Positions 1-64,000 of a stretch of 64,000 nucleotides of DNA are shown one piece after another. The DNA lies in NCBI GenBank assembly GCA_964016885.1, contig OZ024742.1, positions 228,842,001 through 228,906,000 on the forward strand, read 5' to 3'. This stretch comes from Eledone cirrhosa (lineage: Eukaryota). The notes under the pieces were generated by a model, which searched no databases, was not told the origin of the DNA, and was given only the letters and a program-made list of their open reading frames with translations. How positions within the stretch are numbered: the first letter of the stretch is position 1; each line of letters opens with the position of its first letter. The position numbers and the translations under genes were made by a program.

Positions 1-12
1 AACCGAAGGAGC

Positions 13-200
13 CAAATAGTAATAATAATATATTTGAACACTAAAATCCAAAGAGGGCTCGATAAGGATAAATATATATAAAATATATAAGAACCGTAGA
101 GCAAATATTTATTAAAATAACAGATTAAAGTTTAAGCAAAGAATCGCTGCTTTCATACTTAACAGGATCTTCTGAAACTAACAAAGTCAATCTGTGAAAG
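13..200 (-). mobile_element. Small non-coding (TA)n-associated element, family B (other copies 28278-28690, 33541-33724, fragment ~58255-58293)
   Basis: The sequence GGGCTCGATAAGGATA...AAAGAATCGCTGCTTTCA...GGATCTTCTGAAAC recurs at about 28500-28580 and 33541-33660. The other copies are fold-back palindromes flanked by (TA)n. Strand is inferred from a CAGAAGA...GAAA HHR-like motif and the 3' motif. Confidence 0.6.
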
Positions 201-1127
201 CACTCGCCATAGGTATACAAATACACGCACGTACACACAAAAAAACCCCCAAAACCCACAAGCACATACAGAACCCACGCAACGCCTGTACCCGCACGCA
301 TACGAAATGTATAACCTGTAAAATAAGCCCCCATATTAACTGTAAAACTAGAAATGTAGTATATAGCATAAGATGTACTGAAGGACAATGTAGAGACAAA
401 AATATAGTGTACATAGGTGAGACAGCTCGTAGTGTAGGGGAACGGATAAATGAACACTGGCGAGATCTTCAAGATAGTAAAGAATCATCTGTACTCTACC
501 AACATGCTAAAATAGAACATAAGGGTAAATTAGAGAACATAGAAATAAAAATAGAATCTACAACCAGAAAAGACGCAATGTTTAGACAAATGACAGAGGC
601 AATAAACATAAAAGAATTACAACCAAAATTAAATAGAAAATATGAGTGGAACAGCAACATCACAACTTACAATTAAGGACAAAATGAAAACACACACGCA
701 CACAGAACAAACAATCAGCCGGTAACATGTAAAGAAACAAATAAATAAACGAATATAAACACACACAGATACCCGGATGTGGCGCATGCGCAGACTGAGC
801 ACACAACACACACACAGAAACAAAATGGCGTAGGACAGAACAAAGGAGAGGCACAAAAACAAAGAAAAGAATCCCCAGTCACTGAAGAGGTCACAGAATG
901 TGTGACCAAAGAACTTTGACAATATATAAACAACCATCTGGTTGTGGAACCACCAACCAACCGGAAATTTATAAATTCCTCAATTTATAAATTTATTATA
1001 ATAAATTGAAGTGAAAGCAACTGGTACGTGTGTTTCTTATTGGCAACATGACCCTCCCAAAGTATAACAATATCGGTTTCAACACACGTTTTCAGATAAA
1101 GAATCTTGCTAAACAAATTCAGAAACG

Positions 1128-1128
<1 letters not shown>
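194..1128 (+). mobile_element. 3' fragment of a Penelope-like retroelement (Neptune/Nematis-like): GIY-YIG endonuclease plus 3' UTR/pLTR
   Basis: ORF 194-676 contains CxxC..NCKTRNVVYSIRC..YIGETARSVGERINEHW..E A INI..P.LN, a PLE GIY-YIG domain. It is highly similar to 34659-35450 (minus strand) and ends at a (TA)n tract. Confidence 0.9.
878..920 (+). ncRNA. Type I hammerhead ribozyme-like motif in the PLE 3' UTR (G12 missing in this copy)
   Basis: gtca-CTGAAGA-ggtcaca(gaatg)tgtgacc-AAA-gaac-TT-tgac. Stem I is gtca/tgac and stem II is 7 bp. Homologous to the motif at 41354-41395. Confidence 0.7.
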
Positions 1129-1180
<52 letters not shown>

Positions 1181-1306
1181 AATATAGACATAGAATATTC
1201 GAAAATATTCTGTATGTTTATAATAAACATTTTGAAGACCTAATCGCTATAGAATAGAATACGTCACGTATTACAATTAGATTCTCGATAAAAGCAAGGG
1301 AAGTAA

Positions 1307-2898
1307 GTCTACGCGTTTCATTCTTGTTAGAATTCATCAGGACTACATATCCAGTGCTTTTATCGAGAATGACACAGCTAGAGACTTATAGAATACTTAG
1401 CTGTGTACAGGAACTGGTTTGAAAGAGCGGTTGCCGGTCCGGCAGAAATTAGAAATTGGAATAAATGCTCTGAAATAGCGATATATATGTGAATATAGAC
1501 ATAGAATATTCGAAAATATTCTGTATGTTTATAATAAACATTTTGAAGACCTAATCGCTATAGAATAGAATACGTCACGTATTACAATTAGATTCTCGAT
1601 AAAAGCAAGGGAAGTAAGTCTACGCGTTTCATTCTTGTTAGAATTCATCAGGACTACATATCCAGTGCTTTTATCGAGAATGACACAGCTAGAGACTTAT
1701 AGAATACTTAGCTGTGTACAGGAACTGGTTTGAAAGAGCGGTTGCCGGTCCGGCAGAAATTAGAAATTGGAATAAATGCTCTGAAATAGCGATATATATG
1801 TGAATATAGACATAGAATATTCGAAAATATTCTGTATGTTTATAATAAACATTTTGAAGACCTAATCGCTATAGAATAGAATACGTCACGTATTACAATT
1901 AGATTCTCGATAAAAGCAAGGGAAGTAAGTCTACGCGTTTCATTCTTGTTAGAATTCATCAGGACTACATATCCAGTGCTTTTATCGAGAATGACACAGC
2001 TAGAGACTTATAGAATACTTAGCTGTGTACAGGAACTGGTTTGAAAGAGCGGTTGCCGGTCCGGCAGAAATTAGAAATTGGAATAAATGCTCTGAAATAG
2101 CGATATATATGTGAATATAGACATAGAATATTCGAAAATATTCTGTATGTTTATAATAAACATTTTGAAGACCTAATCGCTATAGAATAGAATACGTCAC
2201 GTATTACAATTAGATTCTCGATAAAAGCAAGGGAAGTAAGTCTACGCGTTTCATTCTTGTTAGAATTCATCAGGACTACATATCCAGTGCTTTTATCGAG
2301 AATGACACAGCTAGAGACTTATAGAATACTTAGCTGTGTACAGGAACTGGTTTGAAAGAGCGGTTGCCGGTCCGGCAGAAATTAGAAATTGGAATAAATG
2401 CTCTGAAATAGCGATATATATGTGAATATAGACATAGAATATTCGAAAATATTCTGTATGTTTATAATAAACATTTTGAAGACCTAATCGCTATAGAATA
2501 GAATACGTCACGTATTACAATTAGATTCTCGATAAAAGCAAGGGAAGTAAGTCTACGCGTTTCATTCTTGTTAGAATTCATCAGGACTACATATCCAGTG
2601 CTTTTATCGAGAATGACACAGCTAGAGACTTATAGAATACTTAGCTGTGTACAGGAACTGGTTTGAAAGAGCGGTTGCCGGTCCGGCAGAAATTAGAAAT
2701 TGGAATAAATGCTCTGAAATAGCGATATATATGTGAATATAGACATAGAATATTCGAAAATATTCTGTATGTTTATAATAAACATTTTGAAGACCTAATC
2801 GCTATAGAATAGAATACGTCACGTATTACAATTAGATTCTCGATAAAAGCAAGGGAAGTAAGTCTACGCGTTTCATTCTTGTTAGAATTCATCAGGAC
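1307..2898 (-). ncRNA. Six minimal type I hammerhead ribozymes (37 nt each, starting at 1307, 1618, 1929, 2240, 2551, 2862)
   Basis: Reverse complement of gtc-CTGATGA-attct(aaca)agaat-GAAA-CGCG-TA-gac in each unit. Confidence 0.9.
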
Positions 2899-3081
2899 TA
2901 CATATCCAGTGCTTTTATCGAGAATGACACAGCTAGAGACTTATAGAATACTTAGCTGTGTACAGGAACTGGTTTGAAAGAGCGGTTGCCGGTCCCGCTC
3001 TTTCAAACCAGTTCCTGTACACAGCTAAGTATTCTATAAGTCTCTAGCTGTGTCATTCTCGATAAAAGCACTGGATATGTA

Positions 3082-4673
3082 GTCCTGATGAATTCTAACA
3101 AGAATGAAACGCGTAGACTTACTTCCCTTGCTTTTATCGAGAATCTAATTGTAATACGTGACGTATTCTATTCTATAGCGATTAGGTCTTCAAAATGTTT
3201 ATTATAAACATACAGAATATTTTCGAATATTCTATGTCTATATTCACATATATATCGCTATTTCAGAGCATTTATTCCAATTTCTAATTTCTGCCGGACC
3301 GGCAACCGCTCTTTCAAACCAGTTCCTGTACACAGCTAAGTATTCTATAAGTCTCTAGCTGTGTCATTCTCGATAAAAGCACTGGATATGTAGTCCTGAT
3401 GAATTCTAACAAGAATGAAACGCGTAGACTTACTTCCCTTGCTTTTATCGAGAATCTAATTGTAATACGTGACGTATTCTATTCTATAGCGATTAGGTCT
3501 TCAAAATGTTTATTATAAACATACAGAATATTTTCGAATATTCTATGTCTATATTCACATATATATCGCTATTTCAGAGCATTTATTCCAATTTCTAATT
3601 TCTGCCGGACCGGCAACCGCTCTTTCAAACCAGTTCCTGTACACAGCTAAGTATTCTATAAGTCTCTAGCTGTGTCATTCTCGATAAAAGCACTGGATAT
3701 GTAGTCCTGATGAATTCTAACAAGAATGAAACGCGTAGACTTACTTCCCTTGCTTTTATCGAGAATCTAATTGTAATACGTGACGTATTCTATTCTATAG
3801 CGATTAGGTCTTCAAAATGTTTATTATAAACATACAGAATATTTTCGAATATTCTATGTCTATATTCACATATATATCGCTATTTCAGAGCATTTATTCC
3901 AATTTCTAATTTCTGCCGGACCGGCAACCGCTCTTTCAAACCAGTTCCTGTACACAGCTAAGTATTCTATAAGTCTCTAGCTGTGTCATTCTCGATAAAA
4001 GCACTGGATATGTAGTCCTGATGAATTCTAACAAGAATGAAACGCGTAGACTTACTTCCCTTGCTTTTATCGAGAATCTAATTGTAATACGTGACGTATT
4101 CTATTCTATAGCGATTAGGTCTTCAAAATGTTTATTATAAACATACAGAATATTTTCGAATATTCTATGTCTATATTCACATATATATCGCTATTTCAGA
4201 GCATTTATTCCAATTTCTAATTTCTGCCGGACCGGCAACCGCTCTTTCAAACCAGTTCCTGTACACAGCTAAGTATTCTATAAGTCTCTAGCTGTGTCAT
4301 TCTCGATAAAAGCACTGGATATGTAGTCCTGATGAATTCTAACAAGAATGAAACGCGTAGACTTACTTCCCTTGCTTTTATCGAGAATCTAATTGTAATA
4401 CGTGACGTATTCTATTCTATAGCGATTAGGTCTTCAAAATGTTTATTATAAACATACAGAATATTTTCGAATATTCTATGTCTATATTCACATATATATC
4501 GCTATTTCAGAGCATTTATTCCAATTTCTAATTTCTGCCGGACCGGCAACCGCTCTTTCAAACCAGTTCCTGTACACAGCTAAGTATTCTATAAGTCTCT
4601 AGCTGTGTCATTCTCGATAAAAGCACTGGATATGTAGTCCTGATGAATTCTAACAAGAATGAAACGCGTAGAC
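3082..4673 (+). ncRNA. Six minimal type I hammerhead ribozymes (starting at 3082, 3393, 3704, 4015, 4326, 4637)
   Basis: gtc-CTGATGA-attct(aaca)agaat-GAAA-CGCG-TA-gac. It has the canonical CUGAUGA/GAAA core, a GUA cleavage triplet and a palindromic ACGCGU stem III, and is enclosed by a 16-bp stem ATTCTCGATAAAAGCA/TGCTTTTATCGAGAAT. Confidence 0.92.
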
Positions 4674-4956
4674 TTACTTCCCTTGCTTTTATCGAGAATC
4701 TAATTGTAATACGTGACGTATTCTATTCTATAGCGATTAGGTCTTCAAAATGTTTATTATAAACATACAGAATATTTTCGAATATTCTATGTCTATATTC
4801 ACATATATATCGCTATTTCAGAGCATTTATTCCAATATATATATATATATATAAAATTGAAAAAGTGAAGAATAACATGGTCAACAGTACAACAAACTAT
4901 CCATAATAAGTACTCACAACCTCTAACTGGATTACCTATAACGATATTTTGTTATC

Positions 4957-5020
<64 letters not shown>

Positions 5021-5070
5021 GTACAAACACGTATATATATATACATATATGTATTAACATTTATCATATA

Positions 5071-5192
5071 ACTGACACGCGTTTCGCCGGTCTACAAGTG
5101 AACAAGATCTAGAAATATTAGTCCGATAGGATTTATCGGAGAATTCAATTTCCAATATTTTGTATCCACGTGGTAAATCAGCTCCTCGGAAT
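5071..5192 (-). ncRNA. Degenerate hammerhead-like motif with a ~100-nt stem II
   Basis: att-CCGAGGA-gctgatttacca...(long imperfect hairpin)...tgtagaccggc-GAAAC-gcgt-GTC-agt. Confidence 0.4.
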
Positions 5193-5234
5193 GAAGCACT
5201 GTTTATCATTCGCTTTAATTATTATATTATATTA

Positions 5235-5422
5235 GGTGGATTGGCAGTATCGGTAGAGGGTCGGACGACATGCTTTGCAGCAAAGAGTTACGGCCCTTTA
5301 TGGTCTGAGTTCAAATCCCGCCGAGGCTAACTTTGCCTTTCATCCTTACGGGGTCGATGAAATAAAGTACCAGTAATGCACTGAGTAATTGCTGGCCTTG
5401 TGCCAAAAGTAGAAACAATTAT
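5235..5422 (+). mobile_element. tRNA-derived SINE (~190 bp; abundant family, >20 copies in window)
   Basis: A box TGGCAGTATCGG, B box GAGTTCAAATCC, conserved core GCCTTTCATCCTTACGGGGTCGATAAAATAAAGTACC and an AAACAATTATT tail. Confidence 0.85.
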
Positions 5423-5879
5423 GTTATATTTATATATATATATTCTTCGTCTTCTTCGGCCGAGTTTACACTCGCAAAGATTCAGCACGCTTTCTCCAAT
5501 CGTCCCGGTCGAGCTTGACATTACTCAGTTCGTCTATGTTATCATTCATAGAGTAATTATAGGAACACGGCGCAAGGAAGCTATTAAAACAACAAAAGGC
5601 CATCAATGGCGGCGTCGGGTAAAACTTACCTCAAAGGATAGAAATCCAAGGTTAGAAGTGTGTTGGCCCGTAGGCGTGATAGGAAGAAATGAGAAAGTGA
5701 TAAAATAGTCGAGAGGGGATCTCACAAACATTAAATTTCCTCCTCCTTCTCCTCCTTCTTCTTCTGATTTCAGTTTAACCCAAAAGTCACCCCCCCCCCA
5801 TATCTTAACTTTAGACGCCTTTACTGCTTATGCTCCGACTTTTCACGTCTGCTTGTACGGCACGTGCAAGAAGGAGGAT

Positions 5880-6430
5880 TTATTTCCAAGCCATGTTTTG
5901 AAAGCCGTTATCTTTTACTAGAATGGTATCTTTGATCATTTGATTTAACCATGGGGTACACATGCCACCCGGCGCCACACCAAACCACTTATACCCGCAG
6001 CATTTAAAAGCTGAAGCAGATTCTGTTGAACTGAACAGTCTCCACTCCGTTCCAACGTCATCAGTTTTCTCTGGGTGTTCTCTGAATTTGGATGCAATAG
6101 TATCCACATACACGGTACTGACTTCCTTATCTGCCAGCGCTTTCCTCTTTATCTTTATCCTGTAGGTCGACCTGGATTAGCCAGTTTTGTAGGTTTCTTT
6201 GGCTTTAGGTAGTCTCAATTTGTTGGTAATTTGATGGTTGACAGCTCAGCCACTCTCTTAACACGAACATCTAGCACAGAATTGAAGAGATCAGAGATAA
6301 TAACAAAAACAATTGTTGATCTTTGTTCTCGATCCCCCTTATCCCATGTGTATTTATGGATGTCTTTGTGCCGAAAGAAGTTCATAAGGGGGTGTCCATT
6401 GCTAGAATAGAAGTCTGATAAGGACTCTCC
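5880..6430 (-). pseudogene. RTE-clade LINE fragment (C-terminal part of the AP endonuclease)
   Basis: Translation FFRHKDIHKYTW...RSTIVFVIISDL..VLDVRVKRVAELST resembles the NTFF.HK..HKYTW...DVRVKRGAEL.TDH APE signature of RTE elements. Confidence 0.7.
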
Positions 6431-7092
6431 ATTATATACATACAAATATAAAAATAGAAAAACATACACACATATATTTATATATGCTAACACGTTTTGT
6501 TGAATATAGTGATGCATTATTGGAATCTATCTATGTCAATTAGCTAGCCATCCAATTAACGAACCATCCAACTGACAAGCCATTCACTCGACTAGTAATG
6601 CAGCTATCCACCCATTTTCTCAACCAAACATCCATCCATCCAACCATCAACACAAACAGCCATCCATCCAATCAGCCAATCAGACAATCAACCCAGTTAT
6701 CAGCAATGTGTGTCAGAAACAATGCAAGCAGTAAAGCTGTGGTGTAATAAAACTAACACAAGAAACGTATCTCCTATTTTATTCGATAACAAAAAGAAAA
6801 AATTCGATTGTGGAAATGAAGTTGTGGCAAAAATGGCCGCCAGCTGTGTGAATGTATCAGAGTTTTCACGCTGGAGCAACATTACTTCACACTATTGCTT
6901 CCTTACAAGCTCATTCATACACCCACCCAGACGCGTACACGCACGCACACACACACACGCACACACACACACACACGCACATATATATGTATATATATAT
7001 GTATATATATGTATTGTTATACTTGGGGAGGGTCATATTTGTGTAATATTGCCAGAATTAATTCATCGCCGTTATATATATGTATATATACA

Positions 7093-7131
<39 letters not shown>

Positions 7132-7132
7132 C

Positions 7133-7179
<47 letters not shown>

Positions 7180-7183
<4 letters not shown>

Positions 7184-7287
7184 CGAAGGAAATGTGGTAA
7201 GGAACCAGATGGACCATAACGCACCAAAGTACTCAATACTTAGGGTAGTTGAGTGGGTAATAGGAACAAGAAGGACACCTACTTGTT

Positions 7288-7290
<3 letters not shown>
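7180..7290. mobile_element. Family C small (TA)n-inserted element, short fold-back copy
   Basis: AACGAAGGAAATGTGGTAAGGAACCAG...AAGTACTCAATAC matches 55288-55497 and 46386-46583. It ends in the hairpin AGGAACAAG...CTTGTTCCT. Confidence 0.7.
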
Positions 7291-7357
<67 letters not shown>

Positions 7358-7817
7358 CATACACACACACACACACATACACACATATATAAATGCACAC
7401 GTATGTGTGTATGTGTTTAAACTAGTGCATCCTAGTTGCTTTACTCTCCTTCTCAAACGAAACCCCAATCTCCCAAATGAAATTACGGTAAACACTAAAT
7501 ATTAAATTATAAATAAAAGAATATCTCATAATCTTTGATATTTCAATAATTAACATGGAACTATAAGAATATAACCTAAATACCCTTTATTCGTAGACAC
7601 ACAGTCTTGTTTGCATGAGGCGTGGAACATTGGAAACACACGAAAGATATAATCTAAGACGGCAAGAAATTTTCGAAAATATAATAGAAAATTTATTGCT
7701 TCTACAATTATCATATATTTATAATTATATAGAAATATGTAGTTCAATATATTGACACAAATAGAATTAGCTGATTTCTATATAGCTTCTAACATATGTT
7801 GGTCGTAAGTCCATTAC

Positions 7818-8232
7818 CAGCATCATCGACATCGTCGTTATATCTGTGTTGTCGTCGTTGGTGTCATCATTCTCATCGTTGTCGTTGTTGTCGTCGAAAT
7901 CATCATCATCATCATCATCATAATCATCATCATCATCATCATCAACATCATCTTCAGAGTCATAATCTTCTTCATCTTTTTCAGCATCGACATAATCTTT
8001 ATGATCGTCATCATCATCATCGTGTTCGTCGTATTTAACATCATCACCATCATCATCATCATCAACATAATCTTCAGATTCATCATCGTCTTCATCTTTT
8101 TCAGCATCGACATGAATCTTTATGATCGTCACCATTATCATCATCGTGTTCATCGTATTTAACATCATCATCATCATCATCATCATCATCATTCATCATC
8201 ATCATCATCATCACCACCATCATCATTGTCAT
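7818..8232. repeat. (CAT/ATG)n compound microsatellite with an internal ~120-bp duplication
   Basis: ATC repeats; TTCATCTTTTTCAGCATCGACAT occurs at ~7971 and ~8091. Confidence 0.85.
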
Positions 8233-8569
8233 CGTCCCTATCAATTCCATCCTTCTCTTCCACCTTCCTTCTCCGCTTTCATCCAATTTCCCCCCCCCCC
8301 CCCACTTTCGTCATTATCGCCACATTCATTATCAATTTATAACAAGAAAGTACTTCTATGTAATCATTTTGTAAAATACATTAATAATCAAATTATTATA
8401 TATTCACATAGGATTTTATATGCTATTTAACGTGTCATTTCTCCCGTGGAATCCAACAGAAGTTAGAGAAATCAGCATTATTTCCAGAAAATTCTAGAAC
8501 TCCTATCTTGACAATCTTTGAGACAAAATGAAAAGAGAAAAATATGCTGATTCTAGGATCCTCTTTGTC

Positions 8570-8628
<59 letters not shown>

Positions 8629-8928
8629 AGTATATATATATATACACAAGTATATATATATATATACACATATATATATATATATATACATGTATATATA
8701 TATATAGATATATATGTATGTATATATATATGCATATATATATATACACACATATATATATACATGTATATATACATGTATGTATATATATATGCATATA
8801 TATATATACACACTTATATATATACATGTATATATACATGTATATATATATGCATATATATATATATATACATGTATATATACATGTATATATATATATA
8901 TACATATATATATACATGTATATATATA

Positions 8929-8984
<56 letters not shown>

Positions 8985-8991
<7 letters not shown>

Positions 8992-9528
8992 ATACTTGGG
9001 GAGGGTCATATTTGTGTAATATAGCCAGAATTAATAACAGAACACACTCACTGTTTGGTTGGTTTTCGTTTTTCGCTTCTGTGTCTTTTATATCGGTAAT
9101 CTAATTTATTCGGTCCTCAATGTCTGACCAACGGTAAAAAATACAGATACAATATAGACACAAACACATATATATAGCTTATTAAAAGTTCTTTCGTTAC
9201 ACATCCGAACGGGAGGAAACAATAGCACCACTCACGATGTTGCAGATGTGCAACGAAAGAACTTTAATAAGCTATATATGTGTGTTTGTGTCTATATTAT
9301 ATCTGTATTTTTGACCGCTGGTCAATCAATGGCAACATTGAGGACCGAATAAATTAGATTACCGATATAAAAGACACAGAGGCGAAAAGCGAAAACCAAC
9401 CAAACAGTGAGTGTGTTCTGTTATTAATTCTGGCAATATTACACAAATATGACCCTCCCCAAGTATAACAATATTTGTTTCGACACACAATTACATATCA
9501 AAAACCTCGCAAAACTAATTCATCGCTG

Positions 9529-9530
<2 letters not shown>
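8985..9530. mobile_element. Head-to-head inverted pair of PLE 3' ends (solo pLTR of the 41157-45206 family) within (TA)n
   Basis: 8985-9200 is the reverse complement of ~9245-9472, and both match 41157-41412. A mutated HHR (CTCACGA...GAAA) lies at ~9227-9268. Confidence 0.85.
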
Positions 9531-9569
<39 letters not shown>

Positions 9570-9801
9570 TTTACCGAAAGAAGGGGAAATTTATTTTTCC
9601 AAGCACTCAAGGTAGGCCTATGCATCAGGAGGCCGATCTCGCAGCCAGGAAAACGAACACAACAGTCCGACAGAATATTGGAACTTTAAATTTTTGTTTA
9701 GATTTATAGGATGAAGTTAAAAAAATTAAAGATTAACATTATCAAATAAAAAAATAAAAAAATTGAAAATCAAACATTAGACAGTGGTGAACCTTCAAAT
9801 C

Positions 9802-9916
<115 letters not shown>

Positions 9917-10249
9917 GAGTATATGTTCCTACACGCACAAGGCGCTAAGGGACACATGTATTGTCCAACCATATGCCAATGTGGTTGAATGGCAGGTTAA
10001 TAAATTAACGAGCCAGACCATATATAATCAAGGTTTAGCAAATAAGAAAAAGTTTCAAAATAAATGTTATCTTTACACACGGCACTTGAAAGAATTGCTT
10101 CCACTTCATTTACTCTCATCTCGGGAACAATTTTGAATAGCGCCAGTTCGTAATTTGAACTCGGGAATTTTATATTCTCCGAGTGAAAAGATCCTTCTGA
10201 CGAGAGTTTTTCTCTGCCACGAATGCCGTATGGACTTCAGTCGGCCGGG

Positions 10250-11872
<1,623 letters not shown>

Positions 11873-11884
11873 GCATATATATAT

Positions 11885-12557
<673 letters not shown>

Positions 12558-12669
12558 TATCGGTTGACAACTGACTGGTAATAACATGGAAGACATTTGT
12601 AAAATTACACGGAAGCGGGAAAGAAAGAAAGAAACTGGAGAGATGATAAGATGAATAATAGATAAACAC

Positions 12670-12856
12670 GTGATGATGAAGTTGACGATGACGATAACGA
12701 TGATGATGACTATGATGATGAGGACAATGATGATGGTGACGACGACGACAATGATGATGGTGGTAACGGTGATGATGCTGACGATGACGATGACGGCCAC
12801 CTCGACGACGGCGATGATGATGATGAAAATGATGATGTTGATAATGATGATGATGA
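12670..12856. repeat. (GAT/GAC)n microsatellite
   Basis: Direct observation. Confidence 0.85.
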
Positions 12857-12858
12857 CA

Positions 12859-13714
12859 ATAATTGTTTCTACTTTTTGGCACGAGGCCAGCAACTATTCC
12901 AGTGTATTACTGGTACTTTATTTTATCGACCCCGTAAGGACGAAAGGCAAAGTAAACCTCTGCGGGATTTGAACTCAGACTGCGAAGGGACGTAACTATG
13001 CTAGAAAGCATGGCGTCCAACCCTCTACTGATACTGCCAATTCGATGATAATAATTGTTTCTACTTTAGGCACAAGGCCAGCAATTACCCAGTGCATTAC
13101 TGGTACTTTATTTTATCGACCTCGTAAGGATGAAAGGCAAAGTCAACCTCGGCGGGATTCGATGATAATAATGATGATTAAAACAACAACAATTCCAATG
13201 CTAATAATTGTTTCTGCTTTTGGCAAAGGCCAGCAATTACCCAGTAAATAAAGTACCAGTAATGTTCTGGGTACTTATTGGCCTTGTGCCATAGTAGAAA
13301 CAATTATTAGTGGATTGGCAGTATCGGTAGAGGGTCGGACGCCATGCTTTCCAGCATAGTTACGTCCCTTTACGATCTGAGTTCAAATCCCGCCGAGGTT
13401 AACTTTGCCTTTCATCCTTTTGGGGTCGATAAAATAAAGTACCAGTAATGCACTGGATAATTGCTGGCCTTGTGCCTAAAGTAGAAACAATTATTAACAT
13501 TAGAATTGTTGTTGTTTTAATCATCTAATGCGAATAATTGTTTCTACGTTTGGCACAAGGCCAGCAATTAAACCAGTGCATTACTGGTACTTTATTTTAT
13601 CGATCCTGTAAGGATGAAAGGCAAAGTTAACCTCGGCGGGATTTGAAATCAAGGGCCGTAACTCTATGTATCAAAGCATGGCGTCCGACCCTCTACCGAT
13701 ACTGCCAATCCACC
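12859..13714. mobile_element. Cluster of tRNA-SINE copies in both orientations (12859-13043 -, 13051-13160 -, 13204-13307 fragments, 13308-13495 +, 13533-13714 -)
   Basis: Same consensus as 5235-5422. Confidence 0.85.
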
Positions 13715-13861
13715 ATAATAATTTTAGTAGTAATTATTTCCTTTTAAAATACTAAAGAGAAGTGAAAACAATGAAATACATGGAAATTTGTTTTTTAAAA
13801 GTTGACATTAATTTGTTGGTACCTTGATTACTAAATTACTGCATTAAACAATGAATCTATG

Positions 13862-16800
13862 GAGCTGGTGGTGGTGGTGGTAATGTTAGCAGTGGTGGGG
13901 TGGTGGTGGTGGTGGTGGTGGTAGTATTGGTGGTGGTGGTGTTAATGTTAGTAGTGGTGGTGGTGGTATTGGTGGTGGTGGTGTTAATGGTGGTATTGGT
14001 GGTGGTGGTGGTGTGGTGGTGGTGGTGGTGGTGGTATTGGTGGTGGTGGTGGTGTTGATGGTGGTATTGGTGGTGGTGGTGTTAATGTTAGTAGTGGTGG
14101 TGGTGGTATTGGTGGTGGTGGTGTTAATGGTGGTATTGGTGGTGGTGGTGGTGATGGTAGTGTTAGCAGTGGTGGTGGTGTGGTGGTGGTGGTGGTGGTG
14201 GTATTGGTGGTGGTGGTGGTGTTGATGGTGGTATTGGTGGTGGTGGTGTTAATGTTAGTAGTGGTGGTGGTGGTATTGGTGGTGGTGGTGTTAATGTTAG
14301 TAGTGGTGGTGGTGGTATTGGTGGTGGTGGTGTTGGTGGTGGTATTGGTGGTGGTGGTGATATTGGTGGTGGTGGTGTTGGTGGTGGTATTGGTGGTGGT
14401 GGTGATATTGGTGGTGGTGGTGTTGGTGGTGGTATTGGTGGTATTGGTGGTGGTGGTGGTGGTGGTGGTGGTGGTTGTGGTAATGTTAGTAGTAGTGGTG
14501 GTGGTATTAGTGATATTGGTGGCGATGGTGTTAATGTTAGTAGTAGTGGTGGTGGTATTGGTGGTATTGGCGGTATTGGTGGTGATGGTGTTAATGTTAG
14601 TAGTGGTGGTGTTATTGGTGGTGGTGGTAATGTTAGTAGTGGTGGTGGTGGTATTGATGGTGGTGGTGTTAATGTTAGTAGTGGTGGTGTTATTGGTGGT
14701 GGTGGTAATGTTAGTAGTGGTGGTGTTATTGGTGGTGGTGGTGTCGGTATTGGTGGTGGTGGTAATGTTAGTAGTGGTGGTGGTGGTATTGATGGTGGTG
14801 GTGGTAATGTTAGTAGTGGTGGTATTGGTGGTGGTGGTGGTAATGTTAGTAGTGGTGGTGGTGGTATTGGTGGTGGTAATGTTAGTAGTGGTGGTGTTAT
14901 TGGTGGTGGTGGTGGTATTGATGGTGGTGGTGGTAATGTTAGTAGTGGTGGTGTTATTGGTGGTGGTGGTGGTATTGATGGTGGTGGTGGTAATGTTAGT
15001 AGTGATGGTGTTATTGGTGGTGGTGGTGGTATTGGTGGTGGTGGTGTTATTGGTGGTGGTGGTGGTATTGGTGGTGGTGGTGGTATTGGTGGTGGTGGTG
15101 GTATTGGTGGTGGTGGTAATGTTAGTAGTGGTGGTGTTATTGGTGGTGGTGGTGGTATTGATGGTGGTGGTGTTATTGGTGGTGGTGGTGGTATTGGTGG
15201 TGGTGGTAATGTTAGTAGTGGTGGTGTTATTGGTGGTGGTGGTGGTATTGATGGTGGTGGTGTTATTGGTGGTGGTGGTGGTATTGATGGTGGTGGTGGT
15301 AATGTTAGTAGTGGTGGTGTTATTGGTGGTGGTGGTGGTATTGATGGTGGTGGTGTTATTGGTGGTGGTGGTGGTATTGGTGGTGGTGGTGGTAATGTTA
15401 GTAGTGGGGGTGGTATTGATGGTGGTGGTGGTATTGGTGGTGGTGGTAATGTTAGTAGTGGTGGTGTTATTGGTGGTGGTGGTGGTATTGGTGGTGGTGG
15501 TGGTAATGTTAGTAGTGGTGGTGTTATTGGTGGTGGTGGTGGTATTGATGGTGGTGGTGTTATTGGTGGTGGTGGTGGTATTGGTGGTGGTGGTAATGTT
15601 AGTAGTGGTGGTGGTATTGATGGTGGTGGTGTTATTGGTGGTGGTGGTGGTATTGGTGCTGGTGGTAATGTTAGTAGTGGTGGTGGTGGTATTGATGGTG
15701 GTTGTGGTAATGTTAGTAGTGGTGGTATTGGTGGTGGTGGTGGTAATGTTAGCAGTGTTGGTGGTGGTATTGGTGGTGGTGGTGGTAATGTTAGTAGTAG
15801 TGGTGGTGATGTTATTAATGTTAGTAGTGGTGGTGGTGGTATTGGTGGTGGTGCTGGTGGTGGTAATATTAGTAGTGGTGGTGGTGATGTTGGTGGTATT
15901 GTTAGTAGTGGTGTGGTGGTGGTGGTGTTGCTATTGGTGGTGGTGGTGGTATTGGTGGTGTTGGTGGTGTTGGTATTGGTGGTATTGGTGGTGATGTTGT
16001 TAATGTTAGTAGTGGTGGTGGTGGTATTGGTGGTGGCGGTGGTAATATTAGTAGTGGTGGTGGTGATGTTGGTGGTATTGTTAGTAGTGGTGGTGGTGAT
16101 GGTGGTGGTGTTGGTATTGGTGGTGGTGGTGTTATTGTTAGTAGTGGTGGTGGTGGTATTGATGGTGGTATTGTTAGTAGTGGTGGTTGTGGCGGTGGTG
16201 ATGGTGGTATTGGTGGTGGTGGTGGTGGTGGAGGTGGTGGCGTTAATAATGATGGTGATGTTGATGGTGGTGGTTGTGGTGGTGGTATTGGTGGCTTTAA
16301 TGGGGGTGCTGATGGTGGTGGTGGTGGTGGCATTGGTGGCAGTAATAGTGTTGGTGTTGGTGGGGGTGGGGGTGTTGGCGAGGGTGGAGGTGGTGGTGAT
16401 GGTTGTGGTGTTGATGGTGATGGAGTTAATGGTTAGTAGTGGTTGGTAGTGGTGGTGGTATTGCTGGTGGCGTTAATAATGGTGGTGATGTTGATGTTGA
16501 TGGCGGTGGTGGCGGTGGTTGTAATGTTGACAATAGAGGTGGTGTTAATAAAGGTAGGATTGGAGGCGGTGGTGATGGTGGCGGTGGTGTTGTTGGTGTT
16601 GGTGCTGATGGTGGAGGTGTTAGTGCTGAAGGTGTTAATGTTAATAGTAGTTATTGGTGGTGGTGTTGGTGGTGATGGTGCTGATAGAGAAGGTGTTAGT
16701 GCTGAAGGTGTCGATGTTAATAGTAGTGGTATTGGTGGTGGTTACGTTGGTTGTGGTGTTGGTGGTTATGCTGATGGTGGTGGTGTTGATAGTGGTGGTA

Positions 16801-17073
16801 ATGTTGGCAGTAGTTGTGGTGTTAATAATGGTGGTGGTGGTGGTGATAGTGGTGGTGCTGATTATGGTGATGGTGGTGGTATTCATGGGAGTGGTGTTTG
16901 TGGTGGAGCTGTTGTTGTTAATGGTGGTGTTGGTGGGGTAGTGTTGATGGTTGTAGTGTTGATAATGGTATTGATGTTGTTTTATGTTGGTGGTGATGAC
17001 GATGTTGATGGTGTTGACAATGTTGGTGGTGTTGATAGTATGGCATTGATGCTGAAGATGATACTGTTGATGT

Positions 17074-17110
<37 letters not shown>

Positions 17111-17345
17111 GAAGATTGACGGTGGTTGTGGTGGTGGTGGTGGTGGTAGGGACGACGATTTTTGATGTGGTTAAACAATGAATTTATTTAATTATTAGTG
17201 TAGTGTCGGTGTGGATGAGGGTAGTAATAATGGTAATGATGATGATGATGATGATAGAAGATTGTGATGGTGATGGTGTCTGATTTTGAGGCTAGTGTTG
17301 TTGCTAGTGATGATAGTAATGTGGAGAATGATGTGGGAAGGTCGT
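13862..17345. repeat. ~3.4-kb (GGT)n-based low-complexity satellite with recurrent GGTAATGTTAGTAGT / GGTATT(G/A)GT subunits, decaying rightwards
   Basis: Direct observation. The poly-V and poly-P/T ORFs here are by-products. Confidence 0.9.
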
Positions 17346-18039
17346 GGTGATGATGGTGTCAGTGACTGGATGTGAATGTTGAATTGGAGTCGAATATTCG
17401 AACAAATGAAGATAAAGCACTTTCGCTGAAGATTATTTAAAAAAAACAAAAAACAAACCAAAATCAAAAACAAAACCCAAAATAAAAGAATAACAAAAAA
17501 TATATACACAACAACTCTGTCAACAGGAACAACAAAAATAAGAACAAAAACAACTAAAACAACCCAAATACCCATAATACCACAACAAAAACAACCACAC
17601 AAACAACGTGTAAAAGAGAGTGCGATAGATATAAATTTTTCGCTGATGTTAAATGTCTGCTTAAAAACCAATGATTCAGCAGAAATTTATCGTTTCGTAA
17701 TGGAGCCATTAGCCGTCTGTATGGTTGTTGGTAGGCTTCGTCTACTTAAAGCTAGAAGAAACGGTTTCGATACTGTTGATGCTGCTGCTGTGTTTAATAT
17801 AAATAGTTATTGATACTACTACTACTACTGCTGTTTAATATAAATAGCTATTAGTGTCAGCTTGAAAACTATTTCATTTGCTAAAAGATTAATAATATAC
17901 AATCATCATCATGAGATAAATTCAACGTTTGTTAAATTTCCCCTCTTTTTCTCGTTTGTTTAGACGTGTAACCTTATCACATTATCATTATTGTTGTTGT
18001 TGTTAAATTTTGATGTTGTTCTTATTGTTGTCGTTGTCG

Positions 18040-18260
18040 TTCTTCTTCTTCTTCTTCTTCTTCTTCTTCTTCTTCTTCTTCTTCTTCTTCTTCTTCTTCC
18101 TACTCTCTCTCCTCTTCCTCCTTCTTCTCCTCCTCCTCCTCCTCCTCCCCCCCAGCCCTATTCCCCCCCTCCTCCCAGTCCTCCCCCTCCTCCCCCCCAG
18201 CCCTATTCCCCCCTCCTCCCAGTCCTCTTTCTCCTCCTCCTCTTCCTCCTCCTTCTTCTT
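18040..18260. repeat. (CTT)n/(CCT)n polypyrimidine tract
   Basis: Direct observation. Confidence 0.9.
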
Positions 18261-18329
18261 GTTACTCGTTTGTTGAGTTGAAAGATTATCACTATTATTA
18301 GTATCACTATTATTAGTATCACTATTATC

Positions 18330-18770
18330 AGTATTGGTAGAGGGTCGGACACCATGCTTTGACGCATAGAGTTACGGCCCTTGCCATTCTGAGTTCAAAT
18401 CCCGCCGAGGTTAACTTTGCCTTTCATCCTTACGGGGTCGATAAAATAAAGTACCAGTAATGTACTGAGTAATTGCTGGCCTTGTGCCAAAAGTAGAAAC
18501 AATTATTATCACTATCATCATCATCATCAACAACAACAACAACAACATAACCTTAACATATTATTATTATTACAATGTTGGTGGGCTGGCAGTATTGCTA
18601 GAGCGTCGGACAAGATACTTTGCGGCATAGAGTCACGGCCATTCTGGGTTCAAAACCCGCCGAGTTTACTAGTTAGATAAAATAAAGTACCAGTAACGCA
18701 CTGGGGTCGAACTAATCGATTTCCCTTCAGACCCACAATTGCTGGCCTTGTGCCAAAATCAGAAACAATA
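18330..18770 (+). mobile_element. Two tRNA-SINE copies (18330-18508; 18579-18770)
   Basis: B box and core as in the consensus. Confidence 0.8.
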
Positions 18771-19058
18771 ATTGTGCTGAGGTAAGTTTTTTTTCATCTT
18801 CCTTGTTGAGAAGGAGATACATATATAAAAGATGCACACACACACATTTTATATATATAACATTTTTCCTGAGTTCAGTTTTTTTCGTCGCTATGGTCTA
18901 AACGGCCAGCCTATCGGCCGCTCTATTTGATTTGCAAAGCTGTCTAAACATAATGTTATAACTATGGGGTAAAATTCTCCATTGAGTTCTTAGTTGCACA
19001 CCGAAACTCCATTTGTTAGCTTGGCTGCAACCTAAAGCTTCGTTGATGCTGTACTAAA

Positions 19059-19091
<33 letters not shown>

Positions 19092-19093
19092 CA

Positions 19094-19174
<81 letters not shown>

Positions 19175-19254
19175 TAATAGGTGTGTAAATAGATATACAA
19201 GTATGTGTGTATTATATTCCCAATTTCTACTGCATTCAATTTAGTTTCCCTCTT

Positions 19255-19297
<43 letters not shown>

Positions 19298-19699
19298 AGA
19301 GGTAAACTAAATGCAAATAAAGTAGATTACTATTCACTGTTTAATACTATTAAATAAGAAAGCATTAAATTGTAGCTAACAGAACCAACTGATATGTGTA
19401 AAAGACCTGAATTTTACATTATTATACAGTCTTATTAAATTTATTGAGCTATACTGGCCGGGAGGAAGTCGTCGTCGCCAATACGAATGATAAGTATGTA
19501 TGCATATATATGCAAACACACATATACACATGCATACATACACACATACATAAACAGAAACAAACACTCAAACACATATACTTACACACACACACATACA
19601 CACACACATATATATATAATTGTTGAGATGTGTACGTATGTATACATTCATTTATATAATCCTGTGCATATATATATACATACATATATATATACATAG

Positions 19700-20858
<1,159 letters not shown>

Positions 20859-20869
20859 GATATATATAT

Positions 20870-20932
<63 letters not shown>

Positions 20933-21433
20933 AGCGACTTGAAAACTCTGGTACAAACACTACACTTGTGACAATTATTGACACATAGTGCTGGGCCCAT
21001 GGTACCATGTGACGACAAGTGCAGAGTGATCTCCAGATATAAAGCAATGCCTGTGCCGTGAAGCTTTTATAGTGAGCAAAGGCACTGCACAAAGCCAGTC
21101 CCACTCTCTTAACCAAGATGGTATTTACCAAAAAGAAGAACAAGTCAACATCATTGGATACCATCAGAGTTGCAGGTGTTATATAAGAGTTTTCCTTCTA
21201 GAATTCTGCCTTGAGAAAGGCTAAGGGGTCATCTCTCCCGGTGATTTTGGATGGCGATTGACTCTTAAGAGCTCCTTTGCCCTTTGACAGGTTTTCTTTT
21301 TAGTCCTGCAGGATGTCCAAAGTCCCCTTCCTCACCAAGAAAACTTGGTGGGGTTGCCAGTTTAGTCGCCAACAAACCCGACCATGAGACAGGTTGTACT
21401 GGTATACTTGTTACCAGTAGCACCAACATATAC

Positions 21434-21466
<33 letters not shown>

Positions 21467-21471
21467 AATAT

Positions 21472-21666
21472 AAATTAGCGAGAATCGTTTTCAGCTCAGG
21501 AATTAACGAAAATCAACGTCCGATATGTGTGGCAAGCGCTCGATGAATCATATGAATCAGAGCTACAACATACGTTAAGGGCCAAACACACTGAGATGAT
21601 GGTTAAACATATCATCCGCACAGCCAAAATCAAAACGACCAAGTAATTCGGGTCAAACAATAAAAA
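21472..21666. mobile_element. ~200-bp (TA)n-inserted element, divergent relative of 54636-54867
   Basis: Collinear similarity (TAGCGAGAATCG...GGCAAGCGCTC...CAGAGCTA...GTTAAG...hairpin...GGTCAAA). Both copies lie between (TA)n tracts. Confidence 0.55.
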
Positions 21667-21675
21667 TATATGTGT

Positions 21676-21747
<72 letters not shown>

Positions 21748-21759
21748 ATATATATATCA

Positions 21760-22276
21760 GGTCGAGCTTGCTCGGCCTTCTACGACACGTTTCCTCCATC
21801 CATCTCTGTCTCTCATAGCGTTTGCCAGTTCTTCCGCAGTGCATCCAGTATCGTCCTCAAGTTGCTTGACGTATGTCTTCTTGGGACGACTAGCGTTTCT
21901 TACTCCATGAGATGGGCAAATCTGAGTCTCTGTTTACGTATTGACCTGCTGATAGGTGGTATATTGCCAAAGAGATCCTTATTTGTTGGGTGTTCCCTCT
22001 AAGATACGTTCAAAGCAGCACGGAGCATACGTGTGTATGCCCCGTCTAGCTTTTTCTCCAGTTTTGACGTTAGCGTTCAAGTGACAGAGCCATAAACAAG
22101 CACAGATTCCACAGCAGCTGTAAAGGAATTCCTTTTCAGTTTGGCCGGCAGGTTTGATTTCCATATTTTTTCCATTGCATTCAATGCTCCCCAGGCTTTT
22201 CCCAGTCTGATGTTAACATCATGTTCTGTAGAAGCGATATAGCTACCCAAGTATTTGAAGTCGTCAATTTGCTTGA
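21760..22276 (-). pseudogene. 3' fragment of an RTE-like LINE reverse transcriptase
   Basis: [41 protein letters not shown]...[10 protein letters not shown] is an RT thumb region (FKYLGS). Confidence 0.8.
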
Positions 22277-22335
22277 TTATATACATACATATATATACAT
22301 ATATATATTTATACATACATACATACATACATACA

Positions 22336-22371
<36 letters not shown>

Positions 22372-22391
22372 TACATATACATACACACACA

Positions 22392-22462
<71 letters not shown>

Positions 22463-22776
22463 ATATATATGTACATGTATATTATATACCAACTTATTGG
22501 CATAGCCATACTATAGTTAGGCAGAATTGAAAGACACTATAGAAATTTACTTTAAAATCATAAAGACTCTGAGTATTCACGACTTAATTTGAAGCGAACA
22601 CAAATATACAATGGCGTAAATACAATAAAAAATGAATGAAAGTAATAAACAGGTAAAAAAGCAAGAAACAGAGAAAAAGTAGTAGGGTGGGTGTAGGAAA
22701 GAGAAAAGTGGAAAGATATTGCAAAAAAACGTTTAGTCAATGGTGTGAAATGTTACACAGAACACGTATTAAATGA

Positions 22777-22807
<31 letters not shown>

Positions 22808-22950
22808 AGTGTGTGTGTGTGTGTGTGTGTGAGTGTGTGTGTATATATATATATATATATACACACACTCACACACACATATATATATATATATACATAT
22901 GTATATATATATACATATAAATATATATATACATACATATATATATATAT

Positions 22951-22995
<45 letters not shown>

Positions 22996-23121
22996 CATAC
23001 ATATTTATACGCACACATATATTTATATGTACATGAACAAAAGTAATAATTGGTTGCATATATATATATGAGTCAACCATTTTAACATGAATATTTTGAC
23101 TTATTCATTCTGATATAAATT

Positions 23122-23169
<48 letters not shown>

Positions 23170-23193
23170 TACATATATATAGATATGTGTAAG

Positions 23194-23228
<35 letters not shown>

Positions 23229-23277
23229 AAGTATATATATATCTATATATTATATATATATACATATATAAACATAC

Positions 23278-23347
<70 letters not shown>

Positions 23348-23988
23348 CCCCATTTATAACAGAATTAATAAGTCAATATACAAATTCATGTTAAAATAGA
23401 TGACTCTTTCTTAAGAAAAGAAAACCTTTTATAACTAATAAATAAAAACGAATCGATGTAACAATGTTTCATCAATAAAGATTATTTGATTTTTACTGAG
23501 AAATTTATTGTTATACTGACATCAAATGGATACTAAATAGGAAACAATGATCTGAAAATTTAGCTTAGATGTACACATTTCTGAAGGTTTCTATAGCATT
23601 CCGGTTTCGAATCTTGAAAATGTATGTGGAATTTTCACTTTAAATATTTTCAGGTTTCCTTAACCATATGGTTAAGGATTTCTTCTATCAACCGCGTGGT
23701 TTCTGGATCTAACAATCCTCCAATCCAGTGTCTGGAGATGTGTTTTTATCTTGTCTAGCCCTATCTACTTTTCTTTAAAAAAAAATTAAGTAAAAAAAAT
23801 GAAAGGTCAACTTGAGATTAAAAGATTTGAATTCAGAATACAAAGAGCCGGACCTAATGTCATACAAGATTTTGTCTACGCTGCCCATAACACACAGGAA
23901 AGATCTTTTTATTTGACTATTCAACTTGCTAGAAACAACAGTCAAATCTTCCTTAAATCCACACACCATATTTTAGTCTCTCTTAAAT

Positions 23989-24197
23989 AATGGTTTCTTA
24001 TATAGGCACAAGGCGAGCAATTTTTGGGGGAGGGGAAAGTCGATTAAATCGATTCCAGTGCGTGACTGGTACTTTATTTTATCGATCCCGAAAGGCAAAG
24101 CTAACCTTGGCGGGATTTGAACTCAGATCATAAAGGGCCGTAACTCGATGCTGCAAAGAATGGCGTCCGACATTCTACCTATACTGCCAATCTACCA
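23989..24197 (-). mobile_element. tRNA-SINE
   Basis: Reverse complement of the consensus. Confidence 0.8.
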
Positions 24198-24708
24198 ACG
24201 CGGAAATAAACAACAAAACCACCGCCCTATAGTCTCTCTTAAATAATGAACATTGTCACAAAGTATAACATTATCATAGTATAATAACATTATCATAGTA
24301 CAGTAACATTATCATAGTACAGCACGATTAATTCTTTTGCACATCTATTAACGCTGCCATGACAGAGTTTCTCTTCCAGCTCACCCCGTCCCGCATTGCC
24401 AACTGAAGTTCCCTTTTCTCCAGCCTGGTGTTATCTTTAAGGATATTCTTCAGTGTGATGGCAGCCACCCGTACAGGGTAACGCAAATATACATCAGGGA
24501 AACAAAATGGTGATTGTACTGAAAAGTGAACACTGATAAATATGTCTCAGTTTTTTCATTGGTTGTTCCAATCATGAAGTCAACGGTAGGGGATATCCAC
24601 TTCTATCAGTGGGGCACTGCGCCTTGAGAAACCTGTCAAATCATCCAAGAATTTTGCTTATGGAAAACATGACTGGTCAGATTAATTATATATATTTATA
24701 TATATGTA

Positions 24709-25330
24709 CTAGCAGAGGTACCCGGCGTTGCTCGGGTATTAAATAGCAGTTGTGTATACCATTTATGTCAATATTTCAGTGCTGCTTCGAAAACTATACT
24801 TTTACAAAATCATCAGCTTTTTCCAGAAGTGGGTTCCTGCCCCCAGGGGTCCCCTACTCAATATGTGCCAAATCTGTGAGTTCAAATTCATCTGTAGAAC
24901 AAACGTAGCCCATGTGTCAAGTTTTGTGAAAATCGGTTGCGAACTCCAGAAGTTATGACGTTTTGTTGCATTGCACTGCAGTGCTTCAGTCGACTCCAAG
25001 GAAGTGGTTAAAGGGGGTTTTCTGCCGGGAGGCCCTATAACCAATATCTGGAAAAATGAAAGTGCCCATGACCATCTGGAGTACATAAGTAACCTATGTC
25101 TTGTTTGGTGAAAATACTGTGCATAAGGTTTATACATACGCGCGCGCGCATGCGTAAGTGTGTGTTTGTGGGTGCGTATGTATGTGTATGTCCGTTGGGA
25201 CATACGTATGTACTGGCCTAAATCTTCACTATTTACTTTTACTATTTTAATAACCTCTGTCATTTTCGTTTTCAATTTTATTTACATCATTCTTAAACTC
25301 CGGGGAAATCATTGTGTTATTTTAAATAGA
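24709..25330 (-). mobile_element. Non-autonomous Helitron-like element
   Basis: The minus-strand 3' end has hairpin CCCGAGCAACGCCGGG followed by CTAG-T (24708-24736), with a candidate 5' TC at 25330. The same terminus occurs at 58217-58243. Confidence 0.55.
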
Positions 25331-25438
25331 ATATTAGTCTAACGACTCCATTTATACCGTAAACTTGGTCTCATCTTTGCATGAAATTGTTCTTCTCGGT
25401 CCACATAACGACGTATTAACCTCGCTTTTTTTCCGTTC

Positions 25439-25588
<150 letters not shown>

Positions 25589-25599
25589 TATATATATAT

Positions 25600-25642
<43 letters not shown>

Positions 25643-25985
25643 TGCTTTGTACGGCATTTGGGGGAAGGAGTGACCAGCAGTACGTTGTTCGGTATTATTA
25701 CGAAAAGGTGTAGCAGAGAATCCCGCGTGAACTAACAGCTCGGGAGGAAAATGCTTACCTCTAAGATTCATTCGCCATCGTTACTTGGTATTTGTTGGTC
25801 TACAGTTAGATGAATGGCGCACAAAGGGTTAATGTTTATTGGCAAGAAGTTTTTTGAATAATAAAAGACCGGTTAAAGCGACCTACAATGTATCTGTGTG
25901 TGCGTGTATATATATATATATATATATACACAGATATATATATACACAGATATATATATATATATATATATATATATCTGTGTGC

Positions 25986-26042
<57 letters not shown>

Positions 26043-26056
26043 TATATATATATATG

Positions 26057-26268
26057 ATGTGAGAAAAACCACAGACCCTCCATCTCAACTCACCTTTTGA
26101 AAAGCAGAAGAACTGCGAAACCGGTAAAGGAACCAAATAAATATATATATTTTAAAAAAAAATAAGACTCCAGTTGCATTTTCGATTTCATCTCTTTCTC
26201 TTTATACTTTCACTCGTGTATGACACCTCGGTTATTTTTCAATTTGTAAAAAAAACCTCACTTTCTAA
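26057..26268 (+). mobile_element. Family D element, single copy; variant HHR at 26093-26130
   Basis: ATGTGAGAAAAACCACAG...CTCACTTTCTAA(TA)n with intact TTGAAAA/GAAA-CCGG-TA. Confidence 0.85.
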
Positions 26269-26827
26269 TATATATATATATATATTATGTGTGTGAGTGT
26301 ATGTATGTGTGTGTGTATGTATGTATATATACAGTATATATATATATATATGTGTGAGTGTGTGTGTGTGTATGTATACATATATTGTTATATGTATATA
26401 TATATATGTGTATATCTATATATGTGTATATGAGTTTGTATATATATGTATATATATATGTATATGTGTATATGTGTGTGTGTATATGTATAGATGTGTA
26501 TATATATGTATATATAAGTATATATGTATATATATGTGCGTGTGCGTGTGTCTGTGTGTGAATGTAGCGAAGATAATACGTCAGAATGACGTTATGCAGA
26601 CAGGCAGGCATACAGACAGATATTATAAGAGCGCGACGGAGATGGATAACTGGCGCCGAAAACACCCTTTAACAACAGAAAATTGAAAAAAAGAAGCGGC
26701 AGTTAATATCTTTAGACCGCAAGGAATATATAAATACAAGTCTGAAGTTAACCGGAGTAGAAATGTGGATTTGTATAGACTTTGCAAAAATGAGGACACA
26801 CAGACAACATCAGTTTTATATATATAG

Positions 26828-27333
26828 ACTAGCAGAAAACCAACCGGTGGGCAGTTTTCTGCTAGCAAATCTAGTGTATATACTGATATTGTTGACATTT
26901 GGATGAGAAATGTTTTCGGCACCACATGTTCACCGTCTCTCGGTGTGTCTTTTATGCAAGTATAAATATATATGTTATCTATACGGTGAAATCTTTGAAA
27001 TAAATATATGTTAAAACGAAAAAGGAGAAAAAGAGATTAGTGACGGAAATATAAACGTTATGATACATAAACGTTATGATATAACGATGGAAATATATCT
27101 TCAAATGGTCCTTGGCATGGTGTCAAGTCAGAACCGCCTCGAACTGGTTACTTCTGGCTTGTGCAAGGTGTCTCTATAGCAACCAGCGATTCCCTCGGCC
27201 TCAGTGATCAAAGTCAGTGGAGAGGGGAAGGTAATGTTCCTATAGCGACAGTGTTTCTCTTGGTAGTACCAAAGTGGAGAAAGGAAGGGGAAGGTAATAT
27301 TTCTGTAGCACCTACATTTGAGTTTTAGGGAAG

Positions 27334-27383
<50 letters not shown>

Positions 27384-27397
27384 GAAATGCCCATATA
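26828..27397 (-). mobile_element. Possible non-autonomous Helitron/DINE-like element
   Basis: CTAG plus a hairpin at 26828-26875 and (GACA)n near the other end. A similar terminus lies at 29911-29950. Confidence 0.35.
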
Positions 27398-27403
27398 TTT
27401 CTG

Positions 27404-27434
<31 letters not shown>

Positions 27435-27461
27435 ACACACACAGAAATGTATATATATTTC

Positions 27462-27492
<31 letters not shown>

Positions 27493-27521
27493 TACACACA
27501 CAGAAATGTATATATATTTCA

Positions 27522-27561
<40 letters not shown>

Positions 27562-27634
27562 CACACACAGAAATGTATATATATTTCTGTGTGTATATAT
27601 ATATATTACACACACAGAAATGTATATATATTTC
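27392..27634. repeat. Minisatellite of self-palindromic units ACACACAGAAATGTATATATATTTCTGTGTGT separated by (TA)n
   Basis: About 4 units seen directly. Confidence 0.85.
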
Positions 27635-27753
27635 TTAGAACAAAATTATTATTAATGTTTTGCTGTTCATAACAATTGGAATTGAAAAATTACTTTTGAA
27701 ATTATTAGTTATTTTACTAATGCTTAGATATGTAAAAATGAAGCAATGTTTCT

Positions 27754-27945
27754 AATAATTGTTCTACTTTTGGCACAAGGCCAGCAATTACCCAGTACAT
27801 TACTGGTACTTTATTTTATCGACCCCGTGAGGATGAAAGGCAAAGTTAACCTTGGCGGTATTTGAACTCAGACCGTAAAGGGACGTAACTCCATGCTATG
27901 AAGCATGGTGTCCGACTCTCTACAGATTCTGCCAATCTACCGCCC
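27754..27945 (-). mobile_element. tRNA-SINE
   Basis: Reverse complement of the consensus. Confidence 0.85.
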
Positions 27946-28277
27946 TAATGTCTGTACGTAATGAGGGAGTGAGAGAGGAGAGAAAGAAAGGCGGAGGTGA
28001 AGTGACGAAGTGACTCTCTCCTCCTCCTCCTCCTCATCCTCCATCTCCCCATTCGTCACAGCGATAGAGGGGAGGAATGTTAGTGTGTTACAAAGAGAAA
28101 GAGTGAGAGTGAGAGAAACAGACAGACTAAAAGAGAGGGATAGCTGGAAAGAGAGATAGCAACCACGCGCGCACGTGTTTCCACTGTCGGACAGAGAAAT
28201 TGCTGGTTATATATTATAAGGAGATAGTGCAAATTTAGACGGGAACAAAACAGAGAGGCATATATATATATATATTA

Positions 28278-28690
28278 AATTAACAGATTAAAGTTTAAGT
28301 AAAGAATCGCTGCTTTCACCCTTAAGTGTGAAAGCAGCGATTCTTTGCTTAAACTTTAATCTGTTATTTTAATAAATATTTGCTCTACGGTTCTTATATA
28401 TTTGATATATATTTATCCTTATCGAGCCCTCTTTGGATTTTAGTCTTCAAATTTATTATTATTACTATATATATATATATATATATATTCATTAAAATAA
28501 CAGATTAAAGTTTAAGCAAAGAATCGCTGCTTTCACCCTTAACGGGATCTTCTGAAACTAAAAAAATCAATCTGTGAACGCAGAAGTAAATATTTCGAAA
28601 AACGTTGCAACCGAAGGAAAACAGCAAGACGGTACTTTGGTTCGTGGAAACGTTCCCTGGCAAAGAACGAAAAAAAAACGAAGATAATAC
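28278..28690. mobile_element. Family B copies: fold-back pair (28278-28467) plus a further copy (28491-28690)
   Basis: Matches 13-200, with an inversion near 28323. Confidence 0.75.
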
Positions 28691-28699
28691 GTCATTATT

Positions 28700-29464
28700 T
28701 GGATTGGCAGTATCGGTAGAGGGTCGGACGCCATGCTTTGACGCATAGAGTTACTGCCCTTGCCATTCTGAGTTCAAATCCCGCCGAGGTTAACTTTACC
28801 TTTCATCCTTACGGGGTCGATAAAATAAAGTACCAGTAATGTACTGGGTAATTACTGACCTTGTGCCAAAAGTAGAAACAGTTATTATTATAAGAAATCG
28901 TTATTATTATTATTATTATTACTTCATCAAATATGTAGGTACATTGGGTACTAGTACGCCTACCGTCGATCATGCCGGCAATAACGTTAAATCATAATAT
29001 AATAAAGGCAGGAGTCCGGGACTGCCTCCTGAATATATATTTTTATTCCGTTAGTAAAATATGTTAGATTACTTTGAATAAATAATTGTTTCTACTTTTG
29101 GCACAAGGCGAGCAGTAACCCAGTGCATTACTTGTACTTTATTTTATCGACCCCGTAAGGATGAAAGGCAAAGTCAACATCGGCGGGATTTGAACTCACT
29201 CCGTAAAGGGGCCTAACTATGCTGCAAAGCATGGCGTCCGACCCTCTACCGATACTGCCAATCCACCGCCCTTTGAATAAATAATTGTTTCTACTTTAGG
29301 CACAAGGCCAGCAATTACCGAGTGCATTACTGGTACTTTATTTTATCGACCCCGTAAGGATGAAAGGCAAAGTGTACCTCGGCGGGATTTGAACTCACTC
29401 CGTAAAGGGGCGTAACTATGCTGCAAAGCATAGCGTCCGACCCTCTACCGATACTGCCAATCCG
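28700..29464. mobile_element. Three tRNA-SINEs (28700-28888 +; 29081-29271 - and 29281-29464 - in tandem)
   Basis: Consensus match. Confidence 0.85.
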
Positions 29465-30281
29465 CTCTTTGAATAAATAATGAATGAATTTATGTACTAA
29501 ATTTTGTAGCTGTTGATTAAACATAAATATTCTTATATATAATGATTGCTTATTTTAAGATTTACTTCTTTTAAAATTTTCAAATGTTACACTTCCGGTT
29601 AGCGTCCGTTATATTATAACACATATTACATCGCTTATGTAAACGTTCATATATTTGCATCGTTATATAAGGTTTATATTTTTGTCGCTAATTTTCTTCT
29701 TTTCGTTTTCATAATATGTGCCGTGATGCAGTTTATATATAATATCGTATTTTGTAAATGTATCATGGTTTACTTTACTGATTACAGAAGACAGTGTAAC
29801 ACAGTCTCTCTCTTCAATTTCTGTGCATATTCTCAATTACGATTTTATTTAACGTATCATATCTACATGCATATATATTTGCGCATAATATCAATATGCA
29901 CGCTACACATGCTAGCAGAAAACCACCCGAAAGGTGGTTTTTCTTCTAGTGTATCTAATCTTTGGAGTGCATGATTTGTATGCCTTATATACGAGATTAC
30001 CAGATATATGAACGTCATATAAGCTGGAGAAGTTTCTGTATAACTTAATAGAAAATCCTAATACTTTATGTTGATTACTGACACGTAAAAGTGGTTAAAG
30101 ATAAGAATATTTGAAGAATGTATTTCTTGTATGTTATTTTATATATGTTCAGCAAATGACATACAGAAATAAATGAATGCATAATCTACATTCGAAAGAA
30201 GCACACTAATATACATATGCACACATTAACATACATATGCACACACCAATATACATATGTAGAAAGACATAAACACACACA

Positions 30282-31052
30282 GTCGAATTCTGTGTGAAAC
30301 TCAACAAATATGCCACCGAAACATTTAATTCTTTAACACAAGCTTATGGAGATGCCACGCTATCAAGAAATAAAGTTTTTAAGTGGAACAAAACTTTCAA
30401 AGAGGTCCGAGAAAATGGAAGGTCATTCTGGTCAACAATCGAACAAAAAGTGAAAGTAGAGCGAACGGTGATGGCAAAAGATCATCGATTAAGTGTTAGG
30501 ATGATTGTAGAAGAAACGGGCTTGGATAAAAATGCAGTTGCCAAAACTTTAATAGACCATTTCCACATGCGAAATTTTGTGCAAAACTTGTACCCAAACA
30601 CTTGTCTCTGGAGCAAAAAACGAACTGGCTGGATATTTGTCAGGATTTGTTGGAAATATTGGAAATTGAGCCAAATTTCTTGGATAAAGTAAAAAACATC
30701 TTGGTTGTTTGAGTAAGATCCAGCGACAAAACGGCAAAAGGAGGAGTGGTATAAGAAAAATTCTCCATGTCCGAAGAGAGCACACATGAGCTGATCTAGA
30801 GTGAAAACGTTGATTATTATTTTTATCGACAGCCGTTCTATTGTTCATAAAGAATTCTTATTTCGAGGACAGACAGTTAATCACATCTTCTACAAAGATG
30901 TCTTGGAAAACTTCGAAAACGAGTTCAGGGTGTCCGAAAGGATATTGCAGGTGATTGGGTACTGCACCACGATAACGCGCCTGCTCACAGAGCACTTTCA
31001 ATTAGAGATTTTCTGGTGAAGAAAAACATTCCCCCCTCTTCCACGTCACCCA
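30282..31052 (+). pseudogene. Decayed mariner transposase
   Basis: KLNKYATETF..LTQAYGDATLSR.KVFKW.K.FKE, IFIDSRSIVHKEFL..GQTVN..FYKDVL, and LHHDNAPAH in another frame; frameshifted. Confidence 0.85.
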
Positions 31053-31721
31053 ACTGTAAGTAGTGTCCTATTATATAAAGTACACGACCTATATATTGTA
31101 CGAGAGATAGGTAGAGAAGCTTATTAATCGAATTACTAATAAACCCACATAGGAAAATACTGAGAACCAATAATGAAATATAGCAGAGAAATTTATAGCA
31201 TAAAAGGTAATAATTAATCAATTAATTAGTTAATATTTCAGTCAATCAATTAAATAAAAATGAAAAAATGTAAGAAAGAAAAAAGTGAAATGTGCTGAAA
31301 TGGAAATAAAGGTGATAAGAGTTAACGAATTATAGTGAGTTCAGTTATATTATTACCAGTACCGAAGTAGCAGGTATGCTAAACTGGTGTCTTCCATGGG
31401 TTCTTTGGTCTAGCAGGTCCCGGTAGTCCGCATTTAATTTTCAGGCTGTCTATCCGTCATATGAGGCGAGAGGGGGAGAAAAGTCAGGTTCTATCGGTGA
31501 ATCTCGTTGAAGGTTCCCATGCTATATAAAGGGTATTGCGGGAAAGTAAAAGGTTTTTCCTTTGTATATATGTTAGCTTAGATGTGTCCACTGACAGGAA
31601 TGTCCAATATGTGTACTTTAGTCCTCACGGTAGAGGGATTTTCCGGGGATTACTGATAGTGGAGGCCTTGACTTCATTATATACATCGTTACATCATAGA
31701 GCGCTCAACAGTTAGGAGCTA

Positions 31722-32170
31722 CGAGGGTAATCCCAAAAGTAAGGTCTCCAAAGCGATGGGGACGCAGAGAAACTGTTCGTACAGCTGTTGGCAACACTGT
31801 TGTGATTGGTGCTTCCTTCACTCCCAAACAAGCATGCGCGCGCTTCGCTGGGATGCTCAATCTTGGTTTGGCAGCCGTTGAGAATGGAGCTCCCGTTGAA
31901 CGCTACCGCCAAGTGCGAATTTCGCGCAGTTATTATATACGAGGGCAATCCCAAAATTAAGGTCTCCTTCCGAGGAAAACATGCGTAAAGATTGGTGGAT
32001 CACTCTGGATGCTCACTGCATTTTGGTTCCTGAGGTTTCCCGAAGCACCATCCACAGGATTTTAACGGAAAAGTTGAATATCGGAAGTTGCAATATCGGA
32101 AGGAGACCTTAATTTTGGGATTGTCCTCGTATATTCTTACAGTAAACATGTTGACTAATCGGGATTGCGT
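31722..32170 (+). mobile_element. 5' part of a mariner element interrupted by a same-family MITE
   Basis: TA-CGAGGGTAATCCCAAAAGTAAGGTCTCC TIR at 31720, followed by MELPLNATAKCEFRAVI, a mariner N-terminus. Confidence 0.7.
31940..32129. mobile_element. 190-bp mariner-derived MITE with ~28-bp TIRs and TA target-site duplication
   Basis: TA-CGAGGGCAATCCCAAAATTAAGGTCTCC ... GGAGACCTTAATTTTGGGATTGTCCTCG-TA. Confidence 0.85.
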
Positions 32171-32304
32171 GTGTAACACACCAATCAGGGAATAATGATG
32201 CAATTTGGTTTAAGTATTCAATGTCATGTATTTTCTTCCAAATATGATTTGTCAGTAAGTGACGGAAAATGTACATTTTACTTATTCTACATATACTCCG
32301 CCAC

Positions 32305-32517
32305 ATGTGAGAAAAACCACAGACCCTCCATCTCAACTCTACTTTTGAAAAGCAGAAGAACTGCGAAACCGGTAAAGGAACCAAATAAATATATATATTT
32401 AAAAAAAAAATAAGACTCCAGTTGCATTTTCGATTTCATCTTTTTTTCTTTATACTTTCACTCGTGTAAGGCACCTCGGTTATTTTTCATTTTGTAAAAA
32501 AAACCCTCACTTTCTAA
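32305..32517 (+). mobile_element. Family D element; variant HHR at 32341-32378
   Basis: Same termini and core as 26057-26268. Confidence 0.85.
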
Positions 32518-32562
32518 CACACACACATCTATATATATATATAAATATATATATATATAGAT

Positions 32563-32912
<350 letters not shown>

Positions 32913-33540
32913 AAAAATATATATATATATATATACAGTATTAGTAGGTAAGGCGACACAAACAAGAGATGGACAGTTTCCCTTCGTCAGTTGTCTACTA
33001 CGGGTCACGGATATATTTATATATATGAATATAAATAATATTATATATCTATATCCATACACAGAACAATACGACTTTATTCTTTAGGTTTAAAGATCAA
33101 GTTATAGTTATGGCAATCTTCTCAGATTGTGGACGGTGGTACAAAATGCGTAGAGCGATCAATGTCGTGACCCCGTGTTCAGACACTGGGAAGAGTTCAA
33201 AAATAGCGTTAAACATACATATACGTGTATGTATGTGTACAACAGTCATAACGTACACATTCTCGACATTTTCATAACTTTGCTGTAGCTATACTTCATA
33301 GAACTACTGCATATTTCTTTTTATTACTTCACAGCAATCCTTTACTCCTGTAGCGATCAATAAGATTTATTGCGTAATATACCAGAAGTGGCAGTCAGTC
33401 ATGTAGGCTGAAGGTAGTACGAGTTAGGAGGAGGTGGGGGAAGGTGAGACGATGGAGATTGAAAGATTGTAAAACTCTAGTTAAGCACAATGACGGGGGA
33501 TAGATAGAGGTTTTTTGTGATATATATATATATATATATA

Positions 33541-33720
33541 GGGCTCGATAAGGAAAATATATATCAAATATATAAGAACCGAAGAGCAAATATTTATTAA
33601 ATAACAGATTAAAGTTTAAGCAAAGAATCGCTGCTTTCACCATTAATGGGATCTTCAGAAGATCCCATTAAGGGTGAAAGCAGCGATTCTTTGCTTAAAC
33701 TTTAATCTGTTATTTAATAA

Positions 33721-33777
<57 letters not shown>

Positions 33778-34021
33778 TAAAAAGGAAAAGGACATGCTGC
33801 CAAATTTTTCCATGTGAAATAGGTTAATTAGGAATAAGTATAAATTAGTAATAAGTATTAGTTAGTATTCAGTTTTAGTTTTAAGTTAATGCGCAACCGG
33901 TAAAAACTTAAAACTAAAACTGAATACTAACTAATACTTATTGCTAATTTATACTTATTCCTAATTAAACTATTTCTTACAGGGAAACATTTTTCAGCAT
34001 TTTCTTTTCCTTTTTACTAAT
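33541..34021. mobile_element. Adjacent palindromic inserts: family B (33541-33724) and family E-related (33773-34021)
   Basis: Inversion centres at ~33655 (GGGATCTTCAGAAGATCCC) and ~33888. GCAACCGGTAAAAAC is shared with 11692. Confidence 0.75.
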
Positions 34022-34133
34022 ATATCACAAGTCGTGTGTCAGACCACTATATTATACAAGTATATACAAATCTATATATATATGTACGTATACACACACA
34101 TATTATATATATATACATATACACACACATATG

Positions 34134-34202
<69 letters not shown>

Positions 34203-34326
34203 CTGTATAGTTACATACATATGCATATATATAAACACACACACACACCAGCACACACAGATACGCACACACACATGTATATACAGATACAGATACATAT
34301 ATATGTATATATATCTATATATATCC

Positions 34327-34367
<41 letters not shown>

Positions 34368-34368
34368 T

Positions 34369-34455
<87 letters not shown>

Positions 34456-34462
<7 letters not shown>

Positions 34463-34654
34463 GTGAGGTTTTTTTTACAAAATGAAAAATAACGGAGGTG
34501 CCCTACACGAGTGGAAGTATAAAGAAAACAAGATGAAATCGAAAATGCAACTGGAGTCTTATTTAAAAAAATATATATATATTTATTTGGTTCCTTTACC
34601 GGTTTCGCAGTTCTGCTTTTCAAAAGTAGAGTTGAGATGGAAGGTCTGTGGTTT
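34456..34654 (-). mobile_element. Family D element abutting a PLE 3' end; variant HHR at 34593-34627
   Basis: Reverse complement of family D; stem II loop shortened by 3 nt. Confidence 0.8.
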
Positions 34655-34658
34655 TTAT

Positions 34659-37600
34659 ATCGTTTCTGAATTTGTTTAGCAAGATTCTTTATCTGAAAAC
34701 GTGTGTTGAAACCGATATTGTTATACTTTGGGAGGGTCATGTTGCCAATAAGAAACACACGCACCAGTTGCTTTCACTTCAATTTATTATAATAAATTTA
34801 TAAATTTAGGAATTTATAAATTTCCGGTTGGTTGGTTGGTTCCACAACCAGATGTGACCTCTTCAGTGACTGGGGATTCTTTTCTTTATTTTTGTGCCTC
34901 TCCTTTGTTCTGTCCTACACCATCTTGTTTGTGTGTGTTGTGTGCTTAGTTTGCGCATGTGTTACATCCGGGTGTCTGTGTGTGTTTATATTTGTTTATA
35001 AATTTGTTTACTTACATGTTACTGGTTGGTTGTTTGTTCTATGTGCGTGTGTTTTATTTCATTTTGTCCTTAATTGTAAGTTGTGATGTTGCTGTTCCAT
35101 TCATGTTTTCTATTTAATTTTGGTTGGAGTTCATTTATGTTTATTGCCTCTGTGATTTGTCTAAACATTGCGTCTTTTCTGTGTGTAGATTCTATTTTTA
35201 TTTCTATGTTCTCTAATTTACCCTTATGTTCTATTTTAGCATGTTGGTAAAGTACATAGGATCTTTACTATCTTGAAGGTCTCGCCAGTGTTCATTTATC
35301 CGTTCCCCTATACTACGAGCTGTCTCACCTATGTACACTATATTCTTATCTATACATTGTCCTTCAGTACATCTTATGCTATATACTACATTTCTAGTTT
35401 TACAGTTAATATGGGGGCTTAATTTACAGATTATACATTTCTTATCTATACAGGGAGGTCTTTGAAAAGGGTATGTATTGCTAATAAGTGTTTTTATGGA
35501 GGTACCTCGTCTTTCTACTATCTTAATATTGAGTTTATGTTTATCTAGGGCCCTTCTAAATTTGTAAGCTAATTCATCTCTAGGGGTTGTATCGATGAAC
35601 ATTACACTCTGGTATTTATTACTATCATACCATGAGTTAATTCTATTAACCTTATTCCTAGTTCTTTCTATTCTATTCCAAAATTTGCTCCTATACAAGG
35701 GGCAGGTCCCATTTGTGTCATTATTTATCATTTTTTTCCCATTTGGTTCTGGCTCCTCTATATACTCTGATTTTATCTCTCTGATTGTAACCAGAGAACT
35801 GCATACGGTGGATGAAGTGTTGTATGTGTCTCTCTAGTTCTTTGGGGTTGCACATGCGGGACAGGTTTCTCATCACCCGTACCAAATCCGCAATCAGTAT
35901 GTTGATTTTGGTATGGTCCGAAACAGCTGAGTTTCGGTGGATCAGATATTCGGAAGTCATGGGTTTGGCATAATGGGAATGGAGGAGTTGTTTTTTGTTA
36001 TTAATATTATCTAACCAGAGCTCTGTGTCTAGTACAGGAAATCGATGGTTGGGGTGTTTGCTTGGGTAGTCTATAGTAACTCTAATACTCTGGTGGATGG
36101 AGTTAGCTATTTGCTGGATGCTTTCCATTGTGTTTTTCTCTAATTCCTGACTGTTCTCTAGTGGGGGTGTTTTTACTACGATGTTTATATCATCAACATA
36201 GCGGGAGTACATTATCAGGGTTAAGGGGGTCTTCTAATTGTTCTTTAAGTTTAAGTTTAAGTCTACTGTCCCACCATACCATGAATAGGTTAGCTATGTC
36301 GCCTGCAATGCTAACACCAATGGCTGCTCCCTCCTCTTAGGCATATGTTTTTCCATTAAATTTGAACATATGTTCCTTAAGGGTTAATTTTATGCTGGCC
36401 CCCACCGCATGTGCAATCATTTTCTTTAGTTCATCGTGGTTTTCGGGGGTCCGTATGGCTCTGGTCCACCCGTTCCATCTATCTGTGTGGGTTTTCTTGG
36501 CCATTGAGGTAATGGTAGGTGGTCTGCCTCTTGCTAATCTTGTACGGCACAGGCTGCTAAGGCCATATGTATCTAGATAATTATTACTATAGTAAGTTTA
36601 AGTAGGAGTCCCAGCTCACTGGTATCAATCCCATGGAATTCAACATTGCTCTCACTGATCATTTCTACGCATTTCTCCACAGCAAAATCCACGTCAATAG
36701 ATGGATACAGGGACACAATATCCATACTACCTATTATGCAGTTTATTAGGTCCCTAGATCGGTTACTCTCGCCGATTCTGCTGAGGAGGTCCTCCGTGCT
36801 GTCACATATATCTGGGTACATTTCAATGATGGCGCGTATGATCAGGGAGAGGAAGTAGGAAAGTCTGTAGTTACTAGCAATGTTAGCTCCACAGACTGGC
36901 CGTGTTGGTGGTCCTGTGACAGGGTCACTGCTCGTTTTATGGTCTTTTCGAAGCCCATACAACGCTGGCACGTCATTGTTCCAGGCCTGGAAGTTGTTGG
37001 CAGTCCTTTTGTTGGGCTGCATTATATTTGTTCACATCATCATATGTGCATTGAGGGCTTTTTCCCTATCCTCATGCTCTTGTGGTGTTACTTCTCTTGT
37101 GTTAGTGATGTGGGGTTGCATTGCCTGGATGTAGTTTGACAGACTGTCAACCGACATTCTGCCAGACTTGTCTGTTGGAAAGCATGCAATCTCTCCATTA
37201 CGCGAGCGCTGCATGAGCTTATGCAAGCCATTTGCAGATTTTTCTCCCAGTTGCTTGGCCTTCATTCTATTATGCTTCTTGCTATACTGTTCTATATTAT
37301 TTCTAAGTTTAGATCTAGCTATACTAAATTGTGCTTCTGTTTGTTCATCGACCTCCGACGGCAATTGGGTGCGTTTGTTAAAAGCTAAAGTCGTGGCGTG
37401 GACTCGTCGCAGGTCGAACGACTTACCGGAAGGATTATAAAACGTAGAGTTCCATAGCTGCTGCTTTATGTGTACTAATGCTATTGTTATTGTTAGTTGT
37501 GTTGTTTCTATTTCTATTTCCACCAACAGCCTCGTGGTTGTTTCTATGTCTCTCATTATTACTCCTCTCTCTTTCCTCTGGCTCATTGTTATTATCTACT

Positions 37601-38430
37601 CTATTTTGTGTTTCTGTGTGTTCGTCCTGGTTATTTTATCTGCCCATAGTCTCCATTCTCCTTTCAATCCTATTACCTTCTCTTATTTCTGTGCTACTGT
37701 CATTACCTATTTTCTGTGTCTGTGTGTTTGTTAAGATTGTGGTGGTGGTGAGAGGCATTGAATGTGTGTGTGTTGTTGTTGTTGTTGATGTGTGCTGTTG
37801 TTGACGTATGTTGTTGTTGTTGTCTCCGTGTATGTTATTATTGTTGTGTGTTGTTATTGTTGTTTGTGTCTGCGTGTCTGCTGTTGTTGTTTCTGAGTAT
37901 GTTATTATTGTTGATGTGTGTGTTGTTGTTATCGTTGTTTGTGTCTGTGTGTCTGTTGATGTTGGGATTTGTGTTGTATATGTGTGTGTGTGTGTGTGTG
38001 CGTATGTTACTTTTGTTTTTGTTTTTGAGGCTCCAACGTAATTTTGTAAATGATTTTTCTATTTCTGACAAGCATTTAATCATATTTACCTTATTAAATG
38101 TGGCATACTTAGGTGGTAGTTGTAATATTGATAATTCATCAGAGTCGACGGTAGTGTTGCCGTATATATTTGTGTTGTTGTTGTTGAATTCATCTGTTAA
38201 TGAGATGTCGGCCATATTTATACCGTCAATTTTGTCGGGATATCTTTCGATATTCTCTAAAGTATCTTGATTTAGTTTTATCTGTTTGAGCTACTTTAGT
38301 TTCTTGTTAAAGTGCTTGTCACATTCTTGAACAATTTACTTTTCTTCAAGACATGAGATTTATAAATATAAATTTTTCTCTTGGTGTAGTGATCTTAGTT
38401 ATTTCTTGTATTAGGTTACGCTTATGTTTT
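34659..38430 (-). mobile_element. Penelope-like retroelement (Neptune/Nematis-like), frameshifted RT plus GIY-YIG, with Asn-rich N-terminal region
   Basis: PTDKSGR, LYGLRKDHK..GPPTRPVCGAN, GSMDIVSLYPSI, YSRYVDD, FPVLD, Cx4CxxC linker and VY..YIGETARS are spread over several frames (coding remnants ~35070-38400). Confidence 0.92.
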
Positions 38431-38437
38431 TCTTGAT

Positions 38438-38757
38438 GGGTGTTTGCTTGGGTAGTCTATAGTAACTCTAATACTCTGGTGGATGGAGTTAGCTATTTTC
38501 TGGATGCTTTCCATTGTGTTTTTCTCTAATTCCTGACTGTTCTCTAGTAGGGGTGTTTTTACTACGATGTTTATATCATCAATGTAGCGGGAGTACATTA
38601 TCAGGGTTAAGGGGGTCTTCTAGTTGTTCTTTAAGTTTAAGTTTAAGTCTACTGTCCCACCATACCATGAATAGGTTAGCTATGTCGCCTGCAATGCTAT
38701 CACCAATATCTGCTCCCTCTTCTTGGGCATATGTTTTTCCATTAAATTTGAACATAT
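38438..38757 (-). pseudogene. Extra ~320-bp PLE RT-core fragment homologous to 36052-36372
   Basis: Direct similarity with several substitutions; ends at (TA)n. Confidence 0.85.
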
Positions 38758-38839
38758 GTATATATATATAAGAATATATATATATATTCTGCCTCTATGT
38801 TTGTACTGCCTCTCTGTTTTGTTCCCGTTCCATTTTTCA

Positions 38840-38876
<37 letters not shown>

Positions 38877-38917
38877 ATATATAGATAATATATATATAAT
38901 TATATACATATACATAT

Positions 38918-38995
<78 letters not shown>

Positions 38996-39402
38996 ATATG
39001 TATATATATACATATATATATATATATACATATCTATATATCTATATATATATCTATATATCTATATATATATATATATATATATATATCCATCTTCATA
39101 CACACAAGTTCATTTGTGTGACGTATAATTGTGTATGGTAGAATTTTAGTAGTTTTCGTAGTTTAACCAATATAATTATTTCCGTGCAATGGAGTAAAAG
39201 ATATTAATATATGTGGAGTTGTGGTCAAGTATCGAATATGTTCTACACTATACGATATTTTTTATTTCTGTTAAAAATACCTCATGTTGGTTGATGCGAA
39301 TATATGTGTAGATGTGTGTGTGTGACACTGTCAATGCTGATAGGGTTCCATCGTGATCTATGCATTTTTTTACACATGGTGGAGTATGAATACATCTCTC
39401 TC

Positions 39403-39480
<78 letters not shown>

Positions 39481-39505
39481 GAGAGAGATGTATTCATACT
39501 CCACC

Positions 39506-39574
<69 letters not shown>

Positions 39575-39575
39575 A

Positions 39576-39649
<74 letters not shown>

Positions 39650-39652
<3 letters not shown>

Positions 39653-41143
39653 AAGGAAAAGCGAAGTAGTTTCAGATGTTCAAGCCCTTTAATAATAATT
39701 GTTTCTACTTTAGGCACAAGGCCAGCAAATACCCAGTGCATTACTGGTACTTTATTTTATCGGCCCCGTAAGGATGAAAGGCAAAGTCAACCTTGGCGGG
39801 ATTTGAACTCAGTTCGTAAAGGGACGTAACTATGCTGGAAAGCATGGCGTCCGACCCTCTACCGATACTGCCAATCCAATGGCGAAAGTGGCCACACTGT
39901 TCTGTGCGCCAGTCTCGCACATCGTCAGACAGCTTGTTACATAATAAGGTTATGTTTCCGAGGCAATCCAAATTGAATCGACATAAACCCCTATTTTTCT
40001 GCACCAAATCGCATTTGAACAGAAGCCCCCTCAATTCAACCTATACATGGACAAATTGACAATGATATGGATCATTTTGCATATATGTACTCTGTGTTTT
40101 TGCAATCAATCAATCAATCAATCATTCATTCATTCATTCACTCATTCATTCATTCATTCATTGGTTCTTTTCTTTTGTGTACTTTATATATGTCTTTCTT
40201 AGTCTTGTTCCATGTGATGGAAATTACGACTATGTACCCAATTGACTACTACTCCTAATACTGTAATTTACCCTCAGTTCTACTGTACGGCACCATCGTT
40301 CAGTATGTAGATAGTGTAACTGTCACATTAGGACCCCTTTCAGAACTCCTTACTTAAACATCTCTCTGCATATTATTTACTCACTTCAATCTATATTTTT
40401 TTTACTCACCTCAACCCGGATTCTCACTTGAAAAATCTTTAATTGTTTAATTTCTATTTGTTAATTTTTAATTTATAATTTCTGATACTTGATTTAGGAT
40501 TTTCGATTTTAAATTGTAATTTTTAGTTCTAATTTCACTTATAACTTCCAATATGAAACTATGATACATAGAATTAAAAATATATACTCTTAGGGGTTGA
40601 TGGTCAGTTATTAGTGAGAGGTAGTATAGAGACCTGTAAATACTGACACTCTCCCATCCCCACTGGCTTTCGGCTGACTGCCACAGATGGGATGAGTAGC
40701 AGTAAACTATGGTGCAGGCTTGAATGGGTCATTGTCTGGCTGAGAGAGGGAACGAACTAAGCGAATTTCGTTTAAATCTGCGGTAGCTAATGGTCAACTT
40801 CCCCCTGGACCTGCGCCTGCGCAGACCAGTGGGGGTGAATTGGTACTCACATGGGAACGGATGAAGTACCCAAAAGCACATACTTCGTCCGTTCCCATGT
40901 CGATTCAATTTGGATTGCCTCAAAACATAACCTTATTATGTAACTATCTGACGATGTCGCGAGACTGGCGCACAGAACAGAGTGGCCACTTTCGCCATTG
41001 AAATATATATCACAGCATTATTATTAAAGAACTTGAACATCTGAAAATACTTCGCTTTTCCTTATTCGATATTTACTCCGTCACTCCTACGTGGAATAAG
41101 TACGTTGAGTGCTTGATTTGAATTGCATCAACGTTTACCCTAA
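39650..41143. mobile_element. Family G insert: ~170-bp inverted arms (39650-39984 interrupted by a SINE; 40895-41067) with an HHR-like motif and 3' tail
   Basis: The arms are reverse complements and (TA)n lies on both sides. CTGACGA-tgt(c)gcg...cgcaca-GAAC at 40948; TTGAGTGCTT at 41105. Confidence 0.55.
39694..39877 (-). mobile_element. tRNA-SINE inserted into the family G left arm
   Basis: Consensus match; absent from the right arm. Confidence 0.85.
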
Positions 41144-41353
41144 GATATATATATATATTGTTATACTTGGGGAGGGTCATATTTGTGTAATATTGCCAGA
41201 ATTAATAACAGAACACACTCACTGTTTGGTTGGTTTTCGCTTCTGTGTCTTTTATATCGGTAATCTAATTTATTAGGTCCTCAATGTTGCCATTGACTGA
41301 CCAACGGTCAAAAATACAGATACAATATAGACACAAACACATATATATAGTTT

Positions 41354-41395
41354 ATCAAAATTCTTTCGTTGCACATCTGCAACATCATCAGTGGT
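41354..41395 (-). ncRNA. Type I hammerhead ribozyme in the PLE 3' UTR/pLTR
   Basis: acca-CTGATGA-t-gttgca(gatg)tgcaac-GAAA-gaat-TT-tgat; same sense as the ORF. Confidence 0.72.
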
Positions 41396-42173
41396 GCTAT
41401 TGTTTCCTCCCGTTGCATTTTATTTTCTACGCCATCTTTATTTAGTCTATTTATATATTTATTTATTTGTTTATTTTATTTTGTCTTCTTTGCGCATGCG
41501 TTTGCGTCTGTGTATAGTGTTTTGTTTGATGTGTGTTCGTGATTGGGTGACTGTGTATTGGTAAATGTATTCTATCTTTACTAGTGTGTGTTTATATGTG
41601 TTTGTTGTTATTGTGCTTGTGTATGTATTTATTTATTTATTTATCTAGTTATTTATTTATACTTCTCTTAGGTCAGTGTTGTTTGTTTGGGTGTTGTTGT
41701 TATTCCATTCATTCTTTCTGTTTAGCCTTGGCCTTCTAAATTCTATTTCACTGGCCTCTCTGATTTGCGTATCTGCTGGGTCATTTCTATGTTTAGATAT
41801 TATTCTAATTTCTATGTTGTCTATGTTACCGTCGTGTTGTTGTCTGGGATGTTCGTATAGTACTGAACCGTTTTTTCGTCCTTTTAGTTCCTACCAGTAT
41901 TGGTCTATCCTTTCACCTATGCTACGAGCTGTCTCGCCTATGTATGTTGTTGTCATGTTTCATACATTTCCTATTAGTACAGTGGGTTTTCTTAAAAGGG
42001 TAGGTTTTGCTGATCAGGGATTTTATGGTGGTTCCTGGCTTTTCTACCACCTTAATCTCCAAGTGGGTCTTTCTCAGGGCCTTTCTACACTGGTTAGCTA
42101 ATTTCCCTCCAGGGATAGCGTCCACAAACATGACACTCTGGTATCTCTGGTTGTCGTACCATGAGGTGGCTTT

Positions 42174-43565
42174 CTATATCTTATGTCTAGCCCTATATAA
42201 TCTATTCCATGATTTGCTCCTGTATAATGGGCAAATTCCTTTCATGTCCAGTTCTATGAGGGTCTTATACTTCTCCGTGACTCCTTCGTATACTCTGACT
42301 CTGTCTCTTTGGTTGTAGCCAGAGAACTGCATGCGGTTGATGAAGTGTTGGATGTGTCTTTCCATTTCTGTTGGGTCGCACATACGGGACACATTCTTCA
42401 TCACTCGTACCAAATCTGCGATCAGAATATTAAACTTTGCACTACTGGACATTGCTGAGTTTTTGAGTATCAGGTATTTGGAGGCCATGGCTTTAGCATA
42501 GTGTGAGTGGAGAATTTGGGCTCTCTCGTCTATAGTGTTAATCCAGTGTTCCGTGTCTAATACAGGTAGTCTATTGTTAGGGTGTTTGGAAGGGTAGTCG
42601 ATAGTTACAGTTCTACTTTGGTGTATGGAATTAGCTATCTGCTGGATGCTTTCCATTGTGCTATATTCTAAATCCAACTTGTTAGTGCTCTCTTGTGGGG
42701 ATGTTCTTATAACTATATTGATATCGTCTACGTAACGAGAGTACATGATGAGGTCTATGGAGCTCTCATTAAGGAGATCTTTAAGTCTCCTTTCCCACCA
42801 TACCATAAAAAGGTTGGCAACGTCACCAGCTATGCTGACGCCAATGGCTGCTCCCTCATTTTGGGTGTAGATCTTCTCGTTGAACTTGAATATGTGGCCC
42901 TTTAGGGTAGTTTTGATACTAGCCCCCATTGCATGTGCGACCATTTTTCTTACCTGATCATTGTTTTGGGGGGTCTGTATAGCTTTGGTCCATCCAATCC
43001 ACCTTCCCATGGGAGTCCTTTTAGCCATTGAGGTTATGGTGGGGGGTCTACCTCTTATGGGTCTACTAGGGCAGAAACGTCTAAGGTCATGGCTGTCTAG
43101 GTAGTCAGTGTCGTAGGTAAGTCTAAGTAGGAGGCCCAGTTCGTCTGTGTCGACGTCGCAGAACTCCACCTCACTCTCAATGATCATCACACATTTTTCC
43201 ACAGCAAAATCAATGTTAATGGATGGGTACAGTGATACCACATCCATGCTGCCTATTATGCAGTTGGATAGGTTCCTGTTTTTGTTGCACTCACCGATTC
43301 TGCTGAGGAGGTCCTCTGTACTGTCACATACATCTCGGGACATCTTGATTGTGGGGCGTATAACCATTGACAGGAAGTAGGAGATCCTGTAGTTGCTAGC
43401 TATATTTGCTCCGCATACGGGTCTTGTTGGTGGTCCTGTTGTCGGGTCCTCGACTGCCTTGTGGTCTTTGCGGAGCACATACAAGGGTGGTATGCCATTG
43501 TTAGACGCCTGGAAGTTGTTGGCAGTGCGTCTGCTTGGCTTTAGGATGTCGGTCCACATCATCAT
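42174..43565 (-). pseudogene. PLE reverse transcriptase core and thumb (frameshifted from flanking ORFs)
   Basis: 463-aa open frame with all RT motifs including YVDD. Confidence 0.9.
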
Positions 43566-45228
43566 GTGAGCGACAGGATTTTCTCTCTCCCATCATGTAT
43601 TTGCTGTGCAATTTCGCTCGTGTTGGTGATGTGGGGCTGCATAGCCTTGATGTAGTTAGGCATGCTATCTATTGACATCCTACCAGACTTATCCGTGGGT
43701 AGACATACTACCTCACCATCCCTTGTGCGCTGCTTGAGGCTAACCGAGCCTTCTACAGGTTTCTTCCCAAGTTGTTGGGCCTCTGGTCTGCTCTGTCTCT
43801 TAGTATACCTGTCTACTATTTGTTTAATCTTATTTCTAGCTATGGTGAACTGTGCCTCTGTCTCGTCATCTATTTGTTGTGGTATGCAAACTCTTTTATT
43901 AAAGGGTAACCTCGTAGGATAGATATTACCCATCTTATATGTTTTGTCAGCTGGGCTGAAGAATAGTTTCTCTAAGGGGTTGTCATTATATCTATCGTCA
44001 TAGTTGTGTGTGTTGCTATTATTGTTATTATGGTGGTTGTTGTTGTTCCTATCATTAGCATTATTATTATTTTTATGATTGCTAGATGTATTGTTGCTGT
44101 GATTGTTGTTTTCTTCACTGTTATTGTTGTTGTTACTGTTATTTCTACCATTGTGGTTGTTACTTTTATTATGTTTCTTGTTTTTGTTGTGTCTATCATT
44201 AATGTTGCTACATGTATTATTTCTATTATTACCACTGTGGTTGTTGTTGCTGTTATTCGTATTGTTACCGTTATTACTACTGTGGTCGCTGCTGCTGTGT
44301 CTGTAGTTAATGTTTCTATTATTATTATTATTGTGGTTGTTGTTGTTGTTCTGTCTATCGTTAGTATTATTACCATTATTACTATTTCTCATTCTCCTGC
44401 TATTGCTATTGTTATGACTATTACTATTATAGCTGTTATTTCTATACTCAGAGTTATTGTTTATATTAATACTACCGTTATTATTGTTGTTGTTGTCCGT
44501 ATAGTTGTTGTTGTTGTTTACTTTTCCATTCCAACGTACTTTTGTGAAACACTTTTCCAGCTTCGTTTTGCACTCAATAGGGTTAATCTTTTTGTAGATG
44601 GCAAATTTTAGTGGTAGATGCAGGATTTGTTGTTCTTGTTCACTGATTAAAGTGTTCCCAGAAATATTTACTGTGTGGTCATTGGTAAATTCTTCCGGTA
44701 GTTCTACATCAGCCGTACGGATATTGTTGATGTTATCTGGGTATTTTTGAGAATATTCTAGTTTCCTTTCTTCTAGTTTTTTCTTATTCATCGATTCTAA
44801 TTTCTTATTGAAATGCCTATTGCATTCGTTTCGGGCGTATTTCGTTTCACGTCGGATGACGCTCATGAAGTCATCCCTTTCGTTTGGTGTGGTGAGATTT
44901 TGGACTTCCTTACCGTTAATGCGTTTCTGTCTGTAGAGTTCGTTGACTTTTGTGTATGTTGTTCTTTTCATATTAACTGTTATTGTGTGTTTTAGTCATT
45001 CCGCTTGTGTTTTGTTCAATAATAAATTATTTACTTGTTTTGATATGTTTGTTGTGTATATTTTGGAGGAAACACAGGGTTTTAAGAAGCGGATTTGTTC
45101 TGTTGTTATTGTAGTTTTTATATAACAGAAATATGACCCTCCCCAAGTATAACAATAGTTGTTTCGACACACGATTTCATATCAAAAACCAACCTCGCAA
45201 AACTAATATATATATATATATATATATA

Positions 45229-45438
45229 TTAGAAAGTGAGGTTTTTTTTACAAAATGAAAATTAACCGAGGTGTCCTATACGAGTGAAAGTATAAAGAAA
45301 AAAAGATGAAATCGAAAATGCAACTGGAGTCTTATTTAAAAAAATATATATATATTTATTTGGTTCCTTTACCGGCGTCGCAGTTCTTCTGCTTTTCAAA
45401 AGTAGAGTTGAGATGGAGGGTCTGTGGTTTTTCTCACA
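45229..45438 (-). mobile_element. Family D element (HHR GAAA mutated to GACG)
   Basis: Reverse complement of family D; shares the TA tract with the PLE 5' end. Confidence 0.8.
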
Positions 45439-45650
45439 TCTGGTTGGTCTTTGAATGTTACTTGTTTTATATGGAAAAAAGTGGCTCGAAACGCCAGGTT
45501 TTTAGAGAAGTAATTTGATTGGTTGGTCAATAATTATAATAAATTTCGCCCCAGTTCGCATTACACAGTTCGGAATTAGAGTATTCCGCAGTTCACAGTA
45601 ATAATAATATTAGCTCAAAGAAGAACAGAGAATTTTCAACTGAGCTCAAA

Positions 45651-46118
45651 TACAAATATATTACACAGAGAGAAGTGTGTTACACAGTGAGATGTGTGTA
45701 AAGAATTATTACATGTGAGTTTAACCGTTACTGTATGGAAAACAACCCATACAGGTTGGCAATTAAATAGAAAACTAAGTCAGAATCAAATCTCCGAAGT
45801 AGAGTTTTAAATTACCAACCTTATAACTATAAGCTTGCTGATAGGAATCTATTTCGTTTCGCCACTGAAATGTGTAGTGTAAAAGTCCACAGGGTCCTCA
45901 GTCAGCAAGTGTGAAACGAAATAGATTCGTATCAGCAAGCTTATAGTTATAAGGTTGGTAATTTAAAACTCTACTTCCGAGATTTGATTCTGACTTAGTT
46001 TTCTATTTAATTGCCAAACTGTAGGTGTTGTTTTCCATACAGTAACGGTTAAACTCACATGTAATAATTCTTTACACACGTCTCACTGTGTAACACACTT
46101 CTCTCTGTGTAATATATT

Positions 46119-46122
<4 letters not shown>
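45651..46122. repeat. ~210-bp inverted repeat arms with a ~50-bp spacer next to (TA)n
   Basis: 45651-45860 is the reverse complement of 45913-46122. Confidence 0.85.
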
Positions 46123-46196
<74 letters not shown>

Positions 46197-46281
46197 TATA
46201 TATATACATACATACATACATACATATATATATATAAATATGTATATATACATATATATATACACATATATATGTATATAT

Positions 46282-46778
<497 letters not shown>

Positions 46779-47729
46779 ATATATATATATATATATATAT
46801 CACAGAAAACCGCCTACCTGCATCATGTAGTCATGTCTAACTAAGGTCTTTTATTCTCCTAATCCCCAGGTCTGAACGCAGCCAATTTCTCTCAAGGAAA
46901 GCGGGAGAGAGAGAAAAGAAGGGAAGTAAGAAAATGACATAGAGAATGAATCAACTCCAACACTGGACTACTAACTTTTTTATCGGCATCGGAAAGATGA
47001 AAGGAATGTTGCCTTCTTTGGGGTTTGAACTCAGTACGTATCAAGGCATTCTAATGAATTTACCAATTGCTACGACGATATGTTACCATATGAAGAAACT
47101 ATCTCCTGAACTGGTAAAAATCGGCTTAGTTTACGTTAAGCTTCTGCTCCCTATTTTTATGACCACCACCGGTCATGACCTGCTACTTGGATCCTTCGAA
47201 CAGCCCTCGTTTCCTCATGTTTTAGAGCACATACCTTAGCTTTTACAATGCAACTTTTGTGTTTCGCATTGAAAAATGGTCTAGTGTCATTTTCGCAGCT
47301 AGTAACCTTACAGCAAATCGCCTCTTCTAGTTTAGCTACTAGCTCTCCTTCTTTTCCAATTGTTTCTATTCCTACTTCTCTATTAAAATCTATTTTATTT
47401 TACTCAAATCCAGGCATGGACAAGCTTTTTTAAAGAAGCGGGACTAATCATGTGGCAGGCTGCAAGCGCTAATTTACATTCGCGCCCACATTAAAAAAGG
47501 GTGGTAACTCAGGTTGTTTTGATTTGTTTCTTCAGAATTCGTACACGTTGTTTTCTTCGATCGTAAAAATGATAGAAAGATAAATTATGACTGAAAAGTT
47601 GGGGTAAAAAAACCCAGAAAGATTTCATTTAGGTGACTTAAGTCATTTAGAAATCTTCGCGGGCCTCATGATGCCGCGGGTCGCGGGTTGCTCACGACTG
47701 CTCTAACCATTTGTGGTCTCAATGGGCGA

Positions 47730-49170
47730 CCGTTGGTAACCGTGGACACACTATATCATCTCTATTTGCTAATCTAATGAAAAACCTATCCAAATACGGC
47801 CATGTTAAATGACTGCTTAGTGTCGGGTGAAGTACCGCAGTGGTTGACAAAAGGTATCACAGTCCTAGTAATGAAAGACCAAACCAAGAGAAATGACGTT
47901 ACGAACTATAGGTCTATCACATGCCTGTACTTGATGTAGAAATTATTAACAAACATTATTTTGCCTGAGGAAATCTACCAACACCTCGATATAAAAAAAG
48001 CTTACTTCCAGAGGATCAGAAAGGATGCCGAAAAAAGTCCTATGGTACAAAAGACCCGAGCTGTGTCTATTATTCTTAAATGGAATGTAAAGGAGCAAGA
48101 AGAGCTGGATAGAAAAACGAAGAAATTAATGACAGAATGTTTCATAAGAAGGGTGATGCTGATTGACTCTACTGGAGAAGATCTGATGTTGGAAGAGGTC
48201 TAGTCAGCGTGAAGGACTGTGTTCAGATTGAGAAGAGCTGTTTACATAAGTATTTGTCTGAAAGTAACGAGCCAATGCTTAAGGCTGTATTGAAGGAATA
48301 GACAAGAGACCAGGGGATTCCCCAAAAAGAAGTAACAAAAAAGAACAACAACCTGAATGAAAAAATCCCCTTATAGCATCTTTTTCAGGAAAACAGAATC
48401 CAGAGATCCGGGACTGGTTAAAGATAGGGGACCTTAAGAAAGTTACACAGGGAATGCTACTGGCTGCACAGGAACATGCCCTTAGAATGAAATGGAGGAA
48501 ACATCATATTGACAAGGATGAGGCTAGCCCGCCCTGTAGGATCTGTGGAGAGATAGAGAGAGGGTGAGAGAGAGTGAGAGAAGGGGAGAGAGAGAGTTAT
48601 GGTTGTGGCTCATATCGTATCCGAGTGTAAACACCTAGCCCAGACTCATTATAAAGGATAGAGGCATGATATCATAGGGAAAGTAATCCACAGGCATTTA
48701 TGCAAACGGAATAATTTACCTTATTCTGGGAATATGAGCCAGAGTCGGCAATAGAAAACGATCGGGTGAAGGTGCTGTGCGATTTTAGGATACAAACAGA
48801 CAAAGAGTGAGAACACAATAAGCCTGAGCAGGTGTTTTTTGACAACGATCAAAGATCTTACTTGATTATAGATATAGCTTACCTATTTGACACAATGGCG
48901 GAAGAAATGAAACGGAGAAAATTAACCGGTACCATGACCTAAACTGGGAACTGAAAAGGATTTGGGATTGTCATGAGATTAAGGTCATCTTCATCGTCAT
49001 AGTAGCACAAGGTATTGTCTCGAAGAGTTTCCACGGCTGGTTAAAGAGCATTAGCACAGCCCTCATTTTTGGAACACTTCAAAAGGCATGCCTCTTGGGA
49101 ACAGCAAATACCTTCCGATACGTCCTGAATATCTGAGGCTGCAGGTAGCGGCTTGATGTTTATTAGGAAA
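47730..49170 (+). pseudogene. Decayed R4/Dong-like non-LTR retrotransposon (partial RT, CCHC knuckle, restriction-like endonuclease)
   Basis: PQWLTKGITVLVMKD...NYRSITCL; GMLLAAQEHALR..CRICG..HIVSEC..RHD; DFRIQTD..HNKP..IIDIA..EK..RY.DL, with many stops. Confidence 0.8.
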
Positions 49171-49199
49171 AATTTTCCGGTTAAATAACATCAACTAAA

Positions 49200-49920
49200 T
49201 TGCAAAGCTAACTTCGGTGGGATTTGAATTCAGAACATAAAGGGACGTAACTCTACGCCATGAAACATAGTGTCCGGCACTTTACTGATACTGCCAATCC
49301 TCTGAACTAATAATAATAATGGTTTTTTTGATTTAGGCATAAGGCCAACAACTTTTGTGGATGGGAAGTTATTATCGACCCCGTATGGATGAAAGGCATA
49401 ACTAGCATCGGCAAGATTTGAACTTAGAACGTAAAGGACCATAACTATATGCCGCAAAGCTTATTGTCCGATGCCCCACCGATTCTACTAATCCACCGGC
49501 CTAACAATGATGATAATTGTTTCTACTTTTGGCACAAGGCCAGCAATATGCCAGTGCATTACTGGTACATTATTTTATCGACCCCGTAAGGATGAAAGGC
49601 AAAGTTAACCTTGGCGGGATTTGAACTCAGAATGGCAAGGGCCGTAACTCTATGCGTCAAAGCATGGTGTCCAACCCTCTACCGATACTGCCAATCCACC
49701 GCCCTTAATAATGATGATAATGGTTTCTGATTTCGTCCCAAAGCCAACAATTGTGGCGGAGGGGAAAGTCGATTAAATCGGCCCCAGTGCGTTACTAGTA
49801 CTTTATTTTAATCGACCCGGGAAGGGTGAAAGGCAAAGCTAACATTGGCAAGGTTTGAACTTAGAACGTAAAGGGTTGTAACTAAATATTGCAAAGCATG
49901 TTGTCCGACGCTCTACTAAC
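49200..49920 (-). mobile_element. Cluster of four tRNA-SINE copies of different ages
   Basis: Repeated GGATTTGAAC B-box complements at ~49222, 49415, 49618 and 49853. Confidence 0.8.
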
Positions 49921-50469
49921 CCAACCAGACTGCACGTGTCAATATCATGCTGTTTTACTAAGCAGACATTAGTTGCATAAACTGATTGTCTAAATACACT
50001 ACTGAAGATTATGTGCGAGTTTCATAAATGAAGACAGCTATCAGTTAGTTTATTAAAAGAAATATACGAGAAAAGGAAAATCTACAGGCTACTTCATTCT
50101 CGAAAGTTGTCTTAATAAGCAGCACTCGAATTGGAACCAGACTAAAATACATCACAACGTTTTATGTAACAAATGAAAATAACAGATGACAGAAGAGGAA
50201 TTTTTATTAGCTTTGAATTCTATTAACAACTGTTATTATTGTTGTTTTGATGTTGGGATTCAACGTCAAACTTATTGAATTCAGTCTCGTAGACAAAAAC
50301 CGTCACCAAAGATTCAAAGTAAAGAATTAATGCATTTCTAGTGTTTCTTACCGTTCATCATTTACAACATAATTTGGTTTTAGTGCATTATAATTATTTT
50401 TAGATCAATGTTTTTTTTTATATCTTTCAATAATTCAATATATGTATTTAAAATCTTATGTCTGGAAGT

Positions 50470-51130
50470 ATAGAGGTTAGTATTGAGTGGACTCCCGTCG
50501 GTTTCGACGATGAGTGTTCCACTTGTTCCATCAACGATACACCTTGGTTGTGAAACTAGCGTGCAAGTGGCTGAGTATTCACAGCACGTGTACCCTCAAC
50601 ATAATTCTCAGAGAGGTTGAGTGTGACACAGGGTGTAACAAAGCTGGACATATGAATTACAGGTACAGCCTGTCTTTTGTAATAGTTGTTGCTACTTTTG
50701 GAACAAATGCAAGCAACTATCCTAGTACATTACTGGTACTTTATTTTATCAACCCCGTAACGATGAAAGGTAAAGTTAACCACGGCGATATTTGAACTCA
50801 GACCGCAAAGGGCCGTAATTCTATGCTGCAAAGCATGACGTCCGACCCTCTACAGATATTAATGTAAGTGGTTAAGTGTTCGACAGAAACCTGAATCATT
50901 AGCGTAATTCAAAGATTCTGCGGGGCAGTGTGTGACAAGGATAGAGCTACGAATTCCATGTACTGCCTGTTTTATTTTATATTGTAAGTGGCTGAGTATT
51001 CCTCAGAAACATGTAGCTTTAAAGTAATTCTCAGAGAGATTCAGTATGACAAGGCTGAACTTTTGAATAACAGGTACAGTAATATGGTATATGGATAAGT
51101 ATTCTACAAGCACATGTACCATTAACAGAA
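50470..51130 (+). repeat. Second interspersed repeat family in 3-4 degenerate tandem copies (AAGTGGCTGAGTATTC...GTGACAAGGCT...TACAGGTAC), with a tRNA-SINE (50680-50858, -) inserted
   Basis: Unit starts at ~50562, 50863, 50983 and 51092; another copy at ~57700-57830. Confidence 0.6.
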
Positions 51131-51712
51131 TTCTGAAACTGAACGGGACACATACGCCCACACCAATACATACACAAACACAAAAAACTATTAAATTCAC
51201 TTTTCGGCTATGTGATTAATTTAGTTTCAAGAAACGGTCATTAAGGTCAATTCACATGCTAGACAAGTACAACTCCAATAATTGTATATAAGCATTTAAT
51301 ACTTTATGTATATATACCTTTCTGGCAATATATTTTCTACTCAAACAACTGGAACGGGGAGACTGAGAAGAACTAAATTAATGCAATCTAATATATATGC
51401 TAGGATATACTCGCCAAATACACAAGGTATAATGGATATCAATATTATAATAAACATTAATATTTACCAGGAATGGTCCTGTATTTCGATTATAAATTCG
51501 ATTATAAATTCTCGTCGGCGAAGGAAGAGGTTTGTATGTATAGCAACTTTTATATATGAATTTGGGCTATTTCATGTTTAGTAGTGAGGTGGAAATACTG
51601 TTATTATACCAACATACATATATAGTTACTCGCATACACACGCACAAACAGACAGATACGCACACGCACGCACACACTACTACTACTACTATTACTACTA
51701 CTACTACTACTA

Positions 51713-51749
<37 letters not shown>

Positions 51750-51787
51750 ACACACACGCATAAACACACACATTATATCCTTAGCGT

Positions 51788-51974
51788 TGGATTGGCAGTA
51801 TCGGTAGAGGGCCGGACGCCATGCTTTTGACGCATAGAGTTACGGCCCTTGCCATTCTGAGTTCAAATCCCGTCGAGGTTAACTTTGCCTTTCATCCTAA
51901 CGGGGGTCGATAAAATAAAGTACCAGTAATACACTGGGAAATTGCTGGCCTTGTGCCCATTGTAGAAACAATTA
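51788..51974 (+). mobile_element. tRNA-SINE
   Basis: Consensus match. Confidence 0.85.
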
Positions 51975-52628
51975 TATCCCTAGCGTAGAATCTCAACGAA
52001 AAGAGAAAGTACTGGAGTCGATATGGTTGACTAAATCCCTTTTAAGATGGTACCACAGCATGGCCACAATTTAATGACAGAAACAATTTTTATGTCTAAG
52101 TTATATTTACTTACCAACGTTTGGAAGTTATATCTCTTGATTATATATAATATATTATCCAACTTATCCATATATTATTTGATAAAATATGATATACTAA
52201 CATGTGATAAACCAACAAAAGGAATCATATATTTCTTGTTTCCTTTTATAAAAATAAAGTATTCGATATCTTCCAGATAATAAATATATGACATGAACTT
52301 TTCACTGTAATAAGGATTATTGATATAAGAATATCTAAAACCTAAAACATAAAACAGCATAAGAAATCCCAGTATAAACGAATCTGATGTAATGACATCT
52401 GATGTAACAAACAAAGCAGACATTTGTATACACAAATGGAAACGAAAGTATGTAAGTATGTAATCAATTGAACAGACTTACGGGGAAGTAGAGTGGTTCA
52501 AATTTATAATTATCCATCAGTAGTTAGAAATAGGTTGTCGTTTGGTTTTTTGCTTGCTTTTTTAACTTTGCATTTTATATACAGCAAAGTAGTACAGCAA
52601 AGTTTTCTATGTAATCAATAATATGTAA

Positions 52629-52682
<54 letters not shown>

Positions 52683-52843
52683 TATATATATATATATAAG
52701 TTATTCCGGGTTGAATCGGAGGTAACCACAGTAAGTAAGGTACTCAATACATAGCAGAGTATAAAAGTTTTAATATAGAAGAGCTTCTATAGGAATAGAA
52801 CTGTTTCATTCGTGAGAAATCATCAGATATATATATATATACG

Positions 52844-52883
<40 letters not shown>

Positions 52884-52888
<5 letters not shown>

Positions 52889-52992
52889 AGAATGAAAGGA
52901 AATTTCATTTCTCACTCTTAGTACGGCACTTACTTAAATGTAAGTATGTATGTATACGTACATACATATATGTATACAGACGTACAGTAGCA

Positions 52993-53062
<70 letters not shown>

Positions 53063-53629
53063 CAGGCACACATATATATATGCACGTATCAGTTTACCGA
53101 ACATTTATTATAATGTTCGCTTTGTTCGTTTGTAAACAAACGAACAGCCTGATTTACGCCGTACAGTGTTCAGGCAACCACGTCACCTTTTTGTTCAACA
53201 CTGACACAGGAACGATGTACTAGTTTCAAGCTTGTTAGCTATCGTCAGCACCGTATACCTTTCTGCCAGATGGTTGAACGTCCGAAAGTATATACTTTCC
53301 TTATGAAAATTAACGGCTGAGCAGCCTAATTTGCATATCGAGTGAGTTCAGTCGACCAGACGCACCGAAAACGATAAATGGAATAGAATGAAACGAAATT
53401 TCATTTCTCACTCTTATACGGCACTTACTTAGTACGGCACTTACGATAGCTAACAAGCTTGAAACTAGTACATCGTTCCTGTGTCAGTGTTGAACAAAAA
53501 GGTGATGTGGTTGCCTTAACACTGTACGGCGTAAATCAGGCTGTTCTTTTATTTACAAACGAACAAAGCGAACATTATAATAAATGTTCGGTAAACTGAT
53601 GCGTGCATATATATATGTGTGCCTGTATG

Positions 53630-53679
<50 letters not shown>

Positions 53680-53730
53680 TGCTACTGTACGTCTGTATAC
53701 ATATATGTATGTACGTATACATACATACTT
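52884..53730. mobile_element. Family H HHR element: ~1.1 tandem units of ~500 bp (sense -) joined head-to-head to an inverted partial copy
   Basis: GAATAGAATGAAA.GAAATTTCATTTCTCACTCTTA is directly repeated at 52885 and 53381. 53443-53730 is the reverse complement of ~52942-53245. Confidence 0.8.
53213..53253 (-). ncRNA. Canonical minimal type I hammerhead ribozyme
   Basis: cggtg-CTGACGA-t-agct(aaca)agct-t-GAAA-CTAG-TA-catcg, with a 5-bp stem I, palindromic ACUAGU stem III and GUA triplet. Confidence 0.88.
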
Positions 53731-54602
53731 ATATATATATACATATATATATAATATCATATGTATATACATATATATATATATATATCATATATATATA
53801 TATCATATATATATATCATATATATATATATCATATATATATCATATATATATATATCATATGTATACTGCTTCCCCGTTCTCTCTGTTGCTCTCACTTT
53901 CTTTCGCTCCCTCTCTTAGTTACACTTTCTCTCGACTGAACTCTTCCTCGCACTTCCACTCACTCACTCTCTGTTTCTCCCCTTCTCACTTCGTCCCGTT
54001 TGGCTAGTAGTGGGTTCTCTTCTTGCTCACATCTCACTCACATCGGACGGTCTGTATCTTGATCGCTCATGAAATCCACCCGGCTAATGCTGACCGGATA
54101 ACCATGTTGCTTGTTTATTCCCATCTTTGCGTTGCTTCCATCCTTCTATGTTGTTTACTTGTCTCACTCGCTTTACGCGATTTACTTGTCCCAATAGCTT
54201 TTTTTAGTTATTGCTCGCACCAACCTGAGGTATATGATTTTTAATGCGATGAAATATCAATGATGGTTGGCAAATCACTGACGAAGGAGTATTTTTATCA
54301 TATGTAATCCATGTGCAACCACGCAGTATTCTTCTTTCTTCTCATGTTTTATATATATATATATATGACAAGTAAGTATGTTTATGAAACAGTGAGCAGG
54401 TTTGAAATTAGAAATAAAATAGCTTTCACCGTACTTTTTGACTAAAGAAATTTTAGTCTGATAATGGGGTTTAGAACCCTCAGATAAATGGAAAAAGATG
54501 AGTATTGATCTACATCAATACATCTTATTAATATATTGTATATATATATATATTATTAATATATTGTATATATATATATGTATATATATATATTTATATA
54601 TG

Positions 54603-54638
<36 letters not shown>

Positions 54639-54892
54639 AACAAAGATTCAGCGAGAATCGCATTTTCGGCGGGCAGGAAAAGCGAAGCGAAAGGCAAAAC
54701 TCAGAAATGATACTGGCAAAGTGCTCAATAGTTAAAAACCAGAGCTAAACAATGTGTTAAGAAGCTATACAAAACTGGAAAGGTGGTCAAGAAGGCATTA
54801 ACCACTTAAGCCTAAAACCAAATCAAGCTAAACAGGTCAAAACAAAATAAATGATAAAAAATAACCATATATATATATATATATATATATAT

Positions 54893-55200
54893 ATCAATGA
54901 TATTAATAAATGGAAACTATATTTATAAAACCATATTTATTCTATTATATATATTTCAAGGGTAGCAAAACTTTGGTACGCCCTCATCAGATAAAATAGA
55001 AAGTTTGTTTTATAAATATTGACATATCCAGGAATGAGACATTAACGGTTCAAGTTTTACCTGGCTAGTACCAAAGTTTTGGTACCCTTGAAATATATAT
55101 AATAGAATAAATATGGTTTTATAAATATAATTTCTATTTATTAATATCATTGATATTATGCTCCAGAAAAATCTGTCGAGTGCTTCGAATCAATTATAAA
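54893..55200. mobile_element. Non-autonomous head-to-head pair related to the Hydra-type PLE pLTR; HHR at ~54945-54996 (-)
   Basis: GATATTAATAAATGGAAACTATATTTATAAAACCATATTTATT matches 58392 and 62468. Motif CTGATGA-gggcgtacc...ccctt-GAAA-tata-TA; tail carries TCGAGTGCTT at 55176. Confidence 0.8.
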
Positions 55201-55241
55201 TATATATTTGTTCAATTACCAACAAATTAAATATCCCTTTG

Positions 55242-55287
<46 letters not shown>

Positions 55288-55290
<3 letters not shown>

Positions 55291-55497
55291 CGAAGGAAAT
55301 GTGGTAAGGAACCAGGTGGACCATAACGCACCAAAGTACTCAATACTTGGGGTAGTAGAGTGGGTAATAGGAACCAGTAAGACCCCGACGGCTGAGCTCA
55401 AGCCGTTTCGACGGCTAATTCAGGACTCAATTAGCTGTCGTCCTGAATTAGCCGTCGAAACGGCTTGAGCTCAGCCGTCGGGGTCTTACTGGTTCCT
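55288..55497. mobile_element. Family C palindromic insert
   Basis: Arms inverted about ~55432; flanked by (TA)n. Confidence 0.75.
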
Positions 55498-55504
55498 ATA
55501 TATA

Positions 55505-55603
<99 letters not shown>

Positions 55604-56872
55604 AGAAAGAATCGCTGGACATATTTTATGGCCAAAACCCGAGCAAGATGGTAGGGTAATATCCATGAGCTTGGCTGGTCTCATTTGGGGATCCAGCCGC
55701 ACCAGTTGGAAACGGTTGCTTCTGACAGGATCCACGAGAAGAAATGTTTGATAACTCTGGCCTCACGACAGTCTCATGAATAAGTGGGCGAAGAGTAACT
55801 GAACAGAAATAGCAGTGATATATTTATACGATCAGGGCAGATACAATTCTCACTATAGGCTTTCTTGCAGTTTCCGTCTACATGATTTCATCACTTGACC
55901 CGAGTCTATAATATCGGCCAACATAAAGAGAAAAAAAAAATGGTGATATGTCGTTTTGAAGCCAACTTTTGTGGGGTGTCCATATCTATAACTAGTATGC
56001 AAACTGTTGTAAACAAGATTCTACATTTGTCTGCATCGTCACGATATAAATCCTGTTAGCTTCTACAGAATTTGCAAATAATAAATAGATGATTATGAGA
56101 AGATTGGTGATGCATTTAGATAGTAATAACAAATTGTAACATTATCTAAAATTCTAACTAAGGTAATATTTATGATAAGCAGAAACAGTTTAAATAAATT
56201 GCTATGGAATGCGGATAAGAATCAGGCGTTTCGTGATTGATCCTTCATGTTAGAGAAACTGTTATTTCAAAATTTGAAACTTTCTTTGATCCCGAAATAA
56301 CAGAAACTTTTAATCTCTCTTTCACACACACACACACATGCACGCGCACGCACACGCACACACACACACACAGATATATAAATATCAAAGAACTAACCTC
56401 TCTATCACATCGCATATATAAGCTGCAATGGAAAACATTATTTTTTCGGCCTCATAGGTTCTGTAACACAACAGAATATCTAATCAAATATTATTCGTAG
56501 ATTAAATTGTCTAGCAATATTTTTTCTTTGAGAGTTGGAAGCCTACTGTGAAGTTTTATGGCATGACTTTTATAATATCATCAACTATTAATAACATATA
56601 AAATATATAATAACAAGAAAGAGTTATCTATTTTCAGTACACTCTTTTCATTTCAGATAGGAAATTACTATCGCCATTAGATATCCTTCTTCTGTTCTAC
56701 CAGTGAATATATTCTGTAAGATATTAAACGGATTACTGGAGAGAGACACGTAATATTATATTACACCCATGAGCATGAACTTCTTCTTTTGGAGTCGTAA
56801 GGGCGCCGTGATGGGCTTTGAAAAACCTGACGGTGCCCATCCCACCCCAGATATGATTATAGCCGATTTCTT

Positions 56873-56920
<48 letters not shown>

Positions 56921-56964
56921 GGAGGGAAGCGAGAGAGAGAGAGAGAGAAAGAAAGGATGTGGGT

Positions 56965-57013
<49 letters not shown>

Positions 57014-57126
57014 CGAGAGAGGAAGAATTGTGCCCCCTTTCTAGATAATATATTATCAGAGGCTGCGAAACATTGATATATGAATAAACAATATTTATAT
57101 ATCTACTCTATTTGTTTTTCTGCTGT

Positions 57127-57238
<112 letters not shown>

Positions 57239-57239
57239 A

Positions 57240-58185
57240 GAATCGACCTCAGTACTGGACTTGTACATTATTTATCGACATCGAATGAAAAGTAAAGTTT
57301 ACCTTGGCAGGATTTGGGCAGAGAGGGCGAGCAGCAGACAAGAATACTGCAAAGAACACTATTCGACGTTTTAAGGACCCTGCCATTTTAGTGTCTATAT
57401 AATTGTTGCTACTTTTGGCACAAGGCCAGCATTTATTCCAATACAATACTGGTGCTTTATTTCATCGACACCATAAGGATGAAAGGCAAAGTTAACCTCG
57501 GCGGAATTTGAACTTAGAGAGTAAAGGGGCGTAGCTCTATGCTGCAAAGCATGGTGTCCGACCCTCCACCGATTTGCCAATCCGCCGCCCATCTCTATAA
57601 TGTTATATACCATAATGTTACTCCGATTATTGTATTACAAGTTGTGTTGGACCTCCGTCTCTTGCGATGATGCGTGTTCCAGTTCTTTGAGCCTGCTCTT
57701 TGAATATTCCTCACATGCCTGCACTATTAGCGTAGTTTTCAGAGAGATTCAACAGTGCGTGACATGGTTGGCCGTTTGAATTATAGCTAAAATTCACTTC
57801 TCCAGCTGATTGGACTAAAGCCACGCAAAGTAAAGTGAATTCCTTATAGAACACAACATGTTGCTGCTAATCTAACTCATAAGCGCACGATCATGAGACG
57901 AACTCCTTAACCACCAACCCACTTGCCTTCAATAATATTAAAGTAGTAAGATATAAGAGCAGTAGGTATCAGCTAACCTCTCAAATTCCTGCGGATAATA
58001 ATTTCTAATTATAGGCACAGGGGTAGCAATTTGTGGGGAGGAAAAGTCGATTATACCAGTATTTTACTGGAACTGTTATTTTTAACAACACTTGGAAGTT
58101 GACATTGGTGGGATTCGACATAATAGTGCAAATAGTGCAAAATATTTTGTCTGACGCTCTAATGATTCTCCCGATCCAACTCCCT
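57240..58185 (-). mobile_element. Three diverged tRNA-SINE copies (57240-57390, 57400-57590, 57997-58185)
   Basis: Degenerate consensus match. Confidence 0.7.
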
Positions 58186-58435
58186 TAATTCCTGCGCATA
58201 ACTATAATAGAAAATACTAGCAGAAAGGCCCGGCGTTGCTCGGAATTTGCTCTAGGGTTCTTATATATTTGATATATATATATCCTTATCGAGTCTCGTG
58301 AAATAAATATGTTTGTTTATATTTTGTTATTGTGTATGTAAAAATATCTGTACACGAATATATAATTATATATATATATTTATATATATACGATATTAAC
58401 AAATGGAAACTATATTTATAAAACCATATTTATTT

Positions 58436-58492
58436 CATTATACATATTTCAAGGACACCAAGGTAAATTATGATGTGCTTTCATCAGATAAA
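58436..58492 (-). ncRNA. Hammerhead motif in the 3' pLTR (second copy 62512-62568)
   Basis: ttat-CTGATGA-aagcacatca...tggtgtcctt-GAAA-tatg-TA-taa; stem I is out of register by one nucleotide. Confidence 0.7.
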
Positions 58493-58673
58493 ATAGAGCA
58501 GTTTTATAAATAAATATTGACATACCCTTAAAGAATGCAACCATTACTGTTGGAAGCTTCCGGATAGTTGAGTTGTATCTTTAATTATACTATTATGTAA
58601 GTTAATATTGGATATTTTTAAATAAGCCGTTGGGTTACGGAGAAAGAGAAAGAGAGAGAGAGAGAAGAACAAC

Positions 58674-58755
<82 letters not shown>

Positions 58756-59107
58756 ACAGCAGAGAGAAAAAAGAAATAGAAAAGAGAGAGAGAGAGAGAG
58801 AGAGATTGAAACTCTAAGTTATCTTAACATTTGAGATGAAATGAATAAATAAAATTAGAAATGTTAATAATCATGAATGGAAGATACATATATAATATGA
58901 GAAATTTTTCCATTGTTTAAATATGATTAAATGTTTAGTTAATCAGTTAAAATATTGAGATCAATACATTAAAAATTGAGATCTATATATTAAGAAATCT
59001 ATATATTATTATTAAGACTATATATTATTAAAAAACCTATATATTATTAGAAGAATATAACACACATACACACGCAAATATACATACATATAAATATATA
59101 TACACAC

Positions 59108-59179
<72 letters not shown>

Positions 59180-60189
59180 ATCACACGTATATATATATAT
59201 ATATATATATATCCATCTACGTATATAATATATACATACAAAATATAAAGGATTTTTTAATTTAAGATATAGGAATCTTATAAAATCAGAGAAGTCATTT
59301 CTATGTAATATCAAAGCAGCGTGAAGGAAAATTACGTTATTTAGTTATATAAATGTTACAATTGTTAAGATATTAAAGGAAATTTTATGTTATACACACT
59401 TTATGTTATTCTATAAATTTTTTTATATATAAGTTTTATAAGATTACCTGTTATGTAGTTATGACTGTTATTATATATGTTTATTTGTCACGAACCTTGG
59501 GATAATCCCTATAAATAAGTGCAATCGAATTGTATGCATATACACATATATATACATACACAATTCCCTCATATACATACATATACGTACCCACACAAAT
59601 AGGTAGATATGCATCACATATACATATACATATACATACAGATACACATATGCGCATTAAACATATGTACATGTATATCAATACACACACATATATATAT
59701 ACACACATATATAGAGAGAAACATATATAAATACAGTACATAGTATAATTGAAGTACATAAAATACAAAATAATTATATTACGATGGAAATATAATTATA
59801 AGCAATATAACTTTAAAAATATTATAGAATATTGCAAGTTATAATTTTAAAATAATAATATGCTTAATAAATTTAGTATAAAATTTTCTACGTATATTTA
59901 ACTTAATTTTATATCCATAAGAGAAAGAAAAAGAAACTTTCAAAAGATAAACTTTCGAAAATATGAGAAACTATAAAAAAATATTTTCCCCTTTTAAGAG
60001 CTTTCAGTATATTTCTCTAGGAGAGTTTATTATATTTATTTATATTTAGGAAGAAATGTTTTTTTTACTTGAGTGTATAAGCAGTCAAAAAATGAAGGAA
60101 TCTAATGATTTATCGATAGGTTCAATATATTAATAGAATTAATTAATTAATTATATATTACATTTTAAATTTATATTTAAACGTCGATT

Positions 60190-62328
60190 TCAATCTATGC
60201 AACTGAATAAATTGTTCCTTAGGTTCAGGGAATTTTTGGTCTTTAATATAAAGAATATTTCCTCTATACAAAGATCACAATTTTCTGAAGAGGAGTTAAA
60301 AGGAGTTAAAAGGAGTAGCTCTTGAAATAATATTCCAAATCAATGAATATTCAACGTTATTTAGTTTGAGGTCCCACAATAAGCTAGATAGAGGAGTTGA
60401 AGATTTTTTGTTTGGATCCGTAAAAGAATTTTTATGATTATTGAAGCGGGATTTAAACTCTTGGGAAGCGGATCCCACATAATTAAATGAATTTAAATTA
60501 GTTTTTACATTACAATTATATACTATATTTTTAGCTAAGCAATTGTTATTTAACGGACAGTTAGATTTATTTCTACAGTTACATTTATCAAATTGGATAT
60601 TGCTTGGGTTATTAGTGGTATTTTGGTTAGGTTTTAAATTTCTATTATTAATTCTATTAATATTTTGCGCTAAATTTTTGGTGGAAGAATGAATTAATTT
60701 TATAGTATGTCTATTAAAAATTGAGTAATATATATGTGTTCTAGGGAAGCATTTGTCAAGAGCTTTAAAAAATAGTTTAGCAATAGGGGTTTTAATATTT
60801 AAGGAGGAGCGAACCATAATATATTCCTAGTTCTATTTCTTTTTTTGTTTTCGAAATTATTGTAATGTTTTCTATTATAGTTGTTAAAATTGTTAAAATA
60901 GTTAAAATTGTTACGATTATGGTTAGTTGTTATATTATTATTATCAATGTATTTAATTTTATTTCTATACCCAGCTCTACCTAACGCTTCGTTGTAATAA
61001 TGTGCTTTTTCCTCAAATATATTATTATTAGCTGAAATTCTCGAAATTCGTTCCTGTACAGAGTTCACTATAGTATTTTTAACGGATCTGGGGTGATTAG
61101 AGTTAAAATTGACGTAATTTAAGTTCTCATTTAGTTTGTGAAATGGATAATGAAGACATGTGTTAAGGTTTAGTGTTACATCTAGAAAGTTAACTATTTT
61201 ATGGTTATTCTCTATTTCTACTTTTAGATTAAGGTAATTAAAAAATTGTATAATTTGTTTTCTTTTTCTATTTAGTTCACGATATAAACCTCCGGTTATC
61301 TCAGGTATTTTCCTATGTAGAGAATTATTTATAAAGAGGCCCACAAGATCCGTTACCTGAGCGGAATCGGATGATCCCATAGTTATATCGAAGTTATTAT
61401 TTCTATCTGCGCTAGTCCAGAGTTGGTTATTAAATTCTATTAATGTTTTCCGTGCCGATAATATAATGTGCATTTCATTGCTAGTTAAGTCTGTATGTTT
61501 AAATGCGTAAGTTAGTGCTTTATTCAGTAGATTAGGAGTGATAGATGAGTAATAGTTAGCAATATCCAACTGAATAAACTTATTATTATAGTTATATTTA
61601 ATTTCCTTAAACCAATCGAGAACTTCACTAGTTCCTTTACATAATTTTAAATAAGATAAATTCTTAATTTGTGGTATTATTCTGTCTAAAATATTTTTGC
61701 TAAGCCTGCCAAGGTCCGATTTAGATGGTGCAATTAATCTGACTGGTAAATCAGTTTCAAAGTTTCTTTTGTGATCCTTCATATTAATTTTAGGTTTCCT
61801 TGGCATGAAGGGTTGTGTTTTATTTTCAATGCCTAGTTCATGCATTATATAAGAGGCATCTGTATTCAATTTTTCAAGGTCGTCGTTATTTGCTACTTTG
61901 TATTTCTTCCTTAATTCCTTTAATATAAGATCGTTATAAATGTCCTTTTGTATTCCGTAAAGATTATTGGTTTTGTCAGGCTTGATTAGAATTTTCTCCG
62001 TTTTCTCCAAGTTTTCAATATTATTCTTAATATTTCTTAAGTAATCCTGGCCTTTGACGTTGCTTTTGAATGTGATGCTTTGGATGATAGATATGATTTC
62101 ATTTTCAAAATCCATTAGTAGTTTGTTGGGGGGTGGATTTTTTTTAGATTTAAAGATTTTATCCAGATTGGAGACATTTTCATTTAGATTAGATTTATCG
62201 AAGTGGAAAGCACGTCACCTGATTCTTTTTATAAAATAGTCTGATTTTTCTATTAATTGTTTAATAAAATCTTTATTACTAGGTAAAGGTATGTCCTTTA
62301 GAGAAGAGGAAACCTTAAAGAATTCCAT
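60190..62328 (-). pseudogene. PLE RT plus GIY-YIG ORF, inactivated
   Basis: ATG at 62328 (MEFFKVSSSLKDIPLP..IKRIR*RAFHF) with in-frame TGA at 62215-62217. Motifs: PDKTNN, KDHK, LDIANYYSSI, FDITMGSSDSAQVTDLVG, GLYR lacking the catalytic DD, NFLD, NILWFAPP (frameshift), CNCRx4CPLx3C, IVY..YVG, CDLC. A 10-bp duplication causes another frameshift near 60300. Confidence 0.9.
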
Positions 62329-63845
62329 TTTTCAGTTATAATATAAAGCGCTCGACAATACAGGAACAGAATATATGTAAAAGTTCTATTTAAATTGTTG
62401 GAATACAACAAGCAAATATTTTTATAACTGATATAAAGCACTCAACAAATAATTGAAGTAAAAATACGATATTAACAAATGGAAACTATATTTATAAAAC
62501 AATATTTATTTCATTATACATATTTCAAGGACATCAAGTTAAATTATGGTGTGCTTTCATCAGATAAAATATAATATAGAGCAGTTTTATAAATAAATAT
62601 TGACATACCCTTAAAGAATGCAACCATTACTGTTGGAAGCTCCCGGATAGTGGAGTTATAGCTTTAATTATACTATTAGGTAAGTTAGTATTGGATATTT
62701 TTAAATAAGCCGTTGGGTTACGGAGAAAGAGAAAGAGAGAGAGAGAGAGAGAAGAACAACAGAGAGATAAAAAAGAGAGAGAGAAGAACAACAGAGAGAA
62801 AAAAACAGAGAGAAAAAAGAAAGAGAAAAAAAAAGAGAGAGAGAGAGTGAAACTCTAAGTCATATCTTGTTGAGTTATCTTAACATTTGAGATGAAATGA
62901 ATAAATAAAAATAGAAATGTTAATAATCATGAATGAAAGATACATATATAATATGAGAAATGTATCCATTGTTTAAATATGATTAAATGTTAATCAGTTA
63001 AAATGTTAATCAGTTAAAATATTGAGATCAATACATTAAAAATTGAGATCTATAAATTAATAAATCTATATATTATTATTAAGACTATATATTACTAAAA
63101 AACCTATATGTTATTAGAAGAATGTAACACACATACACACGCAAATATACATACATATAAATATATATACACACGTATAAATATATATATATAGCCATCT
63201 ACGTATATAATATATACATACAAAATATAAAGGATTTTTTAATTTAAGATATAGGAATCTTATAAAATCAGAGAAGTCATTTCTATGTAATATCAAAGCA
63301 GCAAGAACGAAAATTACGTTATTTAGTTATATAAATGTTACAATTGTTAAGATATTAAAGGAAATTTTATGTTATACACACTTTATGTTATTCTATAAAT
63401 TTTTTTATATATAAGTTTTATAAGATTACCTGTTATGTAGTTATGACTGTTATTATATGTCTATTTGTCACGAACCTTGGGATAATCCCTATAAATAAGT
63501 GCAATCGAATTGTATGCATATACACATATATATAAATACACAATTCCCTCATATACATACATATACGTACCCAAAACAAATAGGTAGATATGCATCACAT
63601 ATACATATACATACAGATACACATGCGCGCATTAAACATATGTACATGTATATCAATACACACACATATATATATATACACACATATATAGAGAGAAACA
63701 TATATAAATACAGTACATAGTATAATTGAAGTACATAAAATACAAAAGAATTATATTACGATTTGGAAATATAATTATAAGCAATATAACTTTAAAACAA
63801 TATAACTTTAAAAATATTATAGAATAGAATATTTTTACTCTATAG

Positions 63846-63877
<32 letters not shown>

Positions 63878-63901
63878 AGAATAGAATATATTTACTCTAT
63901 A

Positions 63902-63989
<88 letters not shown>

Positions 63990-64000
63990 TATAGAGTAAA

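Follow-up and report, generated by a model that had tools for sequence, protein, structure and literature searches.

Metazoan non-LTR retrozymes have a low-GC, non-coding unit of ~300 bp that is repeated in tandem with a type I hammerhead ribozyme in each copy, and their circular RNA (circRNA) has been proposed as an intermediate that is copied by an autonomous reverse transcriptase (RT), with Penelope-like elements (PLEs) being strong candidates for its source (PMC7229834). Double hammerheads that form through a palindromic stem III are a described feature of metazoan type I motifs (PMC4209133). PLEs themselves are known for inverted copies, for a tail at a single end and for a bias toward (TA)n targets (PMC8557442, PMC3846280). 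In vitro, the protein of an anole PLE cuts and extends both target strands, its RT has two internal start sites that delimit a tail of 30–40 nt, and mutation of the PLE hammerhead leaves insertion unaffected, unprocessed RNA being the main substrate (PMC11167929). In other words, the retrozyme class is already known, as are the inversion and the one-sided tail of PLEs themselves. Here we describe a locus of Eledone cirrhosa that brings these features together; we think it likely to be a young non-LTR retrozyme insertion for which a PLE protein used both ends of a (TA)n break as primers on one, probably circular, RNA.

The window (the whole stretch of DNA analyzed, 64,000 nt) had been described in an earlier note as carrying, from position 1171, a perfect tandem array of 12 ribozymes. 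Twelve identical hammerhead cores are present, with no unit-to-unit difference, but they lie in two arrays of inverted orientation, six cores per strand, and the start is at 1170, where 8 nt are common to the array and the (TA)n run. With Tandem Repeats Finder, the 311-bp unit resolves into two perfect arrays, 1170–2995 and 2995–4836, that are reverse complements of each other and make a perfect inverted repeat of 1,816 bp around a 9-nt spacer. The left arm (hammerhead sense on the minus strand) has 5.87 units and the right arm (plus strand) 5.92, with zero differences between units; in both arms the hammerhead-sense strand diverges from the center, and each outer end enters (TA)n. Numbering the unit such that phase 1 is the base that directly follows the predicted cleavage (window position 3116), the left arm runs from an outer end at phase 140, which belongs to what we call site A, to an inner end at phase 181, and the right arm runs from an inner end at phase 191 to an outer end at phase 166, which belongs to site B. 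The left (TA)n target run (1130–1177) shares its last 8 nt with the unit's own ATATATAT at site A, and the right run (4835–4853) overlaps site B by 2 nt, AT. At the central joint (2986–2995), the 9-nt spacer is followed by 1 nt of microhomology at 2995, common to both inner ends. The window flanks outside the two arms are not mirrored.

Six minus-strand hammerheads occupy 1303–2901, with CUGAUGA starting at 2895, 2584, 2273, 1962, 1651 and 1340 and predicted cleavage, in minus-strand reading, after 2865, 2554, 2243, 1932, 1621 and 1310; on the plus strand, the first type I hammerhead lies at 3079–3122 with predicted cleavage after A3115, and further cleavage is predicted after 3426, 3737, 4048, 4359 and 4670. 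Downstream of the ribozyme is a conserved module (3172–3288 on the plus strand in the unit shown here) that holds both site A (3246–3255) and site B (3281). The unit, at ~35% GC, is truly non-coding, as the earlier note had proposed; its longest stop-free frame is 59 aa, and inspection of its reading frames found no RT or GIY-YIG ORF. A 39-codon frame read by eye from the core ATG was dismissed, since it needs the extra base of the window's subtype.

The hammerhead core is complete, with a GUAGUC stem I, CUGAUGA, a 5-bp stem II capped by an AACA loop, GAAA, the palindrome ACGCGU and a GUA triplet, the 6-nt palindrome standing where stem III would be. All 12 copies contain the elements of a type I hammerhead (CUGANGA, GAAA, NUH, stems I–III and an open stem I). 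Other parts of the unit also proved to be as first described: the GUA triplet of the predicted cleavage site ends at 3115, a 16-bp stem closes the hammerhead domain on the plus strand (3055–3144, with 3055–3070 pairing with 3129–3144) and covaries across sister families, and the second hairpin, ACACAGCTA/TAGCTGTGT, is present. The proposed check against Rfam hammerhead models turned out less well. Over positions 1–8000 no such model matched at E ≤ 1, and the matches returned were sub-threshold microRNA ones arising from the palindrome and the microsatellites; a 121-nt stretch matched Hammerhead_HH9 alone, at 17.8 bits (E 0.028) against a gathering score of 52. Because this match is far under the gathering score, the hammerhead call rests on the core motifs and on covariation. 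The young family by itself is too sparse to test the core for missing fixed variants, and an alignment of 14 sequences across families was therefore used. In it, the named structure has 92.9% of its cells paired, compared with 33–47% when it is slid along the alignment, and 18 of 26 pairs show two-sided change, although the sequences are related and the events hence non-independent. Covariation is present in every hammerhead stem and in core pair 3–8, which is C-G in seven and U-A in seven of the 14 related sequences. Recurrent fixed variants of the young family affect loop II, the base of stem II or the one core position that is free to vary, or else they produce G-U pairs. The circular monomer is predicted to fold at −67.2 kcal/mol (−47.2 ± 5.0 for 100 dinucleotide shuffles) and the ACGCGU self-duplex at −9.5 kcal/mol, and a stretch of two ribozymes has a minimum-energy fold in which the palindromes pair with each other, which is the double-hammerhead form. 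This predicted pairing, together with the covariation, argues for the reading of the motif as a dimer-type hammerhead.

The family to which the window belongs is large. Counting exact pattern matches in the 3.0-Gb assembly, we find 1,144 of the exact 40-nt ribozyme of the window's subtype and 14,788 of an internal 36-mer of the unit; on the plus strand, there are 815 site-B and 725 site-A junctions with (TA)n, the minus-strand counts being inflated by several matches per end, and one exact site-B junction sequence occurs 504 + 520 times. The young family thus has ~15,000 units, and from the end counts we estimate that it occupies ~1,500 loci. The proposal of a very recent insertion holds up well against the youth of the family and the identity of all units in the window, and the class assignment of the earlier note likewise stands, given a short, non-coding hammerhead tandem unit in a dispersed, multicopy family. 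The downstream module is common to older sister families (one of its motifs has 4,544 exact matches) and is likely to be an RT recognition and initiation signal.

How are other insertions of the family built? Loci were sampled on one contig and in the window from among the matches listed, and most were picked for one (TA)n end. Segmentation of 110 clusters, one of which is a sister family, left 109 insertions of the 311-bp family. Ninety-nine of these are two-armed with the minus/plus polarity of the window, and the opposite polarity (plus/minus) occurs in none; eight were called one-armed, among them one (L056) that carries an 11-nt stub of a second arm, and two are interrupted by a gap or by the edge of the fetched sequence. 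Loci picked solely by the ribozyme 40-mer were two-armed in 8 of 8 cases. The earlier note had suggested checking copy number and (TA)n flanks; internal units number 14,788, as given above, and among 195 outer flanks 192 are rich in TA. Three of the 99 two-armed insertions have an end cut off and two (L129 and L134) have an unclassified end. In each of the remaining 94, the two outer ends are divided between the sites, one at A and one at B (48 A/B and 46 B/A), and A/A or B/B insertions number 0 among these 94 loci with both ends classifiable. Because selection fixed at most one end per locus, the partner end is a free test of this rule. Site A spans phases 119–140, chiefly 131 or 140, and site B phases 166–173, the distance between the two being 26–47 nt across loci. 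Site A matches (TA)n by up to 8 nt and site B by 2 nt, yet site B is used with precision, with a share of ends at exactly phase 166 that is inflated by selection. Of 39 informative loci, 10 have candidate target-site duplications of 10–37 nt, some of which may be genuine (over 60 shuffles, shuffled pairs had a mean of 4.1 and a maximum of 8).

The insertions resemble those of PLEs. Three PLE families of the same genome have RT and/or GIY-YIG ORFs in sampled copies, and all 11 PLE inverted pairs examined in this genome have one short and one tailed end. Since these families obey the same two-site end rule, the retrozyme carries the PLE footprint, that is, a head-to-head copy (99/109), a one-sided tail (94/94) and a microsatellite target (192/195), and the PLE link that had been raised earlier is strengthened accordingly. 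Additionally, the 26–47 nt that separate site B from site A match the 30–40-nt PLE tail and the two start sites of the RT in vitro (PMC11167929). In each arm, the strand that extends the target 3′-OH is antisense to the ribozyme strand; following standard target-primed reverse transcription, this polarity is the product expected if both break ends prime cDNA on sense RNA. Head-to-head arms and two fixed priming sites are thus better explained by twin target-priming, carried out by a PLE protein, than by a single rolling-circle run, and we regard PLE-type twin priming as very probable. A protein-coding PLE with the module of the retrozyme was found in 0 of 50 GIY-YIG loci (of 10,596 first-look candidates), and an ORF-linked module in 0 of 30 loci found by the module motif. 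As a lead to a partner, 24 matches of a weakly similar module proved to be another non-coding family with no ORF-linked module. Judging from its sequence, the 311-bp family appears to behave as a non-autonomous element mobilized by PLEs, with the features of a retrozyme apart from expression.

Did the two arms share a template? In 78 of 82 loci in which each arm covers a full unit, both arms have the same majority haplotype out of 29 (10% by chance), and 11 variants, each found at one sampled locus, fill all units of both arms, up to 24 units. In two loci (L100 and L085) the order of haplotypes from the outer end is identical in both arms, a sign that a single molecule was read in register. 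Expression dominated by a single donor could mimic shared haplotypes; nevertheless, we are fairly confident that both arms were copied from the same RNA molecule. Of 1,068 crossings of the cleavage site, 1,063 have one of four inherited junction types and five have one extra change, nearly all being of inherited types, which indicates that the RT followed a covalently continuous template and did not jump anew at each junction. Not every array is simple. The long arm of L100 reads X, X and then 15 units of Y, an order that a single monomer circle cannot give and that implies a multimeric template or a template switch at the joint; another locus (L074) has mixed haplotypes that are out of register, and later duplication or conversion is seen at L058+59 (a 7-unit repeat), L060 and L054. 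L074 and a few long arms show subsequent conversion or duplication. No RNA run is among the sequencing runs listed for the unit. Contigs of four runs, whose kind is unstated, were also compared with a stretch that excluded the center, and the matches listed include no joint at which the strand changes. Run X1 has 1,189 short pieces, and runs X4, X5 and X6 each have one 340-nt contig over the unit (310 + 30 overlap, a closed graph loop); a circle and a homogeneous tandem array both give such contigs, which are therefore not counted as evidence.

Among the alternatives, the one closest to our reading keeps twin priming by a PLE protein but takes as template a linear multimer, transcribed from an arm already in the genome and left uncleaved, the ribozyme acting elsewhere and no circle being made. 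The in-register unit order of L100 and L085 fits this template, clean cleavage junctions are equally compatible with it, and the normal insertion of anole PLE hammerhead mutants, with unprocessed RNA as the main substrate (PMC11167929), speaks for it as well. If donors were as variable as the present arrays, however, a linear donor copy should have left ~30 shared single-unit variants. Across the 280 unit-equivalents covered in both arms, at 0.116 singleton changes per unit, the variants shared in register are one singleton and one block, and 72 states are unshared, a comparison that loses weight if the donors were younger, with fewer variants, than the arrays of today. Moreover, for a private variant to be fixed across as many as 24 units, the sequence must have gone through a bottleneck of one unit and then been amplified again, and a monomer circle would supply both. 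We therefore consider the linear multimer rather unlikely, and, from the pattern of variants in the genome, a monomer circle seems a reasonably good candidate for the usual template. A different alternative retains a single priming event and derives the second arm from the first by fold-back or self-priming, an idea that was put forward in 2013 with an antisense template for the self-priming (PMC3846280). It would naturally account for haplotypes that are shared and for an order that is in register, the center of the window resembles a hairpin whose loop has 9 nt, two loci are joined via the 16-bp stem, and among the 93 loci used for arm geometry (four-part L031 was left out), near-equal arms occur in eight, the window counted, against 2.5 expected (P = 0.003). 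This excess could come from a fold-back minority or from two RTs halting together. A fold-back hairpin should, however, give close inner ends and place one arm inside the other; inner ends within 20 nt of each other occur in 12 of 93 loci, with 12.3 expected by chance, and in 12 of 93, including the window (by 10 nt), each arm extends beyond the other. The longer arm can be at either site (the A arm in 42 of 93 loci), so neither site always comes first, and site B is used exactly even with its meager (TA)n match, selection having raised the share at phase 166. Fold-back as the general route is, in our judgment, improbable.

Two further explanations concern events after insertion or outside the cell. 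The scenario in which a PLE end stump inserts once per locus and later expands like a minisatellite by unequal crossover (bioRxiv 10.64898/2026.07.22.740005) is in keeping with the later duplications and conversions of a few arrays, such as the 7-unit repeat of L058+59. But both arms are multimeric (144 of 186 arms exceed two units), their haplotypes are identical and they start at arbitrary phases, and a sub-unit stump cannot yield a unit that runs past site B and back to the ribozyme, all of which makes this scenario very improbable. As for an assembly or read fold-back artifact, the arms of the window are nearly equal and its center is known from the assembly rather than from raw reads; yet the flanks are unmirrored, the arms end at different, rule-bound sites and the same anatomy recurs with varied arm lengths and differing centers at 99 loci, one center holding 272 nt of another retroelement. 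The worry about mis-assembly expressed in the earlier note is thereby largely answered, and we can give an artifact hardly any credence. That 272-nt insert is 98% identical to a multicopy retroelement clustered on contig C25, which we read from its RT-like motifs as probably of non-LTR type, and could reflect a jump between templates, or a capture, where the arms join. Centers are otherwise varied: inner ends are uniform around the unit (196 ends, p = 0.19), joints have a mean microhomology of 2.5 nt compared with 0.77 nt for random joins, and some contain short fillers that largely echo unit sequence. Arms reach 27 units, and the lengths of the two arms are weakly correlated (rho 0.27, p = 0.008).

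Returning to twin priming on a probably circular RNA, we can picture the following steps. A multimeric transcript would cleave itself as a double hammerhead, and its monomers would be ligated into circles of 310/311 nt. A PLE RT/GIY-YIG protein, perhaps a dimer, would bind the conserved module opposite the ribozyme and nick both strands of a (TA)n target, whereupon the two 3′-OH ends would prime at different sites, A and B, 26–47 nt apart. Each cDNA might then roll around the template a random number of times, passing through the ligated cleavage site, until the two cDNA 3′ ends are joined through a short microhomology or a filler, and the gaps would be filled by host repair. The most specific form of this proposal, a PLE RT/endonuclease dimer that carries out coupled, double-ended rolling-circle reverse transcription with its active sites 26–47 nt apart on one circle, has in our view about an even chance of being correct. 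The earlier note had envisioned rolling-circle reverse transcription of circularized monomers; a covalently continuous and mostly monomer-circular template is favored here, and it is the single run that gives way, since there are two primed arms.

This anatomy bears on how PLEs form tandem and inverted structures and a one-sided tail (PMC8557442, PMC3846280, PMC11167929), and on whether the circles of animal retrozymes template an autonomous RT (PMC7229834, bioRxiv 10.64898/2026.07.22.740005). Because a short, nearly invariant unit is found in ~1,500 fresh insertions, each locus records its priming sites, the identity of its template and the length of the run; the one-A-one-B rule and the single haplotype per locus make sharp predictions for the existing in vitro PLE assay, and a compact RNA module may direct the two-ended insertion of a circular template. 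If double-ended rolling-circle copying is true, the ~1,500 insertions would be the first genomic record of retrozyme circles as templates for retrotransposition, and the inverted repeat and one-sided tail of PLEs would have a general explanation. The retrozyme literature searched (main texts, with few subscription journals) gave no instance of an inverted anatomy with two sites and one haplotype, and the words "inverted", "orientation" and "microsatellite" have zero occurrences in the main text of PMC7229834; among the titles listed on octopus hammerhead ribozymes, none concerns such a family, and those listed on inverted Penelope copies and twin priming deal with other subjects. Supplements that possibly bear on novelty are Fig. 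S9 of PMC7229834, Figs. S1–S2 of PMC11167929 and those of bioRxiv 10.64898/2026.07.22.740005.

Compared with the metazoan non-LTR retrozymes as set out in the main text of PMC7229834, the 311-bp family is alike in that each copy of its non-coding, low-GC tandem unit has a hammerhead, and different in that its arrays are head-to-head, lie in (TA)n and begin at two fixed sites; circles were shown there by blot, whereas our family is known from DNA alone. Li, Clavereau and Pollet (2026; bioRxiv 10.64898/2026.07.22.740005) likewise regard non-LTR retrozymes as non-autonomous PLE derivatives. In the available text, their link comes from co-occurrence and the phylogeny of pLTRs, with local tandem amplification and no insertion anatomy, whereas ours comes from the insertion footprint. 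With endonuclease-bearing PLE insertions, as the available portions of PMC3846280 and PMC8557442 describe them, the family shares head-to-head inversion, a 30–40-bp tail at one end and an AT-rich microsatellite target, and it differs in having no ORF and in arms that are concatemers of many units. The anole Poseidon PLE (PMC11167929) is similar in that both strands are cut and extended, in two RT starts downstream of the hammerhead and in an AT-rich target. Its start sites, in the text at hand, are alike between strands and lack target homology, and its templates are linear only; in the 311-bp family, by contrast, the two ends are always at different sites, and site A matches (TA)n by up to 8 nt. 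Finally, where the accessible text of the PLE papers (PMC3846280, PMC8557442) leaves the mechanism open or invokes antisense self-priming, the present counts favor two primers on sense RNA.

The commonest inherited indels of the retrozyme fall at unit phases 2-3, i.e. two or three bases past the predicted hammerhead cleavage site, and the 311-nt unit found in the window is itself the common 310-nt form plus one base. What leaves indels at this position? They are possibly the trace of RNA ligation. As for a reverse transcriptase, long open frames of Penelope-like elements (PLEs) are present at three loci of the Eledone cirrhosa assembly, L201 (938 aa), L202 (844 aa) and L203 (1,096 aa), and we regard these frames as candidates for an active enzyme; the retrozyme module is absent from all three loci.

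PLE sequence also borders the retrozyme insertion. On its left lies a PLE 3' fragment (182-1129, + strand) with a GIY-YIG frame (182-673, +; 22.9 bits, Pfam), a degenerate hammerhead-like motif at ~881 and a tailed end that reaches into (TA)n, the retrozyme's own target run. The right flank (4853-4959) is a small multicopy stump; its matches elsewhere consist of two pieces, about 44 and 66 nt long, in inverted orientation. Further along the window, two hammerhead-like cores face each other in a palindromic stump (32790-32920), and a larger PLE insertion (41176-45137) is inverted, one of its ends being short and the other tailed. A 3-kb stretch of degenerate (TGG)n, extremely GC-skewed, occupies 13866-16951. 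At another locus, L060, the insertion centre (2099-2370) holds a piece of 272 nt captured from a young retroelement of non-LTR type, and 39 of the 40 scored matches to this piece lie in one 5-Mb cluster on contig C25 (19-24 Mb) at 96-98% identity.

Older sister retrozyme families, with units of about 314-321 nt (loci L045, L048, L090, L109, L112, L119 and L141-L170), have the A/B module, the conserved segment carrying sites A and B, and the inverted layout, as in the young family; in many of them, U3-A8 replaces C3-G8 in the hammerhead core. A further non-coding family (L221-L244) is more decayed and carries a related hairpin module. No canonical hammerhead was recognised in this family, two members of which, L224 and L225, have the same inverted two-end layout as the retrozyme.

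What the first reader, a model, noticed from the sequence alone, without database searches (positions are those of the whole stretch)
2980..3000. Giant 3.67-kb palindrome: two retrozyme concatemers joined head-to-head, with both 3' ends in (TA)n
Seen: arms of about 1.81 kb are separated by only 9 nt, and the ribozyme sense points outward in both. The left arm ends exactly at the unit's own internal ATATATAT (1171-1178); the right arm ends about 25 nt further round the unit (4836), so the two ends are different circular permutations. Inference: (TA)n is self-complementary, so both nicked strands could prime reverse transcription (twin priming) on a circular template, with the internal (AU)4 annealing to the target. 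Read-through transcription would give a 1.8-kb dsRNA hairpin (a possible siRNA or ADAR substrate), and the DNA could extrude a cruciform.
Basis: partly seen in the sequence, partly recalled or inferred. Interest (0 to 1): 0.8.

Follow-up and report, generated by a model that had tools for sequence, protein, structure and literature searches.

The report
Retrozyme palindrome primed from both ends
This 3.7-kb mirror-image array of a 311-base repeat carrying a predicted self-cutting RNA motif is one of over a thousand similar insertions in an animal genome, most of them back to back with two different fixed outer ends, which likely means a Penelope-type transposon enzyme copied one RNA from both sides of a DNA cut.

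Summary
The palindrome is as described: perfect arms 1170-2985 and 2995-4810, a 9-nt spacer, twelve type I hammerhead motifs pointing outward. It is the family rule, not a one-off: 80 of 97 loci examined on contig C1 are head-to-head. The outer ends are not free permutations but two fixed sites about 26-40 nt apart, and all 77 scored two-armed loci pair one of each. Both arms share one haplotype in 44 of 46 loci, either arm can be the longer, and seams show 0-5 nt microhomology. This is the known Penelope footprint (inverted copy, tail at one end) on a non-coding retrozyme, and fits two primers on one RNA better than self-priming. A monomer circle is likely but not universal: three loci carry unit-specific variants in register in both arms. 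This locus belongs to a small equal-arm class (5 of 76 others, 1.4 expected), so fold-back is not excluded here. Its own seam has no read support, no RNA was seen, and no helper was identified. The scan reached the same reading earlier at other loci of this genome.

The parts
1170..2995 (-). Left arm: 5.9 tandem copies of the 311-nt retrozyme unit; RNA 3' end at site A (internal AT run, unit position 261)
2995..4836 (+). Right arm: 5.9 tandem copies of the same unit; RNA 3' end at site B (unit position 287)
2986..2995 (.). Seam: 9-nt spacer in register with the left arm, plus one shared base (C2995); lies in the unit's 6-bp GC hairpin
   Evidence: unique in the assembly
4811..4836 (+). 26-nt tail present at one outer end only (site A to site B)
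   Evidence: compare Penelope tail, PMC8557442 passages
1130..1177 (.). Left part of the (TA)n target tract, (AT)24, the last 8 nt shared with the unit
4835..4853 (.). Right part of the (TA)n target tract, (AT)9, the first 2 nt shared with the unit
3079..3122 (+). Type I hammerhead motif (core CUGAUGA...GAAA...GUA, predicted cut after 3115; palindromic helix III; one bulge in helix I)
   Evidence: only a sub-threshold Rfam HH9 match
3390..3433 (+). Hammerhead motif, identical copy
3701..3744 (+). Hammerhead motif, identical copy
4012..4055 (+). Hammerhead motif, identical copy
4323..4366 (+). Hammerhead motif, identical copy
4634..4677 (+). Hammerhead motif, identical copy
2858..2901 (-). Hammerhead motif, identical copy
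2547..2590 (-). Hammerhead motif, identical copy
2236..2279 (-). Hammerhead motif, identical copy
1925..1968 (-). Hammerhead motif, identical copy
1614..1657 (-). Hammerhead motif, identical copy
1303..1346 (-). Hammerhead motif, identical copy
1..1129 (+). Left flank, not part of the insertion: 3' part of a Penelope-like element (GIY-YIG frame 182-676, then pseudo-LTR and tail) that ends naturally in the (TA)n tract
4854..4959 (.). Right flank, not part of the insertion: short piece of another dispersed repeat bounded by (TA)n

Best explanation
This is a head-to-head pair of tandem arrays of a 311-nt hammerhead-bearing, non-coding repeat inside a (TA)n tract, most likely made when a Penelope-type reverse transcriptase-endonuclease cut both strands and extended both DNA ends on the same RNA from two fixed start sites. 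Shown: the geometry, the two fixed ends, their strict one-of-each pairing, haplotype sharing between arms, free arm lengths and short microhomology at seams. Inferred: (1) the unit is transcribed, self-cleaves as a dimer and is usually circularised; (2) a dimeric Penelope-type protein binds the conserved region around unit positions 180-290 and cuts (TA)n on both strands; (3) one 3' end primes at site A, where up to 8-10 nt of pairing with the AU run is possible, the other at site B, with at most 2-3 nt; (4) both enzymes run several laps (5.9 each here) and stop, here both at the unit's GC hairpin; (5) the two cDNA 3' ends are joined by microhomology (1 nt here) and each templates the other's second strand. 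A monomer circle is the usual template at about 55% odds; a multimer served in at least some events.
For: First 8 loci of an unbiased hammerhead search are all minus-then-plus arrays. Pairing of end coordinates on C1: 50 of 50 pairs are A+B, none A+A or B+B; after fetching, 77 of 77 scored two-armed loci. Arm A is longer by >60 nt in 31 loci, arm B in 37, near equal in 9, so in general neither arm is a copy bounded by the other. Same majority haplotype in both arms in 44 of 46 loci, against a mean of 5.8 and a maximum of 15 in 20,000 permutations; 15 haplotypes seen once are fixed in both arms. In L134 both arms read two units of one haplotype and then another, in register from their 3' ends; L099 and L057 share single-unit variants in register: same RNA molecule. 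Seam overlap of 2 nt or more in 22 of 39 seams without inserted bases (49 parsed) against 18% for random joins. Seam ends do not pile up at the ribozyme cut (2 of 154, 5.4 expected). Sense A>G makes up 9 of 29 locus-fixed variants but 5 of 68 single-unit variants (Fisher p=0.004), as expected of an edited RNA template. The neighbouring GIY-YIG element shows the same layout, an inverted arm 56 nt shorter, in 6 of 19 copies. A Penelope protein cuts and extends both strands, starts at two adjacent RNA sites and is predicted to be a dimer (PMC11167929).
Against: This locus is one of a small equal-arm, symmetric-seam class (5 of 76 others, 1.4 expected, p=0.012) that fold-back would also give. No record listed bridges this seam. 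No autonomous element sharing the unit's end region was found: the neighbouring family has no similarity beyond a 17-nt AT-rich match. Three loci (L057, L099, L134) do not fit a monomer circle, L084 switches haplotype within one arm, and L044 and L058 share variants out of register. 17 of 97 loci have one visible arm. One neighbouring-family locus (L123/L132) has two long ends. Loci were mostly found by end patterns, so loci with other ends on both sides would be missed. In vitro, the start site did not differ between strands (PMC11167929). A>G against T>C alone is not significant (9 versus 4, p=0.07). Target-site duplication cannot be read in (TA)n.
Confidence: 0.75

Rival explanations
1. Fold-back or self-priming: one primed cDNA (or an antisense RNA, as proposed for Penelope elements) folds back at the unit's hairpin and copies itself; the copy is captured by the other target end at the internal AT run.
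For: This locus has arms of equal unit number and a seam at the unit's GC hairpin; equal-arm loci are in excess (5 of 76, 1.4 expected); L049 has a neat 4-bp, 3-nt-loop seam and L057 a mirrored single-unit variant. Self-priming is the published proposal (PMC3846280 passages).
Against: 68 of 77 loci have unequal arms, in both directions; symmetric seams overall are near chance (12 within 20 nt, 10.0 expected). Here each arm holds sequence the mirror lacks: the spacer is in register with arm A, the 26-nt tail is on arm B, so fold-back needs a further event such as a flip of the spacer by recombination between arms.
Confidence: 0.12
2. Both ends prime, but on a long uncleaved linear transcript of an older array, or on two RNA molecules from one source locus, with no circle involved.
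For: In-register unit-specific variants in L134, L099 and L057, and a haplotype switch in L084. Uncleaved RNA was the main substrate in vitro (PMC11167929).
Against: 22 haplotypes among 46 loci, each fixed in all units, call for a frequent single-unit bottleneck; only 8 of 72 minority calls are shared in register; circular monomers are shown for other animal retrozymes (PMC7229834 passages).
Confidence: 0.09
3. Assembly or library artefact: a fold-back read or chimera.
For: No mismatch in 3,667 nt; no listed contig bridges this seam.
Against: A fold-back read mirrors the flank and the end; here the flanks are unrelated and the ends differ. 80 of 97 loci are inverted with scattered seams. Read-derived contigs show four other minus-to-plus joints at depth 2.6-14.8 (possibly the sample the assembly came from).
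Confidence: 0.03
4. Two independent insertions into the same (TA)n tract, or later DNA rearrangement of a single array.
For: (TA)n tracts here collect many elements: both flanks are other repeats.
Against: No (TA)n at the seam; strict A+B pairing and shared rare haplotypes across loci.
Confidence: 0.01

Closest known systems
Metazoan non-LTR retrozymes (Cervera and de la Pena 2020, PMC7229834, passages; Li, Clavereau and Pollet 2026, 10.64898/2026.07.22.740005, parts 1-3 of 5)
   Same: Short low-GC tandem unit with one type I hammerhead, no coding frame of note, dispersed multimers, proposed mobilisation by Penelope-like elements.
   Different: The word 'inverted' does not occur in the main text of the 2020 paper and once in the 2026 preprint (not in the parts read). 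Neither, as read, describes head-to-head arms, two fixed 3' ends or (TA)n targeting. Circles and cleavage are shown there and untested here.
Endonuclease-containing Penelope-like elements (Craig et al. 2021, PMC8557442, passages; Arkhipova et al. 2013, PMC3846280, passages)
   Same: Inverted 5'-truncated copy joined head-to-head, a 30-40 nt tail often at one end only, (TA)n targets that hide the target duplication.
   Different: No RT or endonuclease; arms are long concatemers of one small unit. The published reading of the inversion is self-priming; the arm statistics here point to two primers.
Poseidon element of Anolis in vitro (Frangieh et al. 2024, PMC11167929, parts 1-2 of 4)
   Same: Both strands cut and extended, AT-rich target, two adjacent internal start sites that define the tail, little or no primer homology, predicted dimer.
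   Different: No strand difference in start site was seen in vitro; here every scored insertion uses one site of each kind. Different element and a non-coding template.
L1 twin priming (PMC2837659, search listing and start of abstract only; details recalled)
   Same: Both target ends prime cDNA, giving an inversion with a microhomology seam.
   Different: Recalled: in L1 the second primer lands far inside the RNA, the arms cover different sequence, and only a minority of insertions invert. Here the primers start about 26-40 nt apart, copy the same sequence and give a palindrome in most insertions.

Membership tests
Metazoan non-LTR retrozyme | Tandem units of a few hundred nt, GC below 50% | tested here: met
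   311-nt unit, 5.9 + 5.9 copies, GC about 35%
Metazoan non-LTR retrozyme | One complete type I hammerhead in each unit (core, helix I about 6 bp, helix II about 4 bp, short palindromic helix III) | tested here: met
   Core and helices read directly against the description in PMC4209133 (passages). No Rfam match at gathering score; HH9 at 17.8 bits only
Metazoan non-LTR retrozyme | No LTR, primer-binding site or protein-coding capacity; dispersed copies | tested here: met
   Insertion is unit sequence end to end; 1,144 exact matches to the 40-nt hammerhead pattern; primer-binding site not searched separately
Metazoan non-LTR retrozyme | Self-cleavage of the RNA | not testable with these tools
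   Motif intact; activity needs an assay
Metazoan non-LTR retrozyme | Accumulates as circular RNA | tested here: inconclusive
   Indirect only: locus-fixed haplotypes and no seam pile-up at the cut site favour it; three loci do not fit a monomer circle
Insertion by Penelope-like machinery | Inverted 5'-truncated copy joined head-to-head | tested here: met
   80 of 97 loci on C1 and this locus
Insertion by Penelope-like machinery | Tail of about 30-40 nt at one end only | tested here: met
   26 nt here, about 26-40 nt in the family; 77 of 77 scored loci
Insertion by Penelope-like machinery | AT-rich or (TA)n target | tested here: met
   Both ends in TA runs in the 77 loci printed; partly by ascertainment
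Insertion by Penelope-like machinery | Target-site duplication | tested here: inconclusive
   Hidden by (TA)n
Insertion by Penelope-like machinery | An autonomous partner sharing the end region | tested here: inconclusive
   Only the neighbouring family was compared, with no similarity; related non-coding families share unit positions 181-287 at 73-84%
Autonomous Penelope-like element | Open frame for RT and GIY-YIG endonuclease | tested here: not met
   The insertion has none; the GIY-YIG frame at 182-676 belongs to the flanking element

The most novel reading that the evidence does not exclude
Penelope-type integration is an obligately two-ended, asymmetric reaction: a protein dimer loads both cut DNA ends onto one RNA at two fixed sites, one end per site, and both enzymes chase each other round a ribozyme-made circle. 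This would explain in one step the long-unexplained inverted copies and one-sided tail of Penelope elements, show how animal retrozymes move, and make these elements a steady source of kilobase perfect palindromes; equal-arm loci such as this one would be the cases in which both enzymes stalled together at one RNA hairpin.
Probability: 0.45. Interest if true: 0.78.

Novelty: new variant of a known kind. Interest (0 to 1): 0.6.

Why it matters
How Penelope-like elements make their tandem and inverted copies is stated as an open question (PMC8557442), and their role in moving animal retrozymes is proposed without a mechanism (PMC7229834; 10.64898/2026.07.22.740005). A young family with more than a thousand insertions records the reaction in detail: which end starts where, whether one RNA serves both ends, and how the seam closes. 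That gives sharp predictions for an existing in vitro system (PMC11167929). It also means that this genome keeps gaining long, nearly perfect palindromes, which by general knowledge (recalled) are unstable in DNA and give double-stranded RNA when transcribed. The single locus adds little beyond being a clean, very young, unusually symmetric example.

Tried and rejected
(1) Idea that the insertion splits a Penelope reading frame, so that (TA)n was added at insertion: no joined empty site in the genome, all 19 other copies of the left element end at the same point in (TA)n, and the right flank is another repeat. Rejected; the tract most likely pre-existed. (2) DNA similarity search with the unit found nothing because common words are skipped; patterns were used. 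(3) Rfam at gathering score: no match; the miRNA hits at the seam reflect the hairpin only. (5) Read support for this seam: no listed record bridges it, with 319 records not shown; the question stays open. (6) Whether L134's mosaic has a parent array elsewhere was not tested; the question stays open. (7) Helper element: neighbouring family only, no similarity. (8) Target-site duplication unreadable. (9) Fold of the end region gave no clear structure placing sites A and B. (10) Rows dropped before the count of 77: L082 (local duplicate of L051's insertion), L103 and L148 (an end cut by the stretch edge or by N), L149/L150 (one 15-kb locus in two pieces, B+A by coordinates), and 17 loci with one visible arm. 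(11) Literature searches for retrozymes with inverted or head-to-head arms, and for twin priming in Penelope elements, listed no paper making that case; the library lacks most subscription papers and I read no supplements, which may show such insertions.

Full report
Observation. The arms 1170-2985 and 2995-4810 are complementary without a mismatch over 1,816 nt around a 9-nt spacer, and both arms are exact slices of one 311-nt unit. Twelve identical hammerhead cores point outward. The motif has the full core, a 6-bp helix I with one bulge, a 5-bp helix II and a palindromic helix III, which matches the dimer-active metazoan type I form described in PMC4209133 (passages); the surrounding 81 nt fold at z = -5.0. 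Rfam gives no match at gathering score and a weak HH9 match. The left arm ends in the unit's internal AT run (site A, unit position 261); the right arm runs 26 nt further (site B, 287). The seam shares one base and lies in the unit's own GC hairpin; it occurs once in the assembly.

Surroundings. The left flank is the 3' part of a Penelope-like element with a GIY-YIG frame (Pfam E = 1e-4, at the curated cut-off). All 19 other copies fetched end at the same point in (TA)n, so the tract is that element's own target and most likely older than the palindrome. The right flank is another dispersed repeat.

The family. The genome (3.0 Gb) has 1,144 exact matches to this haplotype's 40-nt hammerhead pattern; the first 100 listed fall in 8 loci, all minus-then-plus. 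End patterns give 645 site-A and 624 site-B matches on the forward strand alone (reverse counts are inflated by double listing), so there are more than about 1,200 insertions. On the first 153.5 Mb of C1, 76 A ends and 68 B ends formed 50 outward-facing pairs, all A+B, none A+A or B+B. I fetched all 50 pairs, all 44 unpaired ends and 3 further loci. Of these 97 loci, 80 are two-armed head-to-head and 17 show one arm; of the 17, one abuts an assembly gap and one has a remnant B arm of about 12 nt. After dropping a local duplicate, two loci with a cut end and one 15-kb locus held in two pieces, 76 loci plus this one were scored: 77 of 77 are A+B. Exact ends: 90 of 174 at unit positions 239-261 (41 at 252, 31 at 261; those before about 250 mostly reflect variants) and 84 at 277-294 (59 at 287). 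Most loci were ascertained by end patterns; the 7 loci with both ends resolved are also A+B.

Two primers or fold-back. If one arm were a copy of the other it could not be the longer one in both directions; arm A exceeds arm B by more than 60 nt in 31 loci, B exceeds A in 37, and 9 are near equal. Seams are spread round the unit and avoid no-priming explanations such as the ribozyme cut site (2 of 154 ends within 5 nt, 5.4 expected, BLAST coordinates). Of 49 seams parsed, 10 have inserted bases; 22 of the other 39 overlap by 2 nt or more, against 18% for random joins. This is what two separately primed cDNAs joined end to end would leave.

One template. In 46 loci with at least two copies of every position in both arms, 44 share the majority haplotype (permutation mean 5.8, maximum 15 of 20,000); there are 22 haplotypes, and 15 seen once are fixed in both arms (inner 3.2 kb of each arm). 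The two exceptions are informative. In L134 both arms carry two units of one haplotype at their outer ends and another haplotype inside. L099 and L057 share a single-unit variant at the same distance from sites A and B. In all, 8 of 72 minority calls at 62,743 compared sites are shared in register, in three loci (outer 3.4 kb). This is good evidence that both ends read the same RNA molecule in the same register, and also that in these events the template was not a plain monomer circle. L084 switches haplotype inside one arm only; L044 and L058 share a variant out of register, which I cannot explain without gene conversion. The many locus-fixed haplotypes still require a frequent single-unit bottleneck, for which a circle is the simplest source (circles shown in coral, mussel and axolotl; PMC7229834, passages).

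RNA intermediate. Sense A>G accounts for 9 of 29 locus-fixed variants but 5 of 68 single-unit variants (p = 0.004); none has a 5' G; against T>C the excess is 9 to 4 (p = 0.07). This fits A-to-I editing of the template (neighbour preference recalled) and is suggestive only. An earlier scan note gave the lead.

What is special here. This locus has equal unit numbers and a near-symmetric seam. Five of the 76 others do too, against 1.4 expected (p = 0.012), while symmetric seams as such are near chance (12 versus 10.0). Two readings remain: both enzymes stalled together, here at the GC hairpin, or a fold-back route makes a minority of insertions. In this locus the spacer belongs to arm A and the tail to arm B, so plain fold-back from either end fails without a further event. 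I put fold-back at about 12%.

Artefact. A fold-back read would mirror flank and end; both differ here. Contigs from public runs show four other minus-to-plus joints at depth 2.6-14.8, in runs that may be the assembly's own sample; none listed bridges this seam, and 319 records were not shown. Direct read support for this seam is therefore lacking.

Comparison. The unit meets the sequence criteria of a metazoan non-LTR retrozyme; cleavage and circles are untested. The insertion shows the known Penelope footprint: inverted truncated copy, tail at one end, (TA)n target (PMC8557442; PMC3846280). The neighbouring GIY-YIG family shows it too, with an inverted arm ending 56 nt short in 6 of 19 copies, one copy with a different inverted end and one with two long ends. 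That family shares no sequence with the unit, so the helper is unidentified; related non-coding families share unit positions 181-287 at 73-84%, and one (L157) also has an A-like and a B-like end, which marks this region as the likely recognition signal. In vitro, a Penelope protein cuts and extends both strands from two adjacent start sites (PMC11167929). Not found in five searches: inverted two-armed retrozyme insertions, the strict one-of-each rule, or two-primer synthesis as the cause of Penelope inversions. No supplements were read.

Earlier notes. I stated my reading before opening them. Several notes on this genome describe the same family and related families with the same model; they are not independent support.

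Verdict. Real with high probability; a new variant of a known kind. Interest 0.6, carried by the family-wide rule that makes the Penelope insertion mechanism testable.

Noticed in passing
window 875-915: The flanking Penelope-like element carries its own hammerhead-like motif; this copy has C at 907 where copy L132 has the G of the GAAA core, so it is predicted inactive.
   Followed up: partly
L131:6755-7975 (just upstream of the window, minus strand): A different Penelope-like RT fragment lies head-to-head against the flanking element; whether it is one insertion or two was not tested.
   Followed up: no
L134 (G000:C1:136719247-136726180): Both arms start with two units of one haplotype and continue with another, in register from the 3' ends: a direct record of one non-monomer template, or a joint template switch.
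   Followed up: partly
L044 (G000:C1:43586648-43594058): Two variants recur exactly seven units apart in one arm: a multimer circle, a later duplication or an assembly effect.
   Followed up: no
L031 (G000:C1:1239463-1244730): The seam is doubled, with a short plus-minus-plus stutter, as if joining was tried twice.
   Followed up: no
L051 and L082 (G000:C1:56.26 Mb): The same insertion, with the same seam, appears twice about 3 kb apart.
   Followed up: no
L063, L071, L143, L157: Related non-coding families share unit positions 181-287 at 73-84%; L157 is two-armed with matching ends.
   Followed up: partly
window 4854-4959: Piece of another repeat family whose copies also show inverted segments and (TA)n ends.
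   Followed up: partly
window 2880-2995, run X4: A 340-nt contig from a differently labelled organism and study matches 116 nt without difference and continues as the unit: the family is probably not confined to this genome.
   Followed up: no
window 32846-32900, 52826, 54990, 58487, 62563: Other hammerhead-like motifs of at least two further families, including an inverted pair near 32850.
   Followed up: no

Follow-up and report, generated by a model that had tools for sequence, protein, structure and literature searches.

The window analysed here is a stretch of 64 kb of AT-rich animal DNA that is rich in (TA)n, and positions 58388-63797 hold a Hydra-type Penelope-like element (PLE) (Table 1). 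Its single ORF, which encodes a reverse transcriptase (RT) followed by a GIY-YIG-type endonuclease at the C terminus, matches a Hydra-like profile with a probability of 99.9 and is broken: the frame contains stops and, near 60800, a frameshift, and part of the RT core is deleted. It has DKT (instead of DKG) at 61977 and a CxCx5C linker at 60583, no CCHH was seen in it by eye, and the N-terminal RWK position reads R-stop-R, with RWK/R present within the first 80 residues in 12/18 Hydra-like relatives. In a FastTree phylogeny, built without published Hydra proteins, the RT falls with 18 Hydra-like proteins defined by motif and is separated from 13 other PLEs. Two further features of the Hydra clade, a type I hammerhead core in each pseudo-LTR and insertion in (TA)n, were also found; a search against Rfam at gathering score gave no match in the window, hammerheads included.

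The Hydra clade of PLEs, including its hammerhead and tail, has been defined previously, and within the sections of that account covered here it has the same C-terminal endonuclease, DKT, CxCx5C, absence of CCHH, hammerhead and (TA)n targets (Craig et al., 2021, PMC8557442). Because its 3' UTR is long and microsatellite-rich, the PLE unit here is ~4.1 kb, as opposed to <3 kb in published Hydra elements; in the same sections of the source, a length under 3 kb is a tendency of the clade and no strict criterion (PMC8557442). The 5' pseudo-LTR sequence runs on through two sites of the motif considered below to the ATG, and the 3' copy stops in (TA)n.

Table 1. Features of the 64-kb window; H1 and H2 are the two hairpins described in the text
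Feature	Position	Strand	Remarks
Hydra-type PLE ORF, RT and endonuclease	60190..62328	-	ATG at 62328; broken
5' pseudo-LTR (upstream copy of 3' UTR)	62464..63797	-	84% identity to 58388-59818
3' pseudo-LTR	58388..59818	-	short end in (TA)n, 4-7 nt before expected H1 start
Type I hammerhead motif	62507..62571	-	core by search, stems by eye; second copy ~58431-58495
PLE tail	62371..62467	-	short end 62464-62467 to long end 62371-62378; H1 inside, H2 outside
Hairpin H1	62436..62459	-	site 62436 is 3' arm; one 5'-arm base decayed in window copy
Hairpin H2	62346..62367	-	site 62346 is 3' arm, 25 nt before ATG
Tail-only copy of the PLE's family with H1	10705..10808	-	89% identity to 62383-62467; long end 3 nt before H2 position
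Sister-family snap-back 3' end	54895..55244	+	hammerhead, short end left, tail with H1 (55160-55185) right
Long snap-back 3' end	39649..41146	+	hammerhead core 40948, long-looped H1 41075-41114
Family A snap-back with H1 (site 46529)	46387..46582	+	full hammerhead core not captured
Family A, other copies	7183-7289, 55290-55496	-	homology
Family F snap-back, hammerhead core and H1 (site 32748)	32709..32916	-	second copy 52699-52826 (site 52738)
Family B snap-back, long-looped H1	28276..28465	+	homology, descriptor
Family B, other copies	33541-33726, 58245-58366, 1-162		hammerhead core 33658 in the first
230-bp (TA)n-flanked element, perfect H1 (site 54719)	54637..54866	-	no hammerhead core, no inverted arm; top match of outside model, E 7e-6
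211-bp element with H1 (site 21534)	21467..21677	-	distant homologue of 54637-54866; no hammerhead core, no inverted arm
10-mer site 9601	9567..9804	-	no matching 5' arm; no match to hairpin model
Near match 4908	4854..4959	-	no clean 5' arm; no match to hairpin model
Chance 10-mer	20469..20478	-	in DDE transposase remnant; no match to hairpin model
311-bp tandem arrays	1177-4836
Family C	11947-12319, 26056-26267, 32302-32516, 34457-34656, 45230-45452
Family D snap-backs	11395-11825, 33775-34072
Second, non-Hydra PLE type	41159-45207, ~35000-38760, 182-1128, 8988-9529
SINE-like family	5230-5422, 12858-13723, 18336-18511, 27753-27946, 28700-28888, 29081-29466, 39692-39878, 49513-49700, 51784-51975, 57399-57590
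Another (TA)n snap-back family	53082-53606, 52885-52995, 10233-10665		hammerhead core 53248
Trinucleotide minisatellite	13880-17200

Other repeats in the window

A 311-bp unit forms two head-to-head tandem arrays, with 99.9% identity, a type I hammerhead core per unit and (TA)n on the flanks, and represents a young retrozyme-like array in which the Hydra hairpin described below was not seen. Family C consists of five ~210-bp copies whose 5' ends are nearly identical and whose hammerhead-like core is degenerate, and it has the appearance of a discrete non-autonomous family. In its tail, ~15 nt past the short end, stands a small hairpin of another kind, GTGT-N3-ACAC, and the family D snap-backs have a GTGT...ACAC tail hairpin in common with it, which is possibly the counterpart signal of another PLE clade. 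The second PLE type has DKSG, a CxxC linker and GIY-YIG, from which we take it to be Neptune-like, and a few nt past the short end its tails have GTTTCRACACAC in common. There are also an abundant ~190-bp SINE-like family with copies 80-95% identical, another (TA)n snap-back family in which no clear hairpin was found, and a long GGT/GTT-type minisatellite that gives rise to spurious long ORFs.

The 10-mer and its sites

The motif under study, AAGYRCTCRA (sense TYGAGYRCTT), had been reported at 12 positions in the window, all of which hold exact matches (7227, 9601, 10768, 20469, 21534, 41105, 46529, 54719, 55176, 55334, 62346 and 62436), and the near matches reported at 4908, 32748, 52738 and in family B were likewise found. 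Against these 12, dinucleotide shuffles of the window (n=100) gave a mean of 0.48 and block shuffles of the repeat-masked window (n=200) gave 0.65 ± 0.76, each with a maximum of 3; the earlier estimate was ~1 chance match per window. The motif was defined post hoc, so window statistics alone overstate it, and the outside loci described below are the real test. The match at 20469, previously set aside as chance, does lie in a transposase remnant and outside the hairpin system, and the two PLE sites just downstream of the 5' pseudo-LTR are the 3' arms of H2 and H1. A near match at 4908 is possibly a decayed tail.

The initial annotation also held that the motif faces (TA)n at ~15-85 nt, and all nine exact sites outside the PLE and the transposase have a (TA)n run 14-82 nt downstream, an arrangement expected for ~20% of unmasked positions. 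These nine are not independent and fall into five groups once homologues are collapsed: the PLE's own leader has homologues at 10768 and 55176, 7227, 46529 and 55334 belong to a single family (family A), 21534 and 54719 are weak homologues of each other, and 41105 and 9601 form one group each.

A twin hairpin in Hydra-type leaders

The 10-mer is the 3' arm of a bulged hairpin that lies between the hammerhead and the ATG and is present twice (H1 and H2). The hairpin consists of RCTC, an upper stem and loop, a 2-nt bulge, GAGY and then RCT. It was followed in an outside set of 91 loci, of which 14 are MAG contigs and 77 come from 389 metagenome matches (the best 80). The set yielded 37 complete hammerhead-to-ATG leaders, or 30 after near-duplicate removal; a viral_contigs search returned no Hydra relatives. 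The MAG contigs (L078-L091) are bacterial and carry animal-type Hydra PLEs flanked by (TA)n, which are probably host DNA contamination.

Among the 30 outside leaders, 22 contain the anchor GAGYRCT twice, 6 contain it once and 2 lack it; most of the eight exceptions show one-letter anchor variants by eye. RCTC stands upstream of 49/50 anchors. Leaders contain 48 anchors in 5.3 kb, as opposed to 4 across 166 kb of sense ORF. The hammerhead's GAAA is followed after 64-85 nt by H1, and 19-62 nt separate H2 from the ATG. The exact 10-mer, which had been put forward as the signal itself, is real and exceeds chance; as a definition of the signal it is too narrow, being present in only 9/30 of these leaders.

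When upper pairs were scored in hairpins selected on sequence anchors only, pairs 1-3 were Watson-Crick in 47/49, 30/49 and 30/41 cases, vs 25.8, 14.4 and 11.0 after shuffling, with pair 4 marginal and pair 5 unpaired. A 24-row alignment of hairpins with 10-12 nt insides contains 26 double-sided changes vs 7.6 in shuffles, which ignore relatedness, and RNAalifold returns the same fold from it. The first upper pair partly tracks the hairpin (T-A in 14/22 for H1, C-G in 21/22 for H2), so that few independent events lie behind its covariation. Compensatory lower-stem variants, GCAC/GTGC, are seen by eye in two loci (L080 and L084). Between the two arms, the spacer ranges in length from 6 to 24 nt and shows the covariation of a stem, for which reason the promoter element considered in the initial annotation is disfavoured.

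A hairpin model built solely from the 24 outside rows gave 124 matches in 67/92 loci, 117 of them on the ORF strand (a hand count in which the 24 rows are training data); the control clade is one locus, L092, which ends before any hammerhead. The seven best matches of the model in the window, with E from 7e-6 to 0.08, are all sites named in the initial annotation (54719, 46529, 55334, 10768, 7227, 55176 and 52738). It gave no match in the window at 9601, 4908, 20469, 21534, 41105 or family B, although 21534, 41105 and family B fit the descriptor, their loops being longer than those of the model. A site at 31699 that fits the descriptor was rejected, as it has neither hammerhead nor (TA)n context and ~1.7 such chance matches are expected.

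The PLE's own H1 and H2 score weakly with the model (E 6-7) and are 92 nt apart, vs 55-83 in outside loci. Most reads have Watson-Crick bases where the 5' arms of the window PLE have decayed: in run X7 (one mate direction), the pairing base was present in 10028/10342 reads at 62456 (H1) and in 192/194 at 62366 (H2). Taken singly, the hairpins of the window do not exceed shuffles in stability (z -0.14 to -1.07), only 5/10 appear in the minimum-energy fold, and folding of H1 and H2 hairpins is strand-blind (37/44 sense vs 40/44 antisense).

In the part of the supplement of PMC8557442 that gives six new Hydra consensi, inspection by eye showed a clean RCTC-stem-loop-2-nt bulge-GAGC-ACT in three, among them Hydra-1_Ajap, where it occurs twice, just before the ATG; it is present as variants in Hydra-1_Crog, is weak in Hydra-1_Amil and was not seen in Hydra-1_Obim. 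With six 9-10-mers, neither a Naiad nor a Chlamys terminus was located in the covered part of this supplement, where line breaks can hide matches, and the hairpin is absent from the other PLE-type ends in the window (families C, D and E).

Copy ends at the hairpins

Outside copy ends were mapped against the complete leader, giving 34, of which 9 at contig edges were dropped to leave 25; alignments <45 nt and cross-locus matches <95% were also dropped before the count. Eighteen of the 25 ends lie at -4 to +8 nt of a hairpin 5' arm, an interval chosen after an earlier look at the ends, with 9 at H1 and 9 at H2, where 3.6 would be expected under a uniform null and 8.6 under a TA-aware null (any TAT/ATA); the other 7 miss the interval. 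With one end per family, the count is 13/20 vs 7.5 expected under the TA-aware null (P 0.0014). TAT/ATA stands at -10..-3 in 18/22 H1 and 14/22 H2 hairpins of the outside leaders, vs a background of 26%.

The same arrangement was seen by eye in the window, where every short end of the hairpin families (9/9) precedes H1 by 2-7 nt. H2 is known for two long ends, 10705 (against the PLE) and 28465 (against the family B copy 1-162), and each stops 3 nt before it, while one long end, 33541, falls directly after H1. Public contigs and reads from 4 of 9 listed runs were compared with 61900-62720, and (TA)n loose ends in reads and contigs of the PLE family were found at 62464-62474 and 62371. In two RAD runs, depth declines in steps, being ~13,000-24,000 close to the hammerhead and 10-70 within the ORF. 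Since copies end a few nt 5' of H1 (short ends) or H2 (long ends), the one-sided tail of the PLE corresponds to H1 plus spacer. Taken across the clade, a twin hairpin that has apparently escaped description marks both ends of Hydra PLE copies.

These ends bear on the view that the hairpins serve expression, through promoter activity, translation control or hammerhead folding, and that ends cluster merely via a TA-rich patch. The patch upstream of the hairpin is indeed TA-rich, and the positions of H1 after the hammerhead and of H2 before the ATG would suit such a role. However, the one-per-family count exceeds the null that allows for TA, and the presence of two copies matching two ends, as well as of H1 in ORF-less elements lacking a hammerhead core, would be left unexplained, making this view very improbable.

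A proposed model for internal initiation

The initial annotation had proposed a cis signal for RT recognition or initiation, a claim that is supported and can be sharpened, in that the motif makes up one half of a bulged hairpin, found clade-wide in two copies, with ends just 5' of each copy. The attributes expected of an RNA element at which RT starts, namely conserved structure, compensatory pairs and a fixed distance to copy ends, were all observed. We infer, and consider it probable, that the protein binds the hairpin on RNA, that the primer, nicked (TA)n, is positioned just 5' of it, and that RT starts internally. According to this model, the element's own endonuclease would nick (TA)n, the nicked 3' end would be placed on the A/U-rich patch just 5' of the hairpin, and reverse transcription would begin there and proceed away from the hairpin. 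Two hairpins would thus provide two start sites, and both starts on one RNA, using opposite target strands, could yield the inverted truncated arm and the one-sided tail. By analogy with Poseidon PAc, for which a dimer is predicted (PMC11167929), a dimer may serve the two hairpins.

Alternatively, the endonuclease might recognise the motif in DNA, whether duplex, extruded or as single-stranded cDNA, and nick the adjoining AT-rich patch, with ends arising from self-insertion and resolution. This would be consistent with the strand-blind folding noted above, with the reported finding that, for plasmids to be recognised by the endonuclease, the tail of D. virilis Penelope was required, and with nicking by the Poseidon protein of its own pseudo-LTR (PMC11167929). 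Full-length copies that start at the hairpin after (TA)n, as seen by eye in L010, L046 and L088 (H1) and in L018 (H2), could be read in the same way, although such 5' starts are equally expected from circular or tandem RNA copied for one unit. The spacer of variable length and the covarying upper pairs suit a single-stranded fold and not a duplex site, and the (TA)n arrays joined by the ends are foreign and contain no hairpin, so that action on DNA seems improbable.

It could also be that RNA is cut, or its 3' end formed, under the direction of the hairpins and just 5' of them, with RT then using ordinary RNA 3' ends. Such processing predicts the same genomic ends, and RNA-seq read ends have been reported at the Poseidon start sites, but the Poseidon protein initiates at internal positions of uncut RNA, 3' extensions being ignored (PMC11167929). 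Moreover, snap-backs would need both ends per event, which one cut RNA could not template. We regard this explanation as still less probable than action on DNA.

Hairpin-bearing mini-elements

The small elements carrying the motif had been described as unrelated mini-elements mobilised in trans, a description that is mostly not borne out, since most are snap-back, 5'-truncated 3' ends. Hammerhead cores were found in four groups (55176, 41105, 32748/52738 and family B); these groups and family A are snap-backs whose join points differ from copy to copy, as in dead-on-arrival PLE insertions. Together with the homology of two sites to the PLE, this indicates that they derive by truncation from the 3' ends of several Hydra-type families. 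A fixed 5' end common to many copies was not found for families A and B. The snap-back at 39649-41146 contains a SINE-like repeat inside its inverted arm. No tandem hammerhead units, as in a tandem retrozyme, were found among the motif-bearing elements, the separate 311-bp array being the only one to have them.

Two elements differ from the rest. The 211-bp and 230-bp elements at sites 21534 and 54719 resemble each other end to end, with one copy of each in the window, and are candidates for non-autonomous elements mobilised in trans. A tRNA-derived SINE was considered for this pair and rejected, as no tRNA match was found down to E 10.

The reading of the initial annotation, in which a shared 10-mer lets unrelated non-autonomous elements use the enzyme of this one PLE in trans, draws on the likeness of this pair in length and ends without a hammerhead core, on the lack of homology outside the motif among families A, F and B, the pair itself and the PLE cluster, and on a read depth on the terminus several hundred times that of the ORF. 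Divergent autonomous Hydra families, however, likewise share the hairpin alone, and the join points of A and of B vary among copies. The family B copy at 1-162 extends beyond its long end and enters the first part of an H2 at the window edge, so that the ORF of an autonomous parent may begin just to the left of the window. A terminal excess of reads can come from truncation alone, and RAD libraries are biased. On balance, mobilisation of unrelated elements by this single PLE appears doubtful.

Under the model of internal initiation at an RNA hairpin, the mini-elements would mainly be products of this process from at least five families, cut short near the hammerhead, and any hairpin-bearing RNA could also be copied in trans. 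A bolder version, which we put forward tentatively as a possibility short of likely, is that the duplicated hairpin is the RT-docking signal of the whole Hydra clade, that two subunits prime both strands to produce tail and inverted arm, and that the hairpin alone lets ORF-less, hammerhead-less RNAs, such as that of 54637-54866, be copied into (TA)n in trans.

Comparison with known systems

Structured RNA that recruits RT and sets its start is known from the shared 3' stem-loops of LINEs and SINEs, from the R2 3' UTR and from template-adjacent elements of telomerase RNA. The LINE and R2 signals lie upstream of a terminal start and are copied into cDNA, unlike the hairpin here, which lies 3' of an internal start, would be excluded from the cDNA begun there, and is duplicated. 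Penelope-like RTs are the sister group of telomerase, and both RNA recognition and the choice of an internal start are at stake.

As in the Hydra clade, the PLE here has a pseudo-LTR with an inverted truncated arm and a one-sided tail, which in the sections of PMC8557442 covered here is attributed to endonuclease cleavage, with nothing described 3' of the hammerhead. The tail here is ~55-95 nt, vs 30-40 nt in the Hydra clade as given in these sections (PMC8557442). The twin hairpin offers a simple account of the one-sided tail that is precise and cheap to test. No description of the hairpin was found in Rfam or in the covered parts of the open-access literature searched.

Hammerheads, retrozymes and octopus repeats have been covered, within the parts of these sources considered, in PMC4209133, PMC7229834, PMC13282606 and bioRxiv 10.64898/2026.07.22.740005, and short hammerhead repeats known as non-LTR retrozymes are thought there to use PLE enzymes in trans (PMC7229834; bioRxiv 10.64898/2026.07.22.740005). 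Retrozymes are tandem arrays for which those parts name no recognition signal, whereas each motif-bearing element here either is a single snap-back or has no hammerhead core. The hairpin also aids the annotation of short (TA)n-embedded repeats as Hydra ends and, if portable, could act as a minimal tag for RT-directed insertion into (TA)n.

The closest experimental parallel is Poseidon PAc, where it was shown in vitro that two internal RT start sites bound the tail and that RNA 3' of them is required (Frangieh et al., 2024, PMC11167929). Those sites lie inside the ORF in an AC-rich stem-loop, whereas here they would be situated in the leader, with a conserved hairpin of defined form after each, and the Poseidon start site is not homologous to the cut DNA, as opposed to the short TA pairing that we infer here (PMC11167929). 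In the covered part of this sole in vitro study, the signal was narrowed to 172 nt, within which a binding motif is only hypothesised (PMC11167929), while here an element of ~25 nt occurs twice and is aligned with both copy ends across divergent families.
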